Shown here: positions 1 through 64,000 of the stretch, piece by piece
How the letters are laid out: each line of letters begins with the position of its first letter
How positions within the stretch are numbered: the stretch's first letter is position 1
Assembly: GCA_033238685.1 (NCBI GenBank)
Contig: BRZM01000133.1
Coordinates: 156,481 to 220,480 of the forward strand
DNA from: Lates japonicus
Lineage: Eukaryota
Direction of reading: 5' to 3'
DNA length: 64,000 nucleotides
Notes under the pieces: model-generated
What the model saw: only the letters and a program-made list of their open reading frames with translations
What the model was told of the DNA's origin: nothing
Database searches by the model: none
Made by a program: the position numbers and the translations under genes

Positions 1-3000
1 GCTTAGAGCCCTGATCTATAAATCTGCTGGTTTTGAAGTATTTCACACCTGTGTCCTGAAGCCCGCTTCCGCCATCACCGCTAACATAAAGGTGCCTCTA
101 TATCGACACTGATTGGTTTATGAACAGTCTGACGTCACGTGTTGGCCAGTCTACATCCTCCAAAGATAATCTGTGTTTCATCATTTTAGCATTTTCATCA
201 TTGAACCAACCAGTTAAACATTTTGTCTCCTCCTCGCTGCCACACTCATTTTAACCGCTTCCAGTTATTCTTCTTCTACTGTTTAATGGTGACAATGTTT
301 TCTTTCTCTACTGTCGATGAGTGACACCCAATAAATCCTGTCATTAGTCCAAAAGTCAGGAACCAAAACCACAGTTCAGTTTGATCCAGACCGAGACCAC
401 CTCGGTTGGTCCACCAAAGTCTGAGGCATTTTTCATTCCGTTGTTTCACACCTGGACCAGCAAAGGAGAAATGAAAGCAGCAGAGTTATGTTTCCCAGTC
501 CCAGATTTCTTCTGTTTATTGTCGCATCACAGTAAACTGAACATCTTGGGCCCAAACAGGAAGTAAAGATGAATATCACTGTTTCAACATTTTACAAATT
601 AAAAGACCGTTGTAAATATGACAGTAAAGTACATGAAACCAATTATTAACCGCATCTGGCAAACATACGTAGACTCTCATAGACAACCATTTTACTCTAC
701 GCTCCACAGTCCTTAATATCTAACCACCCTCCCCATGTGTAGCTACAGTAGAGAAACAAAGCTACGGGCCATATGTGGTGGTCTGTAAATAAAAAATAAA
801 GTCCAGGTGATATTTAGATATTAAAATATAGAGGAAGAAAGAAAAGAAGAAATGAATAAAGAGGGAGGGTTGTTTTTGTTGCCTTCGTCCCGCCTTCTGT
901 GGTGCAACGAGCGATGGCATTGATGTGGGTGCAGGAGAGACAGCGCTGAGGGAGGGCTCCAAGGTAATGGATGGATTACTGAGAGAGAGAGAGTCACAAA
1001 GAGCAGGAGAGAGGACGGAGGAAGACAAGAAATCTTTCAGTCGTGATCTAAAGACTTTACGCCAGGGAACCGTCTCCGAAAACAGCCTGTCAGAGTCAGG
1101 AGGCCAAAGCTCGAGGGGTGCCAGAAAGTAGTAGTAGAGTTGTAGGAGTGAGATAATTAGGTGTGAACAGGGAGAGTTGAGCTCTGAAGGCAGTCCGATG
1201 AAGACTCTTATTGCGAGCAGACAGTCAGACAGAGTAAAGAGGTGGTTTCAGTCCATTAATGGACTTTTCTGGATTTTAGTTTGATTGAAGTTCTACTCAA
1301 ATAAATCAGTCAGATCATTTTAACTGTATTAGTGTGCAGAGTCTGCCTCTGACCAAACAACATGTTTAGATAACTGTTTAATTTACTCAAATTTCCAGCT
1401 TCTGGAAAGTTTCAGAATGTATCAAGTTTGATAATCTGATCAGAGTCGTTGATCCCAAAGGAGGCTGCAGACCTCCATGCTGGGACTACAAACCTCCTCA
1501 CCTTGACCCTCCCCTCTCTGTAGAGAAAGGAGGCCCCTGTGACCTCACCCCCATCACCCCACCACTTGTCATCAAGGAGGAGAGAATAAAAGGTGGGGTG
1601 GGAAGGGGACCGAGAGAGTTGCACCTCTCCACAGAGACCCTGACCCCCCCGCCATAGTTATATACCCCCAGACTGATGCTCAGACAGAGAGGAGAGTTAC
1701 AGAGACCTCAGCTGGGAGTAGTAAGCCCATTCCCGTAAGAGAGCCACACCACAGAGCTGTTTTTTATCCGCCTGAAACAAACCACAGTAAAGCGCAGCTG
1801 TTCCACATGTTTGGCTGTGGTCATGCAGAAGACACTGATCTTTCATCATCAGTCTGACCTCTGTTGGTCAATATGGAGGCAGATGAGTTATGGTGTTGTT
1901 TTACAGTGTTTTCGATCAGGGACACGAGAGGTTTGTTAATGTTTCATTTCTTTTTGTGTTAAGTCACATATAACACTCCTTTTAGTCTAAAGTTTGACAT
2001 ATCAGCTGAATCACTATATGAGCCTCATAAATCCAAACTCTGCTGTGTGGTAAATGAAGCATTAATAGAAATGAACAGCAGCTGCGGGATATCTGAGTGT
2101 GGGAATCTGGATTTATGTGTGATTCTCTGTGATTTATTCTGATTATAGATGAAGAAATACTTCAAGTTAAATGTGCTTAGAGACGGTCACTCAGTTAAAA
2201 AGGGTGACGAGGTGTCAGTTCATCACTGTGTACAAATGGCAGAGATATCTGGAGTTATAATATAACATTAGTGGAGTATTGAAGGATAAAGTTTGGTTTG
2301 GTCTTGTGTTCACAGCCGCTTTTACAGTCAGTTGGAGAGTGAGACTACTGCTCAGCCGAGGACGCTGCATCCATCTCTCAGACCGGACTTTAAGACCTGG
2401 ACTCCCAGTCTCAGCAGTCAGCAAACATGGAATTGACCAAGGATGTCTTCATGCTGAAACATCCTGTCTTCAGTTTTTCACAGTAAAGCAAACCTCACCA
2501 ATTTTATTATGAGTCCCGTCTTATCTCAGGTTAGGAAAACTCTAAACATCTGTTACCATCTGTTACTGTAGCAACCTAATTTCACTGTCCTCCTCTTCTC
2601 TCTCTTGTCGCCAAGGCGCCTGAGCTTAAAGATGAAGAGTTGGACGTGTTGCGGTGTGACAGATGACAGACGATGCAGATAGCAGTTGTGGACGCCGGGT
2701 CCAGAGCGCTCAGACTGAGCGAATGAGTCTGTTACAGCTTGATGGGTTTCTCTCTCAGATACAGCCTCTCTCTCTTTCTCTCTCTCCTCCTCCTGGACAA
2801 AGGCCAGAGCTCCCACCATCACAGCCGCTTTCACACGGACTCATTCCAGCTCTTTCCAGAAACCCCGCCCACACAGCGAGCTGAAGGGCAGCGCCAGCGC
2901 AGACTCAAACACTAATTTGTCTCACGGGACGAAAAGAAGCTCCCAGATTACACTGTGTGTTTGTTTCTCACACACACACACCCAGCATGCATGTCGATAA

Positions 3001-4395
3001 AGATATATTGTTGTGATGAACGCTCACACACACCAACACACCCCTAACTCACTTTGATGTGTGACAGGTCTGGGTTGATTTGCCCCCAGCTTCAGTCAGC
3101 CTGCAGGTCCACACCAATTCATACCTCCCTCTCTACATATTAACTACACCTTCACTCAATTCAACATGAGGAATAAATTCAACACAGCAGAGGTCCACAT
3201 CCACCTGAGAGGAGTAATCTGAGCTGAAATCAATAAATGTAAGTGTCTGAGTTAGAAGGGAAAAGTATGTCAGTTATTGTTCAGACAGAGGAGAGCTGGA
3301 TGCCTTTTCTGTTTCATTAAATATAATCCTCTGTATTTTCGTTCTCTGAATCTGTTTAACGTTAATGTTTTATTTGTCACTGGTCGCAGAGTGTTATTCA
3401 TTGTCATCGTTGCTCGACAAAAGACAATTTATCCTCCTTTGCTTAACGCGACGGGATGAATAAATCCAGCAGGAAACCTCAGAGAGCTCAGACTCTGCAT
3501 TCCATTTGTTATTCTAATCACACAAGTTTTATCCTGATTCTTAATCTGTATCTGATGCAGAATCACTGCCTGTAAGGAGCCTCACCTCTGTTGAGTGTGA
3601 CAAGAAATAATGTTCATTAACTTTCCTGAAACTGTGTGGGAAATGAGCACTGGTTCTGAACCTGCAACAACACAGAACCACAGAAACAAGACAAACACTA
3701 CAAAACTCCTGTTTTTGTCACCGAGCTTGCAGTGATATATAGAGATGTTTCTAAGTGTGGATCCACCTTTTAATAAAGCTCTTGGTTCTGTAGGAACCTA
3801 TCAACAGTGCTGTCTTTAGTGGACAGATTTTGATGCTGTGGATAGGTGTCCACTGACTCTAAAGATCCCCAGTGTTCAGATCGAACCAGACTCCTCTCTC
3901 ACGTTTGAGGGTTTCAGTGAACACAAACCTCAGTTTCACCTTTTCTGAGCTTCATCTGCCAGAACACAGCTGTCGTAAATGTTGTTGTTTAATGTTAATG
4001 TTAAAGCTGTTAACATTGAAATAAATATACAGCTGCCAGGCTAGCCCTGTGGTTTGTCGGCTGACTTTTAATCTGACAGATGTTAACAACAGACTAAAAG
4101 CTTTCATTTCAGCTGAGTCATAGCAGAAACGGTCTGAATAGAAAAGAACAAGGAAAAGTTCAGGCGTGAGGTCAGGAGTCTGGTTTGCTGACTGACCGTG
4201 GCGAACATGATCCGACATCAACAAATGGAGCTGCTGATGCCGGGCGGACGCTGAGGATTGTAAAGGGCGTGTTAGCGGTGTTAGGTTTAGATGCAGCCTG
4301 TGACATTGCAGCGGGGCGGAGCTGCATCACCCGCAGCACCGATGAATAATGAAAACCTTCCTGCCTGAGATCCACATCCCCACGAGGCTATTAGC

Positions 4396-4398
4396 CCC

Positions 4399-4431
<33 letters not shown>
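4396..4431. repeat. (CA)n microsatellite.
   Basis: 'cacacacacacacacacacacacacacacac'. Similar (GT)n or (CA)n runs occur at 14533-14552, 39252-39272, 45182-45212, 46357-46374, 60361-60384 and 62228-62244. Confidence 0.9.
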
Positions 4432-4433
<2 letters not shown>

Positions 4434-7092
4434 TAACACTGAGGGGAAAGCAACATGCACAGTTCAGACCTGCTGATGTTGTGTCCAAATATCCCCAGAG
4501 CTGAACTATTCATCCATTGTGCCTACAAACTAAAAATCACTTGAGAAAGCAGCGCCCCTGCAGGGGAGGAGGGTCATAATACCCATGATCCCCGGCCTCT
4601 GGAGCAGGAAGTATGGTTGTAAATAAAACAAACCTCTACTGCCCTTTATGGCTTCCTGGCTGGAGATCAGAGATGATCAGACTTAATACAGGTGTAATCA
4701 TTAACCTGTACTATGAAAGGTGGATAGGTCTGTTTCACACCGCCTCTGTGACTGAGTCTAAACTACAACCCTGCCCGTACCAACAAACAACACAAACCAA
4801 TCTAAGCAATAGAGATTCTAATCACGACGCCTTGGCATCATTGCATTGGAATCGGGGTTTGTTTACCCGACTTCTGATAACCCTCAGTTAACGGCCTCAG
4901 GGTGTTCAGGGAGCAGGTGGACTGATGGAGACTGTTACACTGAACCATCACAAGGTGATTTGAAGGCAAACACTGAGCATCATTGATTTAACCAGTCAGC
5001 CCATCGTAACCTGACAAATTGTAGGGTGAGTCACCAGCAGGTAAATGTCTGAATGTTTCCTGCTCCTGTGATTTTCTGTGTTTCTGTGTTTTTATATATC
5101 CGATGAAAAGACATTTCAACACATCACTGAGATTTGTAGCAAACAGCTAAACTGGGTAGCTGTAGCTCTGGGGTGACTTAACTTTCCCAGACTAGTCTCA
5201 TCGCCCTGTACTAAGCTTCATCCAGGCTCTTGAACACTTCCTATCTAATTGGCTGAGTCCACCTCTGCCCTTGACCTTGATCCCTCTTGCTCTCTCTGCC
5301 CCTCTGAGAGGCCAAATAAAGGAGCACAACACTGGATGGAGTCTCGTGACTGATGTAGGTCTACAGTCTGTTTTCCTGCGCTCCGTCCTCTCTCTCGTGA
5401 GCTTTTGTTACAACAGGAGGTTGACTCAGAGTCGTTGCCCATGGTTGTGAGGTTTAAACTACAGAGCTGGACTCTGACAGGATACACTTTGACCTTGGAA
5501 ATATCTGGGACAACTTACTGTAGAGACAACTTTAAAGAAACAGTCTGCTGCTGCTCTAAATTTTGTTATTACAAAACAGTGATCAAACCAACAGTGTGTT
5601 TGTCTCAACACTTCTCTCTCTGTCTGTGGCTCCACAGATTATTATATAATCTTTAAAAACACCTCACAAATATATTGTTTCATTTTAAAAAAAAAAAAGT
5701 ATCAAAATCTAGTTGCTCCTGTATTTTTATCAAACAAACAGGAGGAACCATATGTAGTGGTGGGGACTATCGGATCAATGACACTGTCATGATAATCATG
5801 AAAATTGGGCCTTTAAATGGCTGTAAAACACATTGAAACTTACTTATATTTTGGTAAGAAACAAATACTTAATAAAACATAGACACAGTTTTTTTATGAA
5901 ACCAATCAACAGTCTTGAGGTAATTATAAATCATGTAATTATAATCAATGGGTTTGAAACTTATGGGCTGTATTGAGTGAATGTTTTCAGTCAATTCTCC
6001 GGAGGGAGCTATTTGTTGTTTAGCCACATATAACATTACCCAGCTAACGTTTAACCACTGGTGACCAAAACAGACTGGTAATGCAGAATCCAACATTTAG
6101 ATGAATGTTAACGTAGTATAACGAACCCAGTTGCTATGTTCAGTAACTACTGTAACGTTAACTAGTTAGCATTACTAGTTAGTTAACTCACCTAAAGTTA
6201 CTGGCTAAAATCAGAGGAGTTTATTTGCCACTCCTGAGGATAACGATTATCCCCATGATCAACTTATTAAAGCGTGTTTTCTGTGACAACAAATCAAAGC
6301 ATACTGTCACATCCTCATTGGGGGACTATTTTCAGCCAAGTGATGAACCACATTTGGTGCCTTTGAGTATTTCTCAGCAGCAGGATCGGTGTGTTTGTGG
6401 AATACACAGCGCCTGTGGATCCGGGGAGTCGATATCATCAGGGCCAGGACTGAAAAGGCTCATCAAAGTCAGTAGGAATCATCCTCCCCTCTGAGACATT
6501 GACTGCCAAATGGGAGGATCCACTGAATATGGCGCGATGTATTTTGCCCAGACCAAAGCGATGGATCACTGGACGAAGCAAACAAACAAGTGATAGATGA
6601 GACAATCTCAGAGTCAGAGGGAGCCGGGCTGAGATGTTACAGGGAGGATAATAAAAACCCTGAAACAAAGAGAAATATTAATGAGGAGAGACAAAACTTT
6701 CATCTGCTGCTCCTCCGGCCAACGAGCTCGAGGGGAAATTTAACCAGTCACATTTCATCGACTGACGCGGCAATGGGAACAGACTGAAAGGAGGCTCCAG
6801 TTCAGGCAGAGAAGGTAACAAACAAGATCTAAATGATGTTCCACACCAGCATCACTCAGCCAGTCTGCTGACTCAGCTGAACAGACCGAGCAGCAGCAGA
6901 ACCTCCTAACGAAGCCCTTGTAGACTCGCTCTGGTTTCCAGCTCTAGCAGCAGCAGCAGGAGCATGTGAGTGGAAACTGTTTTATAGATGCAGAGGGAGC
7001 AGAGTAATGACTGGACACGGAGCAGAAACACCCTCGCTCAGAGAAATGTGTCCAGAAAAATGTCTTTTTATAGTGTTGACTTCATCACTTAC

Positions 7093-7144
7093 CCATCTGA
7101 GTCCTGGTAGTTCACGTTCAGTCTCTTGGTGGAGCCCAGCAACT
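7093..7144 (-). CDS. caskin2: caskin2 coding exon 2. It encodes (K)LLGSTKRLNVNYQDSDG, the start of the first ankyrin repeat.
   Basis: AG acceptor (ttttgcag|AGTTGCTGG) and strong GTAAGT donor. The translation matches 16 of 17 residues of human CASKIN2 'KLLGSTKRLNVNYQDADG'. Phase is continuous with exon 1: a+ag gives K. Confidence 0.75.
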
Positions 7145-7451
7145 CTGCAAAACACAAGACAACACACCATATTAATGTTTCATCATTATATGGACCTGAT
7201 ATCTGCTCATTCTCTCCTGTGTTACGTCCAGCTCCTGCAGTAAAACTCTCCTGGTTGAATCACCAGGACAAAAGTGTTTGAAAACATCTGGTTCTCTGAT
7301 AAAAAGTCAGAGCTACACAAACGTCTGTGGATGTAAAAACTGAAGGAGAAAGGTCAACTACAACTCCCAGGGTGCATTTCACTAACAAACATCCAACAGA
7401 CCATCATCCACGTCAAAGTCCGTCCACTGAAGTTCTAGTTTTTGCCTCTTT

Positions 7452-7620
7452 TATTAAAGAGATCAGAACCAGAAACATCACTACATATCAGTACCAGACT
7501 CCATTGACAAAAACAGGTATTTTACAGAGCAGAACACAGGAGCTGCTGTTGATTTTATTGTATGATTTTCAGTATTTTAGTGTGTTTGTGTTACTGAGAG
7601 CAGATTTTCCAGTGAAGTAC
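7452..7620. mobile_element. Family A degenerate solo arm, with the tail of the 5' extension, in caskin2 intron 2.
   Basis: 'ttattaaagagatcagaaccagaaacatcactacatatcagtaccagactccattgacaaaaacaggtattttacagagc…gtgtttgtgttactgagag'. Confidence 0.55.
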
Positions 7621-10600
7621 GAAGCGTCTGGTGTCCAAAATTGAAATGAACAATATTCACACAATCATTAAATTCAGAATTTTTACATTTGTAGGTATTT
7701 TTCAAAACGATAATTGACTGATAAAATGAAAACAAAGAGCAGGATCCACTCACACAGAATAAAGAAGTTGTGGTTCATGCACAGCCATGATAATCTACCA
7801 GACAACGTTCACCAACTCTCTGTATGTGACAGATGTGTACGGCCTTTCACTCTCTAGTTAATATGTAGTATCTATGGGAGGGAGCTTCCATCCCTGCAGG
7901 ACAATGAACAATAGAGATTGAGTGTCTGGTTTGAGGGACCCAGGAGGAGACGGACTGGAGATCCCAGGTCCTCTCAGGCAGTCCAGGAAATCCAGTCGGT
8001 ATCTGGGAGGAGATAGGTGGATGTTTCCTGCAGAGAGTTTACTCAGCAGGCGGAGACACCTGATCGTAAATCCTCCTCTGAGTGTCTCTGCTGGACCTCC
8101 CGAGGAAGCTTCATTAGCCTCTGACCCGGGTTTGACTTCCTCGGCTGGGTCAGAGGACGGTCTTCCGCTAAGATCCCCAGGAATAAAACCTTAGCAGCTC
8201 TTTGATGTGCTGCCAGACAAAGACTCCCTGCTTCTCCTTCTCCCACAGGCCTTTTCAGCCGTCACCCCCGTGGCTCCGCCACAGAATCCAGGTTTGGACG
8301 AAGCTTCCTCTTCCCTGCAGCCTCAGTTTGATTCGCACTCACTAGAATGCTGTGGCATTCAGGCCTTTAAACTGGTCGGACTCTCTGACAGTCTGCGCTC
8401 TGTTCGGTACAGTGGTGGCCTGGCCTGCGTCTAATCAGCATGTCATTATAATGCCACGGTCACTGACTCTGGACTGTAAGTCAGAAAGCTGCATTCACTC
8501 TCTGTCGGGCTCTCGGAGCGAAGGCCGCTGCCTCTGAATCATCAGACAATCACAGTTCTGTGCAGAAACACAGCTACAGCCGAGTACAGCATGTAGACCA
8601 GGGCTTCAGCTGAAACCTACAGCATTCAGAGAGGACCAGCTGATAATTCTCTAAGTTCATCATTCACACATTATGGTCACATTACAGCAGAGCTGGGTGA
8701 TAGATATGATCATGACTATGTGTCCCAAACTGATTGATATCGACTGTGAGTTTATAGAGTATCCTGATCCAGTGGGCTCATTAGTTAAACTTCGATCACA
8801 GATTTCTCAGATAGGACCTTCTATGTAGAGGAGCAGATTAGACAGTCAGCAGTTTGTGAAAAGTATTTCCTGTCTGGGAGTTTGTAGCTACAGTCCAGAA
8901 CTTTAATCAGTTTCCTGAACACATCGTTCTCTGCTGAGCTCAGAGGAATCATGTCTTTAACTGAGGAGGAGGAAAATGTGTTTGTTATATTCGAACCTTC
9001 TTTTTGACCACAGGATAGATGTTAGTTTTGGTTCAGCCCTGTTAGCTGTTAGCCCTGTTAGCTGTTAGCCCTGCTAGGACTCGGTGTGGACGGACAAACA
9101 GCATCTTCATCCTCTCTGTGTGGTCTCTGGGATGAAACCTTTTCAGCTGATTGAAAAGATTTGTTGTGTTTCCATCTGTGTTGGTACCGACCGGCGACAT
9201 GTTTTTCAGACCGTCTTCATCTGAACTTCATCACCGTGACCTTTGTTGTCGACAGTTTCCTGTTCAGAGGATAAAGTCAGTTCTTCACTTTCGAGCCTCT
9301 CTCTGGTTCCACTCATGTTTCTGACTTGTCCACAGCTTTCTGTACTTTGATATGACCTGTTTCTTGTTTGCATGTAGACTCAGTGACAGCAGGTGAGTGT
9401 GACATTGCTGTAGTCAGAGTTTACTGTGGGAGGTCAAAGGTTGGTCAGCAGGCGCTTTCACAGGGGATGATGGGAAAATGACCCCAGACAGAGAATCCAC
9501 CCTCGGACTGGACACCAGCACAGCTCTCCTCTGATCAGGACCTGACGAAGGCTGCATGAGGCAGAATGTCGTTTTTAACATCTCTACCCCCGCCCCTCCA
9601 AATTTAACCTCCACCACCACCCGTTACCCCCCCTCCTCCCCTCCTCCCCCAACAACAGAGCGTTTGAAGTGTTTAAGATCTCGGGGAAACACAGCAGGCT
9701 TTCCCTCTGGGGATCAGAGCGCTGCTTTGATAATGACCTGGATTTTATAATTAATGGGAATAAATCAAGACAAAAATGAAAACCCAGACACACAGTGAAC
9801 ATGAAAACTCTCCTCATTAAAAGATTTTTTTTTTCATAACATGCTACATTAGAAGTCAGCCCAACAAAAACTCCTGTGGTTAAAAACAGAGGCCTCATTT
9901 TGAAAAAGATGGTGGACGGGTTTCAGTCATGAAGTAAAGTAAACTACTGACATGTTGCCAAACATGGTTTCCTGTCAGGAGCAGGTGGTGGTGATGGTCA
10001 CTCACCAACAACTTCAGCCATCGTGACTAGAATACGCCCTCAGAGCTACTTCTTCAGAAGCTACAGTGAGGTGCTATCAGAAAGTGATGAGACAGACTGG
10101 GGGTAGCTGGTTAGCATGCTAACTTCAGCAGAAGAAGTGACAGTAACAGAGGGAGACAACCCTTTGTGAGTAAATCAATGAAGTTTGATGCTGTGGACCG
10201 GTCAGTAAACAGCTGTTAATGCTAACATTAGCTATGTAGCGATAGCAAAAACATACAAACAGCTTGTTTAAAGGCAGCAGCTGAGGTCTCAGGGCCTCAG
10301 GAGTCATCGAGACCTGAACTTCTCTCTGAGAAACCAAAATGGCTGAAGCTCTCGATGAGTAAACTGCTGTTTATGCTAACATTTGCGATGTAGCAATAGC
10401 AAAAACGTACATATAGCATCTTTACGTTTGGCTGTTTGGAAGAACTTTAAACATTTTTGATATCTGACGTGGCTGAATGCCACATCTCATGAACTAGTTC
10501 TGAGATCAAAACTGTCTCCTAGAAATTCTGTTTTTATACGACTCAACTGCAACAAAACAAAATATGATCTCTGTAAGGATCATGTTTATTGAGTGAATGA

Positions 10601-13600
10601 CTTTTGTGTCTAAATGTCTGTTTGTAGCATCACCAAAAAAAGTCCTGCATATCAGCGAGGTCGATCTGATATCAAACCCCCCTCATCATTTACTGACAGC
10701 TCAGGGCGCGCTGACCTCCAACAGGAAACAGTCACCAGTTGATGCTAAATATCGTAGCCAACGGTCGTCTTAAGGCTATCATCATCTGCTGCACATTTGT
10801 TCAAAGTTATTTTTACTGCTGTTTATGGAGCGAGGCGGAGAGAGGCCCGGAGCCGAGCTGCAGCCTGTTTGCAGGGACTCGGCCTCTTTTTATAATTTCA
10901 GGCGAAAGTTTAACGTCCCGTGGATCTGCTGCCACAAGAATGCAGCGAGAGGAGGAGGACGAGGTTTCTGCAGGAGTCTGCACATTTGAAAGGTCTTGTT
11001 GGGACCGGGCCCGTGGACCAGAGTCTCGGGCTGAAAGAGAATCTGTTGTAAAAAATCTACCGACTAAAATTAGACGACCACTGTGAGTATCAAAACTATG
11101 ATTACACGTCTGCAGGCAACGCCTCACATATCTCCCTGTTTCTCAGGGCTCAAACGGCTGCATTCAAGACAAAGCAATAAACAAAAACCAGGACTGTTAC
11201 ATGGCAGCCCGTCATTTTCCTCTCTCCTCTCATTGTGGTGGAGCGTCGAGGCCGAGCAGCAGCTCTGCACTGAAGCTAAGTTTTCTTTCAAGAACTCTGG
11301 CCGTGCTCCAAACACACCACAACAGACTGCAGTCAGAAACTGTTCCCTGAAACACAGCTGAAGTCCAGCTCCCACCACTTAAGATTTATACTGCAGATTA
11401 CATCTCGCAGTCTAAATATAAACAGGCCTTCCAGTTTGAAAAGCAGCCGTAAAGGAGCGATACGAGTCTTCATCTGTTAATCAAACAGGAGAGAATCCAA
11501 ACGGCTGTTCATGTGGTTTCTGACTTTTACTACGATCTCACCTCCAACACTACAACACAGGGACAGCTCGGCTCACATGACGCTGCTGAGCCGCTCAGTT
11601 TACACTGCATGGCCAAAAGTATGTGGACACACCCTCAGCACTCCCTCCATAACATGTGACTGTGACACTGAGGACGTCTTTTCAGTTTATTCAGCAGAGA
11701 CGCCAAGTTTTCTCTCGTCTCCTGTTTCTCCATTCTAACTATCGACTGCTTCTCTCTCACTTACATCGTTATAACTCATATATCTTTGGTTTTCACACTG
11801 GACAGAAAACCCACCAGCATCTGGCTTTTATACAATTGGCATTCACTCCAAGGTCAAATGACTCTGCAGTATTCTCTGCAGTTAGTTATCGTCTCTAGCT
11901 CTGATCGGAAACATGACCCCGGCCAGGAAATGCAAATTTTCACCGCTTTTCCAGCACGATGCTGCAATGAGTGTCAAAGACGTTAGTGTGTAAACACTCA
12001 GGAACATTTGTTGTTTCTCACAGTCTACAGGAAAAACATGCGACAGCGATTTTGTCCTTCGTTCAGGCAGCGCTCAAACATCATTCAGTCGGAGTAGAGC
12101 TTGAAAAGACTGAAGTAAAGGACATGAAAAAGTCACGTAGATGCACCAGAACAATAAAACAGAAAGGTAAACTGGGTTTACTCGTGTTTAAAGAACCTGC
12201 ATATATGATATCATCTGACATTTTATAGATTAAATAAAACATCAGAAACCCTGCAGCTCAAACCATTTGCTTGAGCCTTTCTCTTATTATATATATATAC
12301 TGTATATACATTTTCTTCCTCAACCTTTTCTGTCGGCGTCTCCTGACCACATCATGTCAGCTAACGCCTGTAGCACATGTCGGACGCAGCGCAGAGATGC
12401 TACGCAGAAGAAATGAGCTGTGTCAACCTGGAGAGCAAATCTGAACATTTCTGAGAGTTAATGTTCATCAAGACGCCGCTGATTTACATCACACACTGTC
12501 CTCCATCAGTCAGATCTGGATCAGAAAAAGATGGCAAAATCAGTTGAGTAAATAATCTGCAGTGCAGTGTGAGTTCATGTGTCCTTCACGTCCCTCTTTA
12601 GTCAAACTCCAGTGTGTGATAGTGTCACTTAGAGATAGTGGGTTTGTTTGATGCAGCAGGTCTGATTGAAGATTGGAAGGTCTCAGAGGGAAACGTGGGC
12701 ACCAATCAGCAGCTCTCCCCCTCTCTCCTCCCCCTCTCTCCTCCCCCCCGGCCTTCAGAGAGCCTGGCACAGGAACACAGGAAGCTCTGGAAGTGTTTGT
12801 CCAAAGCAGGAGTGGGACACGTCTGTCTCTTATCTGCTGACTGAATGAGGACGGTGACGGCAGCGCAGCAGATCAGCTCGTCTTCTTTATTATCTGTGTC
12901 TCTGGAAGGGACGAGGACGAGGTGGAGGTTCGTCCCCTCAGCCTGTCCTCCAGCTCCACAGATGAAGAACGGCAGAGAGACAAAAGCTGCTCCAACCCCC
13001 CCAAAGTCTGGACTCAGTGCCAAACTGGACCACAATCACACAGATGCAAATAGACTCTGGTTTTATCAGTTTACTCACTGCAGCTCTGAGCAAGACAAAT
13101 ACAGCGGAGATGTTAGATATCAGACAGAGTCACAGTGACTCCAGCAGAGTCATTAAAATTCAAACTGCGCTGACAGAGAGTTGATGTTAAACCTCTGCAA
13201 ACATCTGCTCACAGTGAGGGGAAACCCCACCGACCGCAGGTAACAGCCATTTCCTGACACTGATCACTTTCTGATCAATCTGCAGCTCTGAGTTACAGCT
13301 GCTCACGACGCTCTCTGAACATTTGTGTCTTCACATCTGAGGACAGACAAACGATCAGAAAGTGTCTGGTTCGATCTCATGATCTGATTTGACTCCAGTT
13401 CTTGATTCAGATTCTTGATGCGATAAAAGAAGTGATTAAATCCAGTTTCAGGGACTTGTTTCCTGCCAACAACTCTTCCAGTTTGACTCCACACACACGT
13501 CCATGTTAAAGCCTCTCAGCCTGTCAGATGTGAGCGATGGCCCGGCTGCAGACTGAGCTGTGAAACCTGTCAAACCCTCTGATTTATCGTCTCTCAGCAG

Positions 13601-15329
13601 GATCCTCAGTGTGAGAGGAGAACCGGAGCGGAGTCTCCTGTGGACGGAGAACCTGGAGAATGTGTTTAGTTTGGACGAGCTGAGCTTCACTGAACAACAT
13701 TACAAGGAACATAAAACCTTAATTCTCCTGCTGCTGAGGGTCAGGTTCAAACTGCTGGATGAAGTTTTCTTCTTCACACTCAAAGCTCTAATTCTGCAGG
13801 ATCTCTTCAGTCAGAGCTGAAACTGTTTTGTTTTGAGTTTTACAGAAGTTACAGAGAATTCATTCGTCAACAGAAAATGAATCAGCAGCTACTTTGATAA
13901 CTGACTGTTTTTCCAGTAAATGCTGAGGACCTGCAGTTTTATCGTCTCATGTGATGATAAACTGAATATTTCTCATTTTTGAAACGTCTCTCACAGTAAA
14001 CAGGTGATATGAACACGCCACCTCAGGCTTGAAGAAATCCTAGTGAGGAGCCTTTCTGTTTTTTTACACTAAAGGACTGATTGATCGATCAATTCAGAAA
14101 ACAACTGACAGATTAATCAATAATAGACATAATGTTCAGTTGCAGCTGTTCAGTTATAAATGATCTGCTTTTCATCTGTGTTTCAAGAGAAAGTTCATTA
14201 ATCCTGCAGCACTTTCTCTCTAAGTGGAAACTGTTTCAATAAGTGAGAGGATTTTCTGCTTCTCTCTGGATGATGTGACAGTAAACTGAAGATCTGTTGT
14301 TAGAACCAAACAAGATGTTTGAAGACATGTAAGGGAGAAAAATAATGTCAGACAAATCGATGATGAAAATAAAATCATTAGTTGCAGCCTCAGACTGAAG
14401 TTTGACAGCAGGAATTATGTTTACATTTTTTAATAAATGAGAAGAAACTGAATCCTGTCTTTTCTCCACTAAAACCAGAGCTTGTTACCAGGGAACATAT
14501 TTAATTGTGAGTTCCCTGCTGCTTCAGAAGTGTGTGTGTGTGTGTGTTTCAGACGGTCTCATGTTGTTGTTGGCGGCTGTGCTGAGTGTATTTGAGTGTT
14601 CAGGCCTCTGTATTTCCACGCCGCAGCGCTCCTCCTCCTGCCAGCAGCCTCCAGCCTGGCAGGACGGAGCAGGGCCTCTGGTTTCACTCCGCCTCATCCG
14701 CCTCACCTCGGCCTTAAACTTTACGCAGCGTTTAGAGGCCATTAGCTGGTGACAGCCGCTGCAGACGTGTTGTTTACATTCCTGCCGAGCCTGCGGAGCG
14801 CGGTGAGGTTCAGAGGTGGAGGAGGTTCAGGCTGACGTAGGATGGAGACGGAGGAACGAGGCCGGTCTTATCGGCTCTGCTGCCTGTGAGCGAGACGTCG
14901 ACGTTATCAGCTCGTTCTCTACAACTGATAAATGTGGGTTTAACAAAGCAGCAGGGAGGCGCCGGGCTGGAGTACTGTAGGGTGGAGGGTTCATGACCTG
15001 CAGCTTAGATTATTTCCACTACTGATGAACCTTCTCTGATCGTACTGGAATATGTTTCTACATTCTTCCTGTGTCTGATGACTGATTCATCTTTCTTCAC
15101 TTGGTTGTTGAAATGTGAACAAAACAGCAGAGCGACGTCTTTTTGTCCACAGGCTGAAGATCTGAGGCTTTAAATCACTAGAAGGAAAGTCAGAGGATCA
15201 GCACAGTCGGCAGGATTCATCCTCTGGGGAACATGAACGTCTGAACAACAGTTTGTTCCAACACTCAGATACTTTCTGAAGTTAAAAACCTGGAACCAGC
15301 CGACAGCTGGACACGAGAGGAGACCACAT

Positions 15330-15625
15330 CAGTCAGTCCTCTCTCCTCTCTCACTCTCTCACTCAGTGAGTTTGTTGTTTCCCTCGGGGGAGGTGGGGGA
15401 GGTGGGTGTGTGTTCTGCCTCCCGCTCTGTGGAACAATAGTGTTGGGAAAGGAAGTGTAGAAGGGGCCCAGCTCCGAGTCCTGGCTTTGTTCCTGAGAGC
15501 TGCTCCACGCCTCGAGAGCCTCCGTCAACACAAAATAACCCCCACCCTCCACCCTCCTCCCTCCTCCCTCCTCCCTCCACCCTCCACCCTCCTCCTCTTC
15601 CTCCCTCCTCGTCTTCCTCTGACAC
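15330..15625. repeat. Polypyrimidine/polypurine low-complexity tract with (CCCTCC)n-like and (CTCT)n units.
   Basis: 'ctctcctctctcactctctcactc…' and 'ccctccaccctcctccctcctccctcctccctccaccctccaccctcctcctcttcctccctcctc'. The strand asymmetry is strong. The overlapping ORFs 15265..15660 are composition artefacts. Confidence 0.75.
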
Positions 15626-18419
15626 AGAGTCACGGCCAGGTTACAGCTCAACGCCTCCATAACACAAACACACTTTAAAATGTCCGGCTCTCACTTCCTC
15701 ACACACACAAACCACTAACAACACAACTCACAGCCTGTGCACATGTTCACTGCAGCAGACGTCATGTTGCTGATATCTCAGTGTTTCTGTGTCTGTCAGC
15801 ATCAGGAAACACAGTTAAAGCCATGACAACAAGTCCCAACGACCAGACGTCCACTCATTACAAGGTAAAGTTGTAATGGATCTTAAGTAATCAGAGAAAC
15901 AAGATGAACAGCCGCTCGTGTCCGCCCAGAACGTCACAGAGAAACACTGATTCACTGAGCTGAGCTAACGTTAGCAGCAGCTCTGCTAACAGCCTGCAGC
16001 CTCTGACGTCCTCTGATTTACTGATGTGCAGCTCAGAACACGTCTAAATGATGAAAACAGAAAGTCCAGGTTCACCTGCTCAACAGACCAGAGATCAGTT
16101 CTGTTTTTAATGATGTGCGTAACTCTCACAGTTCAGGTTATAGGAGGAACCAGACGCAGTTCATGGCAAACTTCAGCTTCAGCTGCTGATCTGGGAGCAG
16201 TGATCTCAGAGGGTTAAAGAAGCTGCTCAGGTAAAGACACAAAGGAAACAAAGAGAAGAGGAGGAGGAGGTGCAGAGAGAGAGAGTTTTCTTTGGCTGTG
16301 AAAGAAGTTCCTGCTGTTTCATGACAAACTGAAAAACTAAGAGTTGTGATTCTGTTAAAAACAGAAGCTCAGTCGGGTCGGTGCTCAATGAGATTCAATA
16401 ACTGATCTGATTCTTTAAACAAACAGTCTCTGCTCTGTCTTTAGACAGAAACATGAAATCTATCATTTAGTCTGTTTCCCTCCGAATCGTCCAGAACAGC
16501 CGAGCACAGCTGGCAGATCTGTGGTCATCTACAGGTTCATGTTTATTCTGATGTTTCTCAGGAGTCGACAGAACCTCACGAGGACCTGGTTTCTGTGTCG
16601 GTGCAGCAGGAGGCTCCTGACGGCCTCATTCACACTCTGCTGTGGAAACCCTGATCAGACCTTCAGGTCGTCCAGACCAGACCAGACCAGTCCTCAGAGA
16701 AGGACAGTGTGGACACAAACGTGAACAGTCTGACTGCAGGGCACCAGCTAACAGGAGCTGATGGAGAGTCGACGGTGCGGTGGCAGTCGACTGCTGCTGA
16801 GTGGACGGTAAATATCCACATTCTGACAGCAGCCTGTTAATGAGACACTCCATGTCTCAGGAAAAGAGTCTGAGTTGTTCTGAAGGGAATTTGATCAGAG
16901 ATCTGCAGGTTTAAAGCTCAGGGCTTCAGTTGGTGTGTTGAGATTCAGAATGACCAAAATGAGACATAAGACAACTACAAAGAGACAAAGAACGACTACA
17001 AAGAGTCTTAAAACAACAACAAAGAGACACAGAGCTACTACAGAGACACAAAATGACCAAACTGAGACGTAAAACAAGTCATGTTTTGTCGGTGCAGAGT
17101 CTCAGGGTGGGGTGTGATGTGTGTGCTGTGTGTTCCTGTTTCTACCCGAACCTAAAACAAGAAATGCCTCAGCTCTCCACACGTATTGTTCAGAGCTCCA
17201 CGCCCGTTCCTCTGCTCATAATGGACGTTTTCCTCAAGAACAAACCTCCATCTTTTCTGGACAATCTTAGTTCCCCACCCTCTCCGCCCAGCCTCCGACA
17301 TGTGACCGGGCATGCCTGCTTTGGTGGGCAGCGTGGGCGCGGCAGATCGAGCCTCCGCTAACAGTAACAGAGATAAGGTGACACATTAACCACAGCAGCT
17401 CTGTGGTGTTTCATCTGATACAGCTACAACATGAAAACTGCAGGAACACTGTGTTTCTTATGTTACCAGCTGTTTGTCCAGAGCTGAGCTCAGACACTGG
17501 TCACTGTGTTGATCCCGTCTTTACTGTTTTCTACTGTGTTTTGTCCACTTCAGTCTGTCACAGCTGCAGAGCTGCAGGGCGCCATGAAATTTGGATTCAT
17601 CATGATTTGACTTTTGTTGTAGCTGCCTCAGTTCACTCAGAGTCTCGGGCTGCGACGTGATGATTTATCAGAAATAAAAACGTCTGTTCTTTCAATTTAT
17701 CCTTTATATCGTGGCGTCGCAAAAGTTTCTGTGTTGATGTGGATGTGTGTGAGACTTTTGTCTCCATCAGTTATTTACACCTAAAAACACAAACCAGGCT
17801 CAAAAATAAAGGACTGATCTCTTTTTACATAGAAACAAAGTAAAAGTTTGGATTTATCTGTTCCACTCTGTGACTCAACTGCGACTTTACATAAATGAAC
17901 AATGTTTGTGTTTTATTGTTGTTTAAATGTGATATGGCTGTTTGAAACATACGACCTGTAGATGATCTACACAGCAGGAATTCTTGAACACTAACGAACA
18001 TATTGTCTGTAGAAACAAGTTCAGGGTAAACTCTTCTGATGTTACACTCCTCTGCAGCATGATGATATATATCGTTATCAGGATGTTTGAGATGTTTGTC
18101 ATGTTGCACGGCCCAGACTGAGTCTTACAGTGACTGAAGCACAAAACTAACTGTGCTGAGCTCAGGTGTCAGGTGAGTTTTACCTGTCTCTGGAGCAGTG
18201 GCAGAAAACCAGAGGCAGCTTCAGCCTCAGAAATGAAAACCAGACTAAAACTGACAGTAATCAGTAACATGAATTAATCCACATTTCTGTCAAAGACCTG
18301 AAACTGAATCAAACTCAGGAGCTGAACTCTGACAGTTTCCTCTCTGTGTTTCTGCCCTGCAGCTCCACATCTCCACAACAACTCCTCCACTTTTTCAGCC
18401 TGTGAGTGAGATTCTGTTT

Positions 18420-18800
18420 GAAGTCGACTTAAAGCCTCGCCGGGGAAAAGAGCAGCGAGAGTGTGCTGGCAGCGCCGCAGACGCCCGTGAGGCCGCGCTC
18501 TCCTTTCTCCTCTTTGTCGTCGGCTGAAAACTCGAGGAAACGCTCGGCGCTCTGTGTTTCACCGGAGTCAGATTCCAGCCTCGGAGAAAGGGGGGGTCGA
18601 AGGTTTTCGCTATGGGGTCCACATACCAGCACCATGACATCACCGCCTCAGCTCTTCCCCCTGCATTCAAACTCACTCTGCTGCTCTGACAATGGCTGGC
18701 ACACACACAACTCCAGGGATTTTAGGAGAGAAAGAACAACTGAAACTTTCAACTTCGAGTCCACAGCTGTGAGTCACGTCAGGCCGAGCGGCCGCCCTCC
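18420..18800. promoter_or_regulatory. CpG-rich island inside caskin2 intron 1.
   Basis: 'cgccggggaaaagagcagcgag…gccgcagacgcccgtgaggccgcgctc…gtcgtcggc…aacgctcggcgc…gtcaggccgagcggccgccc'. The overlapping ORFs 18463..18903 (+) and 18395..18706 (-) are low complexity with no recognisable homology. Confidence 0.35.
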
Positions 18801-19595
18801 AACTGATCCTGTTTTAAAGCGTCAGAATAAACAGACCTGGACAGACGTGCTTTTATACGCAGCAGCAGCCAAAGTTTCAGAGTGGAAATGCAGCCATTTA
18901 TAGCATCTCACCACAGCTCTGACCCAAATGACTGTTCTGTGAATTCCTCTCGTGCTCAGCGGTGGGAAATGTTCTTCAGTCAGAGACACATCAGAGTCAG
19001 ATACAAGACAGGAGACTCACCATCAACAGCTGAGCCTCTTCACAGAGAGGTTCACCAGAGAGGATTCTGGGTATTGTGTGCGGTACAAGTGAAAGGGATC
19101 TCTGTAATTGATAAACAGTTTTCTCTATTTAACATCAGAAAACAGTAAAATGCCTCTAAATGTTTATCTGACAAAACAGAAAGAAAACACATCATGGTCA
19201 CTTATTCTAACCTTACATCTAAAACCTTTAACCTGATGAAGGGTTTTAGTCATCAGACGTCTGAAGCTGATTCCACTCATGATTCATCTGCTGCTTGTTT
19301 TCATGATCAATCAATCAATCGTTTTGATCTATAAAATGTCAGGAAATACTGAAAAGTGACGACCACATCGTCTGGTTCAAAACCCAAAGATGTTTCATTA
19401 TCAGTGTGAAGAACAGGTAGACGCAGCACACACAGGTGAGTGAAACCAGAGCTAACTGATCACATGTAACAAAAACATGAACCTCAGACTTGCAGGTGTG
19501 AAAACAGCCTCAGTCAGTTATAAACTGAAACCTTCGGCAGGTTGGGTCAGTCTTAAAATCACTGCATCACTCTCTCTCTCTCTATCTCTGTCTCT

Positions 19596-20026
19596 GGAGC
19601 TGTAGAGTCTGATCTGTCATGTCATGCCTCCTGCTGCTCCCACGATCCTGCTCAACGACTGTTGTCACATTCAAAATGTATTAGTCTTATTGCTAATACT
19701 GTTTTTACTATTATAACTGTCATTATTATTTGTATAGCTATCATTACTGTTATTTATTTTACTTATATCTCTACATCTGCGTCACATCTCTTTCTCAACC
19801 CAACCGGTCGAGGCAGATGACTGCCCACCCTGAGTCTGGTTCTGCTCAAGGTTTCTACCTCTTAAAGTTTTTCCTCTCCACAGTTGCCTAGTGCTGCTCA
19901 TGGTGGATCTGTTGGGTCCCTCTTTGTAAATATTATATTATAAAGAGTACAGTCTAGACCTGATCTATATGCCTTGAGATGATTTCTGTTGTGATTTGGC
20001 GCTATATAAATAAAAATTTACTTTAA
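19596..20026. mobile_element. Dispersed SINE-like repeat (family B), about 430 bp. It starts after a (CT)n tract and ends 'gcgctatataaataaaaatttactt'.
   Basis: It is about 80% similar over more than 350 bp to the copy at 43013-43370. Both copies begin 'gagctgtagagtctg(g)atctgt…cctgctgctcccacgatcctgctcaac' and end '…ggatctgttgggt…tataaataaaaa'. Confidence 0.8.
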
Positions 20027-23000
20027 GAGCTGACAGACGAGATGAGATTTAAACCGAATGCCGAGAGGGAGCCTGAAAACATCTGCAAACTCTGTTTGAT
20101 GAAGGTGGCGACATTTGGAGGAAACACTTCTAATCTACACAAACACCTTCAGTTGCAGCAGAAGACTGAGGCTGACAAAGTGTAGAGAGACCAGACACAC
20201 AGCTCATCCATAGGTGGTGCGTTCGGGTGAAGCAGTAAATATAAGAAGGATGGTGAGAAGTGGAACATGCAATGCTGAGAAAACAACCTTCGCAGCATTC
20301 GTTTCAAAAACTCAGAAAGAGAACTCTACAGATGTTGAGCTGACACATGTCTTTTTCTGTAAAATGTCCACAAATGTTCAGTTTCCACACGGTGACGTCC
20401 CTGCTGTCGATGAACCACACCCACAGCGTGACCTGCAGCAGTGAAGCAGAACAGATGTGCTGTGGAAACACGGCGGTCAGGGCTTGACAAGATGCATTCA
20501 GTGTTCTTTAATGTTAACGGTCACATCTCGTAACCTCACAGTCACTCGGTGAGTCATGTGACCTCTGAGCTGCAGCGATAAAAGGCAACGACTCCAGTTT
20601 GAAACTTACAAAAGAGAAACCGACCAACGAGACAGAACATCCATTACATAACGCAGCAAATAAAGAGAAACTCCAGCAGCCATCATCTGCTGCACACACT
20701 GTATCCCACTACACAATATACACAATATACACAGGACATCGCCCCAAACCACGTTCATTATTGTTTTTGTTTTTTTTTTTCATTTCAAAGCTTCTATAAA
20801 AAGTGAAGAGAGGACCTGTTTCCTGTACGGCTGCTGCGAGCACGCTCACAGGCAGCTTCTTTTAGAGGAGGCTGATCTCATTATTCCAGAGAAGGTGTTT
20901 ATGTGGAAAATAAGGAGACCGATAACTATCAGCATGAGAGCATCAGTTCAACAGCAGTTCAACAGACGTCCCAGAGGCTGGAGACGTGTTTCAAAACTCT
21001 ATGTGGGTTAATTAGCTGAATTTCTGAATTTCTGAGGACTCTCAGAGAAGGAAATCAGTTTGTGCTCCTGTTTTTAGACAAAGGAGTAAAAATATCTTGT
21101 GAACAGTGATGAATCAAACTTTGCACAGCTCCTCAGACAATGCACAAATTCATTCATTTAAAATGAGTCGGGATGGAGCTGGATAGAAGAGATATGTCGT
21201 GTACGATGTATGTCGAGTACTTTTTTTGTTGATAGTTTTCTCTATTAAACTGTGAAAATGTCCTTTATTTCTTTCTTTATTTCTTGTTTTGTCCGACAAA
21301 CCTCAGATATTCAGTTTACAAAAAAAGAAAAGCAACAAACAGAGTTTTCGTCTGTCGGCCGTCTGGATTATCTCACTGTTTCACTGTCACTTTTTCTAAC
21401 CTTAGATCACTAATCTTCAACCTGAAGGATTTTAATCGTCAGACGTCTGGATCTGAAGTTATCAGAGAAACAAGCTGAGCTAACAGCCGCTCCTGACGTC
21501 CAGTGTCCACTCAAAAAACATTTTATTCAGTGTTTGACTGGTTTGAATCAGCTGCTCTGTTTGTTTTGGAGAGGAGGAAACCTCTGAGGGGAATTCAGCT
21601 CCTGAACCATCAACACTGAAGGAATCCTGACCCAGAAACAAGCTGAGGTAACGTTAGCAGCAGCTCCTCTGAGAAACACTGATTTAATGTGAAACTATTT
21701 TATTAAATGCTTTCACTGGGTTGAATCAGCGGGTCTGTTTGTTTTGACAGCAGTGGTAAAAAGAAAGAGCAGAGATTTCTTTGCTTGGAAAGACGACGGT
21801 GATTCGGGGAAGGATACGTCGTGACAGAACGTGAATGTGGGCATCATTGGTTCCAAAAGTCTCTGTTTTAGAGCCTCGAAAAGTCCGGAGTAATGTGGAC
21901 GCCAGGTGTTACCATAGCAACAGCGATGAGTTTTAAAACTAAAGAGTGGATGCTTGATAAAAACAGACCCAGAGTCAGTTATAGAAAATAAAGTCAGGCC
22001 TCTGTGGGTTTCTTCTCCGTCCTCTGGAGTCAGGACTAAAACCTCTGACAGCCAGAGGTCCTGAGGGCCCCCCCCCCCAGTCCCAACACAACACAGCAGC
22101 TTTGTTTCCCTTTTCAGAGGTAAGACTGCTTTAAAGCCTATAGGAGACCTGTCTGTTTAGTGGAGCAATTAAACATTTAACACTCCAACAGCAGAGTTGA
22201 CAGGCAAACACTATCAGCTCAGACACACAGGCAGAATTTCATGCACTGTCTGAAAGCTTTTAACACTTTCCCTCAAATCTGTCTCGTGTGGAGGAGAGAG
22301 GAAAGTTTCCCTCCTCACTATCCCCCTGGTTTATATTTGGTGTTTTGTGATGAGAGGGTGGAAGCAGAGCGAAGCAGCAGAGTCCCACCAAACTTCCTCA
22401 GAGTAAGAAGTGACTGACTGACTGAACAAACAGTCTTCTGTATTTGCTTGGCCTTTCCACAGAGCAGAGTACATTCGCTGTAAAGGAAACGTCCTGGTTC
22501 TGGGTCTCTCTTCACAGTGTGGATGGAGCAGCGAGGGTGTGAAGCTCTGAATTTGCTCCAGTTACATATGAGGCCTGTCAAGTGACTCAGTTATTCCCCA
22601 TTTGTCAGCAGGAAAACCAAGACGTTTGACAGCAGGCAGCAAGCAATTTGCACAGAAAACTCTGCACTAAATGATTTTCTGGAGAAAGACACACATTTGA
22701 AAAACTGGGTCTGAATATATGAGAGTCCCAGAATTCCTCTGTCCTCAGAGAAAGTTAGCGTTAGACTGAAACTGGCTCTACATCAGAACATATTACTACA
22801 CCTGTTATTGCTCTGTTTAACTTTGTTTTTCAGGTACGATTTCCCTCTAACTGAGTGATAGTCAGCAGATTAAACTGCTGGAATCAGACCCAGAGAGTTC
22901 AGACTGATGCTGAACTGTAGATCAGTTAAAGAGACTTAGGAGTCATTAAAAACCAGAGTTAGAAACAGGGTTTGTTGTTAAGCTGAGACATCCTTCGTCA

Positions 23001-23662
23001 GGGACATGATTGTGTTGATATATGAAGATTTAATCTGATCTCACAGGTTCAGACTCCTCTGGAGCTCAGATAGGAGCCGTTTCCTAATTTAAGAAACCTG
23101 ATAAAATGCTTTGACTTCCAGGCCGGTTAAAAGTGATTTGCTCCTTGAGACTCTTGATAGAACCTGAGCCAGATCCTTAAAAGCAGGAAAAGTGTGAAGT
23201 CTTAGAGGTGGAGGAGCTGCAGAGTGAAGCAGGGGCTCAAAGTTTGTGGGAGATGATTGGCTGAGCTGAGTTTGAACCCAAACTCATGAATAAAACATGA
23301 GTGTGTGGAGAGACAGCAGACATCCAGAGTGGGCGTTCATCGGCCAAACACCCCCCCACCCTCCAACCCCTCTTTTGTAGCAGAGACTCCAACACACTGC
23401 TCGCTGTTTTGTCTCGGTTCTCAACGGCCGGCTTTTCATGGAAGGACGACAGGTTTACGAGGCTCCAATAATGGGACACTGATGAGCTTCAACACCAAAC
23501 ACCTCTCCAATGGCTCAATAATAACGCCTCCTGTGGCACACTTCTGTTAAATCAGACAGATGGGGATGTTAGAGGTCGCTTTTGTTTGTGGTTCAAACGT
23601 TTAAAAACCCACCAGAGTCTGTGGGAGTGACTCTGTGATGAGAGAACATCAGATTTGTAAAC

Positions 23663-24030
23663 TCCCTCAGTGATGATGTGTTTCTGTAGTCCAACCTGAA
23701 GTTAGCATCAGCCAGGTTCCTCCACAAAAAGACAATTAAGATTATTTCACTGTGTTCTGGATTATTCCAGAAAATAAACCGAGCAGCTAAAGTTTCTGAT
23801 CCTTCCAGGTTTAGTTGATCAGATAATCTTCACAGATGAACACCACTGTTCTGATGTTTGAAGCCTAAATCCAATCTCCAGAAGTAAAAAGCTAATGTTA
23901 GGCTATAAACCAACTACACCACGGTCACATGACGTCAACGTCTCCACCACTAAGCTTCCAACTGGTCATTTCATTTAGCTCTGAGCTCTTCTACAAAAGC
24001 CTTTCTTCTTAGAAAGTTAGTGATAGTTGG
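23663..24030. mobile_element. Dispersed repeat (family C), about 350 bp.
   Basis: It is near-identical to 52222-52560 ('cagtgatgatgtgtttctgtagtcc…cctgaagttagc…aaaccaactacaccacggtcacatgacgtcaacgtctccacc…ctaagcttccaactggtcatttc…gaaagttagtgatagtt'). Confidence 0.8.
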
Positions 24031-26852
24031 ACGTGTTGAACGTCACTCTGATCTCAAACCTGTTGTTCTCCCATAGTACGTTCACATTTTAACCAAGAGA
24101 CAGTCACTGCTGAACTTTACGGCCGTTTTGCTTGGATTGGTTTCCAATCGAGCCCTGAACAGGCAGGGGGGTCAACTCTGCCAATATATTGCATTTTTAA
24201 TGACCTCATCTTGTTGTTTTCTTTTCTTCTGCAGTGCTTTACTGACACAGACTGGGGAACCAGCTCCATTCATTACATTCACATAAAGATAATGAGGGAA
24301 ACATGTTTTTTTTCCCAAATTCTGTTCAAATTTCTGCAACATTCGGAGGTAAACCTGGACACTGGACGGCAGCAGAGGAGGTTGAACCAGCGTCTGGTTC
24401 AAAAGTTCATTTGCCCATTTAGAGACAAGGTGCTGTTCTCCTGTGTCCAGGGGCTTTGTTGATGTTTGGGGCCCTAAAGAAAAGGGTCTTAAACTTGGTC
24501 TTAAATTTTGAAAATCAATTCACAGAAACTCTACACTTCCTGGAAAACTATGTTAAAATTCTGGGCCAATGAAAGGAAAAGCCTTAAGCCTTAACCTTTT
24601 TTTTTAAGTCAATCTGTGAAAAGTTCCACTGAACAAATGTTTGACTTCACTTTCTCAAAGAACTCCTGAGAAGTGAAGTGAGGTTATCAGATTAAATTCT
24701 AATTCAATAGAGCAGCACAGTCACAGAGAGCTGACTGTAAACAGCAGAGCTATGGGAATGAGATTCCACAGCATCTGATAAACAAAGCTGAACCCCCCCA
24801 CCCCTCCCCAGCACTATAATTCCTTTTAATCCTGGCTGGGCACCATCTGGGAGCTCCTTGTGATTTGGGTGATAGCAGTTGGGCGTGGGGCAGATACTGA
24901 AGCACCAGATGTCAGGAGGACAGAGTTTGGGTCGCACATGTCCTTCACAAATCACAGGAAACATCTCAAAATCCCAAAGAGGCCGTCGGTTTTTCATCAA
25001 GCAAGAGAAGCAGAAGTTTCTTTCTTCCCCTGGTGGAGGAATTGTGGCAGACATTAAGAGGTCTCAGACATTCGATAGGCCGGTGTTTGCAGCACACAAT
25101 GGTCGACAAAGCTCTCGAGTAACATAAAGGTGATGGATTGGGCGTGTTGAGGTGGAGAACAATGGGTGGGAGTAATGTGACAGTCTGCAGGAAGTCCCTG
25201 AGGGAGCAGGACAGGCCTGTCAGCTGTCTGCAGACACCATCTCCATACACCCTGAGACTCCTGCCTCCTCTACACCTGCCACATGCAGGGAACGCCACCG
25301 CCACATCATGAGGGAGTTATCATCACCAGTTTCTAACTTTCAGCTTATTTAGGTTGAACTGTAGAGAATCAGGAAGCTGGAGACAGTGATGATCACCAAC
25401 GTCTTCTCTCATGATACAATATGAAAGCTGTAAACCTCTCTGTCGCCCCCACAGAGATCTCATTACACCGCCATTGCTTGTTGACACCGAACAAAGCCGA
25501 TGTGATGACGCCCTGGTTTGTGATTTTATACAGCACGCTGCTCCAATGGAAACCTTCACTGCTGGATTTAAGGTGGATTTAAGCTGCTGTTTGTGGTGCG
25601 TTCCAGTTGTACTTGGAAGTTGGAATTTCTGAGTTCCTAGTCTGAAGTTTGAACCTGAACGCCCCTTGAAGTCGGATTTCCAACTCGGAAAGTCGGAGCA
25701 ACTGCTGATGTTAACAATGGCTATCTGAGGTGTTCTATAAACTCCATGTTTTTCCGACTTCTCAACTGGAACGCCGTTACCCCGGAGGTGACGTCACTCC
25801 CGGGTCCAACCTCCGATGTAAATGGAACAAAGCACAAGCACTACTTCCTGTTTACACCGACATGCACATGCCCAGTGTGTGTGAACTGTCATGTGATAAG
25901 TATTTTCATGTGTGTTAGCAAACATCAGAGAGAAAATGTATGAATCAAACATAAACTGGGAAATTAATTCTTCTAAAGGTTCATGGGCATCAGACTCTAA
26001 AGCAAAAAACAAACATGGCTGCCTCATGTTTTAACCCGATGTGTTGACCTCCAACTCTTCACCTCCTGACGCTCCTTCATTTACCCTCAGAGGTCAGAGG
26101 TCAGAGAAGAAGCTGGACGCCGGCCGTGTGGACGGTCTTGTGACAGGTGAGAGGTTATCTGCCTGATAAAGACTGACCTCCTGCCGGCCCCGGGGCCCTC
26201 AGCGGGCCCCTCTCCTCAGTCACTCTGACGGCAAACAAAACCTGCTGTCAGGCAGAGAGGCGACGGAGAGAGAGGAGGAACGAGTGAGCCCGACTTTATC
26301 AGATTATATCCACAAACTCTGGTTTTACTGGGTGTTGTTTGTTTCCTTTTTATAATATTTGATCATTTTTCCAAACATGAATGGACAGAAAACAAAACTC
26401 CATGAGAAACTGATTCACTGCTGAACACATCGAACACTGAACACTGACCGACTCCAGCTTTAGCAGCAGGTGGTCCCAGGTTCATGTCCCTGCACAGGGT
26501 CCGCACAGAACAGAACTATAAACAGAACTACGTCCACTCTCACGGTCAGTTTCTGACTCGACGCTGCAGCTCTCGGCTGTTTCCTCAGAGCAGGACACAG
26601 TGAAGGAGTGGTAAAGACAGACCGGACACACTGTTGTAACTGGAGATAACAGACATTGTAGAGGAGCACAATGAAATCTGCTCAGTAGAGTCACCTCTCT
26701 CCTGTTTTCAGTCGCAAAAAAAAATCAAAATATTTGTATCCATGAATTTAAAACATCTACTCTTCCTCCAAAGTGAAATCAGAGATTCAGAGACAAACAA
26801 CTCGTCCTCTGCCTCATTTAAAACCATGTTTCACAGCAGCTTGTAAAGATTC

Positions 26853-26945
26853 ACACAGTAACACAGACACACTAACAGATGGAGGCAGTGGTATTCCAGC
26901 AGCTCCTGGTAAAATCCCTGTTTTTGTCAATGGAGTCTGGTAGTG
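26853..26945. mobile_element. Family A solo right arm.
   Basis: 'cacacagtaacacagacacactaacagatggaggcagtggtattccagcagctcctggtaaaatccctgtttttgtcaatggagtctggtag'. Confidence 0.7.
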
Positions 26946-27557
26946 AAATGTAGTGATGGTTCTTTTATCCACTATAATCCATCTGTGTGTTGCTGTGAGG
27001 TTGAAATATTCATGGAGGCAGCAGACAGACAGAGAGCAGGATCATCATCCATTTAGTTTTAGGATGGAGAGTTTCAGAAGGAGTCAGCTGCTCCTCTGCC
27101 TCCCTGCTGTCTGCACGTTTATTACCAGAGAATCAGCTGAGGTTAATGCTGATGAAGCTTCGTCTGGATTTTAAATCCACTGTTTTCTCCCTGTGTTTCC
27201 AAACGTGGCCATTTTAACACCAAGAAACTGCAGAGCGCTCCACACTCCTCCTGCATGTTTGACTTGGAGAAGAGAGTGAAACCAGCATGACTCTGCTCTG
27301 AAACCATAATAATACCAATCTAAACAGGAAGATGGATGAGAGGTCAGGATGAGGACACGTAGCAGACGACTGGATTATTTAATAACTGTTAAATAAGTTA
27401 TTTACAGAGCAAACTGAATTTATCAAACTTTAAATGTCTTTACCGATTTAAATTTACTCCCATCACACTTTTCAATAAATTACCAGTCACATAAATCTAC
27501 AATTATTACACTGGTCAGGCTGGAATTAATCCACACAGACACTCAGCTACAGCTTTG

Positions 27558-27817
27558 TTTAACCAGAAACATCTCTATATATCACTACCAGACTCCACTG
27601 ACAAAAACAGGGATTTTACTGGGAGCTGCTGGAATACCACTGCCTCCATCTGTTAGTGTGTCTGTGTTACTGTGTGGTACTTTTACTTCAGTAAAGTATC
27701 TGATTACTTCTTCCACCACTGAAAGTCACACAGTAACACACACATACTAACAGATGGAGGCAGTGGTATTCCAGCAGCTCCCAGTAAAATCACAGTTTTT
27801 GTCAATGGAGTCTGGTA
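27558..27817. mobile_element. Foldback, MITE-like palindromic element (family A), complete hairpin core. The arms of about 110 bp, 'ccagaaacatctctatatatcactaccagactccattgacaaaaacagggattttactgggagctgctggaataccactgcctccatctgttagtgtgtctgtgttactgtgtg', flank a loop of about 50 bp.
   Basis: The left and right arms are near-perfect reverse complements within this copy. The same unit recurs at least 9 more times in the window. Confidence 0.85.
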
Positions 27818-27842
27818 TGAGAGCGGTATGAGCGTGACTTAC

Positions 27843-27936
27843 TGTTCCTGTTGGTTTTCAGCTTGGACAGCAGTTTCTGAGTGGACAGCAGGTCTCCGCT
27901 CTTCACCGCCTGCAGCAGGTCCTGCTCCTTCCCCAT
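27843..27936 (-). CDS. caskin2: caskin2 coding exon 1. It has a real ATG and encodes MGKEQDLLQAVKSGDLLSTQKLLSKLKTNRN.
   Basis: ATG sits in a CpG-rich context, and the exon ends AACAGGAACA|GTAAGT. The N-terminus resembles human CASKIN2 '[32 protein letters not shown]'. Splicing to 7144 reconstitutes the conserved KLLGSTKRLNVNYQD motif. Confidence 0.75.
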
Positions 27937-28300
27937 GCCCGCTCCCCGCCTCCTTGTGTTTAAACCAGGTTTATTTAAAATCCTCCCGCCGCCTCCTCAG
28001 AGTCTCATGCTGAGCGCCGGAGACATGGACCTGCCTCAGGTGAGACTCTCCACTTCCTCCCTGTGTCTGACGCTCAGCTGACAGCCAGGAAACAACCCCA
28101 GACTCAAACTGTAAAAACAAAAATCCTCTGTGAGATTTCCTCTGAGCCCGCAGAGATGGAAAAACTCCTCTGTTGCTTAATTTCCTGCTCAGACTTTTCT
28201 TCTTCTCAGTTTTGATTCTGGGGGAGATGTTATTTCCAGCGTCGGCCGAGGGGGGCTGGAGGTTTGTGGAGCTACTGTGGATCTGCAGGGGGAGGGTGGT
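27937..28300 (-). promoter_or_regulatory. caskin2: Probable caskin2 5'UTR and core promoter, in a CpG-rich region.
   Basis: CpG and GC-rich sequence lies immediately upstream of the caskin2 ATG on the minus strand (ccgccgcctcc, gagcgccgg). The TSS was not determined. Confidence 0.4.
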
Positions 28301-28821
28301 GGTGTGGTCAGGACTCGGAGCCTGAGGAGGAAAAGAAACGAGAAAAACAGATCAGTTCATCTATCAGACGACTCCAGACTGGAAACCACAGCCGCTCTCT
28401 CCTCTGCTGCATGTGTGGACGTGAAACCAGAGAAACCAAAGCAAAGTTCTTCATCGGACCCCAAATCCACTCAGTGGATCCTGATCCTCATCCTTATCAA
28501 ATCTGAAGTCTGCACAGTGACAGTCAGGCCTCAGACAGGAGCTGGAGGACTCATCACATTTCTGACATTTGAACTTGAAAACATGACGTTTCTTTGCTGC
28601 TTCCTTCTGTTTAATGTCACAGTAAAGTGAACATCTGTGGTTTTCAGGCTGTTTAACGAACAAACCAGACATTTATCACCGTGTTCTCATGTTTGATGAA
28701 CCGACAGTTATTCACATTGACAGGAACTGACCTTCATCCCCTGTGAAGTTCAGTGTCAGTAAATGTTTCTGCTGTTTGTTCCTCATTTACATCGTCTGTC
28801 ATGACGCAACGTTTCACATCA

Positions 28822-29152
28822 AGTGTCTGACAACATGATGATAGGATTCCTACAGAGACAGAGCTTTTTATTAAAGAGGAAGATCCTTTTAGTTTAACCA
28901 GAAACATCTCTATATATCACTACCAGACTCCATTGACAAAAACAGGGATTTTACTGGGAGCTGCTGGAATACCACTGCCTCCATCTGTTAGTGTGTCTGT
29001 GTTACTGTGTGGTACTTTTACTTCAGTAAAGTATCTGATTACTTCTTCCACCGCTGAAAGTCTCACAGTAACACAGACACACTAACAGATGGAGGCAGTG
29101 GTATTCCAGCAGCTCCCAGTAAAATCCCTGTTTTTGTCAATGGAGTCTGGTC
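28822..29152. mobile_element. Family A foldback element with its 5' extension of about 80 bp ('ctgacaacatgatgataggattcctacagagacagagctttttattaaagag…agatccttttagtttaacc').
   Basis: It shares the same arms and loop as 27558-27817, plus the conserved 5' extension also seen at 32473, 45768 and 58549. Confidence 0.85.
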
Positions 29153-30699
29153 TGATTGACTCCATGCTGAAAATGAAGACTGTGGTTATGAGCACCAGGC
29201 TTCTGCACATGAACGTCACTGTGGGTTTCCAGTCTTATCTGATGTGATGTTAATGTGGCCTGAAGGCAAACAGGACAAAGATTTACACACACACACACAC
29301 CTGTCACAGGTGTGGTCAGGGCTGTGAAACCACAGTGACGGAGTGTTTAACCTCCTGTGAGCTGAGAGGACGCTTTAATTACAGCTCAGCAAACCTTCAA
29401 ACACAAACAGCTCATGGAGGATGTTGCGGGCGGCCTCTGCTGTGTAAACACTGAGAGCAGAGATTCACACACCAAACTCCACTGACTTCTTCCACGTTTT
29501 TACACCAGAGGAATAAGTGATGTTTTAGGTCACCTGACTGCGCTCTCTGCTGCTTCCCTCAGGGCTCCACGATAGATTACACTCTCACTTCGGCCGTGCA
29601 TCCACTTCATCTCAACTCCAGAGCAGCTACTTAAACTCTTCCGGCCCAGTGGCCAGGCACAGCTCAGATACAGGAGGGACAAGTTGGCAGAGTTGGTCCG
29701 AGCTTCGTCTCTGCTCCAGTTTTGCTGCAGATAACTGACATGCCTGCTGACAGTCCTGATCTCTGCATGGAAACAGGATCACTGCAGCAGCTCCAGGCCT
29801 CAGGAGCAGTGTTGCCATATAAACAACAGGAGTGTTTGGGGGGGCGGGTGTTTGCAGCCGGATCCCAGAGTCCAGATAGAGACACTGGTCTGGCCCTGCA
29901 CCCTGCTCCGAGTCCTGCTTTGTTTTCCTGGTTACAACTTGTTTCATTACATAACCAGGAGCCTCAGAGCAGCACAGGGCGTAAGCAGAGCTGTCAGTCC
30001 CATTTACACCCATCATGTCCCCCTTTCTCTCCCACCTCCCTCAGGCGTTTTGTATTCTCACTGCATTCATGACAAAAGCAACAATACTCATAAATTTCAC
30101 TCTGACACTGCAGGAGCTCCAGTTGAAATGAATAAAACATTTTATTGCTCACAAACAAACACCACTTGTTATTTATCACAGTGAAGTCAGAGATGCAGGA
30201 TGAAGAATCTCACCAGATTTAAATGATCTGTTTCAGTGTGTTTACACCAAAGGTCTGGATAATACAAAAAGCTCCAACCAACTCCAACATGTGTCGTCCT
30301 TTTTAATGTTTAGGTAATGTCATTCCAGCCTCCATTCGAAATCTGCCACTTTTATATTTAAGTGTTCATCAACCAACATAAAACAGCCTTAATGGATATG
30401 ATTCCAAGTTTCCCTGATTTAATAAGAGTCTGTCTTTAAATCGGGAGAAAGTAATGCACAAACAATCCCTTCTGAACCTTCTCACTGGAAGTCTTGTTTT
30501 AAATGTCGGACACTGACCGCAAGTTAGCAGGCACTGTGTCCGACTCTAACTTGACATTTTACTAAATTTAAAGTGTTGCTCTGTGAGGTTAAAGTGCGCC
30601 GAATTGAAGACGTGTTTCTAAAGACGCAAAAAAGTCTTTATTTTATTTTATTTTTATATTAAGCTCATTTTCTGACAAACGACTCCAGGTTAAAGAGGT

Positions 30700-31400
30700 G
30701 TCGACATGACGCTCTCTCTGCACCGTAGAATCTGGCGTTTCGCGGCCGGAGTCTGGTATGTAAACACACCGGGGGGAAGCTTCCCCGTCACCTCCACCAG
30801 CTTCGACCTTTGTACCGAAGTAAGTTCACGCACTTGTTCTTCTTTTCCCAAAAAATCCAGAACAATAAGGAGAAGAAAGTGGATTCAAACCGGACTTACC
30901 TCTGCTGGTCAGGTGTGTCAGAAACTTTTCATCCGCTGAATGTTAACGGACCACGGAGGCAGTTTGAGGGAAGACTCCGAGGGGCTGACAAAGTATTCCC
31001 ACTGTCGATATTCCAGAAGAATCCAGTATTTTATTCCACGGTGTGAACTTCCACCGGTATTAGTTTGTACTTTCACCGCTGCGCAGAGTTAACGACAGAT
31101 TTCTGTAGGTTTTTTTACGACTTTCTCACTTCATCCGACGCTGACGCTCCTCCGGCTTTTCCCTCCGCGCCGTGAATGCCACATTCACTCCGCTGGATTC
31201 TCCAGAATGTGGACACGGTGTCAAGGCGCCGTGAACACAGCACGCAACATCCGGCTGTGACTTTCAAAATAAAACACGTAACCGAAAGCTCGGAGTCTCA
31301 TTTTAACGAACACGGATTTCACCCGGATTAGACGACGTTTCTCACCAGATACAGCGGGTTACGACTTAAATCTATCACACGTCCACTGTTTATACATGTT
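30700..31400. promoter_or_regulatory. CpG island between caskin2 and st6galnac2, with divergent consensus splice donors. It is a candidate bidirectional promoter or unannotated first exons.
   Basis: CpG density is high ('cgcggccggag', 'ccgcgccgtg', 'ccggcttttccctccgcgccgtg'). There are GTAAGT donors on the plus strand ('ccgaa|gtaagttc', about 30820) and on the minus strand ('cagcagag|gtaagtcc', about 30903). No conserved coding frame was recognised. Confidence 0.4.
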
Positions 31401-32472
31401 TATATAAGAATAGTCTGCTCGTTGTTGAGTCGAAATCTGGAGGTAAATGTATTTAATTAAAACATTTTTTCTGTTAATAAATAGAATAAACTTGAACTCC
31501 ACTTACTTCCAGAATTATACTATAAATACAATATGTACGTGTTCAGCTTAGTTTTATGATATAGGCTGTAACCAAACTCTAAACTCTGGAGATCATCCTC
31601 TCTACTGGCTTGTGTCTGACAGTATATTATATGATGCCTGTAAATGTTTTGACACATTCTCCAGAGGAAATGTAACATTTTCTGTGCTTTTATTTCGAAG
31701 AGTCAACTGCCCCTTTTCCGGTTATTTTCTGTCTTTTATTCTGCAGCTTAACACCGTCGACCCTCCCACTGGGTTTAATGTCAATTTTTTCCACAAAGAC
31801 AGGGTGTTTTATCAGATTATATCTAACTGTCACCATCCTGCTCCTCACACTCACACTTCACTTAAAGCTGCATTTACTGACTTTTTTGTCGCCTGTGAAA
31901 CGAGCTGTAAACACAATATTCTCACATGAAGCAGCTGATGAAGCAGCTGTGTCTGACCTGTTATCACACAGCTGCTTATTCCCACATCCAGCTGTTACAG
32001 ATCAACACCATGATTCATGTGGAGTCAGCTCTGTGTTTGGTCAGCTCCACCTCCTCCAGCTGATTTTACATGTAAAACAATCTGATCAGTTAAGAAAATA
32101 TGATGCGAGGTTAAATCCTGAAGATAATTTCTCATTGTTACATCAATAACACTCTAAGACTCAATAAAAAGGTAAAATAATCAACATATTTACTTCAGAA
32201 CAACAATCCCTGAAACATTTACTAGAAATTAAATATCAGTGCAAAAAGAAAATCCCATTTAACATGAAATTATTATATAAAATGTAACGTAGCATCATTC
32301 ATATAAAACAAAGACCATGTTCACCTGTAAAATAATTGCAGCTGAATTGATCAAACACACAATTGATCAAATCAACTTAATTAAATGAAATGTGCATAGC
32401 ATCTACAGTGTGTTTCTTGGTGTAAGAAAGACCATAAAGTACGTAAAAAGTCCTCCTTAAAGTTTCACCCTT

Positions 32473-32611
32473 TAAAGTTCTTGTTTTTGTCTCTGACAGA
32501 CTCAGATTGTTCTTCTCAGTGTCTGACAACATGATGATAGGATTCCTACAGAGACAGAGCTTTTTATTAAAGAGTCAGATCCTTTTAGTTTAACCAGAAA
32601 CATCTCTATAT
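32473..32611. mobile_element. Family A partial copy: the 5' extension and the start of the left arm only.
   Basis: It matches the 5' extension of copies at 28822, 45768 and 58549, and is truncated after 'catctctatatt'. Confidence 0.7.
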
Positions 32612-32933
32612 TATCTTGGTGTGCCAGCACGTTGCAACTGATCTATCATGTCTGCCTTTGTTTGGATGCATCTAAAAAAAAACATTACGAACCAATCAGT
32701 CATTCCACCTCATCAATTTCTTTTTGCAGTTTTTGTTGTCAGCGTGCAAAAGATCTAACAAATAATTTTAAAATAATTTCTTCACAGCTTTTTTACTCAG
32801 TGGAACAATGAAAGAGTTACTGTCAGTAAAGTAAAAATAAACTCTATTCAGTAAAATACCAAAATTGTTTAAAGTCTGTATAAAAAATAAATTTCACCCT
32901 GAGCTCCTTCTGCTCTTTAGTCCTGAGAACGTA

Positions 32934-33131
32934 TCATCCCCACCTCCTCCGCCAGCTGCCTCCTCTCCTCTGGTACAGGTCGATGACCCTGTTGTAGTGC
33001 AGCACCTCCCACAGCCGTCGCTCCAACTGAAAGTCGTGGTTGGAGTAGAACTTCAGAGGCCTCCTCACAGAGTCGTAGTAATGATCAGAGAAGGCAGCGT
33101 AGTCCCCGGTGATGAAGCCAAAAGCAGAGAC
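32934..33131 (-). CDS. st6galnac2: ST6GalNAc-I/II-family sialyltransferase, last coding exon (exon 9). It encodes VSAFGFITGDYAAFSDHYYDSVRRPLKFYSNHDFQLERRLWEVLHYNRVIDLYQRRGGSWRRRWG followed by a stop.
   Basis: Acceptor is ctgcag|GTCTCTGC. The translation matches the human ST6GALNAC2 C-terminus 'VSAYGFITSNYWKFSDHYFE…[28 protein letters not shown]' (sialylmotifs S/VS). TGA stop at 32934-32936. Confidence 0.88.
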   Translation of the reverse strand, partial: VSAFGFITGDYAAFSDHYYDSVRRPLKFYSNHDFQLERRLWEVLHYNRVIDLYQRRGGSWRRRWG

Positions 33132-33237
33132 CTGCAGGACAGACGGACGAACAGGACGTCCCTCAGTCATCAACAGGTCCATCTGACGACCAGGACTTCA
33201 TGCCTCTGGAGTTTATGAAGCTACTGCTGCAGGGAGC

Positions 33238-33325
33238 CTACCAGACTCCATTGATAAAAACAGTAATTTTACAGAGCACACAGGAGCTGCAGGAACACTG
33301 CTGCCTCCATCAGTTAGTTTGTTTA
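33238..33325. mobile_element. Family A solo arm, diverged, inside the st6galnac2 intron between exons 8 and 9.
   Basis: 'ctaccagactccattgataaaaacagtaattttacagagcacacaggagctgc…ctgcctccatcagttagtttgttt' is similar to the family A left arm. Confidence 0.6.
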
Positions 33326-33463
33326 AAAGATTAAAATAATGTGAAGTAGGAGCAGGAAATCCTCACATATGGCATGTATTGGAAGTACTTAATCAAAGTT
33401 CAAGTACCTCAAATTTGTACTTAAGTGCAGTACTTGAGTAAATGTAGTCGGTGTGTATGTTAC

Positions 33464-33566
33464 CTGGTCACAGGTGTGCAAGGCGGTCAGCAGCATCAGA
33501 GCTCCGGTGCTCGGCATGTACAGGTGACGAGTCCGGACATCGGTCATCAGAGGAGACTGAAGGAGA
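33464..33566 (-). CDS. st6galnac2: st6galnac2-like exon 8. It encodes (S)[34 protein letters not shown].
   Basis: Acceptor tcag after a polypyrimidine tract, and donor CAG|GTAACA. The translation matches human '[20 protein letters not shown]'. The second candidate acceptor 10 bp downstream gives an in-frame stop and was rejected. Confidence 0.82.
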
Positions 33567-33683
33567 CTGAGAAGTGATAAAATATAAAGATGGAACTCAG
33601 CGCTGGGATCAACTCAGATCTGTTTTTATTTCTCTAAACTGACTTTGTAAATAAAATATTCTCTGGTCACTGTGATCCTTCAC

Positions 33684-33764
33684 CTGCGTGTCACGTAGGA
33701 AATAAAATCCGGGTGGAGAACCTTGAAGCTCTCAGGTGGTTTGTGGCCAAAATACTTCCAGGGT
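33684..33764 (-). CDS. st6galnac2: st6galnac2-like exon 7. It encodes (R)[26 protein letters not shown].
   Basis: Acceptor ccgacag|ACCCTGG and donor CAG|GTGAAG. The translation matches human '[29 protein letters not shown]'. Confidence 0.85.
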
Positions 33765-34458
33765 CTGTCGGACAAAACGCAAAAATGTGAATAAACAATT
33801 ACAACAGTAACAGAAAATACTTCTACTCCAGCTCTCTGAACATGGTTTCAGATGTTTAGGAAAGGTACACTTCAACATTTTCTGCCAAATAAACGTGATG
33901 TAAAAACGTAATATAACAACAAGAACTCCCATCAAAAGGACTTGAAATAAAAGTCTGGACACAGGATGAGGGACAACGGAGAGGGAAAGAAAACCTCTCA
34001 TGTATTCTTTTCATGATCAGTGAAACACCTCCACCTACAGGCCACAAATGGTGTTACAGCACAGATAGAAAGAGGAACATTATTAGCTCATGAATTCTTG
34101 ACTTATTACCAATGTTTTGTGAGGTAACAGTGACCTTGACCTTTGACCTTTTACCACCAAATTCTAATTAGTGCATCCTTGAGTCCAGGTGAACTTTTGC
34201 GCCAAATTTGAAGACATTCTCTCAAAGTGACACATCACGTTCACAAGAACTGGATGGACGACATGAAAACACACTGTCTCCTGCCTCAGCATAAAAAGTA
34301 CAAATCTAGATCAGCAGCTCTGTCAGTGTCCTGCAGGAGGATTATAGTCACTGTTGACTCATAAGATCCACACACTGGTTCTTTAACACTGACTGAAAAG
34401 GAGAAATAAACTTGAATCTGTATGAAGCGCCACATATTAAAGTATTTAAACCACTCAC

Positions 34459-34562
34459 CTGTCGCCCGTGTCCCTGCCTGAGCGGACAGTCTGACCCCGA
34501 ACAGCAGCTGCAATCATCACATAGTCCCTGAGGTCTGATGGGATGAAGATGTACTTTATGTT
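34459..34562 (-). CDS. st6galnac2: st6galnac2-like exon 6. It encodes [34 protein letters not shown].
   Basis: Acceptor ttctgcag|AAC and donor GACAG|GTGAGT. The translation matches human '[35 protein letters not shown]'. Confidence 0.85.
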
Positions 34563-34650
34563 CTGCAGAAGAAGAAGATGGAGGAAATAAAGTCAGACGA
34601 GGAGAATAAAACCGCTCAGAGGTTTGTTTCTCTGAGTGTTCGTCTCTCAC

Positions 34651-34789
34651 CGAGCTCTGAGGGATTCTGGTGAAGCCGTCTGCTCGGTACATGCGGAGCG
34701 CGTTCTTCATGGTGTTGGCGGTGAAACCGTAGAAGGAAATCTTCGTCCCCACGTCCTCCTCAAAACCTCTGATCACCGCTCCGTTCATC
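34651..34789 (-). CDS. st6galnac2: st6galnac2-like exon 5. It encodes (R)[46 protein letters not shown].
   Basis: Acceptor cttcag|G and donor TCG|GTGAGA. The translation matches human '[45 protein letters not shown]'. Confidence 0.88.
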
Positions 34790-35006
34790 CTGAAGACAGA
34801 GGAAACAGCAGCAATAAAATACTAACACCAGATAAACAGTCAGAGACTTGGAGCCTTCAGGCAATGTAGAATCAGTCCAGTTTATGTGAGGACTGAGTCC
34901 TGAACAGACCTGAAACAGCTCTACCAAGGCTAAAGAGTCCCACAGGTGAGAGGGTGGAAATAATATTTAAAACTACAGTAAAGGGAAGTGCTGGGTGGAC
35001 GTCCAC

Positions 35007-35163
35007 CTGAAGACAAAGTCGTGGCTGTCGATGATTTTCCCCTGTCCCGATCCTAAGAGGATGCCTCCGTTTCCAACCACAGCGCAGCGAACACACCTGC
35101 CAGGTGAGCCTCGATCAAAGAGACCAGACGAGCTGTTGAGGAGGGAGAGGGCCGATCTGACGA
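35007..35163 (-). CDS. st6galnac2: st6galnac2-like exon 4 (sialylmotif L). It encodes (V)[51 protein letters not shown].
   Basis: Strong acceptor tcctcttttctctgcag| and donor TTCAG|GTGGAC. The translation matches human '[52 protein letters not shown]'. Confidence 0.88.
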
Positions 35164-35322
35164 CTGCAGAGAAAAGAGGACGAATATCATCCACCTGCAC
35201 ACCAAACTCTGGTCTCCTGGCTGGATATCGGAACGCTGGTTTTTAATGACTCCATTACACCTGAACTTGTTTCTCAGCCTGGATTAGTTAAATCAGTTTG
35301 AAGAAGGTGCTCTGGAGTGTAC

Positions 35323-35494
35323 CGTTAACAGGAAGTCCCTTCCAGCCATAAGGAGGTCTCTGGTTCCTCAGCCGTTCCCAGGCAGGTTTGGAGAAACTTT
35401 CCTTCCCCTGAAAGACCGGCACCAAGAACCTGAACCTCCTCCTGAGGAGAGGGTTGTGTCTCACCGCTTTCCTTAAAGAACATGGAGTCTCCAC
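35323..35494 (-). CDS. st6galnac2: st6galnac2-like exon 3 (stem region). It encodes VETPCSLRKAVRHNPLLRRRFRFLVPVFQGKESFSKPAWERLRNQRPPYGWKGLPVN.
   Basis: Acceptor tttctgcag|GTGGAG. The translation resembles human 'CRHLLHLAIQRHPHFRGLFNLSIPVLLWGDLFTPALWDRLSQHKAPYGWRGLSHQ'. The 3' end is set by reading-frame continuity to exon 4 and uses a weak GTACAC donor, because an in-frame TAA follows 36 nt later. Confidence 0.7.
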
Positions 35495-35659
35495 CTGCAG
35501 AAATAAACCACCAACAAACTCCACATCTCAAAACCTACTGAACCTAAACCTACTGAACCTAAACCCACTTCATGTGTATTATCATGTACAGAGGTTTAAA
35601 CAGCTGGATGAGACGAGGCAGCTGCACCTGTAGCTGAATGATAAAGAAGAAAAACTCAC

Positions 35660-35750
35660 CGCTCCTGCTTCTGGTTGAACTATTGGGATGATTCTCCAGT
35701 CCACCTCATCGTCACCTGAAGTGTCGATGCTGCCACCTGCTGGCTCCTTA
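35660..35750 (-). CDS. st6galnac2: st6galnac2-like exon 2. It encodes (S)KEPAGGSIDTSGDDEVDWRIIPIVQPEAGA.
   Basis: It sits between exon 1 (phase 2) and exon 3 (phase 0), with acceptor tgtcag|T and donor GCG|GTGAGT. The frame stays open only with this phase. This stem region has no strong homology, so support is structural. Confidence 0.6.
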
Positions 35751-37771
35751 CTGACACAGCAACACAATCAGACACCCACAACAGGAGTTAGAAAAACCTT
35801 TGACACACTTAAACCCACAGATTCACCAACTGTCAAATGCCACAAAAATACACTCAGTGTCCAGTTTATTAGGTATACACCTAGCTAATGCTGTAACACA
35901 ACAGTCCTGCAATAAATCCTCCTTCATGTCAGATTCAGAGGCGTTGATTCAAGGCGTTATGATTATTGCCTAGAAGGATTTTGCTTTGCTAAACAGGTTT
36001 AGGGAGCAGGAAATATTTTGTCTGTTTTTCTTAGTGGGACTTAGTGGACTCGCCATCAGATTTCAACCTTTAAAGATGTAAAACTGGACTCATCAGGTCC
36101 AAAGTGGATCAGGGTCTGTTTGAGGTGTAGAGTGCAGACAGGTGAGTCCCAGTTATGACCCGGTTATAACAAAGAGAGGTATCGTATCAACTCAGCTGTC
36201 AGGTCAGCATGTAAACAAGAGTCAGGTGACAGTCAGCTGAACCGTATAATGTTCAGGTTCAGTTAAAACTGTCCTAAAACCAAACAATGATCTAATTATA
36301 CATAAGAAAACAAAACTGTAAATAGGTCAGTCGATAAACAAACAGCACCCTATAACCACTAATAACTAAAGTGACATAATGGCGTTATTATCAGCAAGTG
36401 TAGTATATAAGTTGCAATCAAAAAGTTCCAAGACTGTACCTCTAACAAGCAAAAACTGTCCCTGAACCGGCACTGAATGTCCTCCGTCAGAGTGATGAAG
36501 AAGAACTCAGTCCGACCCTGGGGGACGAATTCACAATGCACAAACCTGCAAATACTGACTTGCATCTGCTGCATTTACATCACTGTGCTGCACTCCATTC
36601 CTTCACAACAGGACAGTCTCAGAACTTATTGATTGCACCTCGTGCTGGTTGGTTTCTGGGTATCTGAGGAAATAATGAAACTGCTGTGTACACTGAGGGT
36701 CAACAGAGGCCCTCAGGAGGTTACACTGCCCACCTCGATACACACCTGACATCAGTGTTTAACTAATGTAAATGGATAACACAGAGGTTTTTTGTTCAGT
36801 TGAATGATTAAACACAATAACGAGGTTTAGCAGAAACCTGTGGTTAAAACCCAGCAGCAGACACAAAGTCAAACCATCTCTGTGTGGAGTGGTAATAAAG
36901 AAAACGTATCTACCCTTTATAAACATCGGCTCAGTCCTGTATGTTTCAAGGTGTGGTCTCCACAGGTCAGACTTGTTTTTCAGCACAGGTCACAGATACT
37001 TGATCTGACAGAAATCTGGGGAATTCAGAGGCCACTGCCGTGACGGGGTGGGAGGTGGAACATGTCAAAGTAAGATCCACATGAATGTCAGGACACAAGG
37101 TTTCCCAGCAGGACACTGCTCAGAGCATCACACTACCTCCACTGGCTCACCCTCTTCCCATAGTGCACCCTGCTGCCGTCTCTTCAGCAGGTAAACAAGG
37201 CACCTGATCCATCTGAAACGTCTTCAAGGAAACTAAAAAGAAGTCCAGCTGCCTTCAACCTTAGCACTTAAGACCTGGACGACTGAGAACCTTAACAGAC
37301 ATCAGTGCAGCAGCTGAATGAGACACTGAACAGTTTTAATGTTCAGTTAACGACTGTAGGAGTTAAACTACAAGTCCATAAAAACAGATGTTATAAGAAT
37401 GATTTATAAACAGTTTCTTAAAGATCCAGGACGGTTTATATCAGAAATCTTCACTTTCACCAAATCAAACAAACATCAGATCAGATCAGAGCTTTGTCTT
37501 CATCCATTCTTCTGCTTTTAATCAGTTTTATTTTTGCATTTTCATCATTTTAATCCTCCTGCGCATCAGTCTGATTGTTCTACTCGGCCTCACCTGTACA
37601 GAAGGTGCAAGACAAATAAAGACAGACAGACAGACAGATAGATAGATGAAGATAAAACGCATCAGAACATTAACAGAATTAGAGTTATTAGACCCTGACT
37701 CTGCAGCAGGTTGGGAATATTTAAACCTGACTGTACCTGCAGGACCAGGTGAAACCTGCCCACCTACCTAC

Positions 37772-37866
37772 CTGTGTGTCACGTCGCTGTATTGTCCGTA
37801 TAAGATGGTGGAGATGATAAAGAGGAAGGTTCCGACCAGAGCACATTTGACGGAGCACGCTCTCAT
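37772..37866 (-). CDS. st6galnac2: st6galnac2-like exon 1. It carries a real ATG and the signal-anchor: MRACSVKCALVGTFLFIISTILYGQYSDVTH.
   Basis: ATG is followed by a hydrophobic type-II transmembrane segment and a CACAG|GTAGGT donor. A type-II membrane topology is expected for Golgi sialyltransferases. The nine exons sum to 1140 bp, or 379 aa, against 374 aa for human ST6GALNAC2. Confidence 0.7.
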
Positions 37867-37879
37867 TTTCCCCGTGAGG

Positions 37880-38200
37880 AGTTTTTAAAATCACCGTCAC
37901 GGACTCCTCTCCTCTCCCCTCTGCCTCCGTCAGTGTTTTCCTGTCAGGTGGGTTCAGGTGAGACACGACGGGTAAAGTCCAACAGTTTGCAGCAGCAGCG
38001 CGAGGAGGGGGTCAGGTGACCAGATATTTACAGCAAACAGACGGAAGAGTGTTTGCTCTGTGAATAGATGTTTGTCAGATGAAGGACACGAACCCGTTTT
38101 TCCGGCGATGGAGGAAACCAAGCCAGACGCACCTGTCGTGACGTCATTTTCGGGGCGGGGTCAGAGCCCGTGAAGAGAAGTGGTGGGTGAGGTTTATTTT
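37880..38200 (-). promoter_or_regulatory. st6galnac2: Putative st6galnac2 promoter with a CRE (TGACGTCA at about 38137-38144) and a GC box (GGGCGGGG at about 38152-38159).
   Basis: A palindromic CRE octamer and an Sp1-type GC box lie about 270-300 bp upstream of the ATG on the coding strand side. This is motif-only evidence. Confidence 0.3.
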
Positions 38201-39086
38201 CTTTTCCTTTAATAAACCTTTATTCTACTCTAAAGTCAAAGCTCTGATGAAACAGCAGTTTAACTTCAGTCCTTCAGAATAAAACTACAGCTCAGGTGTT
38301 TTCTATTTAGATATTTATTATCATGAAAAACAAACAAATATAAAGTCATCACAGATTCATCTGACGTTAAATGAATAAAGCCACTTTCATCTGTTTGATT
38401 CTCTAAAGTAAAAATCACACACAGTCATTAAACATCAGCTACCAGACAACATGTTAGGAAACACTACATTACCCAGAATGCAGCAGTTACAGTCGCTCTA
38501 CAAACCCAGGTTAGTTTAGACTTCTTTTAAACAGAAAATATGGAAGAAAACTATTCTGAAAACAGTCGTAAGACTTGGAGGAAAAACTTAATCAAAGTCG
38601 AAATATAAAGATGGAAAAGAGAAAGAAAAAGTCACATCATTCAGAGAGAATGAATCAATAACATTTAATTCAATATATAACATCCGGTCATTTCAGGAGG
38701 AAGTTGTAATATTCTAAATAAAAAGTCAGATTATAGAATAAAGTCATCGTGTTGCTGTCGTGATGAGAAAAAGATTTTTAAAAACTGCTTCCTGTTGTTG
38801 TTTGTTTCCTTCTTCCTTTAAAGAGCTTTCAGCTGTAAAGTTTCAGACCTCAGACCAGGGTCCAGAACAGAACAGGAAACAGGAAACACAGACAGGTTGA
38901 GTCTGGATTCACTTCCTGTTTGAGTCTAACTCTAGGAGAGGAGGAGGCGTCTGTGTGAGCGTCTCAACATCTCGTTAATCTACAGCATCTTACATTCAAG
39001 TGTTTGTGAGAGGTGGTGTTGCCACGGTAACATGACGGGACTCCCTGAGAGGACGGGCGGGCGGCCATGACGGCGTCAGGTGCGTC

Positions 39087-39201
39087 TCAGAGGGAGTAGA
39101 GCTTCAGCTGCTCCTCCATGTCTCCCTCCGTCACCTCCCCCAGCGCCTCCTGGTTCTCCCTCAGCAGGAGGAAGATGGCCGCCAGCTGCTCCTGTTGCAC
39201 C
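39087..39201 (-). CDS. mxra7: mxra7 last coding exon. It encodes (R)VQQEQLAAIFLLLRENQEALGEVTEGDMEEQLKLYSL followed by a stop.
   Basis: Acceptor cttcccag|G. The translation matches the human MXRA7 C-terminus '…VQKEQLAAIFKLMKDNKETFGEMSDGDVQEQLRLYDM*'. TGA stop at 39087-39089. Confidence 0.8.
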
Positions 39202-40699
39202 CTGGGAAGTCGGACGACACAGACATGAACACCCTGTTTACAACAAGCTGATGTGTGTGTGTGTGTGTGTCTTTAGCCCAGACACAGCAGAGAACCTGCT
39301 CAGAAACATCTGGAGCCTCCAGACTCCACAGATCCCAGTCTGATCCAGGATCTGACCTACACAGCATCAGACAGTTGGTTTTAACCCCTTAGTGGAGTCA
39401 GTGGAGACCAACACACTCCCCAATGTCAGGGGCCTCCCCCTGCAGGACAGGCCCGCTACACCGCCAAGCCTGCTCAGAAACATCTGGAGGAACACGACAA
39501 AGATCCAGTCTGATCCAGGATCTGTGAGACTACCAAAACAGCTGTGACCCGTCAGAGCGTGGACACCGGACCTCTGGAGGTGTCCTGTGGTGTCTGGATC
39601 CTGTGGGTCCTGTTGGTTGTGGGGTGGGGGGGTTGGGGGGGGGCTCCATGGATTCTCAGAAGGTTCGAGACACGACTTTGAGATTTGATCTCTAACGGTT
39701 TTATTTCTTATTTTAGCTTTTAAAATGTTTCACTGTGATTTTTGTTTCTTTAATCATCAGTTTCTCTGTGAAGACGTTTGAACTGCACTGACCTGTATGA
39801 AAACTGCTGTTTAAATAAAGTTTGACTGATTGAATCCGAATGAAAATGATTTAAACGTTTTTGGGTTTAATCATCTGTATAATTCAATGTTACTGTCACT
39901 TAAACACATAAAGAAACAAACAGGACAGAAGCTGGTTGAAGAAGCACTGTTGTTTTAAAATGTGAAATGATATTAAAATGAACGTGTCTGATGAAAACAC
40001 AATGAACAACATGAGCTCAGGTTTATTTCACACATTTATTTCATTTAACATTTAAACCAAACTCAGCAGGTTAATGTCGGGTTACTGTTTTAACAGACTA
40101 AACTAAACCCAGGCTGAACTTCATCACATTTAGACGACGGTTTAATAGATTGAACCAAAACATCACACACACCTTCCTCTAACTACACACACTCTGTTTC
40201 TGTTCATCAGCTCTTCCTCTTCAGGGTTTAACTCCTGAAAGTTTCCCTTCGCTTTAAAAAACCTTCCAGACAAAAAGCAGACGGTGAAAACACAGATTCC
40301 TGAAGGCACTTTGGTGTAAAGACGTTTGCTATTCACAAGCAGCTCAAAGCAAAAAGAGTGAACTAGGATAAAGACGGGCAGGTTTTTAAATTCCCTACAA
40401 ACTGCATAGCTGAAGGTTCATCCTCCTCCTCCTCAGCGTCTTCACAGATCAGCTGTAGTAAAACAGAGAAGACAGAAGCTGAGGGGAGTGTTCACTCTGC
40501 TGTGGATCATTCAGGTGCTCTGAAAGGAGAGAAAAACACGAGCAGATCAGTTTCTGAGTACAATCAATCTGATGGAAAATTTTATTTGTTAAGAAGCAAA
40601 ACACAGTTTTAAAGAGGTGTTTTCTACTGTTCCAGGTTTCTATTTATTTTCACTCTCTCCAGTATTTTTGAAAATTCATGTAAATGATCGCCAGGGACA

Positions 40700-40977
40700 C
40701 TATATATCACTAACTGTGTGGTACTTTTACTTCAGTAAAGTATCTGATTACTTCTTCCACCACTGAAAGTCACACAGTAACACAGACACACTAACAGATG
40801 GAGGCAGTGGTATTCCAGCAGCGCCCCAGCAAAACCTTTCTTGTTTTTGTCAATGGAGTCTGCAGTGAGCATGAGATGTTTCTGGTTAAACTAAAAGGAT
40901 CTTCCTCTTTAATAAAAAGCTCTGTCTCTGTAGGAATCCTCTCATCATGTTGTTGTGACTCTGTCAGTGCTGATCTC
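40700..40977. mobile_element. Family A copy in opposite orientation: loop, right arm and an inverted 5' extension. The left arm is deleted.
   Basis: 'ctgtgtggtacttttacttcagtaaagtatctgattacttcttccaccactgaaagtcacacagtaacacagacacactaacagatggaggcagtggtattccagcag…' is followed by the reverse complement of the 5' extension. Confidence 0.8.
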
Positions 40978-43012
40978 ATCATTTACATGGAGAATAAGAC
41001 CCAGGTTCAAAAACGTCTTGAGTTATCCTCAACTCTGTTAAAGAAGTTTCTCATCATACTGATAAATGACATAGTGTGAGAGCAGGTTCATCTGAGCAGC
41101 AGTACCCACCGTTAGCTGTGGTGTTGAAGTGGCATGGGTTAGCAGAGGAGCAGCACAGGCCGGACACAGGCCCCACAGATGACCCAGCCTGAAGTAAAAT
41201 TTACAGAAGAGAAGGAGCTCGGAGCTCAGCGACTGAAACCACCACCAGAGCCAGAGCAGCTCGAGTCGGAGGCAGGAAGCTGCTGCAGGACCTGAACGCT
41301 TCAGAGGAAAAACACAGACGACTTCATCCTCAGACCTGAGACGACTTATTAAACTACACACGTGACTGATTCAGACTGAACACTCTCTCTCTGGAGCTCA
41401 GACACCTGTGGTTTATTCTTATACCCTATGTTTATTAAATTCAGTTTAAATCATCAGCCTGGAACAAACTCCTGCAGGTCTACCTTGAATCAAAGCTGTA
41501 TTTTTACCTGTTTCCTTATTCTTATTTTCCATGATCTCTTTTCATTTTATCTAAATGCTTCTTTATATCACCTGAGCTGCTTTGATATGTCTAAATCTCC
41601 TGTCAAACACTGGAGAGTCACCTGACGTTAGAGGTTGAACTGTACATGGACTGTGTAATGACTGAGTCTGTCCCAGAGGCGCCTGCACAAGAAGCACATC
41701 ACTTCCCACTGGGCCAAGGTTACTAAAAATAATAAATACAAATAGAAATCATGTCTTTAACTGTTAAAGGATCAGATCGAGTCCAGATGGAACTTCCTGT
41801 GTCCTAGCCAGACTGAAGCTGCAGACCTGACGCCTGACGAAATAGCAAAGGATATGAAGTTTTGGCAGGTGGCTCCTACAATCAGAGCTGTAATTGATAT
41901 TAAAGTCCACACCCTCTGAGTTCAGTCATGAACAGACGTCATCACTCCGAGTTTGATTTTTCAAATAGAATCACACATGAAAGAAAACTCAGCTTAAATA
42001 CTCCTGCATCTGAACAGTTTATATTTACTGAGCTGGACTCCAGCTGTTACCAGTGTATTTAGGTACAGTGATGAAGTAATCTATAATTCTATAACTCAGT
42101 TTACAAAGACGTCATGGATTTCTGTAGCTCCAAACTCACACGATTCAACTTAACGTGTCAGAGTCACTGTGTGAAATGAGAGGACTTACTTTGATCTTCT
42201 TGTACTTTAACTTGTAACAGAGTACTTGTACTCTGGATCTTGAGTCAGGTTAAAGATCTGAGTCCTCCACACTGTGAACCTGTTTCATACCTCACACTCT
42301 GTAGCTCTTCTATCTTTAGATTTGTTATCGTATCGCTTTCTCTCTCTGTTATTTTGAGGCTCTTGTATTTTCAGTGTATGTGACGCCCTGATGATAAACC
42401 CGCTGCCTCTCTGGAAACATTTTCATTGGGGAGGCTGGTCTCAGCTCGGAGGAGAGAGCGCCTTTGTGTTTTATAGCTGAAGCTCCTATAGGATCTTTTG
42501 TGTTTCCTGTATAGATGTCTTATCCCCTCGGAGCACACGTGATCCACATCGGCCTCTTTTGTGTGATCTGGGTCAGACTCCGAGCGTGCACACTGGGCTC
42601 TGCTGGGAGGTTTAAGTTCCAGGACCGAGGCCTCGGTGTCTCTGTGTGCTGTCTGATAATAAGAGGATGAGCAGAGGAGGCGTCTCCATCTGTAACAGCT
42701 GGCTGTCAACACGCCAACCATGTGACCCATCTATCCACCACTGAACAACATGAACTGCTCATTCCTCATGACGTAACTAAGTACATTTTCCTGGTTACAC
42801 CTCTATACCTTTACTTGTAATGGAGTATTTTTACATGAACAAAATACTTTTACTCAGTAAGGAGCTCTGCACTACCACTCAAATATTTGACCTTATGAAC
42901 TAGATATGAGTGAGAGACAAAGGAGGCGATGGAGCGAGGTTATCAACTAACGTCGACACGTTGTTTGGTTTTCTCTCTCTCTCCTCTTCTGTCTTCGCAG
43001 GTATTTCTGCTC

Positions 43013-43370
43013 GCGGAGCTGTAGAGTCTGGATCTGTGACAACAAGCCCTGCTGCTCCCACAATCCTGCTCAACGATCAAGTTCTTACATTGAAAATGTA
43101 TCAGTCTTATTACACACTGTTATTACTGTTATAACTATCATTATTATTTTTATAGCTACCCACCCCCCTCCTTTCTTAACCCAACCAGTCGAGGTAGATG
43201 TCCGCCCACCCTGAGTCTGGTTCTGCTCGAGGTTTTGCTTGGTGCTGCTCATAGTGGATCTGTTGGGTCTCTAATATAAAGAGAACAGTTTCGACCTGCT
43301 CTGTATGAAAAGTGCCTCGAGATAACGTCTGTTGTGATGTGGTGCTGTATAAATAAAAACTGACTTGAGC
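43013..43370. mobile_element. Family B second copy, also preceded by a (CT)n tract.
   Basis: It aligns to 19596-20026 along its whole length. A third, 75-bp fragment lies at 46795-46870. Confidence 0.8.
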
Positions 43371-45179
43371 TGTTCAATAAAACATGATGTTAAAAATGCA
43401 TGAAAATCAAAGGGGAGAGAGGGGGACAAGTGATGGATCAGTAGGGATAGACTGATGATTCATTATTTATCAGTATCCATCAGCAGATCAATAATCCCTC
43501 ACGTCATGTGATCGATCCAGGAAACAGATTTAAAAAGAGCCTGATGGTTTTCAAAATAAATATTAAATCTTCAAATCATTTCTATTGATCAGATCTGCAG
43601 AAAGATTCGATAGCTCCACTCTGGTTGTGTCCTGGTGGTTTCCATCAGTTCATCCGAATCTGTGAGCTGTGGGGGTTGGTTTACGGGGGTGGAGGTTTGG
43701 GCAGCTAAGTGGAGGACAGGTTGTATTTAATAGAAACGCCGCCTACCATCTCCTTCCAACACACTGAGTCTGTTGAGGTAAGACTATAGAGAGGTAAAAT
43801 CTGACGTAGTTTCATCCTGAAAAGATAAAGGTGGGAGGCAGTCACACACCTGGCCGACTCATACACACAAAACACACAACACTTGAGCCTTATCAGCCCT
43901 AAGACACAACACACACTGTGTCAGTAGGAAACACAACTTCACCTGGAGTCAGGAAATAAAGTGATGGATAAATTAAAGTGAGGTTCAGCTGAGCAGTTTA
44001 CGCCTCCTTTCATTGACCTGCCTGTTTGACGCTCGCTCAAAGGTGACGGTTTGAGCTTATGCAGATGAACGTACACGCCAGAAACAGTGACCTCTAATTT
44101 GCACTTGAGGTTTAGTGACTGACTATAACAGAGTTGTATCTGACTGTGAAAGTATTGATTACAGTGAGCTGTGTCTGTCCAGCTGCAGGAGCGCAGTGGA
44201 GGGAGTTCAGAGACGTCTGTGAATGTTCTACATTCTTGTTCACTGGAGGGTGCAATATGAACATGGAGAAGAGTTTGAGCAGGAAGAATCAGACCTTTCC
44301 ACGCAGACGAGACGCTCACGTGTCAGATTCACATGTTGTTTGGTTCCTTGAAGGACTGAGGCTTGATGCGCAGCCTGGTGACGGTTCAGCTAGTTGGACT
44401 GAATAAAACATGGTGCTGTAGGACGGGCAGAGGCGTCATTCACACCAGCTGAGGACAGAGTTTATAGAAACTTATGGAGGGAGATGAATGAGGAAGTTGG
44501 ACGAGGTTGTTGTCGTTTGGCCCTGACATGAGAGATGTGAAGGGAAATAAAGTCAACATAGACAAAGACTTTCCTCCTCTGCTCTAAAAACTCAACAGAA
44601 ACACACAACACAGCCTCACAGACCACAGAGATTTCTTAAGAGTTTTAAAAAACAGCCTCCAATCAGAGAGAGCTGCAGACGTCCACTCCCCCACTGAGCA
44701 AAAAAAGAAACAGCAGAAATAAACTACAGTCGTGGCTTCAGCCTCCGTCCAGCTGCAGACTCACTGACAGACAGACAGACTGAGGATTATATAACACCAC
44801 TCTATTCACTGGATGAATGAACAGTCTGTTAATCCACAGAGACTCAGATAATCAGTCATTTCCAACATGAAACACTGATTCAAGACTCATCAAAAACAGA
44901 GATTAGAAAACCTGAGAGTTTCATGTCTGGAGAAGAGAACATCATCTTTCTGTGTTCTACACACTCCATCCCAGCCTCACACACTCCTCAACATCCACAC
45001 GTCATCAACACCTGAGTGTGGACGCGAAAAGAAAACTGGTTCCTCAGCTGTAAATGATGAAGCTGGAAGCAGAGCTGAAGTTTCTCTCACTCCACCCACC
45101 CCCACCTCTCATGGCTGTGCAGGACTGAAGTTTGCTTCTCTCTCCACATGCAGGATGAAACAAACGAAACACAGCAGGA

Positions 45180-45181
<2 letters not shown>

Positions 45182-45212
<31 letters not shown>
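45182..45212. repeat. (GT)15 microsatellite in mxra7 intron 2, 65 bp from the exon 2 donor.
   Basis: 'gtgtgtgtgtgtgtgtgtgtgtgtgtgtgt'. Confidence 0.9.
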
Positions 45213-45214
<2 letters not shown>

Positions 45215-45276
45215 GAACATGCCGGACGTCATGCCGTATCATCACCGCCGTGACGGCAGAATGACAGTGAACTGAC

Positions 45277-45422
45277 CTCTGCTCCTCCTCGATCTCCTCC
45301 TTCGTCATCAGCGTCTCGAACTTGCTCTGTTTCTTACCGGGAGTGAACTTCACTTTATCTTCAGCTGCAGCCACGTCTGAAACACCAGATACACCAGAGT
45401 CACTGCCTCTATCCTCCCGACC
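45277..45422 (-). CDS. mxra7: mxra7 coding exon 2. It encodes GREDRGSDSGVSGVSDVAAAEDKVKFTPGKKQSKFETLMTKEEIEEEQ(R).
   Basis: Acceptor ttgcag|GGTCGG and donor CAGAG|GTCAGT. 'KFTPGKKQSKFETLMTKEEIEEEQR' matches human MXRA7 'FKYSPGKLRGNQYKKMMTKEELEEEQR'. Phase is continuous with both flanking exons. Confidence 0.8.
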
Positions 45423-45767
45423 CTGCAACCACTCTGATAAAGGATTTATTATTTTTAAGAAGTAATGCTGCAAATATTTGCAGGTTGCAGTTTCTCAAAC
45501 ATGAAGATTTGCTTTTGCTTTTTCTTTGTTTTATATCACATTCAACGTAGTTCTGGACGACTGCTTAATAAAACCTGCATTTTCACATTTTCACATTTTA
45601 TAAAGTAAACAATAATTAAAACCATTGAGAAAATTATCTGTAGATTAACTAGATGAACATAATCATCTGTTACACAATATCAACTGCACTATTTCTCATT
45701 TCTCCATGTATTTGGGGTAAAATGACTGAGAGAGACAAAACTAAACTAAACTGTGCACCCCAGTGTG

Positions 45768-46132
45768 CTTGTTTTTACCACTGACAGACTCAGATTGTTA
45801 TTCCTTGTGTCTGACAACATGATGATAGGATTCCTACAGAGACAGAGCTTTTATTAAAGAGTCAGATCCTTTTAGGTTTAATCCAGAAATATCTCTATAT
45901 ATTATTATTAGATTTATTGACAAAATAGGATTTTACTGAGCCGTTGATTAATTTATCTGTTAGTGTGTTTGTGTTACTGTGTGTACTTTTACTGCAGTAA
46001 AGTATCTGATTACTTCTTCTACCACTGAAAGTCACACAGTAACACAAACACACTAACAGATGGAGGCAGCTGTAGATTAGCAACTCCCTTCTTCTGCTCG
46101 GTAAAATCCCTGTTTTTGTCAATGGAGTCTGG
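45768..46132. mobile_element. Family A near-complete copy (5' extension, diverged left arm, loop, right arm) in mxra7 intron 1.
   Basis: Both arms align to other copies, though the left arm is partly degenerate. Confidence 0.8.
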
Positions 46133-47329
46133 TGGTGATACATAAGTGATGTTTGTGGTTATATTTTGTACAGCTCACATACACCTGTTGGTCACCTGTT
46201 GTGTCACAGGTTGCAGGGACATAAAGCTGATTGTCAGTCTGGACAGCGGCTGTTGTTCGGGGGCAGCCAAGTGCTTTACTGCCTGTTCAAGATTAAGCAT
46301 CATCCTCTTCAGCAGATGGCCGCCCACCTCCAGCATTACCGCCAACACTGATACAGCACACACACACACACACAGTCAGTGTAAACAGCTGGTACAGACT
46401 GGCCAACATGTGCACTGACTTCCTGCTCGAGGAGTGTGTGTGTTTCAGGTGTGAATAAGCTTAAGTGTTGCCTTTTCTTCCTGAGCAGTGGTCAATCTCA
46501 TGGTCAGAGGATGAAAACCATCAGACTGATTGATGTTTTTTCTCTGAGTCTAAATCCATACAATCATCATGTGATGTATTATAATTCAACAAAAAAACCT
46601 GTGTCTGTGTGTTGTAAATCGACAGCTCTGCTCTGTTTACCTTCCTGAAATGACTCTATCTGTTGAGCATAAAACACGACATCAGCCTGATGCACCAGGC
46701 TGCTTTTCTACTCAAACATCTGATTCAGTGAAAACAAAAGAAGCCTCTGATCCATACAGATCCACTGAGATATCCTACATTAGAGCAGCTCGTCCTCAGC
46801 TCCAGCTCATCAGCATGGAGCTGTAGAGTCTGGATCTGTCACGCCATGCCTCCTGCTGCTCCCATGATCCTGCTCAACAGCAGCTATTACATTTAAAATT
46901 TATCAAAAATATATCTGGTGCACAAATTGCTTTTTCGGCAGCAACTAATTATTATTTTCATTATCAATTAATCTATTGACGACTGTGTTCGGCCACACTG
47001 ACAAATGTCCGTCATGTCTCTGGTGATGCTTTCAAATGTCTCGCTTTGACACTGAACAGAGAAAAGCAGCAAATCTTCTCAACACGGAGAAATCAAAACT
47101 ACAGAGGATCGAGTAAAGAACAAATTACTTCAACGATTAATCGATGATCGTACAGCTTCTGACTAATTGACTGATTTAATAATCGGCGAATCGTCAGAGC
47201 CTGGGCTGATTAACCTGTTTAATCTGAGAGAAAACCTGTTGAACAGGATGTTCGAGCCCATCCACTGAGACCCAGTTCTACTAAGACTGGACCTGAGCAA
47301 ACGAATATGACCGTATCTGGTCTAGATAG

Positions 47330-48060
47330 AACAGGGTCTTACCATTGCTGAGGACGGCCCTGGCAGGTTCTGGGTTTGAGCTTGGGTGACTCCTCTGGGA
47401 CCGGTTCAGGGTCGGCAGGCTGTCTCTGTAGAACCAGGGACCAGCCCGGTAGACTCCTCCACAACCTTCTCTGGTTCCGCCACAGGCTGCTGGACTCACT
47501 TCAGGTACCGGGTTCAGGCACCACCACAGGCTCTGGTTCTGGGACTGCAGTTGGTTCTGGGACAGTCTAGGTACTGATACTGTCTTGGGACTGCAGATGG
47601 TTCTGGGACAGGTTTCAGCCTGATACTGGTTCTGGACTGCAGATGGTTCTGGACAGGCTCTGTACTGATACTGGTTCTGGGACTGCAGCTGGTCTCTGGG
47701 ACAGGTTCTACTGATAATGGGTTCTGGGACTGCAGCTGTTCTGGGACAGGTTCTGTACTGATATCGGTTCTGGACAGGTTCAGGTACTGATACCGGTTCT
47801 GGGGACTGTAGCTGGTCTTGGGACAGGTTCAGGTACTGATACTGGCCCGCACAGGTTCTGGGCTCTGGAGTAGGTTCTGGTACTGCAGCTACTTTGTACT
47901 GCAACTGGTTCTGGCACAGTCTCTGGTACCAGACAGGTTCTGCCTCTTTACTGGTACTGCTGTATAGGTCTGGTTCTTGGACAGGTTCTACTTTTAGCTG
48001 GTACTGAACAGGTTCTGGTTTTACTGGTTCTAAGTTGGATACTGGTTCTGGGTATAGCCT
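47330..48060. repeat. Minisatellite in mxra7 intron 1, with imperfect units of about 45-50 bp ('…actgatactggttctgggactgcagctggttctgggacaggttctgt…').
   Basis: The motifs 'ggttctgggac', 'tgcagctgg' and 'tactgatac' recur in tandem across about 730 bp. The array explains the 262-aa ORF 47281..48069. Confidence 0.8.
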
Positions 48061-48295
48061 GAAAGACAAAAGGTTTTCAAACAGGATGAAAATGTAAAGT
48101 TACAGCGACAGTTGAACGGAGCAGTTGTTTGTTTTATCAGTTGTTGATAAGACCACATGACTGTCGCTCTGAAATAGAAGTGTTTCAACAGACCTGATCC
48201 AGATTCTGTAAACCTTATTGGTGAAACCCGTGATTCTATAAAGTACGCTATGAAAACAGATAAAATTCGTCTTTTGTCAAGGATTTATCAACATC

Positions 48296-48499
48296 ACTAT
48301 ATATCAGAACCAGACTCCATTGACAAAAAAATAGGAATTTTACTGAGTAGAGCTACACGGGCTGCTTGATCTGTTAGTGTGTTTGTGTTACTGTGTGACT
48401 TTCAGTGATGGAAGAAGTAATCAGATACCTTTATTGAAGTAAAAGTACCACACAATCTGAGTCTGTCCGTGGTAAAACAAGAACTTTAGTGGACGGACT
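48296..48499. mobile_element. Family A rearranged copy: left arm, loop and an inverted start of the 5' extension.
   Basis: 'atatatcagaaccagactccattgacaaaaaaataggaattttactgag…ctgttagtgtgtttgtgttactgtgtgactttcagtgatggaagaagtaatcagatac…' is followed by the reverse complement of 'agtccgtccactaaagttcttgttttaccac'. Confidence 0.7.
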
Positions 48500-51400
48500 T
48501 TAACGTGAGCCCATCGCCCTTGGATTACACTGCAGCATTTATACAAGAAAACATAAGGCCCAAAGTTATCCTTTAATAAACTGATACTTTAGGGCAGAAA
48601 CACAGCCTGCAGCACTGATCAGAGGAATAATCAATATATCATCAGGGTCAAACTGCATCATCTGTACATGATGCTGACTGGACTGTTGACCTCTGACCCT
48701 GACAGAGTGACTGCCCTGTGGATGACTACTGTCAGTGGCAGCCTGGAGTGCTCAGCTTCGCCGCTGACACCAGGACAACAAAACTGCCCTCAGTGTCGCA
48801 TCTGTCCTCTCCCACCACCTGACAACCCACACACATGTATGTGCCTGTTCAGAGTGCCCCCCGCCTCCACAGACGCACCTGTCCCTTCTTCTCTCTCTGA
48901 AGTACGGAGTTTATGAGTTTGAGCATCTGAGCAGCAGATCTGGTTTCTCTGTCGGCCTCTGTGCTGCAGCCAAACATTTCACAATTCACTGATTCACACT
49001 CAGCTGGAGTATTTATTCACATAGTTTGGATGTGGATTTTAACTAAGCTTCATGCAACATTATAATATGAACTAACCAATTAATCAATCAGTAAAAGAGA
49101 AAGTGATCAGAAGACGAACCCATCAAGAAAAATGATCAGTCTATCCAGCCACACAACAGTAAAATGATGAGTACTTTACTTTGAGTACATTTTACCTCTA
49201 TACATCTCCTTGGCAGTAGCTGGATTACTTTTACTCTGAGTAACTGTTGTGATACTGTATCTAAGCAGAAAAGAGGTTATGGTGTTCCTGTCCGTCCCAT
49301 CAGTCAAATCCAGCCTGGACCCGGACAGATGACACTCCTGCTCCTGATGACTCACCACACTGGGACAACTGGTGCATCTAGGAGGTATTAAATATTCCTG
49401 CCAGCCTGCCTGCTGCCCGCCTGGTCTCTTAATCCCACGGCAGCCGAAACACCGGCCTTCCTCTGCCTCTGAATTCCTGGGCTGTGAAACAGCAGAATAA
49501 TCTGCACGGTACAGAAACGACTCGAGACTAAGTGTTCATAGTCACAGAGTCATTAACTCACACAATGAGTCAGCACGATGATGAAGTGTAGTCCCAGTAG
49601 GAAACTAAGGCCCAGCTTTCACTGCTGACCTAAATTGGGCAAATATGTTTGTCCGTGAGTGAGTCCTACATGAGATCATCCAGTGTGATGGATGAAGTTC
49701 TGCTGTGGGGGAATGAATCAACTGAGGAGCATGAGAAATCTGAAGGTTGTTTCTGCTAGGAAAAATGTTGCAAAATACAACGGTGAGTCATATACAAGTT
49801 TAGAAAGATAAACCACTTACTTTTTTAGATTCCTGATCAAGATTATAAATACTGATTCAATAGAAGACGCTAAATGTAGATGATGGTTCCTTGATTAAGA
49901 TTATGATGAACTGGAATCAAGATGATAAATATCAAATGAGTGGTATTAAATCGCTAAATTGAGATTATTAGACTAAATCAACAGTATAAAATATCAAAGT
50001 GAGATTATGAGACACACCAAGATTATAAAAAGACTAATTTAATCCTGGACACACAATCTAGTTTATACACATGATCATCTTTAATAAACTGTATATTTAT
50101 TACACTATGTCACTAAACTAATTTTAAAGGTCCAGAGGATAAAGGAGCTCTGCCTCTGATTAATCCAAGTCATCCTGGCCTTTCTGACCTCTGAGAGCAT
50201 TTCCTGGTAAATATATCCCAATCTGTAACATTACACTGAGGCTCCTCTCATAAAGCCATTTTAGCTCAGTAACAGGCACTGATCTCCTGGCATGTGGGGA
50301 ATTTAGTGAACTACCTGAGCAAACAGTGAGGACGAGGCAGATCCAGACGGTGACGAGCCTGAGGCAGCGAGCTGACAGAGCATCACCATAGAGACCGGTC
50401 AAACAGGAGGTTTCTACCACATCACAAATATTACACTTCACCACACTAACGTTTGCTGTAACATCAGAGATAATGAAGTCAACACACCAAGTTCAAACAT
50501 GTTGCTACGGTGCTGTAAAGACTTGAGCATCCATGTTTGACTTCAGCTGGAACACTGTTAACTCAGAGGTGACGCCACCCCAGGTATGACCTCCAGCTTG
50601 ATGGAAATTGAACGCAGCATCAGATTTTCGATCTTTTTATACTACGACATAATTATTGTACTATCAGACAGCAGCACACGATGCAGCTGTGGTCGAATAA
50701 GCTGCTGCACAGATGACACGAGGGCTTGTTTCACTTGTAATATAGTAAATAAAATAAAATGTAAAATGTCATTCAGTAATGACTTGTGGCATTTGTTTAT
50801 TATCTTTACACGCTAACTAATAATTATTTAGTTAGCTGACATGCTAACATTAGCTGCTTTTAACATGTGTTCTTGGCCTCAGAGGGATTTTTAAAAAGAC
50901 TCATGTTCCAACAGAAATGTCTCTAACTACAGTGTGAACATGTGGAGAAAGGGCTAGCCCACAGTCAGATACAATGACGTGACGCACAATGAGGCTGTAA
51001 TTCCAGACAATCTGTCTGTGGAAACCACTGCCAACCTCTACATCTTTTAGAACCCAATTAGGGTCTTCCCATGAGTTAATCACTGCAGGATGCTGTGCTG
51101 AGGATAAACCAGTGGGTGTAGTGGCATTGGTACAGAGGGTCTTTTGGTCGGTGGGGGGTAGGCTGTAATAGGCTGTTGTTGTGGTAGAGACCTTCCATCT
51201 CTGCCCTGGTTCTGTAGCCCAAACACAGACTCATTGTTCTAGTTTTATCTCCTCTTCAGCCTCTGACGCCGCCCATTTATAAAACAGGGACAACCTGGAC
51301 ACTCTCGACTTTGTTCTCTGTAGGGAAATGTCTGCAGGACTGTCTCAGAGCTGTGCAGAGGCACACACCAGGTGTAAGAGAGATGACAGTGTCATTTTCC

Positions 51401-52221
51401 AGGGTTGACTACGCCAGGCTGTTTTGACACTGTAGAGGTGGGATTATTGAGGACTAACACTGGTCTCTGGTTTCCTTCTACCTCTCAGGTTGTGACTGAG
51501 ATACAGATTGTTACAGTGTCATCACAGAGGAGAAACTGCTTTGAATCCTCTGTTGTGTCTTTTTCTTTCTGGGTCTCACTGCAATTGCTGCCTCGGCTGC
51601 AGCCCAGCCACAAAAAGACCAAAACATGCCAGGATCTGAAGGTCAAGCAGCAGCCTCTGAAATCACTCACAGGAGGAGGAATTAGCTGATGTTGTGATAC
51701 ATGAAGCCATTGTTTTCTCCTGGTTTTGATGGCCAGCCAACAGCTCTGTGGAGCAGAGGTGTACTGAGCCAGACCAGAGCAGACCAGAGCAGACCAGGGC
51801 CTCAGAGGCAGAAACAGGGCTGGGCCAGGGGGAAATACCAGCAGAGGTAAGGCCAGACTGCAGGAGGAGGTCCAACGAGAAAACAGCTCAGACTGGCTAC
51901 TGTCTACAGTCTGATAAAACCTAAAGAGATGAGAGGTCAAGTAACTTACAGAGACCACACACGCCCATCGGATGATTCAGTCCTCTGCTTTAGGAGGACA
52001 ACTGACTGACAGATGAGTTAAAAGCCAGAGGACGGTGCCGACATGACAAATAAAGTTTAGAGCTACAAATAAAATCTACATAAAGATACAACGACAAACG
52101 CTGGTAAAGAGGACCAAAATAACATTTTATGGGTGACAGACCTGGAAACTGACATGCTTTGGGTGAACTAAATGCTTTAAAGTTTTGAAATAAAATAAAC
52201 TATAAAAAAAATAGCTACTAA

Positions 52222-52560
52222 ACTCCTGCAGTGATGATGTGTTTCTGTAGTCCGCCCTGAAGTTAGTTATTTTTCATTGTGTTCTGATTATTCCATAAAA
52301 TAAACTCGTGAGCAGCTAAAGTTTCTGATCCTCCAGGTTTAGTTGATCAGATAATTCTACAGATGAACACTAATTGTTCCATGTTTCAGTTTTCCAAATC
52401 CAACTCCAGAAGTAAAAGCTAATGTTAGGCTATAAAACCAACCATACACCACGGTCACATGACGTCAATGTCTCCACCCACTAAGCTTCCAACTGGTCAT
52501 TTCTATCGCCTGAGCTCTCTACAAAAAGCCTTTCTTCTTAGAAAGTTAGTGATAGTTTGA
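52222..52560. mobile_element. Family C second copy.
   Basis: It matches 23663-24030 at more than 90% identity. Confidence 0.8.
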
Positions 52561-55500
52561 AAGAGCGTGAGAGAAACACACCCAGGCTGTAAAGGTGACC
52601 AGGAGTAGATGGCTTTCATGTAACGCCCCTCACAACCTCTGTAGTCTCATTTAGACACTCAAGCAGCAACCGGCTTTAAGACACGTAAAAGCTTCAAACA
52701 TCAGGAGTGGGGACGTATTGACCCATTTTATGTCAGAGAATAAAACCTGAAAATGTCTTGAGCTTGTAAAGGAAACCACAGACCTTATTTCCAGACATTT
52801 AACCAGTAGAAACACACTGGACTTTTGATGAGGGACCAGGAAGAGCTAACATGCTAACATGCTAACTGACTTCCTGGTTCTAGGATCAGTCCTGCAGGAC
52901 TCTATTATGTCATATAACAACTTTTGGAGTCACAATGTAAAAAGAGTCATTTGGAAGCACTGAAACTGAACTGAATTTTTAGGGAATAAATTTGGACATG
53001 GGGGGGTTTGTTCTGTTTTGGTCCTCATAAACTCTTGGACCGGCCCCTGAGGTGTTAAACATGACAGAGAAACATACAGATGTGACTCCACCTCTGTGCT
53101 GGACAGAGAACAGCTGGCTCTAACTCCACCTTCCTCCCTCAGACCTGATGATGTGAGCACACTCACATCTCCATATATGGAGAGCTGCATCGACCAACAC
53201 AGTTTGTAATTTTCAAAGAATGAGGAGGGAGAAGAAACATTCAACAGGTCTGAGGATACCTGAGGAATCTGACCTGTCTACACACAGACAAACAGATTCC
53301 TCTGTTTTCATGTTTTAAACCAAACCAGCTGAGTTTGGATTCTGTACAGTGAATAACATCCATGTCAGTTAGAATAAAACCAGTTCAGTGCATCAGTCTG
53401 AACTGCACCTTTATCCCCTTTTGCCTTATATAGGCTGCAGTGTGGGTGGAGGTGGAGTCGCTGTAGTTGGTAACTCTAGAACAAGGATCAGTACAACATG
53501 CTAAGCACATAAATGTCAAAGAGCCAGATCTGGCTCTGACTGTGACAACAGAGATGCATGGTGCGGCTGCAGGGCTGTAAATCTGCAAAGAGGAAGCTAC
53601 AATGGTCTGAAAACAACCTGAGAACCACAGGAACATGGAGGGAAACAAACAGGACAAACTGCAGCCTGGAAAAGTCTGAGGTTACAGAGGAAATAAAGTC
53701 CAACAGAAGAAACAGAAACTTACATGGAAAACCTTTAGATGGTTTCATCCTCCTGTTTTTTATGCACCTTCTTGATCTGAATGTGTTTCCACAAACACTG
53801 ACATGAGAAAAACATCAGATCTGTGTGGAGAGATGAGGAGACTGAACCTTCCTCACATTAACACATGAAACTGAGTTTTTAATCAAATCCTCTTTGATGG
53901 TTTAATGACAGACCAGAGAACCGACTCCAACAGCAGTGGACTGTGTTTTACTTCTCAGTTTCTTTCACTGATTTTCTCCTAGTTTGGTTTAAATCTGAAA
54001 GGAAACTTCCTCCTGTTCTGTCAGTTTACATGTTAAATGAAATCAAGTGAAATAAAACATGGAGAAACTCCTGTTCGTATTAACTGTGGGACGGTGACGT
54101 CGCTGCTGTGAAGCTACACGAGTTCAGTTCGACTGTTTGACTCCCACAGTTGTAAAAGACAGAGGCCAAAACAACAAGACTCGCTGTGTCTCACAGACAC
54201 ACAGACCTCCTTTATGTGGCCGAAGAAAACTGTTAAATATCCCATGATGCAGTGCGGCAGCTGTGAGTCGGACAGCTGAGGAGTAAACTGTGTGTGTTGG
54301 ATAAGGTTATCAGTGGAGACGAGGGCGAGGCCCAAGACTGAGAGCTGCTCAGTGACACTCAGCCACAAGATTGATGTCCATGATACTTTTACAGCAGAGA
54401 GAACAGCAGGTTTATATGTGGCTCAGACCAACGTGTCAGACGAGTTTCATGACACACGGCACATTGTGTGGTCCACTCGTCAGCGTCAAGGTGTTTCTGA
54501 AGGATTTCATCTCTGCCACCAGGAGAGATCTGTCCAGTCTGAGATGGAAACTCATCAGGACGACTGGTTCTTTGGTACGAGACGCCTGTGGACGTGGAGA
54601 AGTCAACTACGACTCCCATGGTGCATTTCACCCACAAACATCCAATCACAGAGCTTCAGATTAACAGTGAGCTGAAGCTAAAAGACCTGATAAAACATCC
54701 AGCACCTTAAATCAGTCTGATAATCGCAGGGTTGGTGGTTCACCATCCGGCTCCTCCGTCCACACATCCTCAATACTGAACCCCAAATATCACCTGATAT
54801 TCTACATACAGCTCCAACAACAACAAAAACAGTCAGTAAGCCCTTATAGCCTGGTCCACAACACTCACTGCTGCTGGTTCTGCAGGAACAAAAGGAGTCT
54901 GATGAGTGTATCAGAGTTTTATCCAGTCTTCTCCTCTGTTGTCTGGACTGTCAGACAACAGTCAGAACTAAACTGTGACGTGAAGGTGTTTTCATCAGTG
55001 GAACAAACGGCCTTGTGTCACTTGTGAACAGCATACAACTCGTATTCTGCTGTCACTTGCATGTGCAGCAGCCACTGATGAACACTATGACTTTTATCAT
55101 TGCTGTAGCTACATCAGCCCTGTAAGGCACAGCAAGCGTAGCTATACTGTACAGGGCCTTTGGACGACAGTCAAAGGACAAAAACATAAAAGTGTTTTAT
55201 GTAAATATGACTTATAGTTGGTAGTTCCATTACAGTAACAGATAGGAACATGCTGCGGACCTTATCATTAACGTTACCGTTGGTCATTAAGAGGTGGTAC
55301 AGTATCCACTGATCAGCCACAACATTGAACCACTGAAGTGAATATCATTAATCATTTCGTTACAATCCATTGTTCTGCTGGGAACCTTGTCTCCGTCATT
55401 CATCTGGATGTTACTTTGACTCGTACCACCACCTAAACATTGCTGGAGGAACCCATGGCAACAGGGTCCTCCCCCATCAGCCTGGTTTGGTCTTCAGCAG

Positions 55501-57828
55501 ACACAGTGTCTGGAGTTCTTACTCAGTGGTGTCTGTCCAGACACTCCACCATGAAGACCTGACTGATGGAGGCTGCAGAGGCGGCCGTCCTTCAGGCAGG
55601 TTCTCCTTCTCTGAAGCTCTGTGAGAGACCGTTTGAGTTTGGACAGACGGCCAACCCTTACCCTAAGACGAGTCCTGGTGGTTCCAAACTTCTTCCATTT
55701 CAGTTACTGAGGCCTCTGAGCTCCTGGAAATAGTTGAATACCTTTGCCCTGATCTGCTTTGCCACAGTTTTATCACAGAGGTCTATAGAGAGTTCCTCAG
55801 ACCCTGTGGCTTGGGTTGTTGTCCAGACCTAGTGTGAATCATGGGACTACAGTTTGGAGATACAGCAAAGGTTGGTAATACTTTGGTAAATTTCAGTTTC
55901 CGATTTTTAATAAACCACGTCCTGTGTTTCAGTGTGAAGGAACACTGAGGAACTCATTCAAAGAAAACTCTGAAATGTGACTTTCCAGTGGGTAAAGATA
56001 CTTGTGGAACCAGTTCTGCCTCCTCAGCTCTGCAGCCCAGCATGGTGTTGAGTCTGAATCAGCAGGATGAAATAACACAGAGCAGACTTCCCAGTTATCA
56101 AACATCATATGAACCGGTGTGAAGGCGACACACCCACCTCCACCTCTCCCTGCAGCACCAGAGTCCATTTCAGACATGTGACACCATGAACATAGATGTA
56201 AATATAGGATTCATGTTTGGCACCAAATATAGCCGGTCAGTCCGTCGCATGTTACAGCAGCGGTGAGCACATTCTTCAGGCTTTTTAAAGGCCTCAGCTC
56301 GAGACGGAAAAAGGTCAAAAAGATCCAAGAAACAAGGGTCGACGTGGAGAAAGACCTCTGGAGACTAACCCTGTCCAGAGAGAGGTGTCTGTACCGCTGC
56401 AACAAAAACCTGATTTGCATGTTGGTGTAAAACCACAGCAACATTAGCAGACATTCAAATGGTTCAGGAGGGCGAACACACAGCCTGGTCTGTGGATGGT
56501 CCACGCTCCTCAAAACTCATCAACATTTTCATAAAGGCTCCGGACTGTGTGCACAAGCAAATCATCCAGTCATCGGCAGCCGTGTGAGGAAGAGATGGTG
56601 ACTATGTTTGGGCATCGGCCAAACGTCAACCGACGTGAGTCCAAAACCCTGTGATCAAACAGATAAAGTCCAGGAAGTTAATTCTAAAGCTACATCTCTG
56701 AGGACGCTGGTTCAAACTGTCCGACTCCTGATGAAGACAATTAATGATGTGGGAGGATGTAAATGCAGCAGGAGCTCGACTCTAAGCTGATAACACGGTG
56801 ACCCAGCAGCTCTAATAATCAATCAGACTGGATCAGCAGCCGCCGTCCCAGTTTGTCCCCCAGCAAGTCTGATCTGTGATCAATGACCCACAGCTTTAGA
56901 CAGAAATCTGATGCAGTAACTACAGGAATCATGTGATAATCCACCACGGCTCAGATACACGTCAGTCAATTCATGAAGACTGACACTGACTGATAGGAAA
57001 CATATCATCAATACACAGTTTAACCCTGAGGACGAAAAGATCAACCAGAAAAACAAATGAATCTCCTGCATGATGTTATCCTGAAGACCATGAGATGCAG
57101 CTGAAAGTCAGAGTTGACCTCACCTTAATGGACAGAAAATGTATCTGCAACACTTTATTAAACATCTGCTGCGTCTCTCTGACCTACAGCTCATTCAGGG
57201 ACGTCCCTGAGTATTTTGTCCTCGATTATTAGTCGTATAAATACTGAAAATGAGAGTATTTCAGTATCAGTGCTGCTGCCTGTGTGTAACAGTTTATTTA
57301 TCCTGACGATTCAAACTCAGCTTTCACACGTCTGTAGTATTACTTTAAGATGCAGCACAAAGACCAAGCTGTGCTGAGATGAATCAGTTGATTCATTTTT
57401 TGATCAATCAATTCATGGTTTGATGTGAATCACAGAAACATTTTCATGTGGAGAAAAGCAGCAAAGCCTCATGGGAGAAAATGGAACCAGAGATTGTTTC
57501 ATCAGCTGATTAATAGATTCATTCTTTCAGCTCTAATCATGTATTTATAAAGTTATAGGAGTCATGACGACACCTGGAACATGTTTCAGTATCTACAGTT
57601 TGAGAAAAGATTCATCGATTCATCGATTTGTCCGGTGTACAGAAAAATAATCACTGATCAGTTTGACATTTAGAAAGAAATTAAAAAATAAAAAGTTTGG
57701 TTACAGATGAGGACTCTGCTACTTTTTATTCCTTTAACAAACTGCACTACACAATAAACCCCTGTAGATATTAAAACTTTCCTTCGAGATCAATACATTT
57801 GTATTTGTTTGTGATCGATCGATCTTAC

Positions 57829-58089
57829 CTTCACCTGTGAGACCAGGACGTCCTGGATCTTCTCAGCGGCTCCGATGTCCTCCACAGCCGGAGCTGGAGG
57901 CTCGGGTCGGAGCTGCTCTCCCAGAGCTCTGGACGGAGGGACGTCGTCTCCGTAGCCGACTTTAGGCTTCTTGTTCCCGGCTGAGGAGGAGGAGGCGTCG
58001 GGCTTCTTGCTGAGGAGCGAAGAAGCGAAATAAATGGCAACGACGGTGAAGAGGATGGCGGGGATGATGACGGCCGGGTCCAGGTCCAT
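57829..58089 (-). CDS. mxra7: mxra7 coding exon 1. It carries a real ATG and encodes MDLDPAVIIPAILFTVVAIYFASSLLSKKPDASSSSAGNKKPKVGYGDDVPPSRALGEQLRPEPPAPAVEDIGAAEKIQDVLVSQVK.
   Basis: ATG at 58087-58089 is followed by an N-terminal transmembrane helix, consistent with the single-pass topology of MXRA7. The donor is AAG|GTAAGA. An alternative donor 6 nt upstream (CAG|GTGAAG) would drop 'VK'. The three exons encode 173 aa. Confidence 0.72.
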
Positions 58090-58548
58090 GGTGGAGGTTT
58101 ACTGAGTGAAAAGGTGAAACGCTCACAGTGTGTTTTCACACGTGTGTGTTGCTCGGGCTGCAGTCACACACACACTGAGCCGCATCCCGCCTCTACACAC
58201 TAACCTCAACAGCTGAGCGGACACCAGCTGACAAGACGCACACAGTGAGGGGGGGCACTACATCCGCTTTGGTTTCAAATTAAAAGCCGCTGCAGGAAAT
58301 ACATGTGCTGCCAGCTGGTTTTCAGAATAAAATACCGGTAGTTTGCGTTGACCAAAATATGCTCAAAATGGAGACAAATCAAATCTTCTGTCAGGTTAAA
58401 AGACAAAAAAGCAAAAGAAAACACTGCGACAAATATTTCCTCACAATAATTATGTATTAGTGAAATGACACAACCCTCCTTTATGAGTTCACTTAGGAGG
58501 ACTTATTTTCCATGTTTTCAGTGTAAATGATGAACATGAAAACATCAG

Positions 58549-58940
58549 AGTCCGTCCACTAAAGTTCTTGTTTTTACCACTGACAGACTCAGATTGTTAT
58601 TCTAAGTGTCTGACCACATGATGATAGGATTATTAAAGAGTCAGGTCCTTTTAGTTTAACCAGAAACAGCTCTATATATCACTGCCAGACTCCACTGACA
58701 AAAACAGGGATTTTACTGGGAGCTGCTGGAATACCACTGCCTCCATCTGTTAGTGTGTCTGTGTTACTGTGTAGTTCTATTACTTCAGTAAAGTATCTGA
58801 TTACTTCTTCCACCACTGAAAGTCACACAGTAACACAGACACACTAACAGATGGAGGCAGTGGTATTCCAGCAGCTCCTGGTTAAATCCCTGTTTTTGTC
58901 AATGGAGTCTGGTAGTGATATATAGAGATGTTTCTAGATC
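58549..58940. mobile_element. Family A most complete copy (5' extension, left arm, loop, right arm, inverted terminal 'ctctatatatcac…agaaacatctc') in the mxra7–jmjd6 intergenic region.
   Basis: The terminal inverted repeats extend to 'cagaaacagctctatatatcactgccagactcc' on the left and 'ggagtctggtagtgatatatagagatgtttctag' on the right. Confidence 0.85.
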
Positions 58941-61346
58941 TTATTATCTTTATATGCAGATTATAAATGACAAGTTTTAGTTAATATTGTGCATTACTGA
59001 AGTAAATTATTCTAATATTACTGTTCAATGTCACTGAGACTGACTGACTCATTCAGACAAAATAATGATTAATCAGTAAAGTGCAAAGCTGAACAAACCT
59101 ATACCTCTGTCTCACTCTTATAGTAGAAAAAACAGCAAGATCCAAACATTAAATCCTCAGAAACGGATGAAAATGTTGAGGAAAAAGATCCTGATTCAGA
59201 CCAAACTGTAGTGAGTTCCTCTCTGGGTCAGTATTTATTGTGTAATTCTGCTGACAGACGTTAGTTTCAGCTCTATGAACAGACCAGTTTGTGACCAATC
59301 ACCACTCAATGTAAGTAAAAATGAAATGAACTGGTTTACATTGACAAAGATTTAAATGTAAAGCGTCAGAAATGAGGAGCTGAACACGTTTTGAGTCATA
59401 GAAAAGATTTTATTCACCAACAAAATGAAATTCATCACATCCTGGTCTCTCTGAGCGCCGAGGCTCCTCATCCTCACTTCATTATCATCTAACCTGCGCA
59501 GGAGATTCAGCATCGACACGTACGTTCAGCGAACCTCGGCCCGGACAACGGGGGAGGAGAAAACCTTCGAGCGAAGACAGAGACCTTCAGCGAAAAGGCA
59601 GACGGAAGGCACCGTGTGACCGACCTCAGACCGACGTAGTGCCTTTGATTTAGTTTGAAACGACAGATAAAAACACCAAACAGCAGAAACACAACCTCCC
59701 CCACAGTCAGTCACACCAACACACCTCGCAGGCCAACAACAAACTGTATAGGCACTTTAAGTCTAAAGCCACAGATTAACGCCAACTGCACAGAAACAGC
59801 GATTCATGAACTTCACTACTGATTCTTAAAGGATTCAGTCTCAGAGAAGCTGCTCTGACTCTGCGACTCAACAATTTAAAATCTTTTTTGAAGCTGAAAC
59901 ACCAACAGATCTTCTGCTTCTCTACTGTGAGATCTTCTGCTCTTCCTCATCAACTCACTGCCACTTTAATCTGGTTCTGCTCTGGACTCAAACCAGACAT
60001 CTGACAACGTCTGACATTTAAACCTGTTCATCAGCGTTAATCTCCACTGGACTCCATGTTGAACAGGCAGTTAATCACTGACAGCAGCGTGAGAGAAGCT
60101 GGATGAAGAAGTAGAATCACAGACCTGTCCTCTACTCTGACATCAACTGAGAGCTCAGCTGAACCTGAACAGACCTGATGAACAGACTCAGATCACCTCC
60201 TCTATCCACACAGTGAACACAGCGCCCTCTGCTGTCCTTTATTCCAACTGCCAGGAAAACCAACGTGACTCAGCATCTCATCTGCAGCATATGGCACGAA
60301 GCAGGCAGAGCTTCACACTCTGCAGGGACACACACTCTGCTAAATGCTCCTCCATATCTGTGTGTGTGTGTGTGTGTGTGTTTAATGTCATTAAGGCTGG
60401 CTAACTAAAGTGACGCCGTCAATTTCAACAAGAATCAACAAGAGCCACACAACTTGTGAGTTTTTAAGGACACACAGCACAGTCTGAAGTTAAACCAGGA
60501 CCTCCAGTTCCACAGCTGTGTGTGCAGATGAAGACGGAGCTCATCACCAGTAATGATCCTGATAAATGAGACCATCAGCCTCCAGACACACTGACATTTC
60601 TCTCCCGTTACCTGGCTCTGATTTTCCATGTTCCTGGGTGTAAATGACGTTAAAGTGCTCGTTTCTGCCGCTGACAGAAGTGTTCATATATTCAGTAATA
60701 ATTCCTGTTGATACCATTAATTAACGTGATGTGAGCTGGACACATATAAGCAGAATAAAAAATGGATAATTAGCGTGAGTAATTAAACTAGATTTAAGAG
60801 TTTCTAAAAATCTTGTAAGGTTTTTTCCAGAGAAATATTCAGTGGAAGTGGTGCAGATGGATTTCCACAGCCTGCTGTGATCTTACTGCTCATTAACACC
60901 AGTTTGCTGCTGTGAAACTAGAGGCCCAGGTTTGAGATATTTGTCTGCTGATGCTGTTAAACTACAGAAGCCTGAACTGAAAATTTAGCTTCTAGAAAAT
61001 ATTCCGATCCCTCCATTTCAGCTCAAGCTCAGAGTCTGAAAGCTCCAACGAGTCCCCAGTGTCACCCCCTCCCCCTAAACCTCACCCGTCTGTTACTACA
61101 CCTCCTCTTCCCTCCACGTCCTCACACTACAGAAGCTACAGAGACAAACAGATATCGATTGGTGTTGAAAAGCACAGTGGTGGCAGGTCTCCAGCAGGCC
61201 CACGCCCCAGTCCACCCTCCGCCTTTATCTACACCTCTCCTCTCAGCGGCAGCCATCTTGTCTCTGACGGCAGCCGTCACTCTTTTACCTAGACTAGACG
61301 AGAAGCAGCTGGAGTTGTGGGTCTGTTTGTGGGTACAGGAGTGACG

Positions 61347-61374
61347 GCGGGGGGGGGGGGGGCGGGGGGGGGGG
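61347..61374 (-). repeat. Homopolymer G14-C-G11 on the plus strand, which is poly(C) in jmjd6 mRNA sense. It starts 2 nt after the jmjd6 stop codon.
   Basis: 'ggcgggggggggggggggcgggggggggggg' immediately precedes 'tca' (the TGA stop on the minus strand). Confidence 0.85.
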
Positions 61375-61506
61375 TCACCGTGACGAGCTCCTCTCCTTGC
61401 TGACGCAGTCGTCCTGGCTGCTGGTGTCTCCATTGGCGGTCATCCCGCAGGTGCGTCTCTTCTTCCTGCGGTGGGACATGGCGTCGCCCTCAGAGCCGGA
61501 CTCTGC
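61375..61506 (-). CDS. jmjd6: jmjd6 last coding exon. It encodes [43 protein letters not shown] followed by a stop.
   Basis: Acceptor ccctgcag|GCAGAG. The translation matches the human JMJD6 C-terminus '[43 protein letters not shown]'. TGA stop at 61375-61377. Confidence 0.9.
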
Positions 61507-62064
61507 CTGCAGGGACACGGTGTTCAGACGCCGTTACAACACGTGAACAGGTGTCAGGTTACAGAGACGCAGGGATCGCTCACATGTTAGCACCTGTCTG
61601 CAGCTCTAACCTCAGACTGTCCCTGTCCACACCACTGATCCTGAGCCTAACAGTGTTCAGACTCTATCACATCAGGACACTGTGTCCTGTGTCTGTCCAC
61701 CGTCCTCCTGCTGCCTGAGCCTGACCTCACACTGAAGGAGGAATAACCTGTCTGCTGATGTGCAGCAGGTGTGGCTGTGTGCTGAGAACGACGAGGCCAG
61801 TTCCTGTTTATTCATTACACTGAATAACTAACTGTGGGTTAAAGAACGTTTGTTAGTCTCGTCTCAGTGACGTCCACACGTGAATCATTTCACTGCTTTC
61901 TCAAAGCTCAGCTCCCACAAGTCCACTATCAAATCCAAGTCCTCCTGAATCCCTTACTGAACTGTGGTTTGATCAGGGTCTTAGGTTTAACTACCTCCTC
62001 CTCTGAAAACATCTGACTGCAGACAGACTGAATGAAGTGTGTGTGAGTGTGTTTTAACACGTAC

Positions 62065-62203
62065 GTCAGAGTCGGAGTCAGACGAGCTGGAGGATGACGA
62101 TGATGAAGAGTCACTGGAGCTGTCTGATGCGATGCCCGTCGACTCCTGCAGGTCCACTTTGTCTGCGAGCGCTGCCAGGTCAGGCCTCTCCTGTTTCAGG
62201 ATG
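62065..62203 (-). CDS. jmjd6: jmjd6 exon 5 (poly-Ser region). It encodes (R)[46 protein letters not shown].
   Basis: Acceptor gtggcag|C and donor GAC|GTACGT. The translation matches human '[47 protein letters not shown]'. Confidence 0.9.
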
Positions 62204-62279
62204 CTGCCACAACAAACACAGTCACAACACACACACACACACACCCATCACCCCCCTGATTTATTCAGACCAGTCCTTA

Positions 62280-62531
<252 letters not shown>

Positions 62532-62985
62532 TCAGCCAGCTTCACCCTCCATCAGCTGCAGGGTGAAGCTGACTGCATCTCTGAGTCTTCAGTGTCGACT
62601 CAGAGAGGAAGTGATCCTGTCTGAATATAAACTTCCTTTAATGATTCAAACCATATTCAAACAGTGTAAAGACGAGGCTGCTGACTTCCTGACCGACACA
62701 ACGTGCCCTACACTCACTCCCTGTCTGTGGTCTAATCTGCACAGTCAGACAGGTGAAGTCTAAATCCTGGACCGACGGCCAACAGGCAGCTGAGGGTTTA
62801 ATCCATCAGCATCACCCTCAGAGAGTCCAGGACACGTGTGTTCCTCACAGTCTGAACTGTCAGAGGAGCTCACACAGGGAAGGGAACCAGTCTGCTTTCT
62901 GATTGGCTGGTTTGGAAAAGAGAACAAACACAGGACAGACTCAGGTCAGGACCCAAGATTCTGAAGAGGATGTTTCTCCACTGAC

Positions 62986-63272
62986 CAGGCACAAAAACAG
63001 TCTCCCCGGGTTTCTGGAGGATCTCCAGCGGTGCGAACTCTGGAGGCCAGTTGGGCTGCTGCGTGCGGGGATAGACCACATTGAACCAGGTGATAGCCTC
63101 GTCCTGCTGGTTGCCTCCGTCCTCTCTGGTCACCTTGATCAACTCTCGGGGGGTGTTGGTGGGGAACAGGCACCACCTCTTGTGACCCTGAACCAGGGCG
63201 TTCCAGGCGCTGGTGCCCAGCGGGTCGATGTGGATGCCAGTGCCGGAGCGAGCCGGGCCCATCACGAACCAC
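62986..63272 (-). CDS. jmjd6: jmjd6 exon 3 (JmjC core). It encodes (R)[95 protein letters not shown](G).
   Basis: Acceptor ctgcag|GTGGTTC and donor CCTG|GTCAGT. The translation is over 90% identical to human JMJD6 '[96 protein letters not shown]', including the Fe(II)-binding HxD motif. Confidence 0.95.
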
Positions 63273-63358
63273 CTGCAGCAGAGACCAGATGAGAGGGTGA
63301 AGCAGGTGACACTGAACTCAACCATTCTACAGACAGTGATAAAATAAGAAGGTCAAAC

Positions 63359-63747
63359 CTGTACGGAGGTCTGCGTTTCTCTCCTGCAAACTGGAACAGG
63401 TCGTCTGTGAAGAAGACCGGGACCTGGTAGTCCTCCAGCAGCTTCCGGCGTTTGGCGTGTTCACCGTAGCTGCTGTCGAAGATGTAGAGCGGGCTGTCGT
63501 CCCTGGTGCTCTCCAGGTACTCCACGTAGTACTTCATCTTCATCTTCACAGAGTATCCATCGTTGTCCTCCCCGCACTTGAACTTCTGGTTGCGGTATTT
63601 GCGTTTGAGGCGCTCCAGAGTCCATTTCTCTCGGGCAGGCCAGTTCTCCTGGCAGTTCAGGAGGACGACGGGTTTGTAGGGGCGCTCGAAGCGCTGGATG
63701 AACTCTTCAGGGCTGATGTGGAGGGCGTCCACACGCTCTACGTTGTC
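63359..63747 (-). CDS. jmjd6: jmjd6 exon 2. It encodes [129 protein letters not shown](R).
   Basis: Acceptor tgttacag|GACAAC and donor TACAG|GTTTGA, with a 74 bp intron to exon 3. The translation is highly similar to human JMJD6 residues '[130 protein letters not shown]'. The first coding exon (Met to about residue 45) is beyond position 64000. Confidence 0.93.
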
Positions 63748-64000
63748 CTGTAACACAGCATTTATCAGTGTATTGTACTGTGCTTTCTCCTCTGTCCATG
63801 AGGAGAAGAAAAGATTTTAAAACTGTCGAACATTTAAAGCTTCCCTCTTTGTTAGGAACAGAGCTGTAACTCCAGCACAGACAGAGCTTTTTAAACAACC
63901 TCCTGCGTTTTTCAAAAACTGCAGCTCTTTCTAAAATCATTAAACATAAAGAAACTGAGGCTGGGTACAAACACACTCCTGTTTTAAAGAAAGCAGGTCA

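Follow-up and report, generated by a model that had tools for sequence, protein, structure and literature searches.

The two hairpin-forming repeats that bracket the first coding exon of caskin2 in Lates japonicus, here called c1 and c2, are probably old, fixed insertions of an abundant, noncoding, MITE-like foldback family of Lates, neutral passengers whose arms have been re-copied from one another. They were analyzed within a 64-kb stretch of L. japonicus DNA (the window, meaning the whole sequence under study) and compared with the orthologous locus of L. calcarifer (L019) and with loci of other percomorphs. By this comparison they look like an ordinary and harmless pair of MITE-like repeats, old and tolerated, neither recent nor risky. 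The features around exon 1 are as follows.

27551-27825, plus strand: c1, a foldback repeat copy in caskin2 intron 1, from direct-repeat, inverted-repeat and family alignments and folding (left extension, 27554-27585; left arm, 27586-27676; loop, 27677-27726; right arm, 27817-27727)
28822-29158, plus strand: c2, a foldback repeat copy upstream of exon 1, from repeat and family alignments and folding (left extension, 28822-28921; left arm, 28922-29009; loop, 29010-29063; right arm, 29064-29151)
27843-27936, minus strand: caskin2 coding exon 1 (ATG at 27936; 31 codons plus 1 nt), from protein identity and the L. calcarifer annotation
27841-27842, minus strand: exon 1 donor GT in the context ACA|GTAAGT, read from the sequence
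7092-7144 (approximate coordinates), minus strand: caskin2 exon 2 (…LLGSTKRLNVNYQDSDG), from a protein match
27937-28421, minus strand: promoter-proximal/5'UTR block conserved in percomorphs (74-83% identity to loci L002-L011 and L018), not a CpG island

Anatomy of the two copies

Positions 27554-27820 and 28889-29155 form a 267-nt direct repeat with 97% identity, and within each copy an inverted repeat encloses a loop of 50-54 nt. The arms are 95% complementary in c1 (27586-27676/27727-27817) and 100% complementary in c2 (28922-29009/29064-29151). Aligned with each other, c1 and c2 are 96.6% identical in the direct sense and 86-87% in the inverted sense; thus, they lie in the same orientation, not in opposite ones, and the first-pass annotation was right to describe two same-orientation foldback copies bracketing exon 1 and its upstream region. 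Its distances hold as well: the stem of c1 ends at 27817, 25 nt from the end of exon 1, and the near end of c2 is 886 bp from the ATG, close to the ~900 bp estimated earlier. The start of c2 had been placed at 28822, and family-shared sequence indeed reaches leftward to 28821/28822. The edges of c1 were set by homology to other species, which picks up again at 27553 and 27836; beside c2, Toxotes homology extends up to 29174. The stems, which had been thought to exceed 100 bp, measure 88-91 bp. Folding predicts that the hairpins are very stable, with energies of -185.7 kcal/mol as RNA (z -18.9) and -126.5 kcal/mol as DNA (z -21.5).

A dense, noncoding repeat family

The foldback family to which c1 and c2 belong is represented in the 64-kb window by at least 11 copies or fragments, 77-99% identical to one another. 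Four further copies are referred to below.

58549-58937, plus strand: c3, the most complete copy in the window (arms of 111 nt, 58662-58772 and 58825-58935), from family alignments; it served as the family reference sequence
26851-26963, plus strand: c4, a lone right arm of the family in intron 1, 590 bp from c1, from family alignments (ortholog, L019 20274-20357)
40713-40966, plus strand: c5, a family copy with the left arm mostly gone, from family alignments
45765-46163, plus strand: c6, an older foldback copy with ~80% identity to c1 and a cluster of C>T changes in its left arm

At this density, with c4 so near c1, a close pair within 1.3 kb is to be expected. The bracketing of exon 1 does not exceed chance, a shared orientation being a 50% event.

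Family copies are 270-390 bp long, with a longest open frame of 84 aa, the translation of which found no homolog among 5.8 billion proteins. They stop at differing points. The 111-nt arms of c3 run all the way to its apparent ends; outside the arms of c1 and c2, there are a further 32-100 nt of unpaired left extension. These two have a common right end and differing left ends, a pattern resembling 5' truncation, and other copies end elsewhere on the right. A search within ±8 bp of the termini of six copies gave no direct repeats of ≥4 bp; it is blind to target-site duplications of 2-3 bp. Given the lack of a duplication of ≥4 bp and the variable ends, a cut-and-paste origin is unproven. Of the further traits of SINEs or retroposed repeats, no tail, no tRNA- or 5S-like head, and no flanking duplication were found, and Tandem Repeats Finder reported no tandem repeats in 26000-31000, the arms being unique sequence. 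Copies of the family also lose arms: the L. calcarifer ortholog of c5 lacks the loop and right arm instead of the left arm, so that opposite arms are missing in the two species.

Exact-pattern scanning with a 31-mer recovered no further copies from metagenome contigs. With a 20-mer, five fish-like contigs were found, which have a common core of only ~40 nt and one of which also contains an outer segment; the same scan of prokaryotic genomes gave no matches. These contigs show the arm core to be old in teleosts; the sequence that they share is too short for a consensus. A literature search, by element sequence and for a Lates MITE, found no published description of the family.

Insertion on the Lates lineage

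Both copies are present in the orthologous L. calcarifer locus, with identical sites, edges, and flanks (c1, L019 19331-19599; c2, L019 18137-18459). The alignment is unbroken through c1 (window 27483-28538 to L019 19668-18627, 93.6%) and through c2 (window 28718-30121 to L019 18560-17211, 91.1%), and the substitution divergence of the flanks between the two species is 3.3-5.0%. Each of the eight family copies found in 24 kb of L019 has its ortholog in the window, indicating that no new insertion occurred there in either species. On the other hand, c1 and c2 are both absent from Toxotes, Larimichthys, and five other percomorph loci; six ENA/Logan contig sets lack them. The window without c1 aligns to a 62-bp interval of one locus, L006, a compact empty c1 site, and the anchors around c2 are 856 bp apart in the window versus 282 bp in Toxotes. 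Since both copies occur in two Lates species and are missing from other percomorphs, we conclude that they are old, fixed Lates-lineage insertions; sequence comparison places them after the split from the sampled percomorphs and before that of L. japonicus and L. calcarifer.

The first-pass annotation had suggested that two direct copies could allow recombination or deletion between them, and it regarded the presence of both in close relatives as evidence to the contrary; L. calcarifer largely provides that evidence. Deletion finds no support, as both copies are still at the same sites in L. calcarifer, where exon 1 is intact and is used by an annotated 1350-aa caskin-2. Sites kept since before the species split mean that the arrangement has persisted without deletion. 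Of the recombination proposal, sequence exchange between the copies gains indirect support: the mirrored, species-specific variants described below fit gene conversion, as distinct from deletion.

caskin2 exon 1, its donor, and the promoter region

Exon 1 encodes MGKEQDLLQAVKSGDLLSTQKLLSKLKTNRN, with 100% identity to caskin-2-like proteins of Lates japonicus and Larimichthys crocea. The donor GT is kept in every orthologous locus compared, and exon and promoter are conserved in the examined non-Lates species despite the absence of the elements. In the L. calcarifer annotation, caskin-2 begins at the same exon 1, with the stem 25 nt past the donor. Interference with 5' splice-site recognition had been raised as a consequence of this proximity; the donor matches the consensus, and its predicted pairing and accessibility are unchanged upon deletion of c1 in silico, with no sign of splice damage from c1 in these models. 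Nor is the upstream region the CpG promoter that it was called: CpG observed/expected is 0.43-0.47 across 27843-28421 (0.47 for 27937-28421), the window mean is 0.44, and there is no CpG island.

c1 landed in a poorly conserved stretch of 45-60 bp of intron 1 just past the donor, and c2 landed in a poorly conserved spacer between two conserved upstream blocks. From the intact exon 1, donor, and promoter-proximal block in both species, we infer that the two copies are neutral passengers.

Mirrored changes in the arms

The two Lates species differ at 5 of ~88 arm positions, each of which is altered in both arms of both copies; RNAalifold accordingly reports 5 of 101 pairs changed on both sides. 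Altogether, 11 sites group c1 and c2 by species (the five mirrored arm pairs and one position in the left extension, which is unpaired). Grouping by locus is seen at none of the sites within the element, and locus-specific sites are found at the edges only. Within species, c1 and c2 are 97.8% and 94.2% identical, and c1 is 91.8% identical to its own ortholog. In L. calcarifer, identity or complementarity among the four arms is 100% over 87-89 nt; in L. japonicus, c1 has five mismatches left unrepaired. Intact stems contain Watson-Crick pairs only, with no G-U, and divergence in the elements is about equal to that in the flanks.

Changes mirrored on both arms and both copies point to gene conversion from arm to arm and from copy to copy. 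Identical compensatory variants are also present in c5, a third copy 11 kb away; the same variants at distances of 1.2 kb and 11 kb imply exchange among dispersed copies. The unpaired extension site underwent parallel change in at least four orthologous copies. The hairpin arms would fail to diverge because each is repeatedly rewritten from the other, by intramolecular template switching or arm-to-arm gene conversion, with replication stalling or breakage at the hairpin as a plausible trigger. Conversion probably also takes place between c1, c2, and nearby family members. Perfect hairpins can arise and be kept up by template switching (PMC8794818). Even with no exchange between copies, the mirrored differences could have arisen if the ancestral arms were mismatched in both c1 and c2 and were resolved oppositely in each species; c3 still has a mismatch of this kind.

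A TG/CA difference was considered as a small inversion and rejected: older copies have CG and intermediate TA states occur, so the difference reflects two-way CpG decay. Private substitutions seem more frequent in loops than in arms, but the evidence for this is weak (p = 0.04 with three copies and 0.43 with all four), and the difference was not relied upon.

Relationship between c1 and c2

A possible, if rather doubtful, alternative to two insertions is that c1 was partially copied from c2, or c2 from c1, when break repair or template switching drew on the neighboring element 1.3 kb away. Besides sharing its orientation, c1 is a subset of c2, matching c2 positions 28886-29158, and both end at one family position (…GGAGTCTGGT.TGA) at which other copies do not. 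With this nesting and the identical right end, c1 could have been made locally from c2 and not inserted independently; the lack of a target-site duplication of ≥4 bp and the small gap that c1 occupies, with conserved flanks on either side, would fit such an event. However, c3 and c4 also share an end (…GTTTCT), so a common end may mark a subfamily instead of a local copy. Furthermore, later homogenization of the arms means that similarity no longer tells which copy was the parent.

Assembly and polishing

Under a second alternative, which we consider unlikely, the identity of the arms and the mirrored variants were produced by multi-mapping short reads that overwrote c1 and c2 with the family majority of each species. 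The akame assembly was built with Supernova, Nanopore gap filling, and Pilon, and the window probably comes from this hybrid of linked reads, gap filling, and polishing (PMC11346364). In a second L. japonicus assembly (L017), a 5000-N gap lies exactly over exon 1, c1, and c2, and both gaps of that assembly adjoin family copies. Gene models of L. japonicus agree exactly with the window, which is also 100% identical to one stretch of the second assembly and 97% to another. It differs from that assembly by 196 small indels in 13.5 kb, many indels being of 1-2 bp, and the arms of c5 and c6 in the window are oddly unlike their counterparts there. A locus-specific signal that is left at element edges only is also what read mis-mapping would give. 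Against this, private substitutions persist within loops and in the L. japonicus c1, arguing that c1 and c2 were not simply overwritten; the elements are just 270-340 bp, so paired reads are anchored by unique flanks; and the L. calcarifer assembly is long-read based (PMC4833346). The species majorities still differ at the same mirrored sites, and concerted change of the family is thus implied in any case.

Base-level differences, including some of the arm identity, could be polishing artifacts, but copy presence, edges, and orthology are independent of base-level accuracy. Because the foldbacks coincide with gaps in one akame genome, they should be masked or checked in Lates assemblies.

Functional hairpins, an improbable alternative

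Least probable is selection for perfect stems, whether as a siRNA- or miRNA-like source, as an ADAR or dsRNA-sensing target in the pre-mRNA of caskin2, or as paired structures with an insulating or regulatory role at the promoter and in the use of exon 1. We regard this as very improbable, and even more so the specific proposal that selection keeps the two as a functional pair flanking the promoter and exon 1 of caskin2, where they would provide dsRNA or small RNAs or act as DNA elements bounding a promoter domain; if that proposal were true, the compensatory changes between Lates species would represent constraint, not passive gene conversion. Stems whose pairing is complete or nearly so in the two species, against a flank divergence of 3-5% and with five compensatory pair changes, could be read in this way, as could the donor-adjacent and promoter-upstream positions kept in two species. 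MITE hairpins may become miRNA genes, as the Made1 hairpin did in giving rise to mir-548 (PMC1784062). Yet c5 has the same compensatory variants and the extension site changed in parallel in at least four copies, which points to a family-wide process at the DNA level and not to selection at this locus. Stems with Watson-Crick pairs only are expected from DNA copying, the five mismatches of L. japonicus c1 went unrepaired, arm divergence is about neutral, and a stem of ~90 bp is far beyond the length of an animal pre-miRNA. None of the non-Lates species examined has the elements, and exon and promoter are conserved there regardless. In an Rfam search of the window, no family reached its gathering score; the best was MIR9555, a plant family, at 33.7 bits versus 119. 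The hairpin-derived small RNAs that the first-pass annotation raised as a possibility find no support in this search. Barramundi small-RNA libraries exist (PMC4833346). Passive re-copying of the arms remains our preferred reading, and the case cautions against taking compensatory hairpin changes as proof of RNA-level selection.

Comparison with known elements

The Lates family resembles vertebrate long-hairpin MITEs such as zebrafish Angel and human Made1 (PMC1784062) in size (~270-390 bp), noncoding nature, high copy number, and a sequence that is nearly all inverted repeat; like them, it occurs in introns and gene flanks of one lineage, with empty sites in relatives. Unlike them, it has inconstant ends, no target-site duplication of ≥4 bp, no identified autonomous partner, and a loop that carries a fragment resembling the end of another transposon. 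Its arms, at 88-111 nt, are also longer than those of Made1, which is an 80-bp element (PMC1784062). With the Foldback (FB) elements of Drosophila and other invertebrates, the family shares very long inverted arms, a small center, structural instability, and arm loss, but FB arms are made of tandem subrepeats, and the Lates arms have no tandem repeats, the element is ~10 times smaller, and no FB/MuDR-type coding partner was seen. Membership in the FB superfamily was rejected for want of tandem-subrepeat arms. Angel is reportedly a long-hairpin MITE, a description said to go back to Izsvák and coworkers in 1999.

Arm-to-arm gene conversion takes place in the palindromes of the human Y chromosome. 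As in palindrome gene conversion and template-switch hairpins (PMC8794818), the Lates arms stay complementary while the species diverge, with changes on both arms; in contrast to converting palindromes, the Lates palindrome is tiny (~90-nt arms), and its variants are also found in copies 1.2 kb and 11 kb away. The locus itself matters little. Its interest lies in being a two-species case of small dispersed foldbacks that keep perfect stems by mirrored changes, a natural case for hairpin template switching or gene conversion.

The minus-strand sequence of the loop is CAGTGGTGGAAGAAGTAATCAGATACTTTACTGAAGTAAAAGTAC, which we take to resemble hAT/Tol2-type terminal or subterminal motifs. Unlike in hAT/Tol2-like teleost elements, the motif is internal, with no matching second terminus and no 8-bp target-site duplication. 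An origin as a hAT-derived nonautonomous element was rejected because the motif lies in the loop, not at an end, and the 8-bp duplication is lacking. A 45-nt stretch related to the loop is present in a Toxotes intron.

Foldback copies flanking caskin2 exon 1

The window DNA is vertebrate (teleost). It contains a 267-nt direct repeat of 97% identity (27554-27820 versus 28889-29155), whose two units fall in the foldback repeat copies c1 and c2 on either side of the first exon of caskin2.

Features of the window
27936 (ATG) to 27843, minus strand: caskin2 exon 1, encoding MGKEQDLLQAVKSGDLLSTQKLLSKLKTNRN
27842/27841, minus strand: GT of the exon 1 donor, in the consensus context ACA|GTAAGT
27586-27676 and 27727-27817: c1 inverted repeat, arms of 91 nt, 95% complementary, loop of 50 nt
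28922-29009 and 29064-29151: c2 inverted repeat, arms of 88 nt, 100% complementary, loop of 54 nt
3702-3752, 7467-7525, 26851-26963, 27554-27820, 28821-29155, 32473-32611, 33238-33322, 40713-40953, 45765-46161, 48290-48499, 58549-58935: foldback family members, by BLAST with c1
32965-35485 (or to 35501), minus strand: ST6GALNAC2 (Glyco_transf_29), 91% identity to the L. japonicus protein with rough exon joins
62873-63816, minus strand: JMJD6-like exons, recognized by eye in translation

Exon 1 and the next exon, near 7144, match "caskin-2-like" proteins from both Lates japonicus and Larimichthys crocea at 100% identity. The orientation of c1 and c2 was set by their asymmetric loop and unpaired left extension. 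Direct alignment gives 96.6% identity and inverted alignment 86-87%, confirming two foldback copies in the same orientation, as the first-pass annotation had claimed. Its element coordinates are sound as well: a further 67 nt of family sequence lies to the left of c2, which puts that edge at 28821/28822. The c1 stem indeed starts 25 nt past exon 1, and the near end of c2, proposed to lie about 900 bp upstream of the ATG, is at 886 bp; the stems, described as longer than 100 bp, measure ∼90 bp. Folding c1 in its transcript context gave −185.7 kcal/mol (z = −18.9) for the pre-mRNA strand, and the c2 DNA strand gave −126.5 kcal/mol (z = −21.5); both hairpins are predicted to be extremely stable.

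Both copies predate the split of two Lates species

Using short gene models that include exon 1, we recovered the orthologous locus in Larimichthys crocea (L001) and in several percomorph assemblies (L002 to L011). The neighboring ST6GALNAC2 gene led to three more loci, in Toxotes jaculatrix (L018), in a second L. japonicus assembly (L017), and in L. calcarifer (L019). Neither c1, c2, nor any other family member was found in L001 to L011, in which homology breaks off a few bases into the intron. Toxotes also has neither copy, with anchors within 20 bp of c1 (27533) and 16 bp from c2 (29174). The downstream anchor of L006 follows the donor by only 62 bp, and a window from which c1 has been deleted aligns across this interval, indicating that c1 is a discrete insertion in a short intron stretch.

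The L. calcarifer locus is decisive: it has both copies, with the same edges and flanks. Continuous alignments run through c1 (1056 bp, 93.6%) and c2 (1414 bp, 91.1%), the annotated caskin-2 (1350 amino acids) has the same first exon with the stem 25 nt past the donor, and each of the eight family members in these 24 kb has its ortholog in the window. Thus, the c1 and c2 insertions are older than the split of the two species, between which flank substitution divergence is 3.3-5.0%, by our own rough estimate several million years or more. Exon 1 has been deleted in neither lineage since. The second L. japonicus assembly matches the window at 100% over 4.4 kb, but a 5000-N gap lies exactly where exon 1, c1, and c2 would be. 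We conclude that c1 and c2 belong to an abundant MITE-like foldback repeat, specific to the Lates lineage, and that both insertions are old and fixed.

An abundant, composite repeat family

BLAST with c1 as the query finds at least 11 family copies or fragments in the window; their pairwise identity ranges from 77% to 99%, showing that amplification spanned a long period. The flanking pair is real but ordinary: because the family is high copy, the bracketing of exon 1 is not special. A third member, c4, lies just 590 bp from c1. By rough arithmetic, at about one copy per 6 kb, there is a better than even chance that some pair in the window lies within 1.3 kb, and two copies will agree in orientation half the time; the per-site chance that an element edge falls within 25 bp of a given donor is ∼0.4%, with many cases expected genome-wide.

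The family is composite in structure. Its loop reads CAGTGGTGGAAGAAGTAATCAGATACTTTACTGAAGTAAAAGTAC on the minus strand, which resembles hAT or Tol2-type ends. In c7, the loop sequence runs on unbroken for ∼100 nt alongside one single arm; the continuation is found outside the left arm in c3, c6, c9, and c10. Older members (c4, c8, c10, and c11) are solo arms, and three fish-like metagenome contigs have in common only a ∼40-nt core (…CTGTTTTTGTCAATGGAGTCTGG…) without an inverted partner. Given the run-on loop, the solo arms, and the partnerless core, the foldback seems to have arisen by inverted duplication of an older teleost repeat. In Toxotes, 45 nt in an ST6GALNAC2 intron (L018 13771-13815) are 84-87% identical to the Lates loop (…TACTTTTACTTAAGCGAAGGATCTGAGTACTTCCTCCACCACTG) and stand without arms, which supports the view that the loop is a piece of the end of another, more widespread transposon.

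Family copies have differing end points, with no target-site duplication of ≥4 bp at their ends, no tandem subrepeats in the arms, no coding capacity in the element, and no Rfam family at threshold. The Lates element lacks the defining characters of Foldback and of hAT elements and differs from MITEs in target duplication; we therefore call the family a MITE-like foldback repeat and assign it to no superfamily.

The two species have lost opposite halves of copy c5 (window 40713-40966; L019 7487-7653). L. japonicus retains a left-arm stub, the loop, and the right arm, most of the left arm being lost; in L. calcarifer, the left arm is fused directly to the right outer extension, without loop and right arm. 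These foldbacks are structurally fragile and collapse by arm deletion, for which c5 is direct evidence.

Probable concerted evolution of the arms

The sole notable feature, and an unexpected one, is that the arms appear to evolve in concert across two copies and two species. Five arm positions differ between L. japonicus and L. calcarifer, each mirrored on the opposite arm: in both c1 and c2, the L. japonicus arm …CCATTGACAAAAACAGGGATTTTACTGGGAGC pairs with GCTCCCAGTAAAATCCCTGTTTTTGTCAATGG and the L. calcarifer arm …CCATAGAGAAAAACAGGGATTTAACCAGGAGC with GCTCCTGGTTAAATCCCTGTTTTTCTCTATGG. In L. calcarifer, the four arms of c1 and c2 show 100% identity or complementarity over 87-89 nt, and RNAalifold finds changes on both sides in 5 of 101 pairs. 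When variable sites were classified in c1 and c2 of both species, 11 separated L. japonicus from L. calcarifer copies (one unpaired left-extension site and the five mirrored pairs); no site inside the element grouped these four sequences by locus, and locus-specific characters lay only at the edges. Within species, c1 and c2 are 97.8% (L. calcarifer) and 94.2% (L. japonicus) identical, versus 91.8% for c1 and its own ortholog. The c5 ortholog in L. calcarifer, 11 kb off, carries the same L. calcarifer variants, and the extension site shows the species difference in at least four orthologous copies.

DNA-level copying is the economical explanation of this pattern. Arm-to-arm correction by template switching or gene conversion, a described route (PMC8794818), would keep the hairpins perfect, and exchange between nearby family copies would act in addition. 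Intact stems consist of Watson-Crick pairs only, with zero G-U, so DNA copying fits better than RNA-level selection. A simpler variant has intra-element correction alone, with mismatched ancestral c1 and c2 arms resolved in opposite ways in each species; c3 still has a mismatch of the required type, but this variant leaves the extension site unexplained. Alternatively, polishing with multi-mapping reads could have homogenized the repeats, against which private substitutions persist in c1 and in the loops, and elements of this small size let read pairs reach into unique flanking sequence. Independent mutation cannot yield the mirrored pattern and was rejected.

At one arm difference, TG/CA (e.g., window 28951-28956), the older copies show CG (…TTTTACCGAG…), and intermediates with TA occur; the difference is two-way CpG decay, and an inversion was rejected. 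The other four differences are all complement-type transversions (three T/A and one C/G), an unusual spectrum.

Assembly quality

The presence, boundaries, and orthology of c1 and c2 are independent of base-level accuracy, on which the case for concerted evolution depends. Of the akame assemblies, one is built from linked reads (Miyazaki individual) and the other is a hybrid, its gaps filled with Nanopore sequence and Pilon used for polishing (Kochi individual) (PMC11346364). L017 is the Miyazaki assembly; the window is probably the Kochi hybrid. Between window 32638-45925 and L017 15229-1821 (13.5 kb) there are 145 mismatches and 196 indels, nearly all of 1-2 bp; the adjoining 19375-23804 is 100% identical. 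The species has low diversity, and one assembly probably holds an imperfectly polished Nanopore gap fill. The arms of c5 and the left arm of c6 are oddly different between the two.

The c6 left arm (window 45806-45980) has a C>T cluster that makes up 10 of 16 substitutions relative to c2 and all seven differences from L017 1814-1945. The c6 right arm, L017 1814-1945, and L. calcarifer L019 3153-3264 are free of it. The cluster could reflect a deamination-type hypermutation that struck one arm, gene conversion in the remaining sequences, or an assembly error. The N gaps of L017 at 1-1813 and 15504-20503 (window ∼45933 onward and 23805-32637) both begin beside family copies; the 5000-N gap takes in c4 and c9 besides exon 1, c1, and c2. 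Beside c9, at 32638, L017 diverges from the window into a c3-like right end and the supposedly unique c3 flank, which is therefore itself repeated.

Predicted consequences and surroundings of exon 1

Deletion between the copies, one proposed consequence of the arrangement, is possible in principle; no evidence points to it, and two species keep the arrangement stably. Another proposal, interference with the donor, found no support: the donor has the consensus sequence, the L. calcarifer annotation uses it, and partition-function folding of a 600-nt pre-mRNA segment gives the 5′ splice site identical unpaired probabilities with the element present, deleted, or only partly transcribed. Predicted pairing joins the 5′ splice site and the intron as far as about +28 (…CCGCUCUC) to exon 1 sequence (…GAAGAGCGG…) at 27815-27900 (minus strand), with a probability near 1 whether or not the element is present. 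As for the proposed small RNAs, a ∼90-bp perfect intronic hairpin is a plausible candidate Dicer or ADAR substrate. Nothing points to a dedicated hairpin function, and c1 in L. japonicus is gathering mismatches.

The promoter had been described as a CpG promoter, a label that finds no support: CpG observed/expected is 0.43-0.47 over 27843-28421, versus a window mean of 0.44. The promoter-proximal region is marked by conservation, not CpG content, with 74-83% identity over 27937-28421 in alignments to several percomorphs. Copy c2 lies in an unconserved spacer between this block and the next, which starts at ∼29174.

A 272-codon open frame at 47284-48099 (minus strand), made of a degenerate PEPV/QNQ-type repeat, is a low-complexity tandem repeat and probably not a gene. 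Between ST6GALNAC2 and caskin2, ∼2 kb (29269-31274) are 68-74% conserved with Toxotes and several other percomorphs; the block has no obvious coding frame and is a possible enhancer region or unannotated exon.

Follow-up and report, generated by a model that had tools for sequence, protein, structure and literature searches.

A CpG-dense block at positions 30700-31450 of the analyzed Lates japonicus DNA (a stretch of 64 kb, in the following called the window) probably comprises the CpG-island promoter and a non-coding exon 1 of the gene caskin2, which is encoded on the minus strand. Based on sequence comparisons, a probability of about 0.78 was assigned to this reading. Transcription would start at about 31200-31260, just downstream of the pair formed by TTTTATTTTGAAAG and GCCGGA(A/T)GT, and exon 1 would run to position 30900 and end at GAG/GTAAGT. 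A 2.6-kb intron would then be removed, and exon 1 would be joined to the acceptor 28322/28321 of the exon that carries the ATG. The features of the locus are the following:

30700..31450, no strand: CpG island with a high CpG observed/expected ratio (o/e) and a GC content near background (non-methylated-island type)
31261..31274, minus strand: TTTTATTTTGAAAG, marks where the conserved block begins on its 5' side and is present in each of the six aligned species
31247..31255, minus strand: GCCGGATGT (GCCGGAAGT in other species), putative ETS-like core, CGGA(A/T)G conserved in six species
31157..31186, minus strand: 30-mer GAATGTGGCATTCACGGCGCGGAGGGAAAA with the palindromic core GAATG-TGG-CATTC, nearly invariant across percomorphs
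30900..31245, minus strand: putative non-coding exon 1 of caskin2, 3' end set by the donor, 5' end and transcription start estimated
30894..30899, minus strand: 5' splice site GAG/GTAAGT of the putative exon 1, G at 30899, score 11.6, conserved
30820..30825, plus strand: GAA/GTAAGT, G at 30820, score 7.9, judged to be a chance match
28322..30899 (including the donor), minus strand: putative caskin2 intron 1 of 2.6 kb, with invariant motifs and discrete conserved elements
28322..28357, minus strand: 3' splice site of the ATG exon with a branch-like AACTGAT, 19 pyrimidines in 20 positions and CAG, conserved
27843..28321, minus strand: caskin2 exon 2 with 5'-UTR and the first 31 codons (ATG at 27936-27934), encoding MGKEQDLLQAVKSGDLLSTQKLLSKLKTNRN and ending with ACA/GTAAGT

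Both st6galnac2 and caskin2 are located on the minus strand of the window. The last coding exon of st6galnac2 ends with the stop codon at 32937. The exons of this gene match the L. japonicus protein with 100% identity, and a 4.4-kb stretch of the window shows 100% identity with the L. japonicus assembly. The first coding sequence of caskin2 (MGKEQDLLQAVKSGDLL...) starts at 27936 and ends with ACA|GTAAGT (27843/27842), while the second coding exon is found at about 7140, 20 kb from the first. Exons of MXRA7-like and JMJD6-like genes lie further right in the window. The orthologous st6galnac2-caskin2 intervals of Toxotes jaculatrix (L002), Larimichthys crocea (L008), Thunnus thynnus (L009), Archocentrus centrarchus (L010) and Gadus morhua (L011) as well as two fish metagenome contigs (L004, L005) were used for comparison. 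In the following, "six percomorphs" denotes Lates, Toxotes, Thunnus, Archocentrus, Larimichthys and L004, and cod is outside this set. A second L. japonicus copy of the locus (L001) has a run of exactly 5000 N at 15504-20503 that covers the island region; this same-species copy was left out of the comparison. The order of st6galnac2 followed by caskin2 on one strand is kept in all orthologous intervals, including the five annotated genomes (Toxotes, Larimichthys, Thunnus, Archocentrus and Gadus). As is expected of a promoter, the island precedes the caskin2 ATG exon on the minus strand, at a distance of 2.6-3.5 kb and with no other gene in between.

The block contains 50 CpG dinucleotides and has a GC content of 0.48 and an o/e of 1.16, compared with an o/e of 0.44 for the whole window. 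It ranks first by CpG count among 1265 segments of 751 bp, the best non-overlapping segment having 42 CpG and an o/e of 0.85, and thus the CpG-dense block that had been described in the first-pass annotation was verified. Two sub-blocks at 30661-30920 and 31041-31360 have o/e values of 0.88 and 1.38, respectively. With 751 bp and an o/e of 1.16 the island surpasses the length (at least 200 bp) and the o/e (at least 0.6) of the Gardiner-Garden and Frommer definition, but the G+C content of at least 0.5 is reached only by the two sub-blocks (0.50) and not by the whole island (0.48). A value below 0.5 is to be expected, because fish islands have a GC content close to background: the non-methylated islands of zebrafish combine a high CpG o/e with a GC content almost as in the flanking DNA, and non-methylated islands mark promoters across vertebrates (PMC3583005). 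The position of the island is CpG-enriched also in six other fishes (Toxotes, Larimichthys, Thunnus, Archocentrus, L004 and cod), so that the conservation in other teleosts that had been proposed as a check was indeed found. The orthologous 800 bp have o/e values of 0.78-1.17 versus locus backgrounds of 0.39-0.68, and the island of cod is at the equivalent place. Including Lates, CpG is undepleted at this site in seven species in all, and the high o/e presumably reflects germline hypomethylation of a fish-type promoter island. An origin from a repeat or transposon was rejected, because the island is single-copy within the window and MITE-like repeats are found only in its flanks and not inside. 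The next CpG-richest blocks of the window are located at 57741-58360 (MXRA7-like first coding exon) and 63181-63820 (JMJD6-like exons); unlike the caskin2 island, they have an o/e of only 0.7-0.8 and a GC content of 0.53-0.55.

Among the observations that assign the island to caskin2 are the need of the ATG exon for an upstream exon and the conserved donor carried by the island. The island had originally been regarded as separate from a caskin2 promoter at about 28000-28400, but the ATG exon located there opens with a conserved 3' splice site, and this stretch is no promoter region. As would be expected for the exon that follows a first exon, it begins at an acceptor, CAG/G at 28322/28321, which precedes the caskin2 ATG by about 385 nt. 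A pyrimidine tract of this kind (19 of 20 positions) is present at only 2 of the 5066 YAG sites in the window. The acceptor is conserved in all six percomorphs, and cod has the homologous AG/CTCCGAG. Therefore, the ATG exon is an internal exon in these species, and a further exon must precede it in caskin2. The encoded sequence MGKEQDLLQAVKSGDLLSTQKLLSKLKTNRN recurs with 100% identity in annotated caskin-2-like proteins of both L. japonicus and L. crocea. The 5'-UTR part of this exon contains a conserved uORF (MSPALSMRL-stop, 28026-27997, minus strand), and a short form of it, ATG-NNN-CTC-TGA, is kept as far as cod. The conservation suggests that caskin2 may be subject to translational control.

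Annotated and transcribed sequences of other species also cover this region. In cod, an 83-residue gene model has its start within the cod island and its end in CTGGAAATAA, which is part of the 5'-UTR section of the ATG exon. This model lends weak independent support to the view that the region of the island and that of the ATG exon were joined by the annotators. Recovery of the exon structure of this model yielded no solution with one intron and 252 solutions with two introns, and a homology search with its fixed C-terminal part did not give a match. The sole spliced transcript contig that was retrieved from Logan (L003, SRR32360492) stems from a distant species; it starts with an adapter, and its 5'-UTR, which could not be aligned, is CpG-rich (o/e 0.95). 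The contig looks chimeric. In its positions 1-962 the caskin2 5'-UTR and ATG are preceded by coding sequence for caskin ANK repeats, an order that could result either from an assembly chimera or from a back-splice (circular RNA) junction. Lates ORFs that were looked up by exact sequence had no match, and no Lates transcript contig was found in the searched collections.

On the minus strand, sequence conservation starts sharply at about 31275 with TTTTATTTTGAAAG, continues with GCCGGA(A/T)GT and peaks at the 30-mer, while no alignable sequence was found upstream of TTTTATTTTGAAAG (31261..31274) among the species compared. TTTTATTTTGAAAG could be a TATA-like core-promoter element, and the CGGA(A/T)G core of GCCGGATGT at 31247..31255 is presumably ETS-like. 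The 30-mer GAATGTGGCATTCACGGCGCGGAGGGAAAA has 0-3 mismatches in Toxotes, L004, Larimichthys, Thunnus and Archocentrus and is located 2.0-5.8 kb upstream of the caskin2 ATG in each of these species. Its palindromic core is unique in the window, and the 30-mer was not found in cod. This near-invariant palindrome of 30 nt is the only item of the block that is unusual, and it is only mildly so.

Donor sites were scored with a simple donor matrix, and the background was determined from both strands (128 kb). The donor at 30899 has a score of 11.6, and only six sites in 128 kb score at least 11.6, which corresponds to 0.04 expected sites per 751 bp. In all six percomorphs a donor is present in the same aligned column, at a distance of 287-319 nt from the first nucleotide of the 30-mer. 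It reads GAG/GTAAGT in Lates, AAG/GTAAGT in Toxotes, AAG/GTGAGT in Thunnus, ACG/GTGAGT in Archocentrus, GAG/GTGAGC in Larimichthys and a weaker AAG/GTAAAA in L004. The donor is thus kept while its letters vary, which indicates selection for function, as in a used splice site, rather than simple retention. The end of the putative exon 1 is therefore formed by a 5' splice site under selection, and this donor is the only conserved strong one inside the island on the minus strand. A minus-strand consensus donor had been placed at about 30903; the GAG/GTAAGT is indeed present and unusual, but its exact G is at 30899. The first-pass annotation had also considered, as a fallback, that this donor might serve an alternative upstream 5'-UTR exon of caskin2. 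The upstream exon is supported, and more strongly than had been proposed, by the conserved donor and the matching conserved acceptor at 28322, but the term "alternative" is not, because the conservation of both sites indicates that it is probably the main promoter and exon 1 of caskin2.

The putative exon 1 (30900..31245) has a mean identity of 0.58-0.91 over four species, and an analysis of its RNA structure revealed nothing unusual (z = +0.34). Conservation does not drop at the donor 30899, but runs on for about 1.6 kb into the putative intron, and thus conservation alone cannot delimit an exon. Just inside intron 1 two invariant motifs are found on the minus strand, GGTACAAAGGTC at 30816-30805 and TGTTTAC at 30766-30760. 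They are followed by discrete conserved elements at 30150-29950, 29700-29600 and 29450-29300 with mean identities of up to 0.83 in four species, which are likely to be enhancers or an alternative 5' exon. A second conserved donor, CAG/GTGTGT at 29300, is kept in three species and is not accompanied by an island; it is contained in the palindrome CACACCTGTGACAGGTGTG at 29314-29296 (CACCTG/CAGGTG). With this donor, the gene may have further or alternative 5' exons, and parts of the block may act as enhancers only.

Several further elements were observed in the putative intron and elsewhere in the window. A strong hairpin at 29887-29986 on the minus strand (-48.5 kcal/mol over 126 nt) has a weak mir-486-like Rfam match of 17.7 bits. 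Although the sequences of both Lates and Toxotes form a good hairpin, three species lack the 3' arm or have a different one, and thus the hairpin is probably not a miRNA and was rejected as an intronic one. The intron also contains a MITE-like insertion at 28777-29173, which belongs to an inverted-repeat family with further copies at 27533-27838, 32473-32611, 40713-40953, 45761-46161 and 58560-58935; the copies are 91-98% identical. One copy comes immediately after the splice donor with which the first coding exon of caskin2 ends, and another has a sub-threshold MIR9555-like match of 33.7 bits. At 47284-48099 the minus strand contains an open frame of 272 residues, which is composed of 46-nt tandem units rich in P/E/V/Q and can be aligned with Toxotes at about 70%.

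The block had previously been interpreted as a bidirectional promoter for non-coding transcripts, which would be initiated in both directions and spliced with the plus-strand donors 30820 and 31443. Vertebrate CpG-island promoters commonly initiate divergently, and the plus-strand sites and the TATA-like string on which this interpretation relied do exist: the GTAAGT reported at about 30820 has its G exactly there, tttatataag (about 31403) spans 31399-31408, and the gtaaat donor at about 31440 is a GAG/GTAAAT with its G at 31443. However, these plus donors score 7.4-7.9, which is the background frequency, because about 0.8-1.1 such sites are found per kb and strand and 0.6-0.8 are expected per 751 bp. 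The donors at 30756 and 30820 are not conserved: at the positions aligned with 30820 the five other species have scores of at most 3.9 or lack the GT, and for 30756 they have scores of at most 5.9, most of them having GC or no site. A further plus-strand site at 30913 has a score of 10.0, but it is kept only in Toxotes. The region 31399-31443 cannot be aligned with any other species, and the pair of TATA-like string and GTAAAT would leave an exon of only about 10 nt. The donors had been described as divergent, but the plus donor (30820) has a lower coordinate than the minus donor (30899), and thus the implied exons converge and face each other. The sites 30756, 30820 and 30913 are all downstream of the putative minus-strand start and would produce overlapping antisense rather than divergent transcripts. 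No gene, snoRNA or other RNA family was detected downstream on the plus strand, and the sequence proxies did not reveal two head-to-head starts with stable transcripts within less than 1 kb. With plus donors at chance level, missing from four or five of the five other species and located on the wrong side of the minus donor, a bidirectional promoter of this kind is very unlikely, while generic unstable upstream-antisense transcription from the island is possible.

It is hardly conceivable that the block belongs to a separate plus-strand gene, either as a coding first exon or as a snoRNA host similar to SNHG16. A 77-aa ORF with an ATG starts at 30706 on the plus strand (MTLSLHRRIWRF...) and has in-phase (phase-0) donors at 30756 and 30820, but it lacks the ATG in L004, its differences to Toxotes are mostly non-synonymous, and no protein is on record. 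It was therefore rejected as a coding exon, in agreement with the earlier statement that the block does not contain a conserved ORF. A host gene is brought to mind by human SNHG16, a snoRNA host gene arranged tail-to-tail with ST6GALNAC2, and by a weak SNORD69-like match at 31923-32021 (19.6 bits, E = 7.4). Like SNHG16, the block adjoins the st6galnac2 3' end and is devoid of a conserved ORF. In contrast to SNHG16, it has no detectable snoRNA, and its conserved features are on the strand opposite to that of a tail-to-tail host. The SNORD69-like stretch does not have a D box beside the stem and is rich in E-boxes, and it was rejected as a snoRNA. An Rfam scan of the 64-kb window yielded no family at the gathering threshold, no tRNAs were found, and a permissive scan of 28000-33500 gave chance-level matches only; intronic C/D or H/ACA snoRNAs, as are typical of a host gene, thus were not found at gathering scores in 64 kb. 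A separate plus-strand gene is therefore effectively refuted. At 31932-32062 five CAGCTG E-boxes are found within 126 bp, and no other part of the window, which has 76 such sites in 64 kb, is as dense. The cluster overlaps the SNORD69-like match as well as a patch with 80% conservation relative to Toxotes. The putative caskin2 start follows about 700 bp downstream, and the cluster itself falls within the st6galnac2 3'-UTR or just beyond it. It may be an enhancer bound by bHLH proteins.

The block could also be an orphan non-methylated island or an enhancer, e.g. poised or Polycomb-bound, that does not give rise to a stable transcript, and exon 1 of caskin2 would then be located elsewhere. The discrete conserved elements throughout 31275-29270 and the invariant, transcription factor-like motifs GGTACAAAGGTC and TGTTTAC have indeed an enhancer-like appearance. 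However, the presence of a top-scoring donor that is kept at a fixed distance of 287-319 nt from the 30-mer, while its sequence changes, would have no explanation, and the ATG exon would still need an upstream exon. Between st6galnac2 and the acceptor there is no other island and no other conserved strong donor, with the exception of the site at 29300, which lacks an island. An orphan island is thus unlikely. It also seems rather unlikely that GAATGTGGCATTCACGGCGCGGAGGGAAAA together with GGTACAAAGGTC/TGTTTAC constitutes an undescribed regulatory module for neuronal caskin2, acting either as DNA or as a 5'-UTR element with a conserved uATG, or, alternatively, that a Lates-only antisense transcript that uses the plus donors overlaps exon 1.

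The reading as promoter and exon 1 of caskin2 is in accordance with known systems. The block resembles canonical vertebrate CpG-island promoters in having an o/e of about 1.2 across some 750 bp that surround the putative start, in its compact conserved core with an ETS-like motif, in a putative first exon of about 350 nt that ends in a consensus donor, and in an island position that is conserved across species. Its GC content is barely above background, as in the zebrafish non-methylated islands (PMC3583005). The GC content of 0.48 misses the classical value of at least 0.5, which is typical for fish, and nothing essential differs. The human ortholog CASKIN2 also starts at a CpG island: an island of 209 CpGs is located between CASKIN2 and TSEN54, near the start sites of both (PMC9687527). 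In contrast to the human island, which is shared head-to-head with TSEN54, in these fishes caskin2 is preceded by the 3' end of st6galnac2, which has the same orientation, so that a bidirectional arrangement would lack a partner gene. With bidirectional promoters and promoter upstream antisense transcripts the block shares a CpG island with GT sites on both strands, but it has no second gene, and its plus donors are at chance level, unconserved and convergent to the minus donor.

Taken together, the block is real and conserved, yet it is an ordinary feature and does not imply new biology. The plus-strand sites exemplify that a GTAAGT string alone is no evidence of splicing. The island represents a clean example of fish promoter islands, which are recognized via their CpG o/e and not via their GC content. 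For the annotation of Lates, the start of the caskin2 model should be placed about 3.3 kb before the ATG, so that the island holds a non-coding exon, and the gap between st6galnac2 and caskin2 would largely consist of intron 1 and the promoter of caskin2.

Follow-up and report, generated by a model that had tools for sequence, protein, structure and literature searches.

The window, by which we mean the whole 64-kb stretch of DNA that was analysed, is gene-dense vertebrate DNA with a G+C content of 42-51% across 4-kb blocks. Exons of JMJD6, which encodes a JmjC/cupin protein, occupy its right edge (ORFs at 62870-63756, minus strand); their best matches, at 95% identity, were prokaryote-style gene calls made on short contigs from sequencing runs, and UniRef entries from teleosts were also among the hits. 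Of the related fish contigs reached through a JMJD6 exon, the single long one (L010) aligned to the window in exons only, at 79-85%. At ~32925-33135, the minus strand reads as a sialyltransferase exon (..GFITGDYAAFSDHYYDSVRRPLKFYSNHDFQLERRLWEVLHYNRVIDLYQR..). It also carries, at ~27816-27925, a caskin-like first coding exon (..QDLLQAVKSGDLLSTQKLLSKLKTNRN), whose GTAAGT donor lies ~26 nt from the truncated right arm of one copy (27543-27817) of the repeat described below. Another copy of this repeat (48271-48596) adjoins a 262-aa low-complexity ORF with PEPV and NQYQ repeats (47281-48069, minus strand); either a repetitive exon or a tandem repeat may account for this ORF.

Copies of the element in the window

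A blastn search of the window with the copy at 58549-58940 returned 11 loci, the query included, in line with the original prediction of at least 10 copies in 64 kb. Searches with nhmmer, using several copies as queries, gave a family total of 3593 bp, or 5.6% of the window, and one additional marginal match at 54593-54657. The copies sit in introns and flanks, in both orientations, and their 400-bp flanks had nothing in common between loci, so that they represent dispersed separate insertions and not segmental duplicates. Four of them (58549, 28821, 27554, and 26851) form a young subfamily, 92-99% identical, with a common 11-bp deletion in the arm alignment; this homogeneity, together with 11 loci in 64 kb, is the pattern by which MITEs are recognized. 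Older copies (45765, 48282, 33238, and 7467) retain the 11-bp segment, and the old copies are 72-80% identical to the query. At least two waves of spread have carried the family to unrelated sites. The coordinates of all copies, and of the parts of the 58549 copy, are collected in Table 1.

Table 1. Copies of the element in the window and parts of the 58549 copy. A raised dot marks a boundary, here and in the text.
Feature	Outline or position	blastn	nhmmer	Strand	Remarks
58549 copy (query)		58549-58940	58478-58954	+	
Left terminal region of 58549 copy	58459-58548			+	starts ..tatt·AGTGAAATGAC..; outside the limits originally predicted
5' extension of 58549 copy, 113 bp	58549-58661			+	outer part of long left arm; TTAA at its end (58658-58661)
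Left inner arm of 58549 copy	58662-58772			+	conserved core CCAGACTCCACTGACAAAAAC at 58685-58704
Asymmetric centre ('loop') of 58549 copy	58773-58824			+	contains TAAAGTATCTGATTA at 58789-58803
Right inner arm of 58549 copy	58825-58935			+	core motif at 58893-58912
Inverted-extension remnant of 58549 copy	58936-58955			+	agatcttattatctttat..; after ~12-bp deletion; copy truncated here
Copy 40713	40613-41060	40713-40915	40610-41040	+	most complete in outline
Copy 45765		45765-46161	45691-46169	+	older, near-full, ~78% identical
Copy 48282		48282-48499	48271-48596	-	older; best-preserved outer end
Copy 28821	28803-29151	28821-29151	28803-29192	+	young, 95% to query
Copy 27554	27543-27817	27554-27817	27543-27850	+	young, 95%
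Solo arm		26851-26963	26830-27013	+	young, 95.6% identical to right arm
Extension-only fragment		32473-32611	32465-32615	+	79%; stops at query position 129
Arm fragment		33238-33322	33195-33345	+	old, 76-79%
Copy 7417		7417-7525	7338-7665	+	old, heavily deleted
Copy 3702		3702-3753	3541-3843	-	old, degraded

The copies differed widely in the parts that they keep. Copy 45691-46169 consists of a terminal-region remnant, the extension, a degraded left arm, the centre, and the right arm, and in copy 48282-48499 extension positions 1-49 are fused directly to the centre and one arm (the right arm), which amounts to an internal deletion. Both arms and the centre are present in copy 28821, whose arms are 98.9% identical to each other and whose extension begins at query position 56, and also in copy 27543-27817, which has only ~10 nt of the extension. 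The right arm of the former is cut exactly at ..GGAGTCTGG, and that of the latter is cut at the same point (..GGAGTCTGGTA). Fragment 33195-33345 begins at TA·CCAGACTCC (33238) and retains the 11-bp segment missing from the young subfamily. Copy 7338-7665 contains the terminal region, the start of the extension, and an arm with the ancestral 11-bp segment, without a second arm, while copy 3541-3843 comprises a diverged extension (~3760-3843), a 50-nt arm fragment (3702-3753), and other weak homology. The arm deletions, solo arms, and extension-only fragments reported in the original prediction were accordingly all recovered (26851-26963, 32473-32611, 48282-48499, 27554, and 28821).

Several observations concern the surroundings of the copies. 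The junction TA·CCAGACTCC, at the outer edge of the conserved core, is a recurrent breakpoint (27815-27817, 29150-29151, 33238, and 32611): two young right arms are cut at this point, it forms the start of one old fragment, and the end of another fragment lies 4 nt away. The fragments 32465-32611 and 33238-33322 share one orientation and have joinable breakpoints (query positions 129 and 134), and the ~620 bp between them (32612-33237) reads as the sialyltransferase terminal coding exon and 3'UTR. The bracketing of this exon reflects either a coincidence aided by the breakpoint hotspot or a rearrangement. Motifs of the type TACTTCAGTAA, GTACTTAAGT, and TACTTGAGTAAA stand beside two copies, at 58992-59004 (minus strand) and at 33380-33445. 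The first of these sites, a one-mismatch copy of the element's centre motif, lies ~40 bp beyond the right end of the element; the motifs at the second look like subterminal repeats of another fish transposon.

Anatomy and single origin of the palindrome

A palindrome with arms of ~110 bp around a loop of ~50 bp had been predicted at this position and was located there: the two inner arms of the 58549 copy form a 111-nt inverted repeat, 95% complementary, with 52 nt between them. Inverted repeats of this kind are characteristic of MITEs, and in copy 40613-41060 the inverted homology runs on outward. When folded as single-stranded DNA, 58549-58952 gave one long hairpin of -130.4 kcal/mol, compared to -38.6 +/- 4.3 kcal/mol for its shuffles (z = -21.6).

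The limits of the element required revision. Homology with other copies and with the metagenome relatives described below extended beyond the predicted 58549-58940, from ~58459 (58459-58501) to ~58955; in nhmmer alignments, both the copy at 45700 and metagenome contig L007 matched this copy from 58501/58507 rightward. The left terminal region of the 58549 copy, the left end of which is flanked by TATT, was homologous to the left end of L007 (global alignment; score reached by 5 of 2000 shuffles) and to the inverted right end of copy 40613-41060 (1 of 2000 shuffles), with internal deletions relative to both. On the right, 58881-58952 aligned with 7525-7455 by blastn. The 58549 copy is therefore a partial copy (~58459-58955) of a longer element. 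Its extension also lacks, between 58630 and 58631, a 20-21 bp segment (tcctacagagacagagcttt) that is kept in other copies, as seen in pairwise alignments with copies 32473, 45765, and 28821.

The symmetry of the element is seen in copy 40613-41060. From left to right, this copy contains the left terminal region, a left arm that has lost large internal segments, the centre, and the right arm, followed by an inverted extension and then an inverted terminal region. An exact 12-nt inverted repeat (CATGTAAATGAT, at 40677-40688 and 40978-40989) joins its two outer regions. Its loop has the same orientation as that of the query, yet its extension stands, inverted, on the opposite (right) side of the loop, so that the 5' extension of the original prediction is not confined to one side. 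Since the extension is found on either side of the loop, it belongs to the long arms, and truncation has affected most copies. The ancestral element had a roughly symmetric structure: a terminal region, an extension, and an inner arm led to a short asymmetric centre, beyond which these three parts recurred in inverted form. The length of each ancestral arm was no less than 225 bp and probably close to 400 bp.

The sequence cagaaacatctctatatatcac (cagaaacatctc...), proposed as the terminal inverted repeat, accordingly sits internally and not at the ends of the element; the terminal appearance of cagaaacatctc... at 58935 is due only to a deletion of ~12 bp at 58935/58936 and to the truncation of the inverted extension near 58955. 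The 'inverted terminal segment' attributed to the extension is only weakly supported: an inverted match ~70% complementary to the arm core was recovered, the score of which was reached by 5-10 of 2000 shuffles in two copies, whereas the match was not significant in two others. We also considered a short MITE nested in the extension, the 33-nt ends of which would be formed by the core motif, and set it aside, as the inverted match was weak and inconsistent among copies. Had the palindrome originated by nested insertion, in the manner of 'double Ds', a residual tail would be expected behind the inverted unit. The candidate tail (41042-41060) was not significant and aligned with the ordinary outer terminal motif of L007, and this model was dropped.

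Five copies (centres at 27689, 29024, 40733, 45995, and 58786) carry an identical asymmetric junction, gtacttttacttcag-TAAAGTATCTGATTACTTCTTCCACCA-ctgaaagt, and their arms show 72-99% mutual identity. An identical centre across copies of different ages indicates that the palindrome arose once and spread as a unit. The same arm-centre-arm junction rules out a chance juxtaposition of two different repeats, which had been named as a possible objection.

The 20-nt core TTTTTGTCARTGGAGTCTGG had 12 matches in the window at no more than 3 mismatches, compared to 0.01 expected from shuffles. In the old window arms, with an overall identity of merely 72-80%, it showed no more than 1 mismatch in 20 in four of five arms. 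Judged from these sequences, which are a small sample, conservation of the core appears to exceed what neutral decay would predict. The slightly longer 21-nt core CCAGACTCCAYTGACAAAAAC, nearly intact in copies that are 72-80% identical, is accordingly a candidate for a sequence needed for propagation, for example, as a putative transposase-binding site.

Relatives, outer ends, and classification

Exact-match scans with the 20-nt core were run on metagenome contigs, genomes, and viruses. The metagenome scan returned six fish-like contigs of ~40% G+C (L002-L007) and two chance matches, one on a contig of 31% G+C (L001) and one from a marine metagenome (L008). The genome scan gave a single chance match, in a deltaproteobacterial MAG (L009), and the scan of viral sequences with the core gave no match. 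None of the three chance matches showed other similarity to the element. Contigs L002-L007 contain diverged relatives that span the terminal region, extension, core, and distal arm and that keep the 11-bp segment of the old window copies. As these loci were found through the core motif, and are thus ascertained for it, conservation of the core in them was not used as evidence. In L004, positions 1500-1739 are themselves a foldback with an arm complementarity of 68-73%, and L007 looks like a single non-palindromic unit of ~400 bp without a second arm. Contig L003 contains two halves of one relative ~740 bp apart, 911-1110 (terminal region and extension) and 1853-2047 (core and distal arm), both outer ends of which are flanked by TTAA; the gap probably reflects a nested insertion. 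A full-text literature search with the core sequence matched no paper, and literature searches on foldback MITEs in teleosts and on zebrafish Angel gave nothing usable on fish families.

Candidate ends were defined as the points where homology between diverged copies stops, together with the centre junctions, and some were placed by eye. TTAA·AG.. was found at the left end of L007, at both ends of L003, at the centres of L005 and L004, and at the left end of the 40713 copy, and NTAA·AG.. at the 48592 copy, the right ends of L007 and L002, and the window centre. Exactly TTAA preceded 7 of 11 candidate ends or junctions and NTAA the others, at positions chosen partly by eye. The terminal letters were AGGGT, AGGAT, AGGCA, AGTAT, AGTGA, and AGAGG, that is, always A, mostly AG, and AGGR in about half. 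The best-preserved outer end in the window, that of copy 48271-48596, reads ccCTAA·AGTATCAGTTTATTAAAGGATAAC (48592-48565 on the minus strand) and was homologous to the left end of L007 (20 of 2000 shuffles), with the similarity between these two left ends stopping at a TAAAG motif. This outer-end motif (48565-48592) was matched at 13 of 15 positions by TAAAGTATCTGATTA in the centre of the 58549 copy, a score reached by 106 of 5000 shuffles. The right end of copy 40613-41060 was likewise homologous to the left end of L007 (0 of 2000 shuffles). The short terminal matches had a shuffle p of ~0.02, and some were not significant.

An identical duplication at both ends was found in no window copy, most copies being truncated at one end. 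Both outer ends are present in a single window copy, 40613-41060, in which TTAA stands on the left (40609-40612, before AGAGGTG) and GATA (GATA/TATC) on the right (..CATACT·GATA). The TTAA could belong to the conserved end rather than to a duplicated target. In Xenopus, the defining features of T2-MITEs are the TTAA target and AGGRR at the termini, and full-length Xenopus Kolobok copies have AG termini flanked by TTAA (PMC6004289). Kolobok-N2_XT, a Kolobok MITE from Xenopus, measures 496 bp and has internal palindromic repeats (PMC12676858). On the basis of these end motifs, we assign the element tentatively to the Kolobok/T2 type, an assignment that we regard as possible and somewhat short of probable.

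The lack of coding capacity noted in the original prediction was borne out: ORFs do not exceed 50 aa, and at ~500 bp a copy has the small size, as well as the non-coding nature, by which MITEs are known. A search of 5.8 billion proteins with one 50-aa peptide from the arm gave no homologue, and no transposase-like ORF was found in the window or in contigs L002-L007. Rfam searches gave no family at the gathering threshold; the best sub-threshold cmscan match was MIR530, at 51.8 bits compared to the 85 required, on both strands. Such sub-threshold miRNA matches were to plant families, at 30-60% of threshold, and being plant-type and on both strands, they reflect a generic long hairpin. ARAGORN detected no tRNA in the window, and no Pol III head of the SINE type (tRNA, 5S, or 7SL) was present. 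Tandem Repeats Finder gave only one marginal 8-bp array (58821-58849, score 30, the minimum), and the arms are without tandem subrepeats. A non-coding sequence with no Rfam family, no tRNA head, and no tandem subrepeats is best read as a non-autonomous DNA transposon of the foldback type, a conclusion that we hold with high confidence.

Alternatives to the Kolobok-type assignment were weighed against the same copies. It is unlikely that the element is a foldback or MITE of some other or unclassifiable superfamily (hAT, a Tc1/mariner/Stowaway-like element with a TA target, or an orphan) and that TTAA·AG is an over-reading of degraded sequence. The terminal TTAA evidence is statistically weak, as this reading holds, and copies 27554, 28821, and 33238 stop exactly at TA·CCAGACTCC or GGAGTCTGG·TA. 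However, the copies that stop at CCAGACTCC are asymmetric, their other end lying far past the symmetric position, so this site is a recurrent breakpoint and not a terminus. On the minus strand of the centre, CAGTGGTGGAAGAAGTAATCAGATACTTTACTGAAGTAAAAGTAC recalls hAT/Tol2-like terminal and subterminal motifs of fish elements, which would fit this reading as well; yet no copy stops at the CAGTGG motif with unrelated DNA beyond on both sides, and the left-end homology from two species stops instead at the TAAAG motif.

We give little credence to a piggyBac-type MITE, in which the mobile unit would be the ~274-bp palindrome, with ends CCAGAAAC...GTTTCTGG at TTAA, and the extension would be a host repeat, spread as a composite. 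The family consensus does read ..agtTTAA·CCAGAAACATC....GATGTTTCTGG·TTAAact.. at both arm boundaries, similarity is lost within a few nt of the arm boundary at the right end of 45765 and the left end of 27554, and CTAGAAACATC loosely resembles the piggyBac end CCCTAGAAAGATA. Outside the arm boundary, however, copy 40713 has matching sequence on both sides, inverted, which is not expected from a simple insertion into non-palindromic host DNA. Moreover, L007 holds TTAACCAGAAAC in the middle of its unit without a second arm, and the proposed end begins with CCAG, compared to the typical CCC or CCYT. At the inner-arm boundary, TTAA·CCAGAAAC is followed outward by continuing homology on both sides, inverted, and a TTAA duplication with CCC..GGG-type termini was not found at the actual ends.

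There is a slim chance that the family belongs to an undescribed teleost-wide TTAA-type foldback lineage in which the core CCAGACTCCAYTGACAAAAAC is kept for a role beyond transposition and intronic hairpins are regular sources of double-stranded RNA. By analogy, the core may then resemble the 'highly conserved domains' of SINEs or serve as a host-factor binding site, and, if this were true, the long intronic hairpins would give rise to double-stranded RNA in caskin2, st6galnac2, and mxra7.

A non-transposon origin (hairpin-RNA genes of the miRNA or endo-siRNA kind, a palindromic regulatory module, or a head-to-head dimerized SINE-like retroposon) is highly improbable: it would accommodate the very stable hairpin, the sub-threshold long-hairpin miRNA matches, the well-conserved core, and the A-rich sequence that follows the right end in L007 and in L003, but there is no Rfam match at gathering score and no tRNA-like head, the copies occur in either orientation in introns and flanks, and their free decay through large deletions, with arms that drift apart in older copies (75% between the arms of 45765), argues against selection on the hairpin.

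Considered as a whole, the 58549 copy is probably a partial copy of a non-autonomous class II foldback-type MITE with very long inverted repeats and a palindrome that arose once, with a Kolobok-type partner proposed tentatively.

Proposed mobilization, significance, and comparison with known systems

As the element encodes nothing, we infer that a transposase from another locus of the genome must have mobilized it in trans. Its candidate ends on the outer side, (T/C)TAA·AG.., tentatively point to a TTAA-targeting transposase of the Kolobok type as the most likely partner, as has been proposed for the Xenopus T2-MITEs. Such an enzyme, supplied in trans, would recognize the outer ends, and possibly the repeated core as well, excise the element, and reinsert it elsewhere. 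Both halves being one sequence inverted, either half should supply a usable end. During replication, the long palindrome would fold back on single-stranded DNA into hairpins or cruciforms, leading to slippage and deletion. Extrusion of this kind would explain the arm deletions, solo arms, or truncation seen in every window copy, and hairpin-mediated rearrangement is plausible from the pattern of deletions.

The main use of these results lies in annotation, and they leave current knowledge of transposons unchallenged; this ordinary family of transposable elements most likely belongs to a known kind. As the family makes up ~5.6% of a gene-dense window, reaches to within ~26 nt of a splice donor in one copy, and brackets a terminal exon with two fragments, the element should be masked and named before regulatory or structural features nearby are interpreted. 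Long near-perfect palindromes in introns are sites of deletion and of double-stranded RNA and can matter for assembly quality and for transcript editing and processing. For an autonomous-partner search, the corrected outer ends, and not cagaaacatctctatatatcac, are the right sequences.

Among known systems, the element resembles the Xenopus T2-MITEs (Xmix/T2-A1 and T2-C) and Kolobok-N2_XT in being non-coding, ~400-500 bp long, and abundant near or inside genes, and it resembles the T2-MITE families in being long-lived with successive young subfamilies. Its candidate ends, TTAA followed by AG(G).., would also be like those described for the Xenopus T2-MITE/Kolobok elements (PMC6004289). It departs from them in three respects: T mostly takes the place of the second R of AGGRR (AGGGT, AGGAT, AGTAT), no window copy showed a clean duplication of TTAA on its two sides, and nearly the entire element is one palindrome.

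The zebrafish MITE Angel, described by Izsvak et al. in 1999, reportedly measures a few hundred bp, has long inverted repeats that form a stable hairpin, and is common near genes. It is also said to have T2-like ends of the TTAA type, and a hairpin-based amplification model was reportedly proposed for it. The present element resembles this description in outline, with the differences that its host is another fish and that it is longer when complete.

Finally, the element can be compared with Drosophila Foldback (FB) and maize 'double Ds'. Unlike FB, in which the arms are built of tandem subrepeats, it has arms free of such subrepeats, and, unlike both systems, it shows no evidence of chromosome breakage or of a nested-insertion origin. 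Like them, it consists largely of very long inverted repeats, is often internally deleted or rearranged, and has the structure of a composite of two inverted units that would still be mobilizable through its outer ends.
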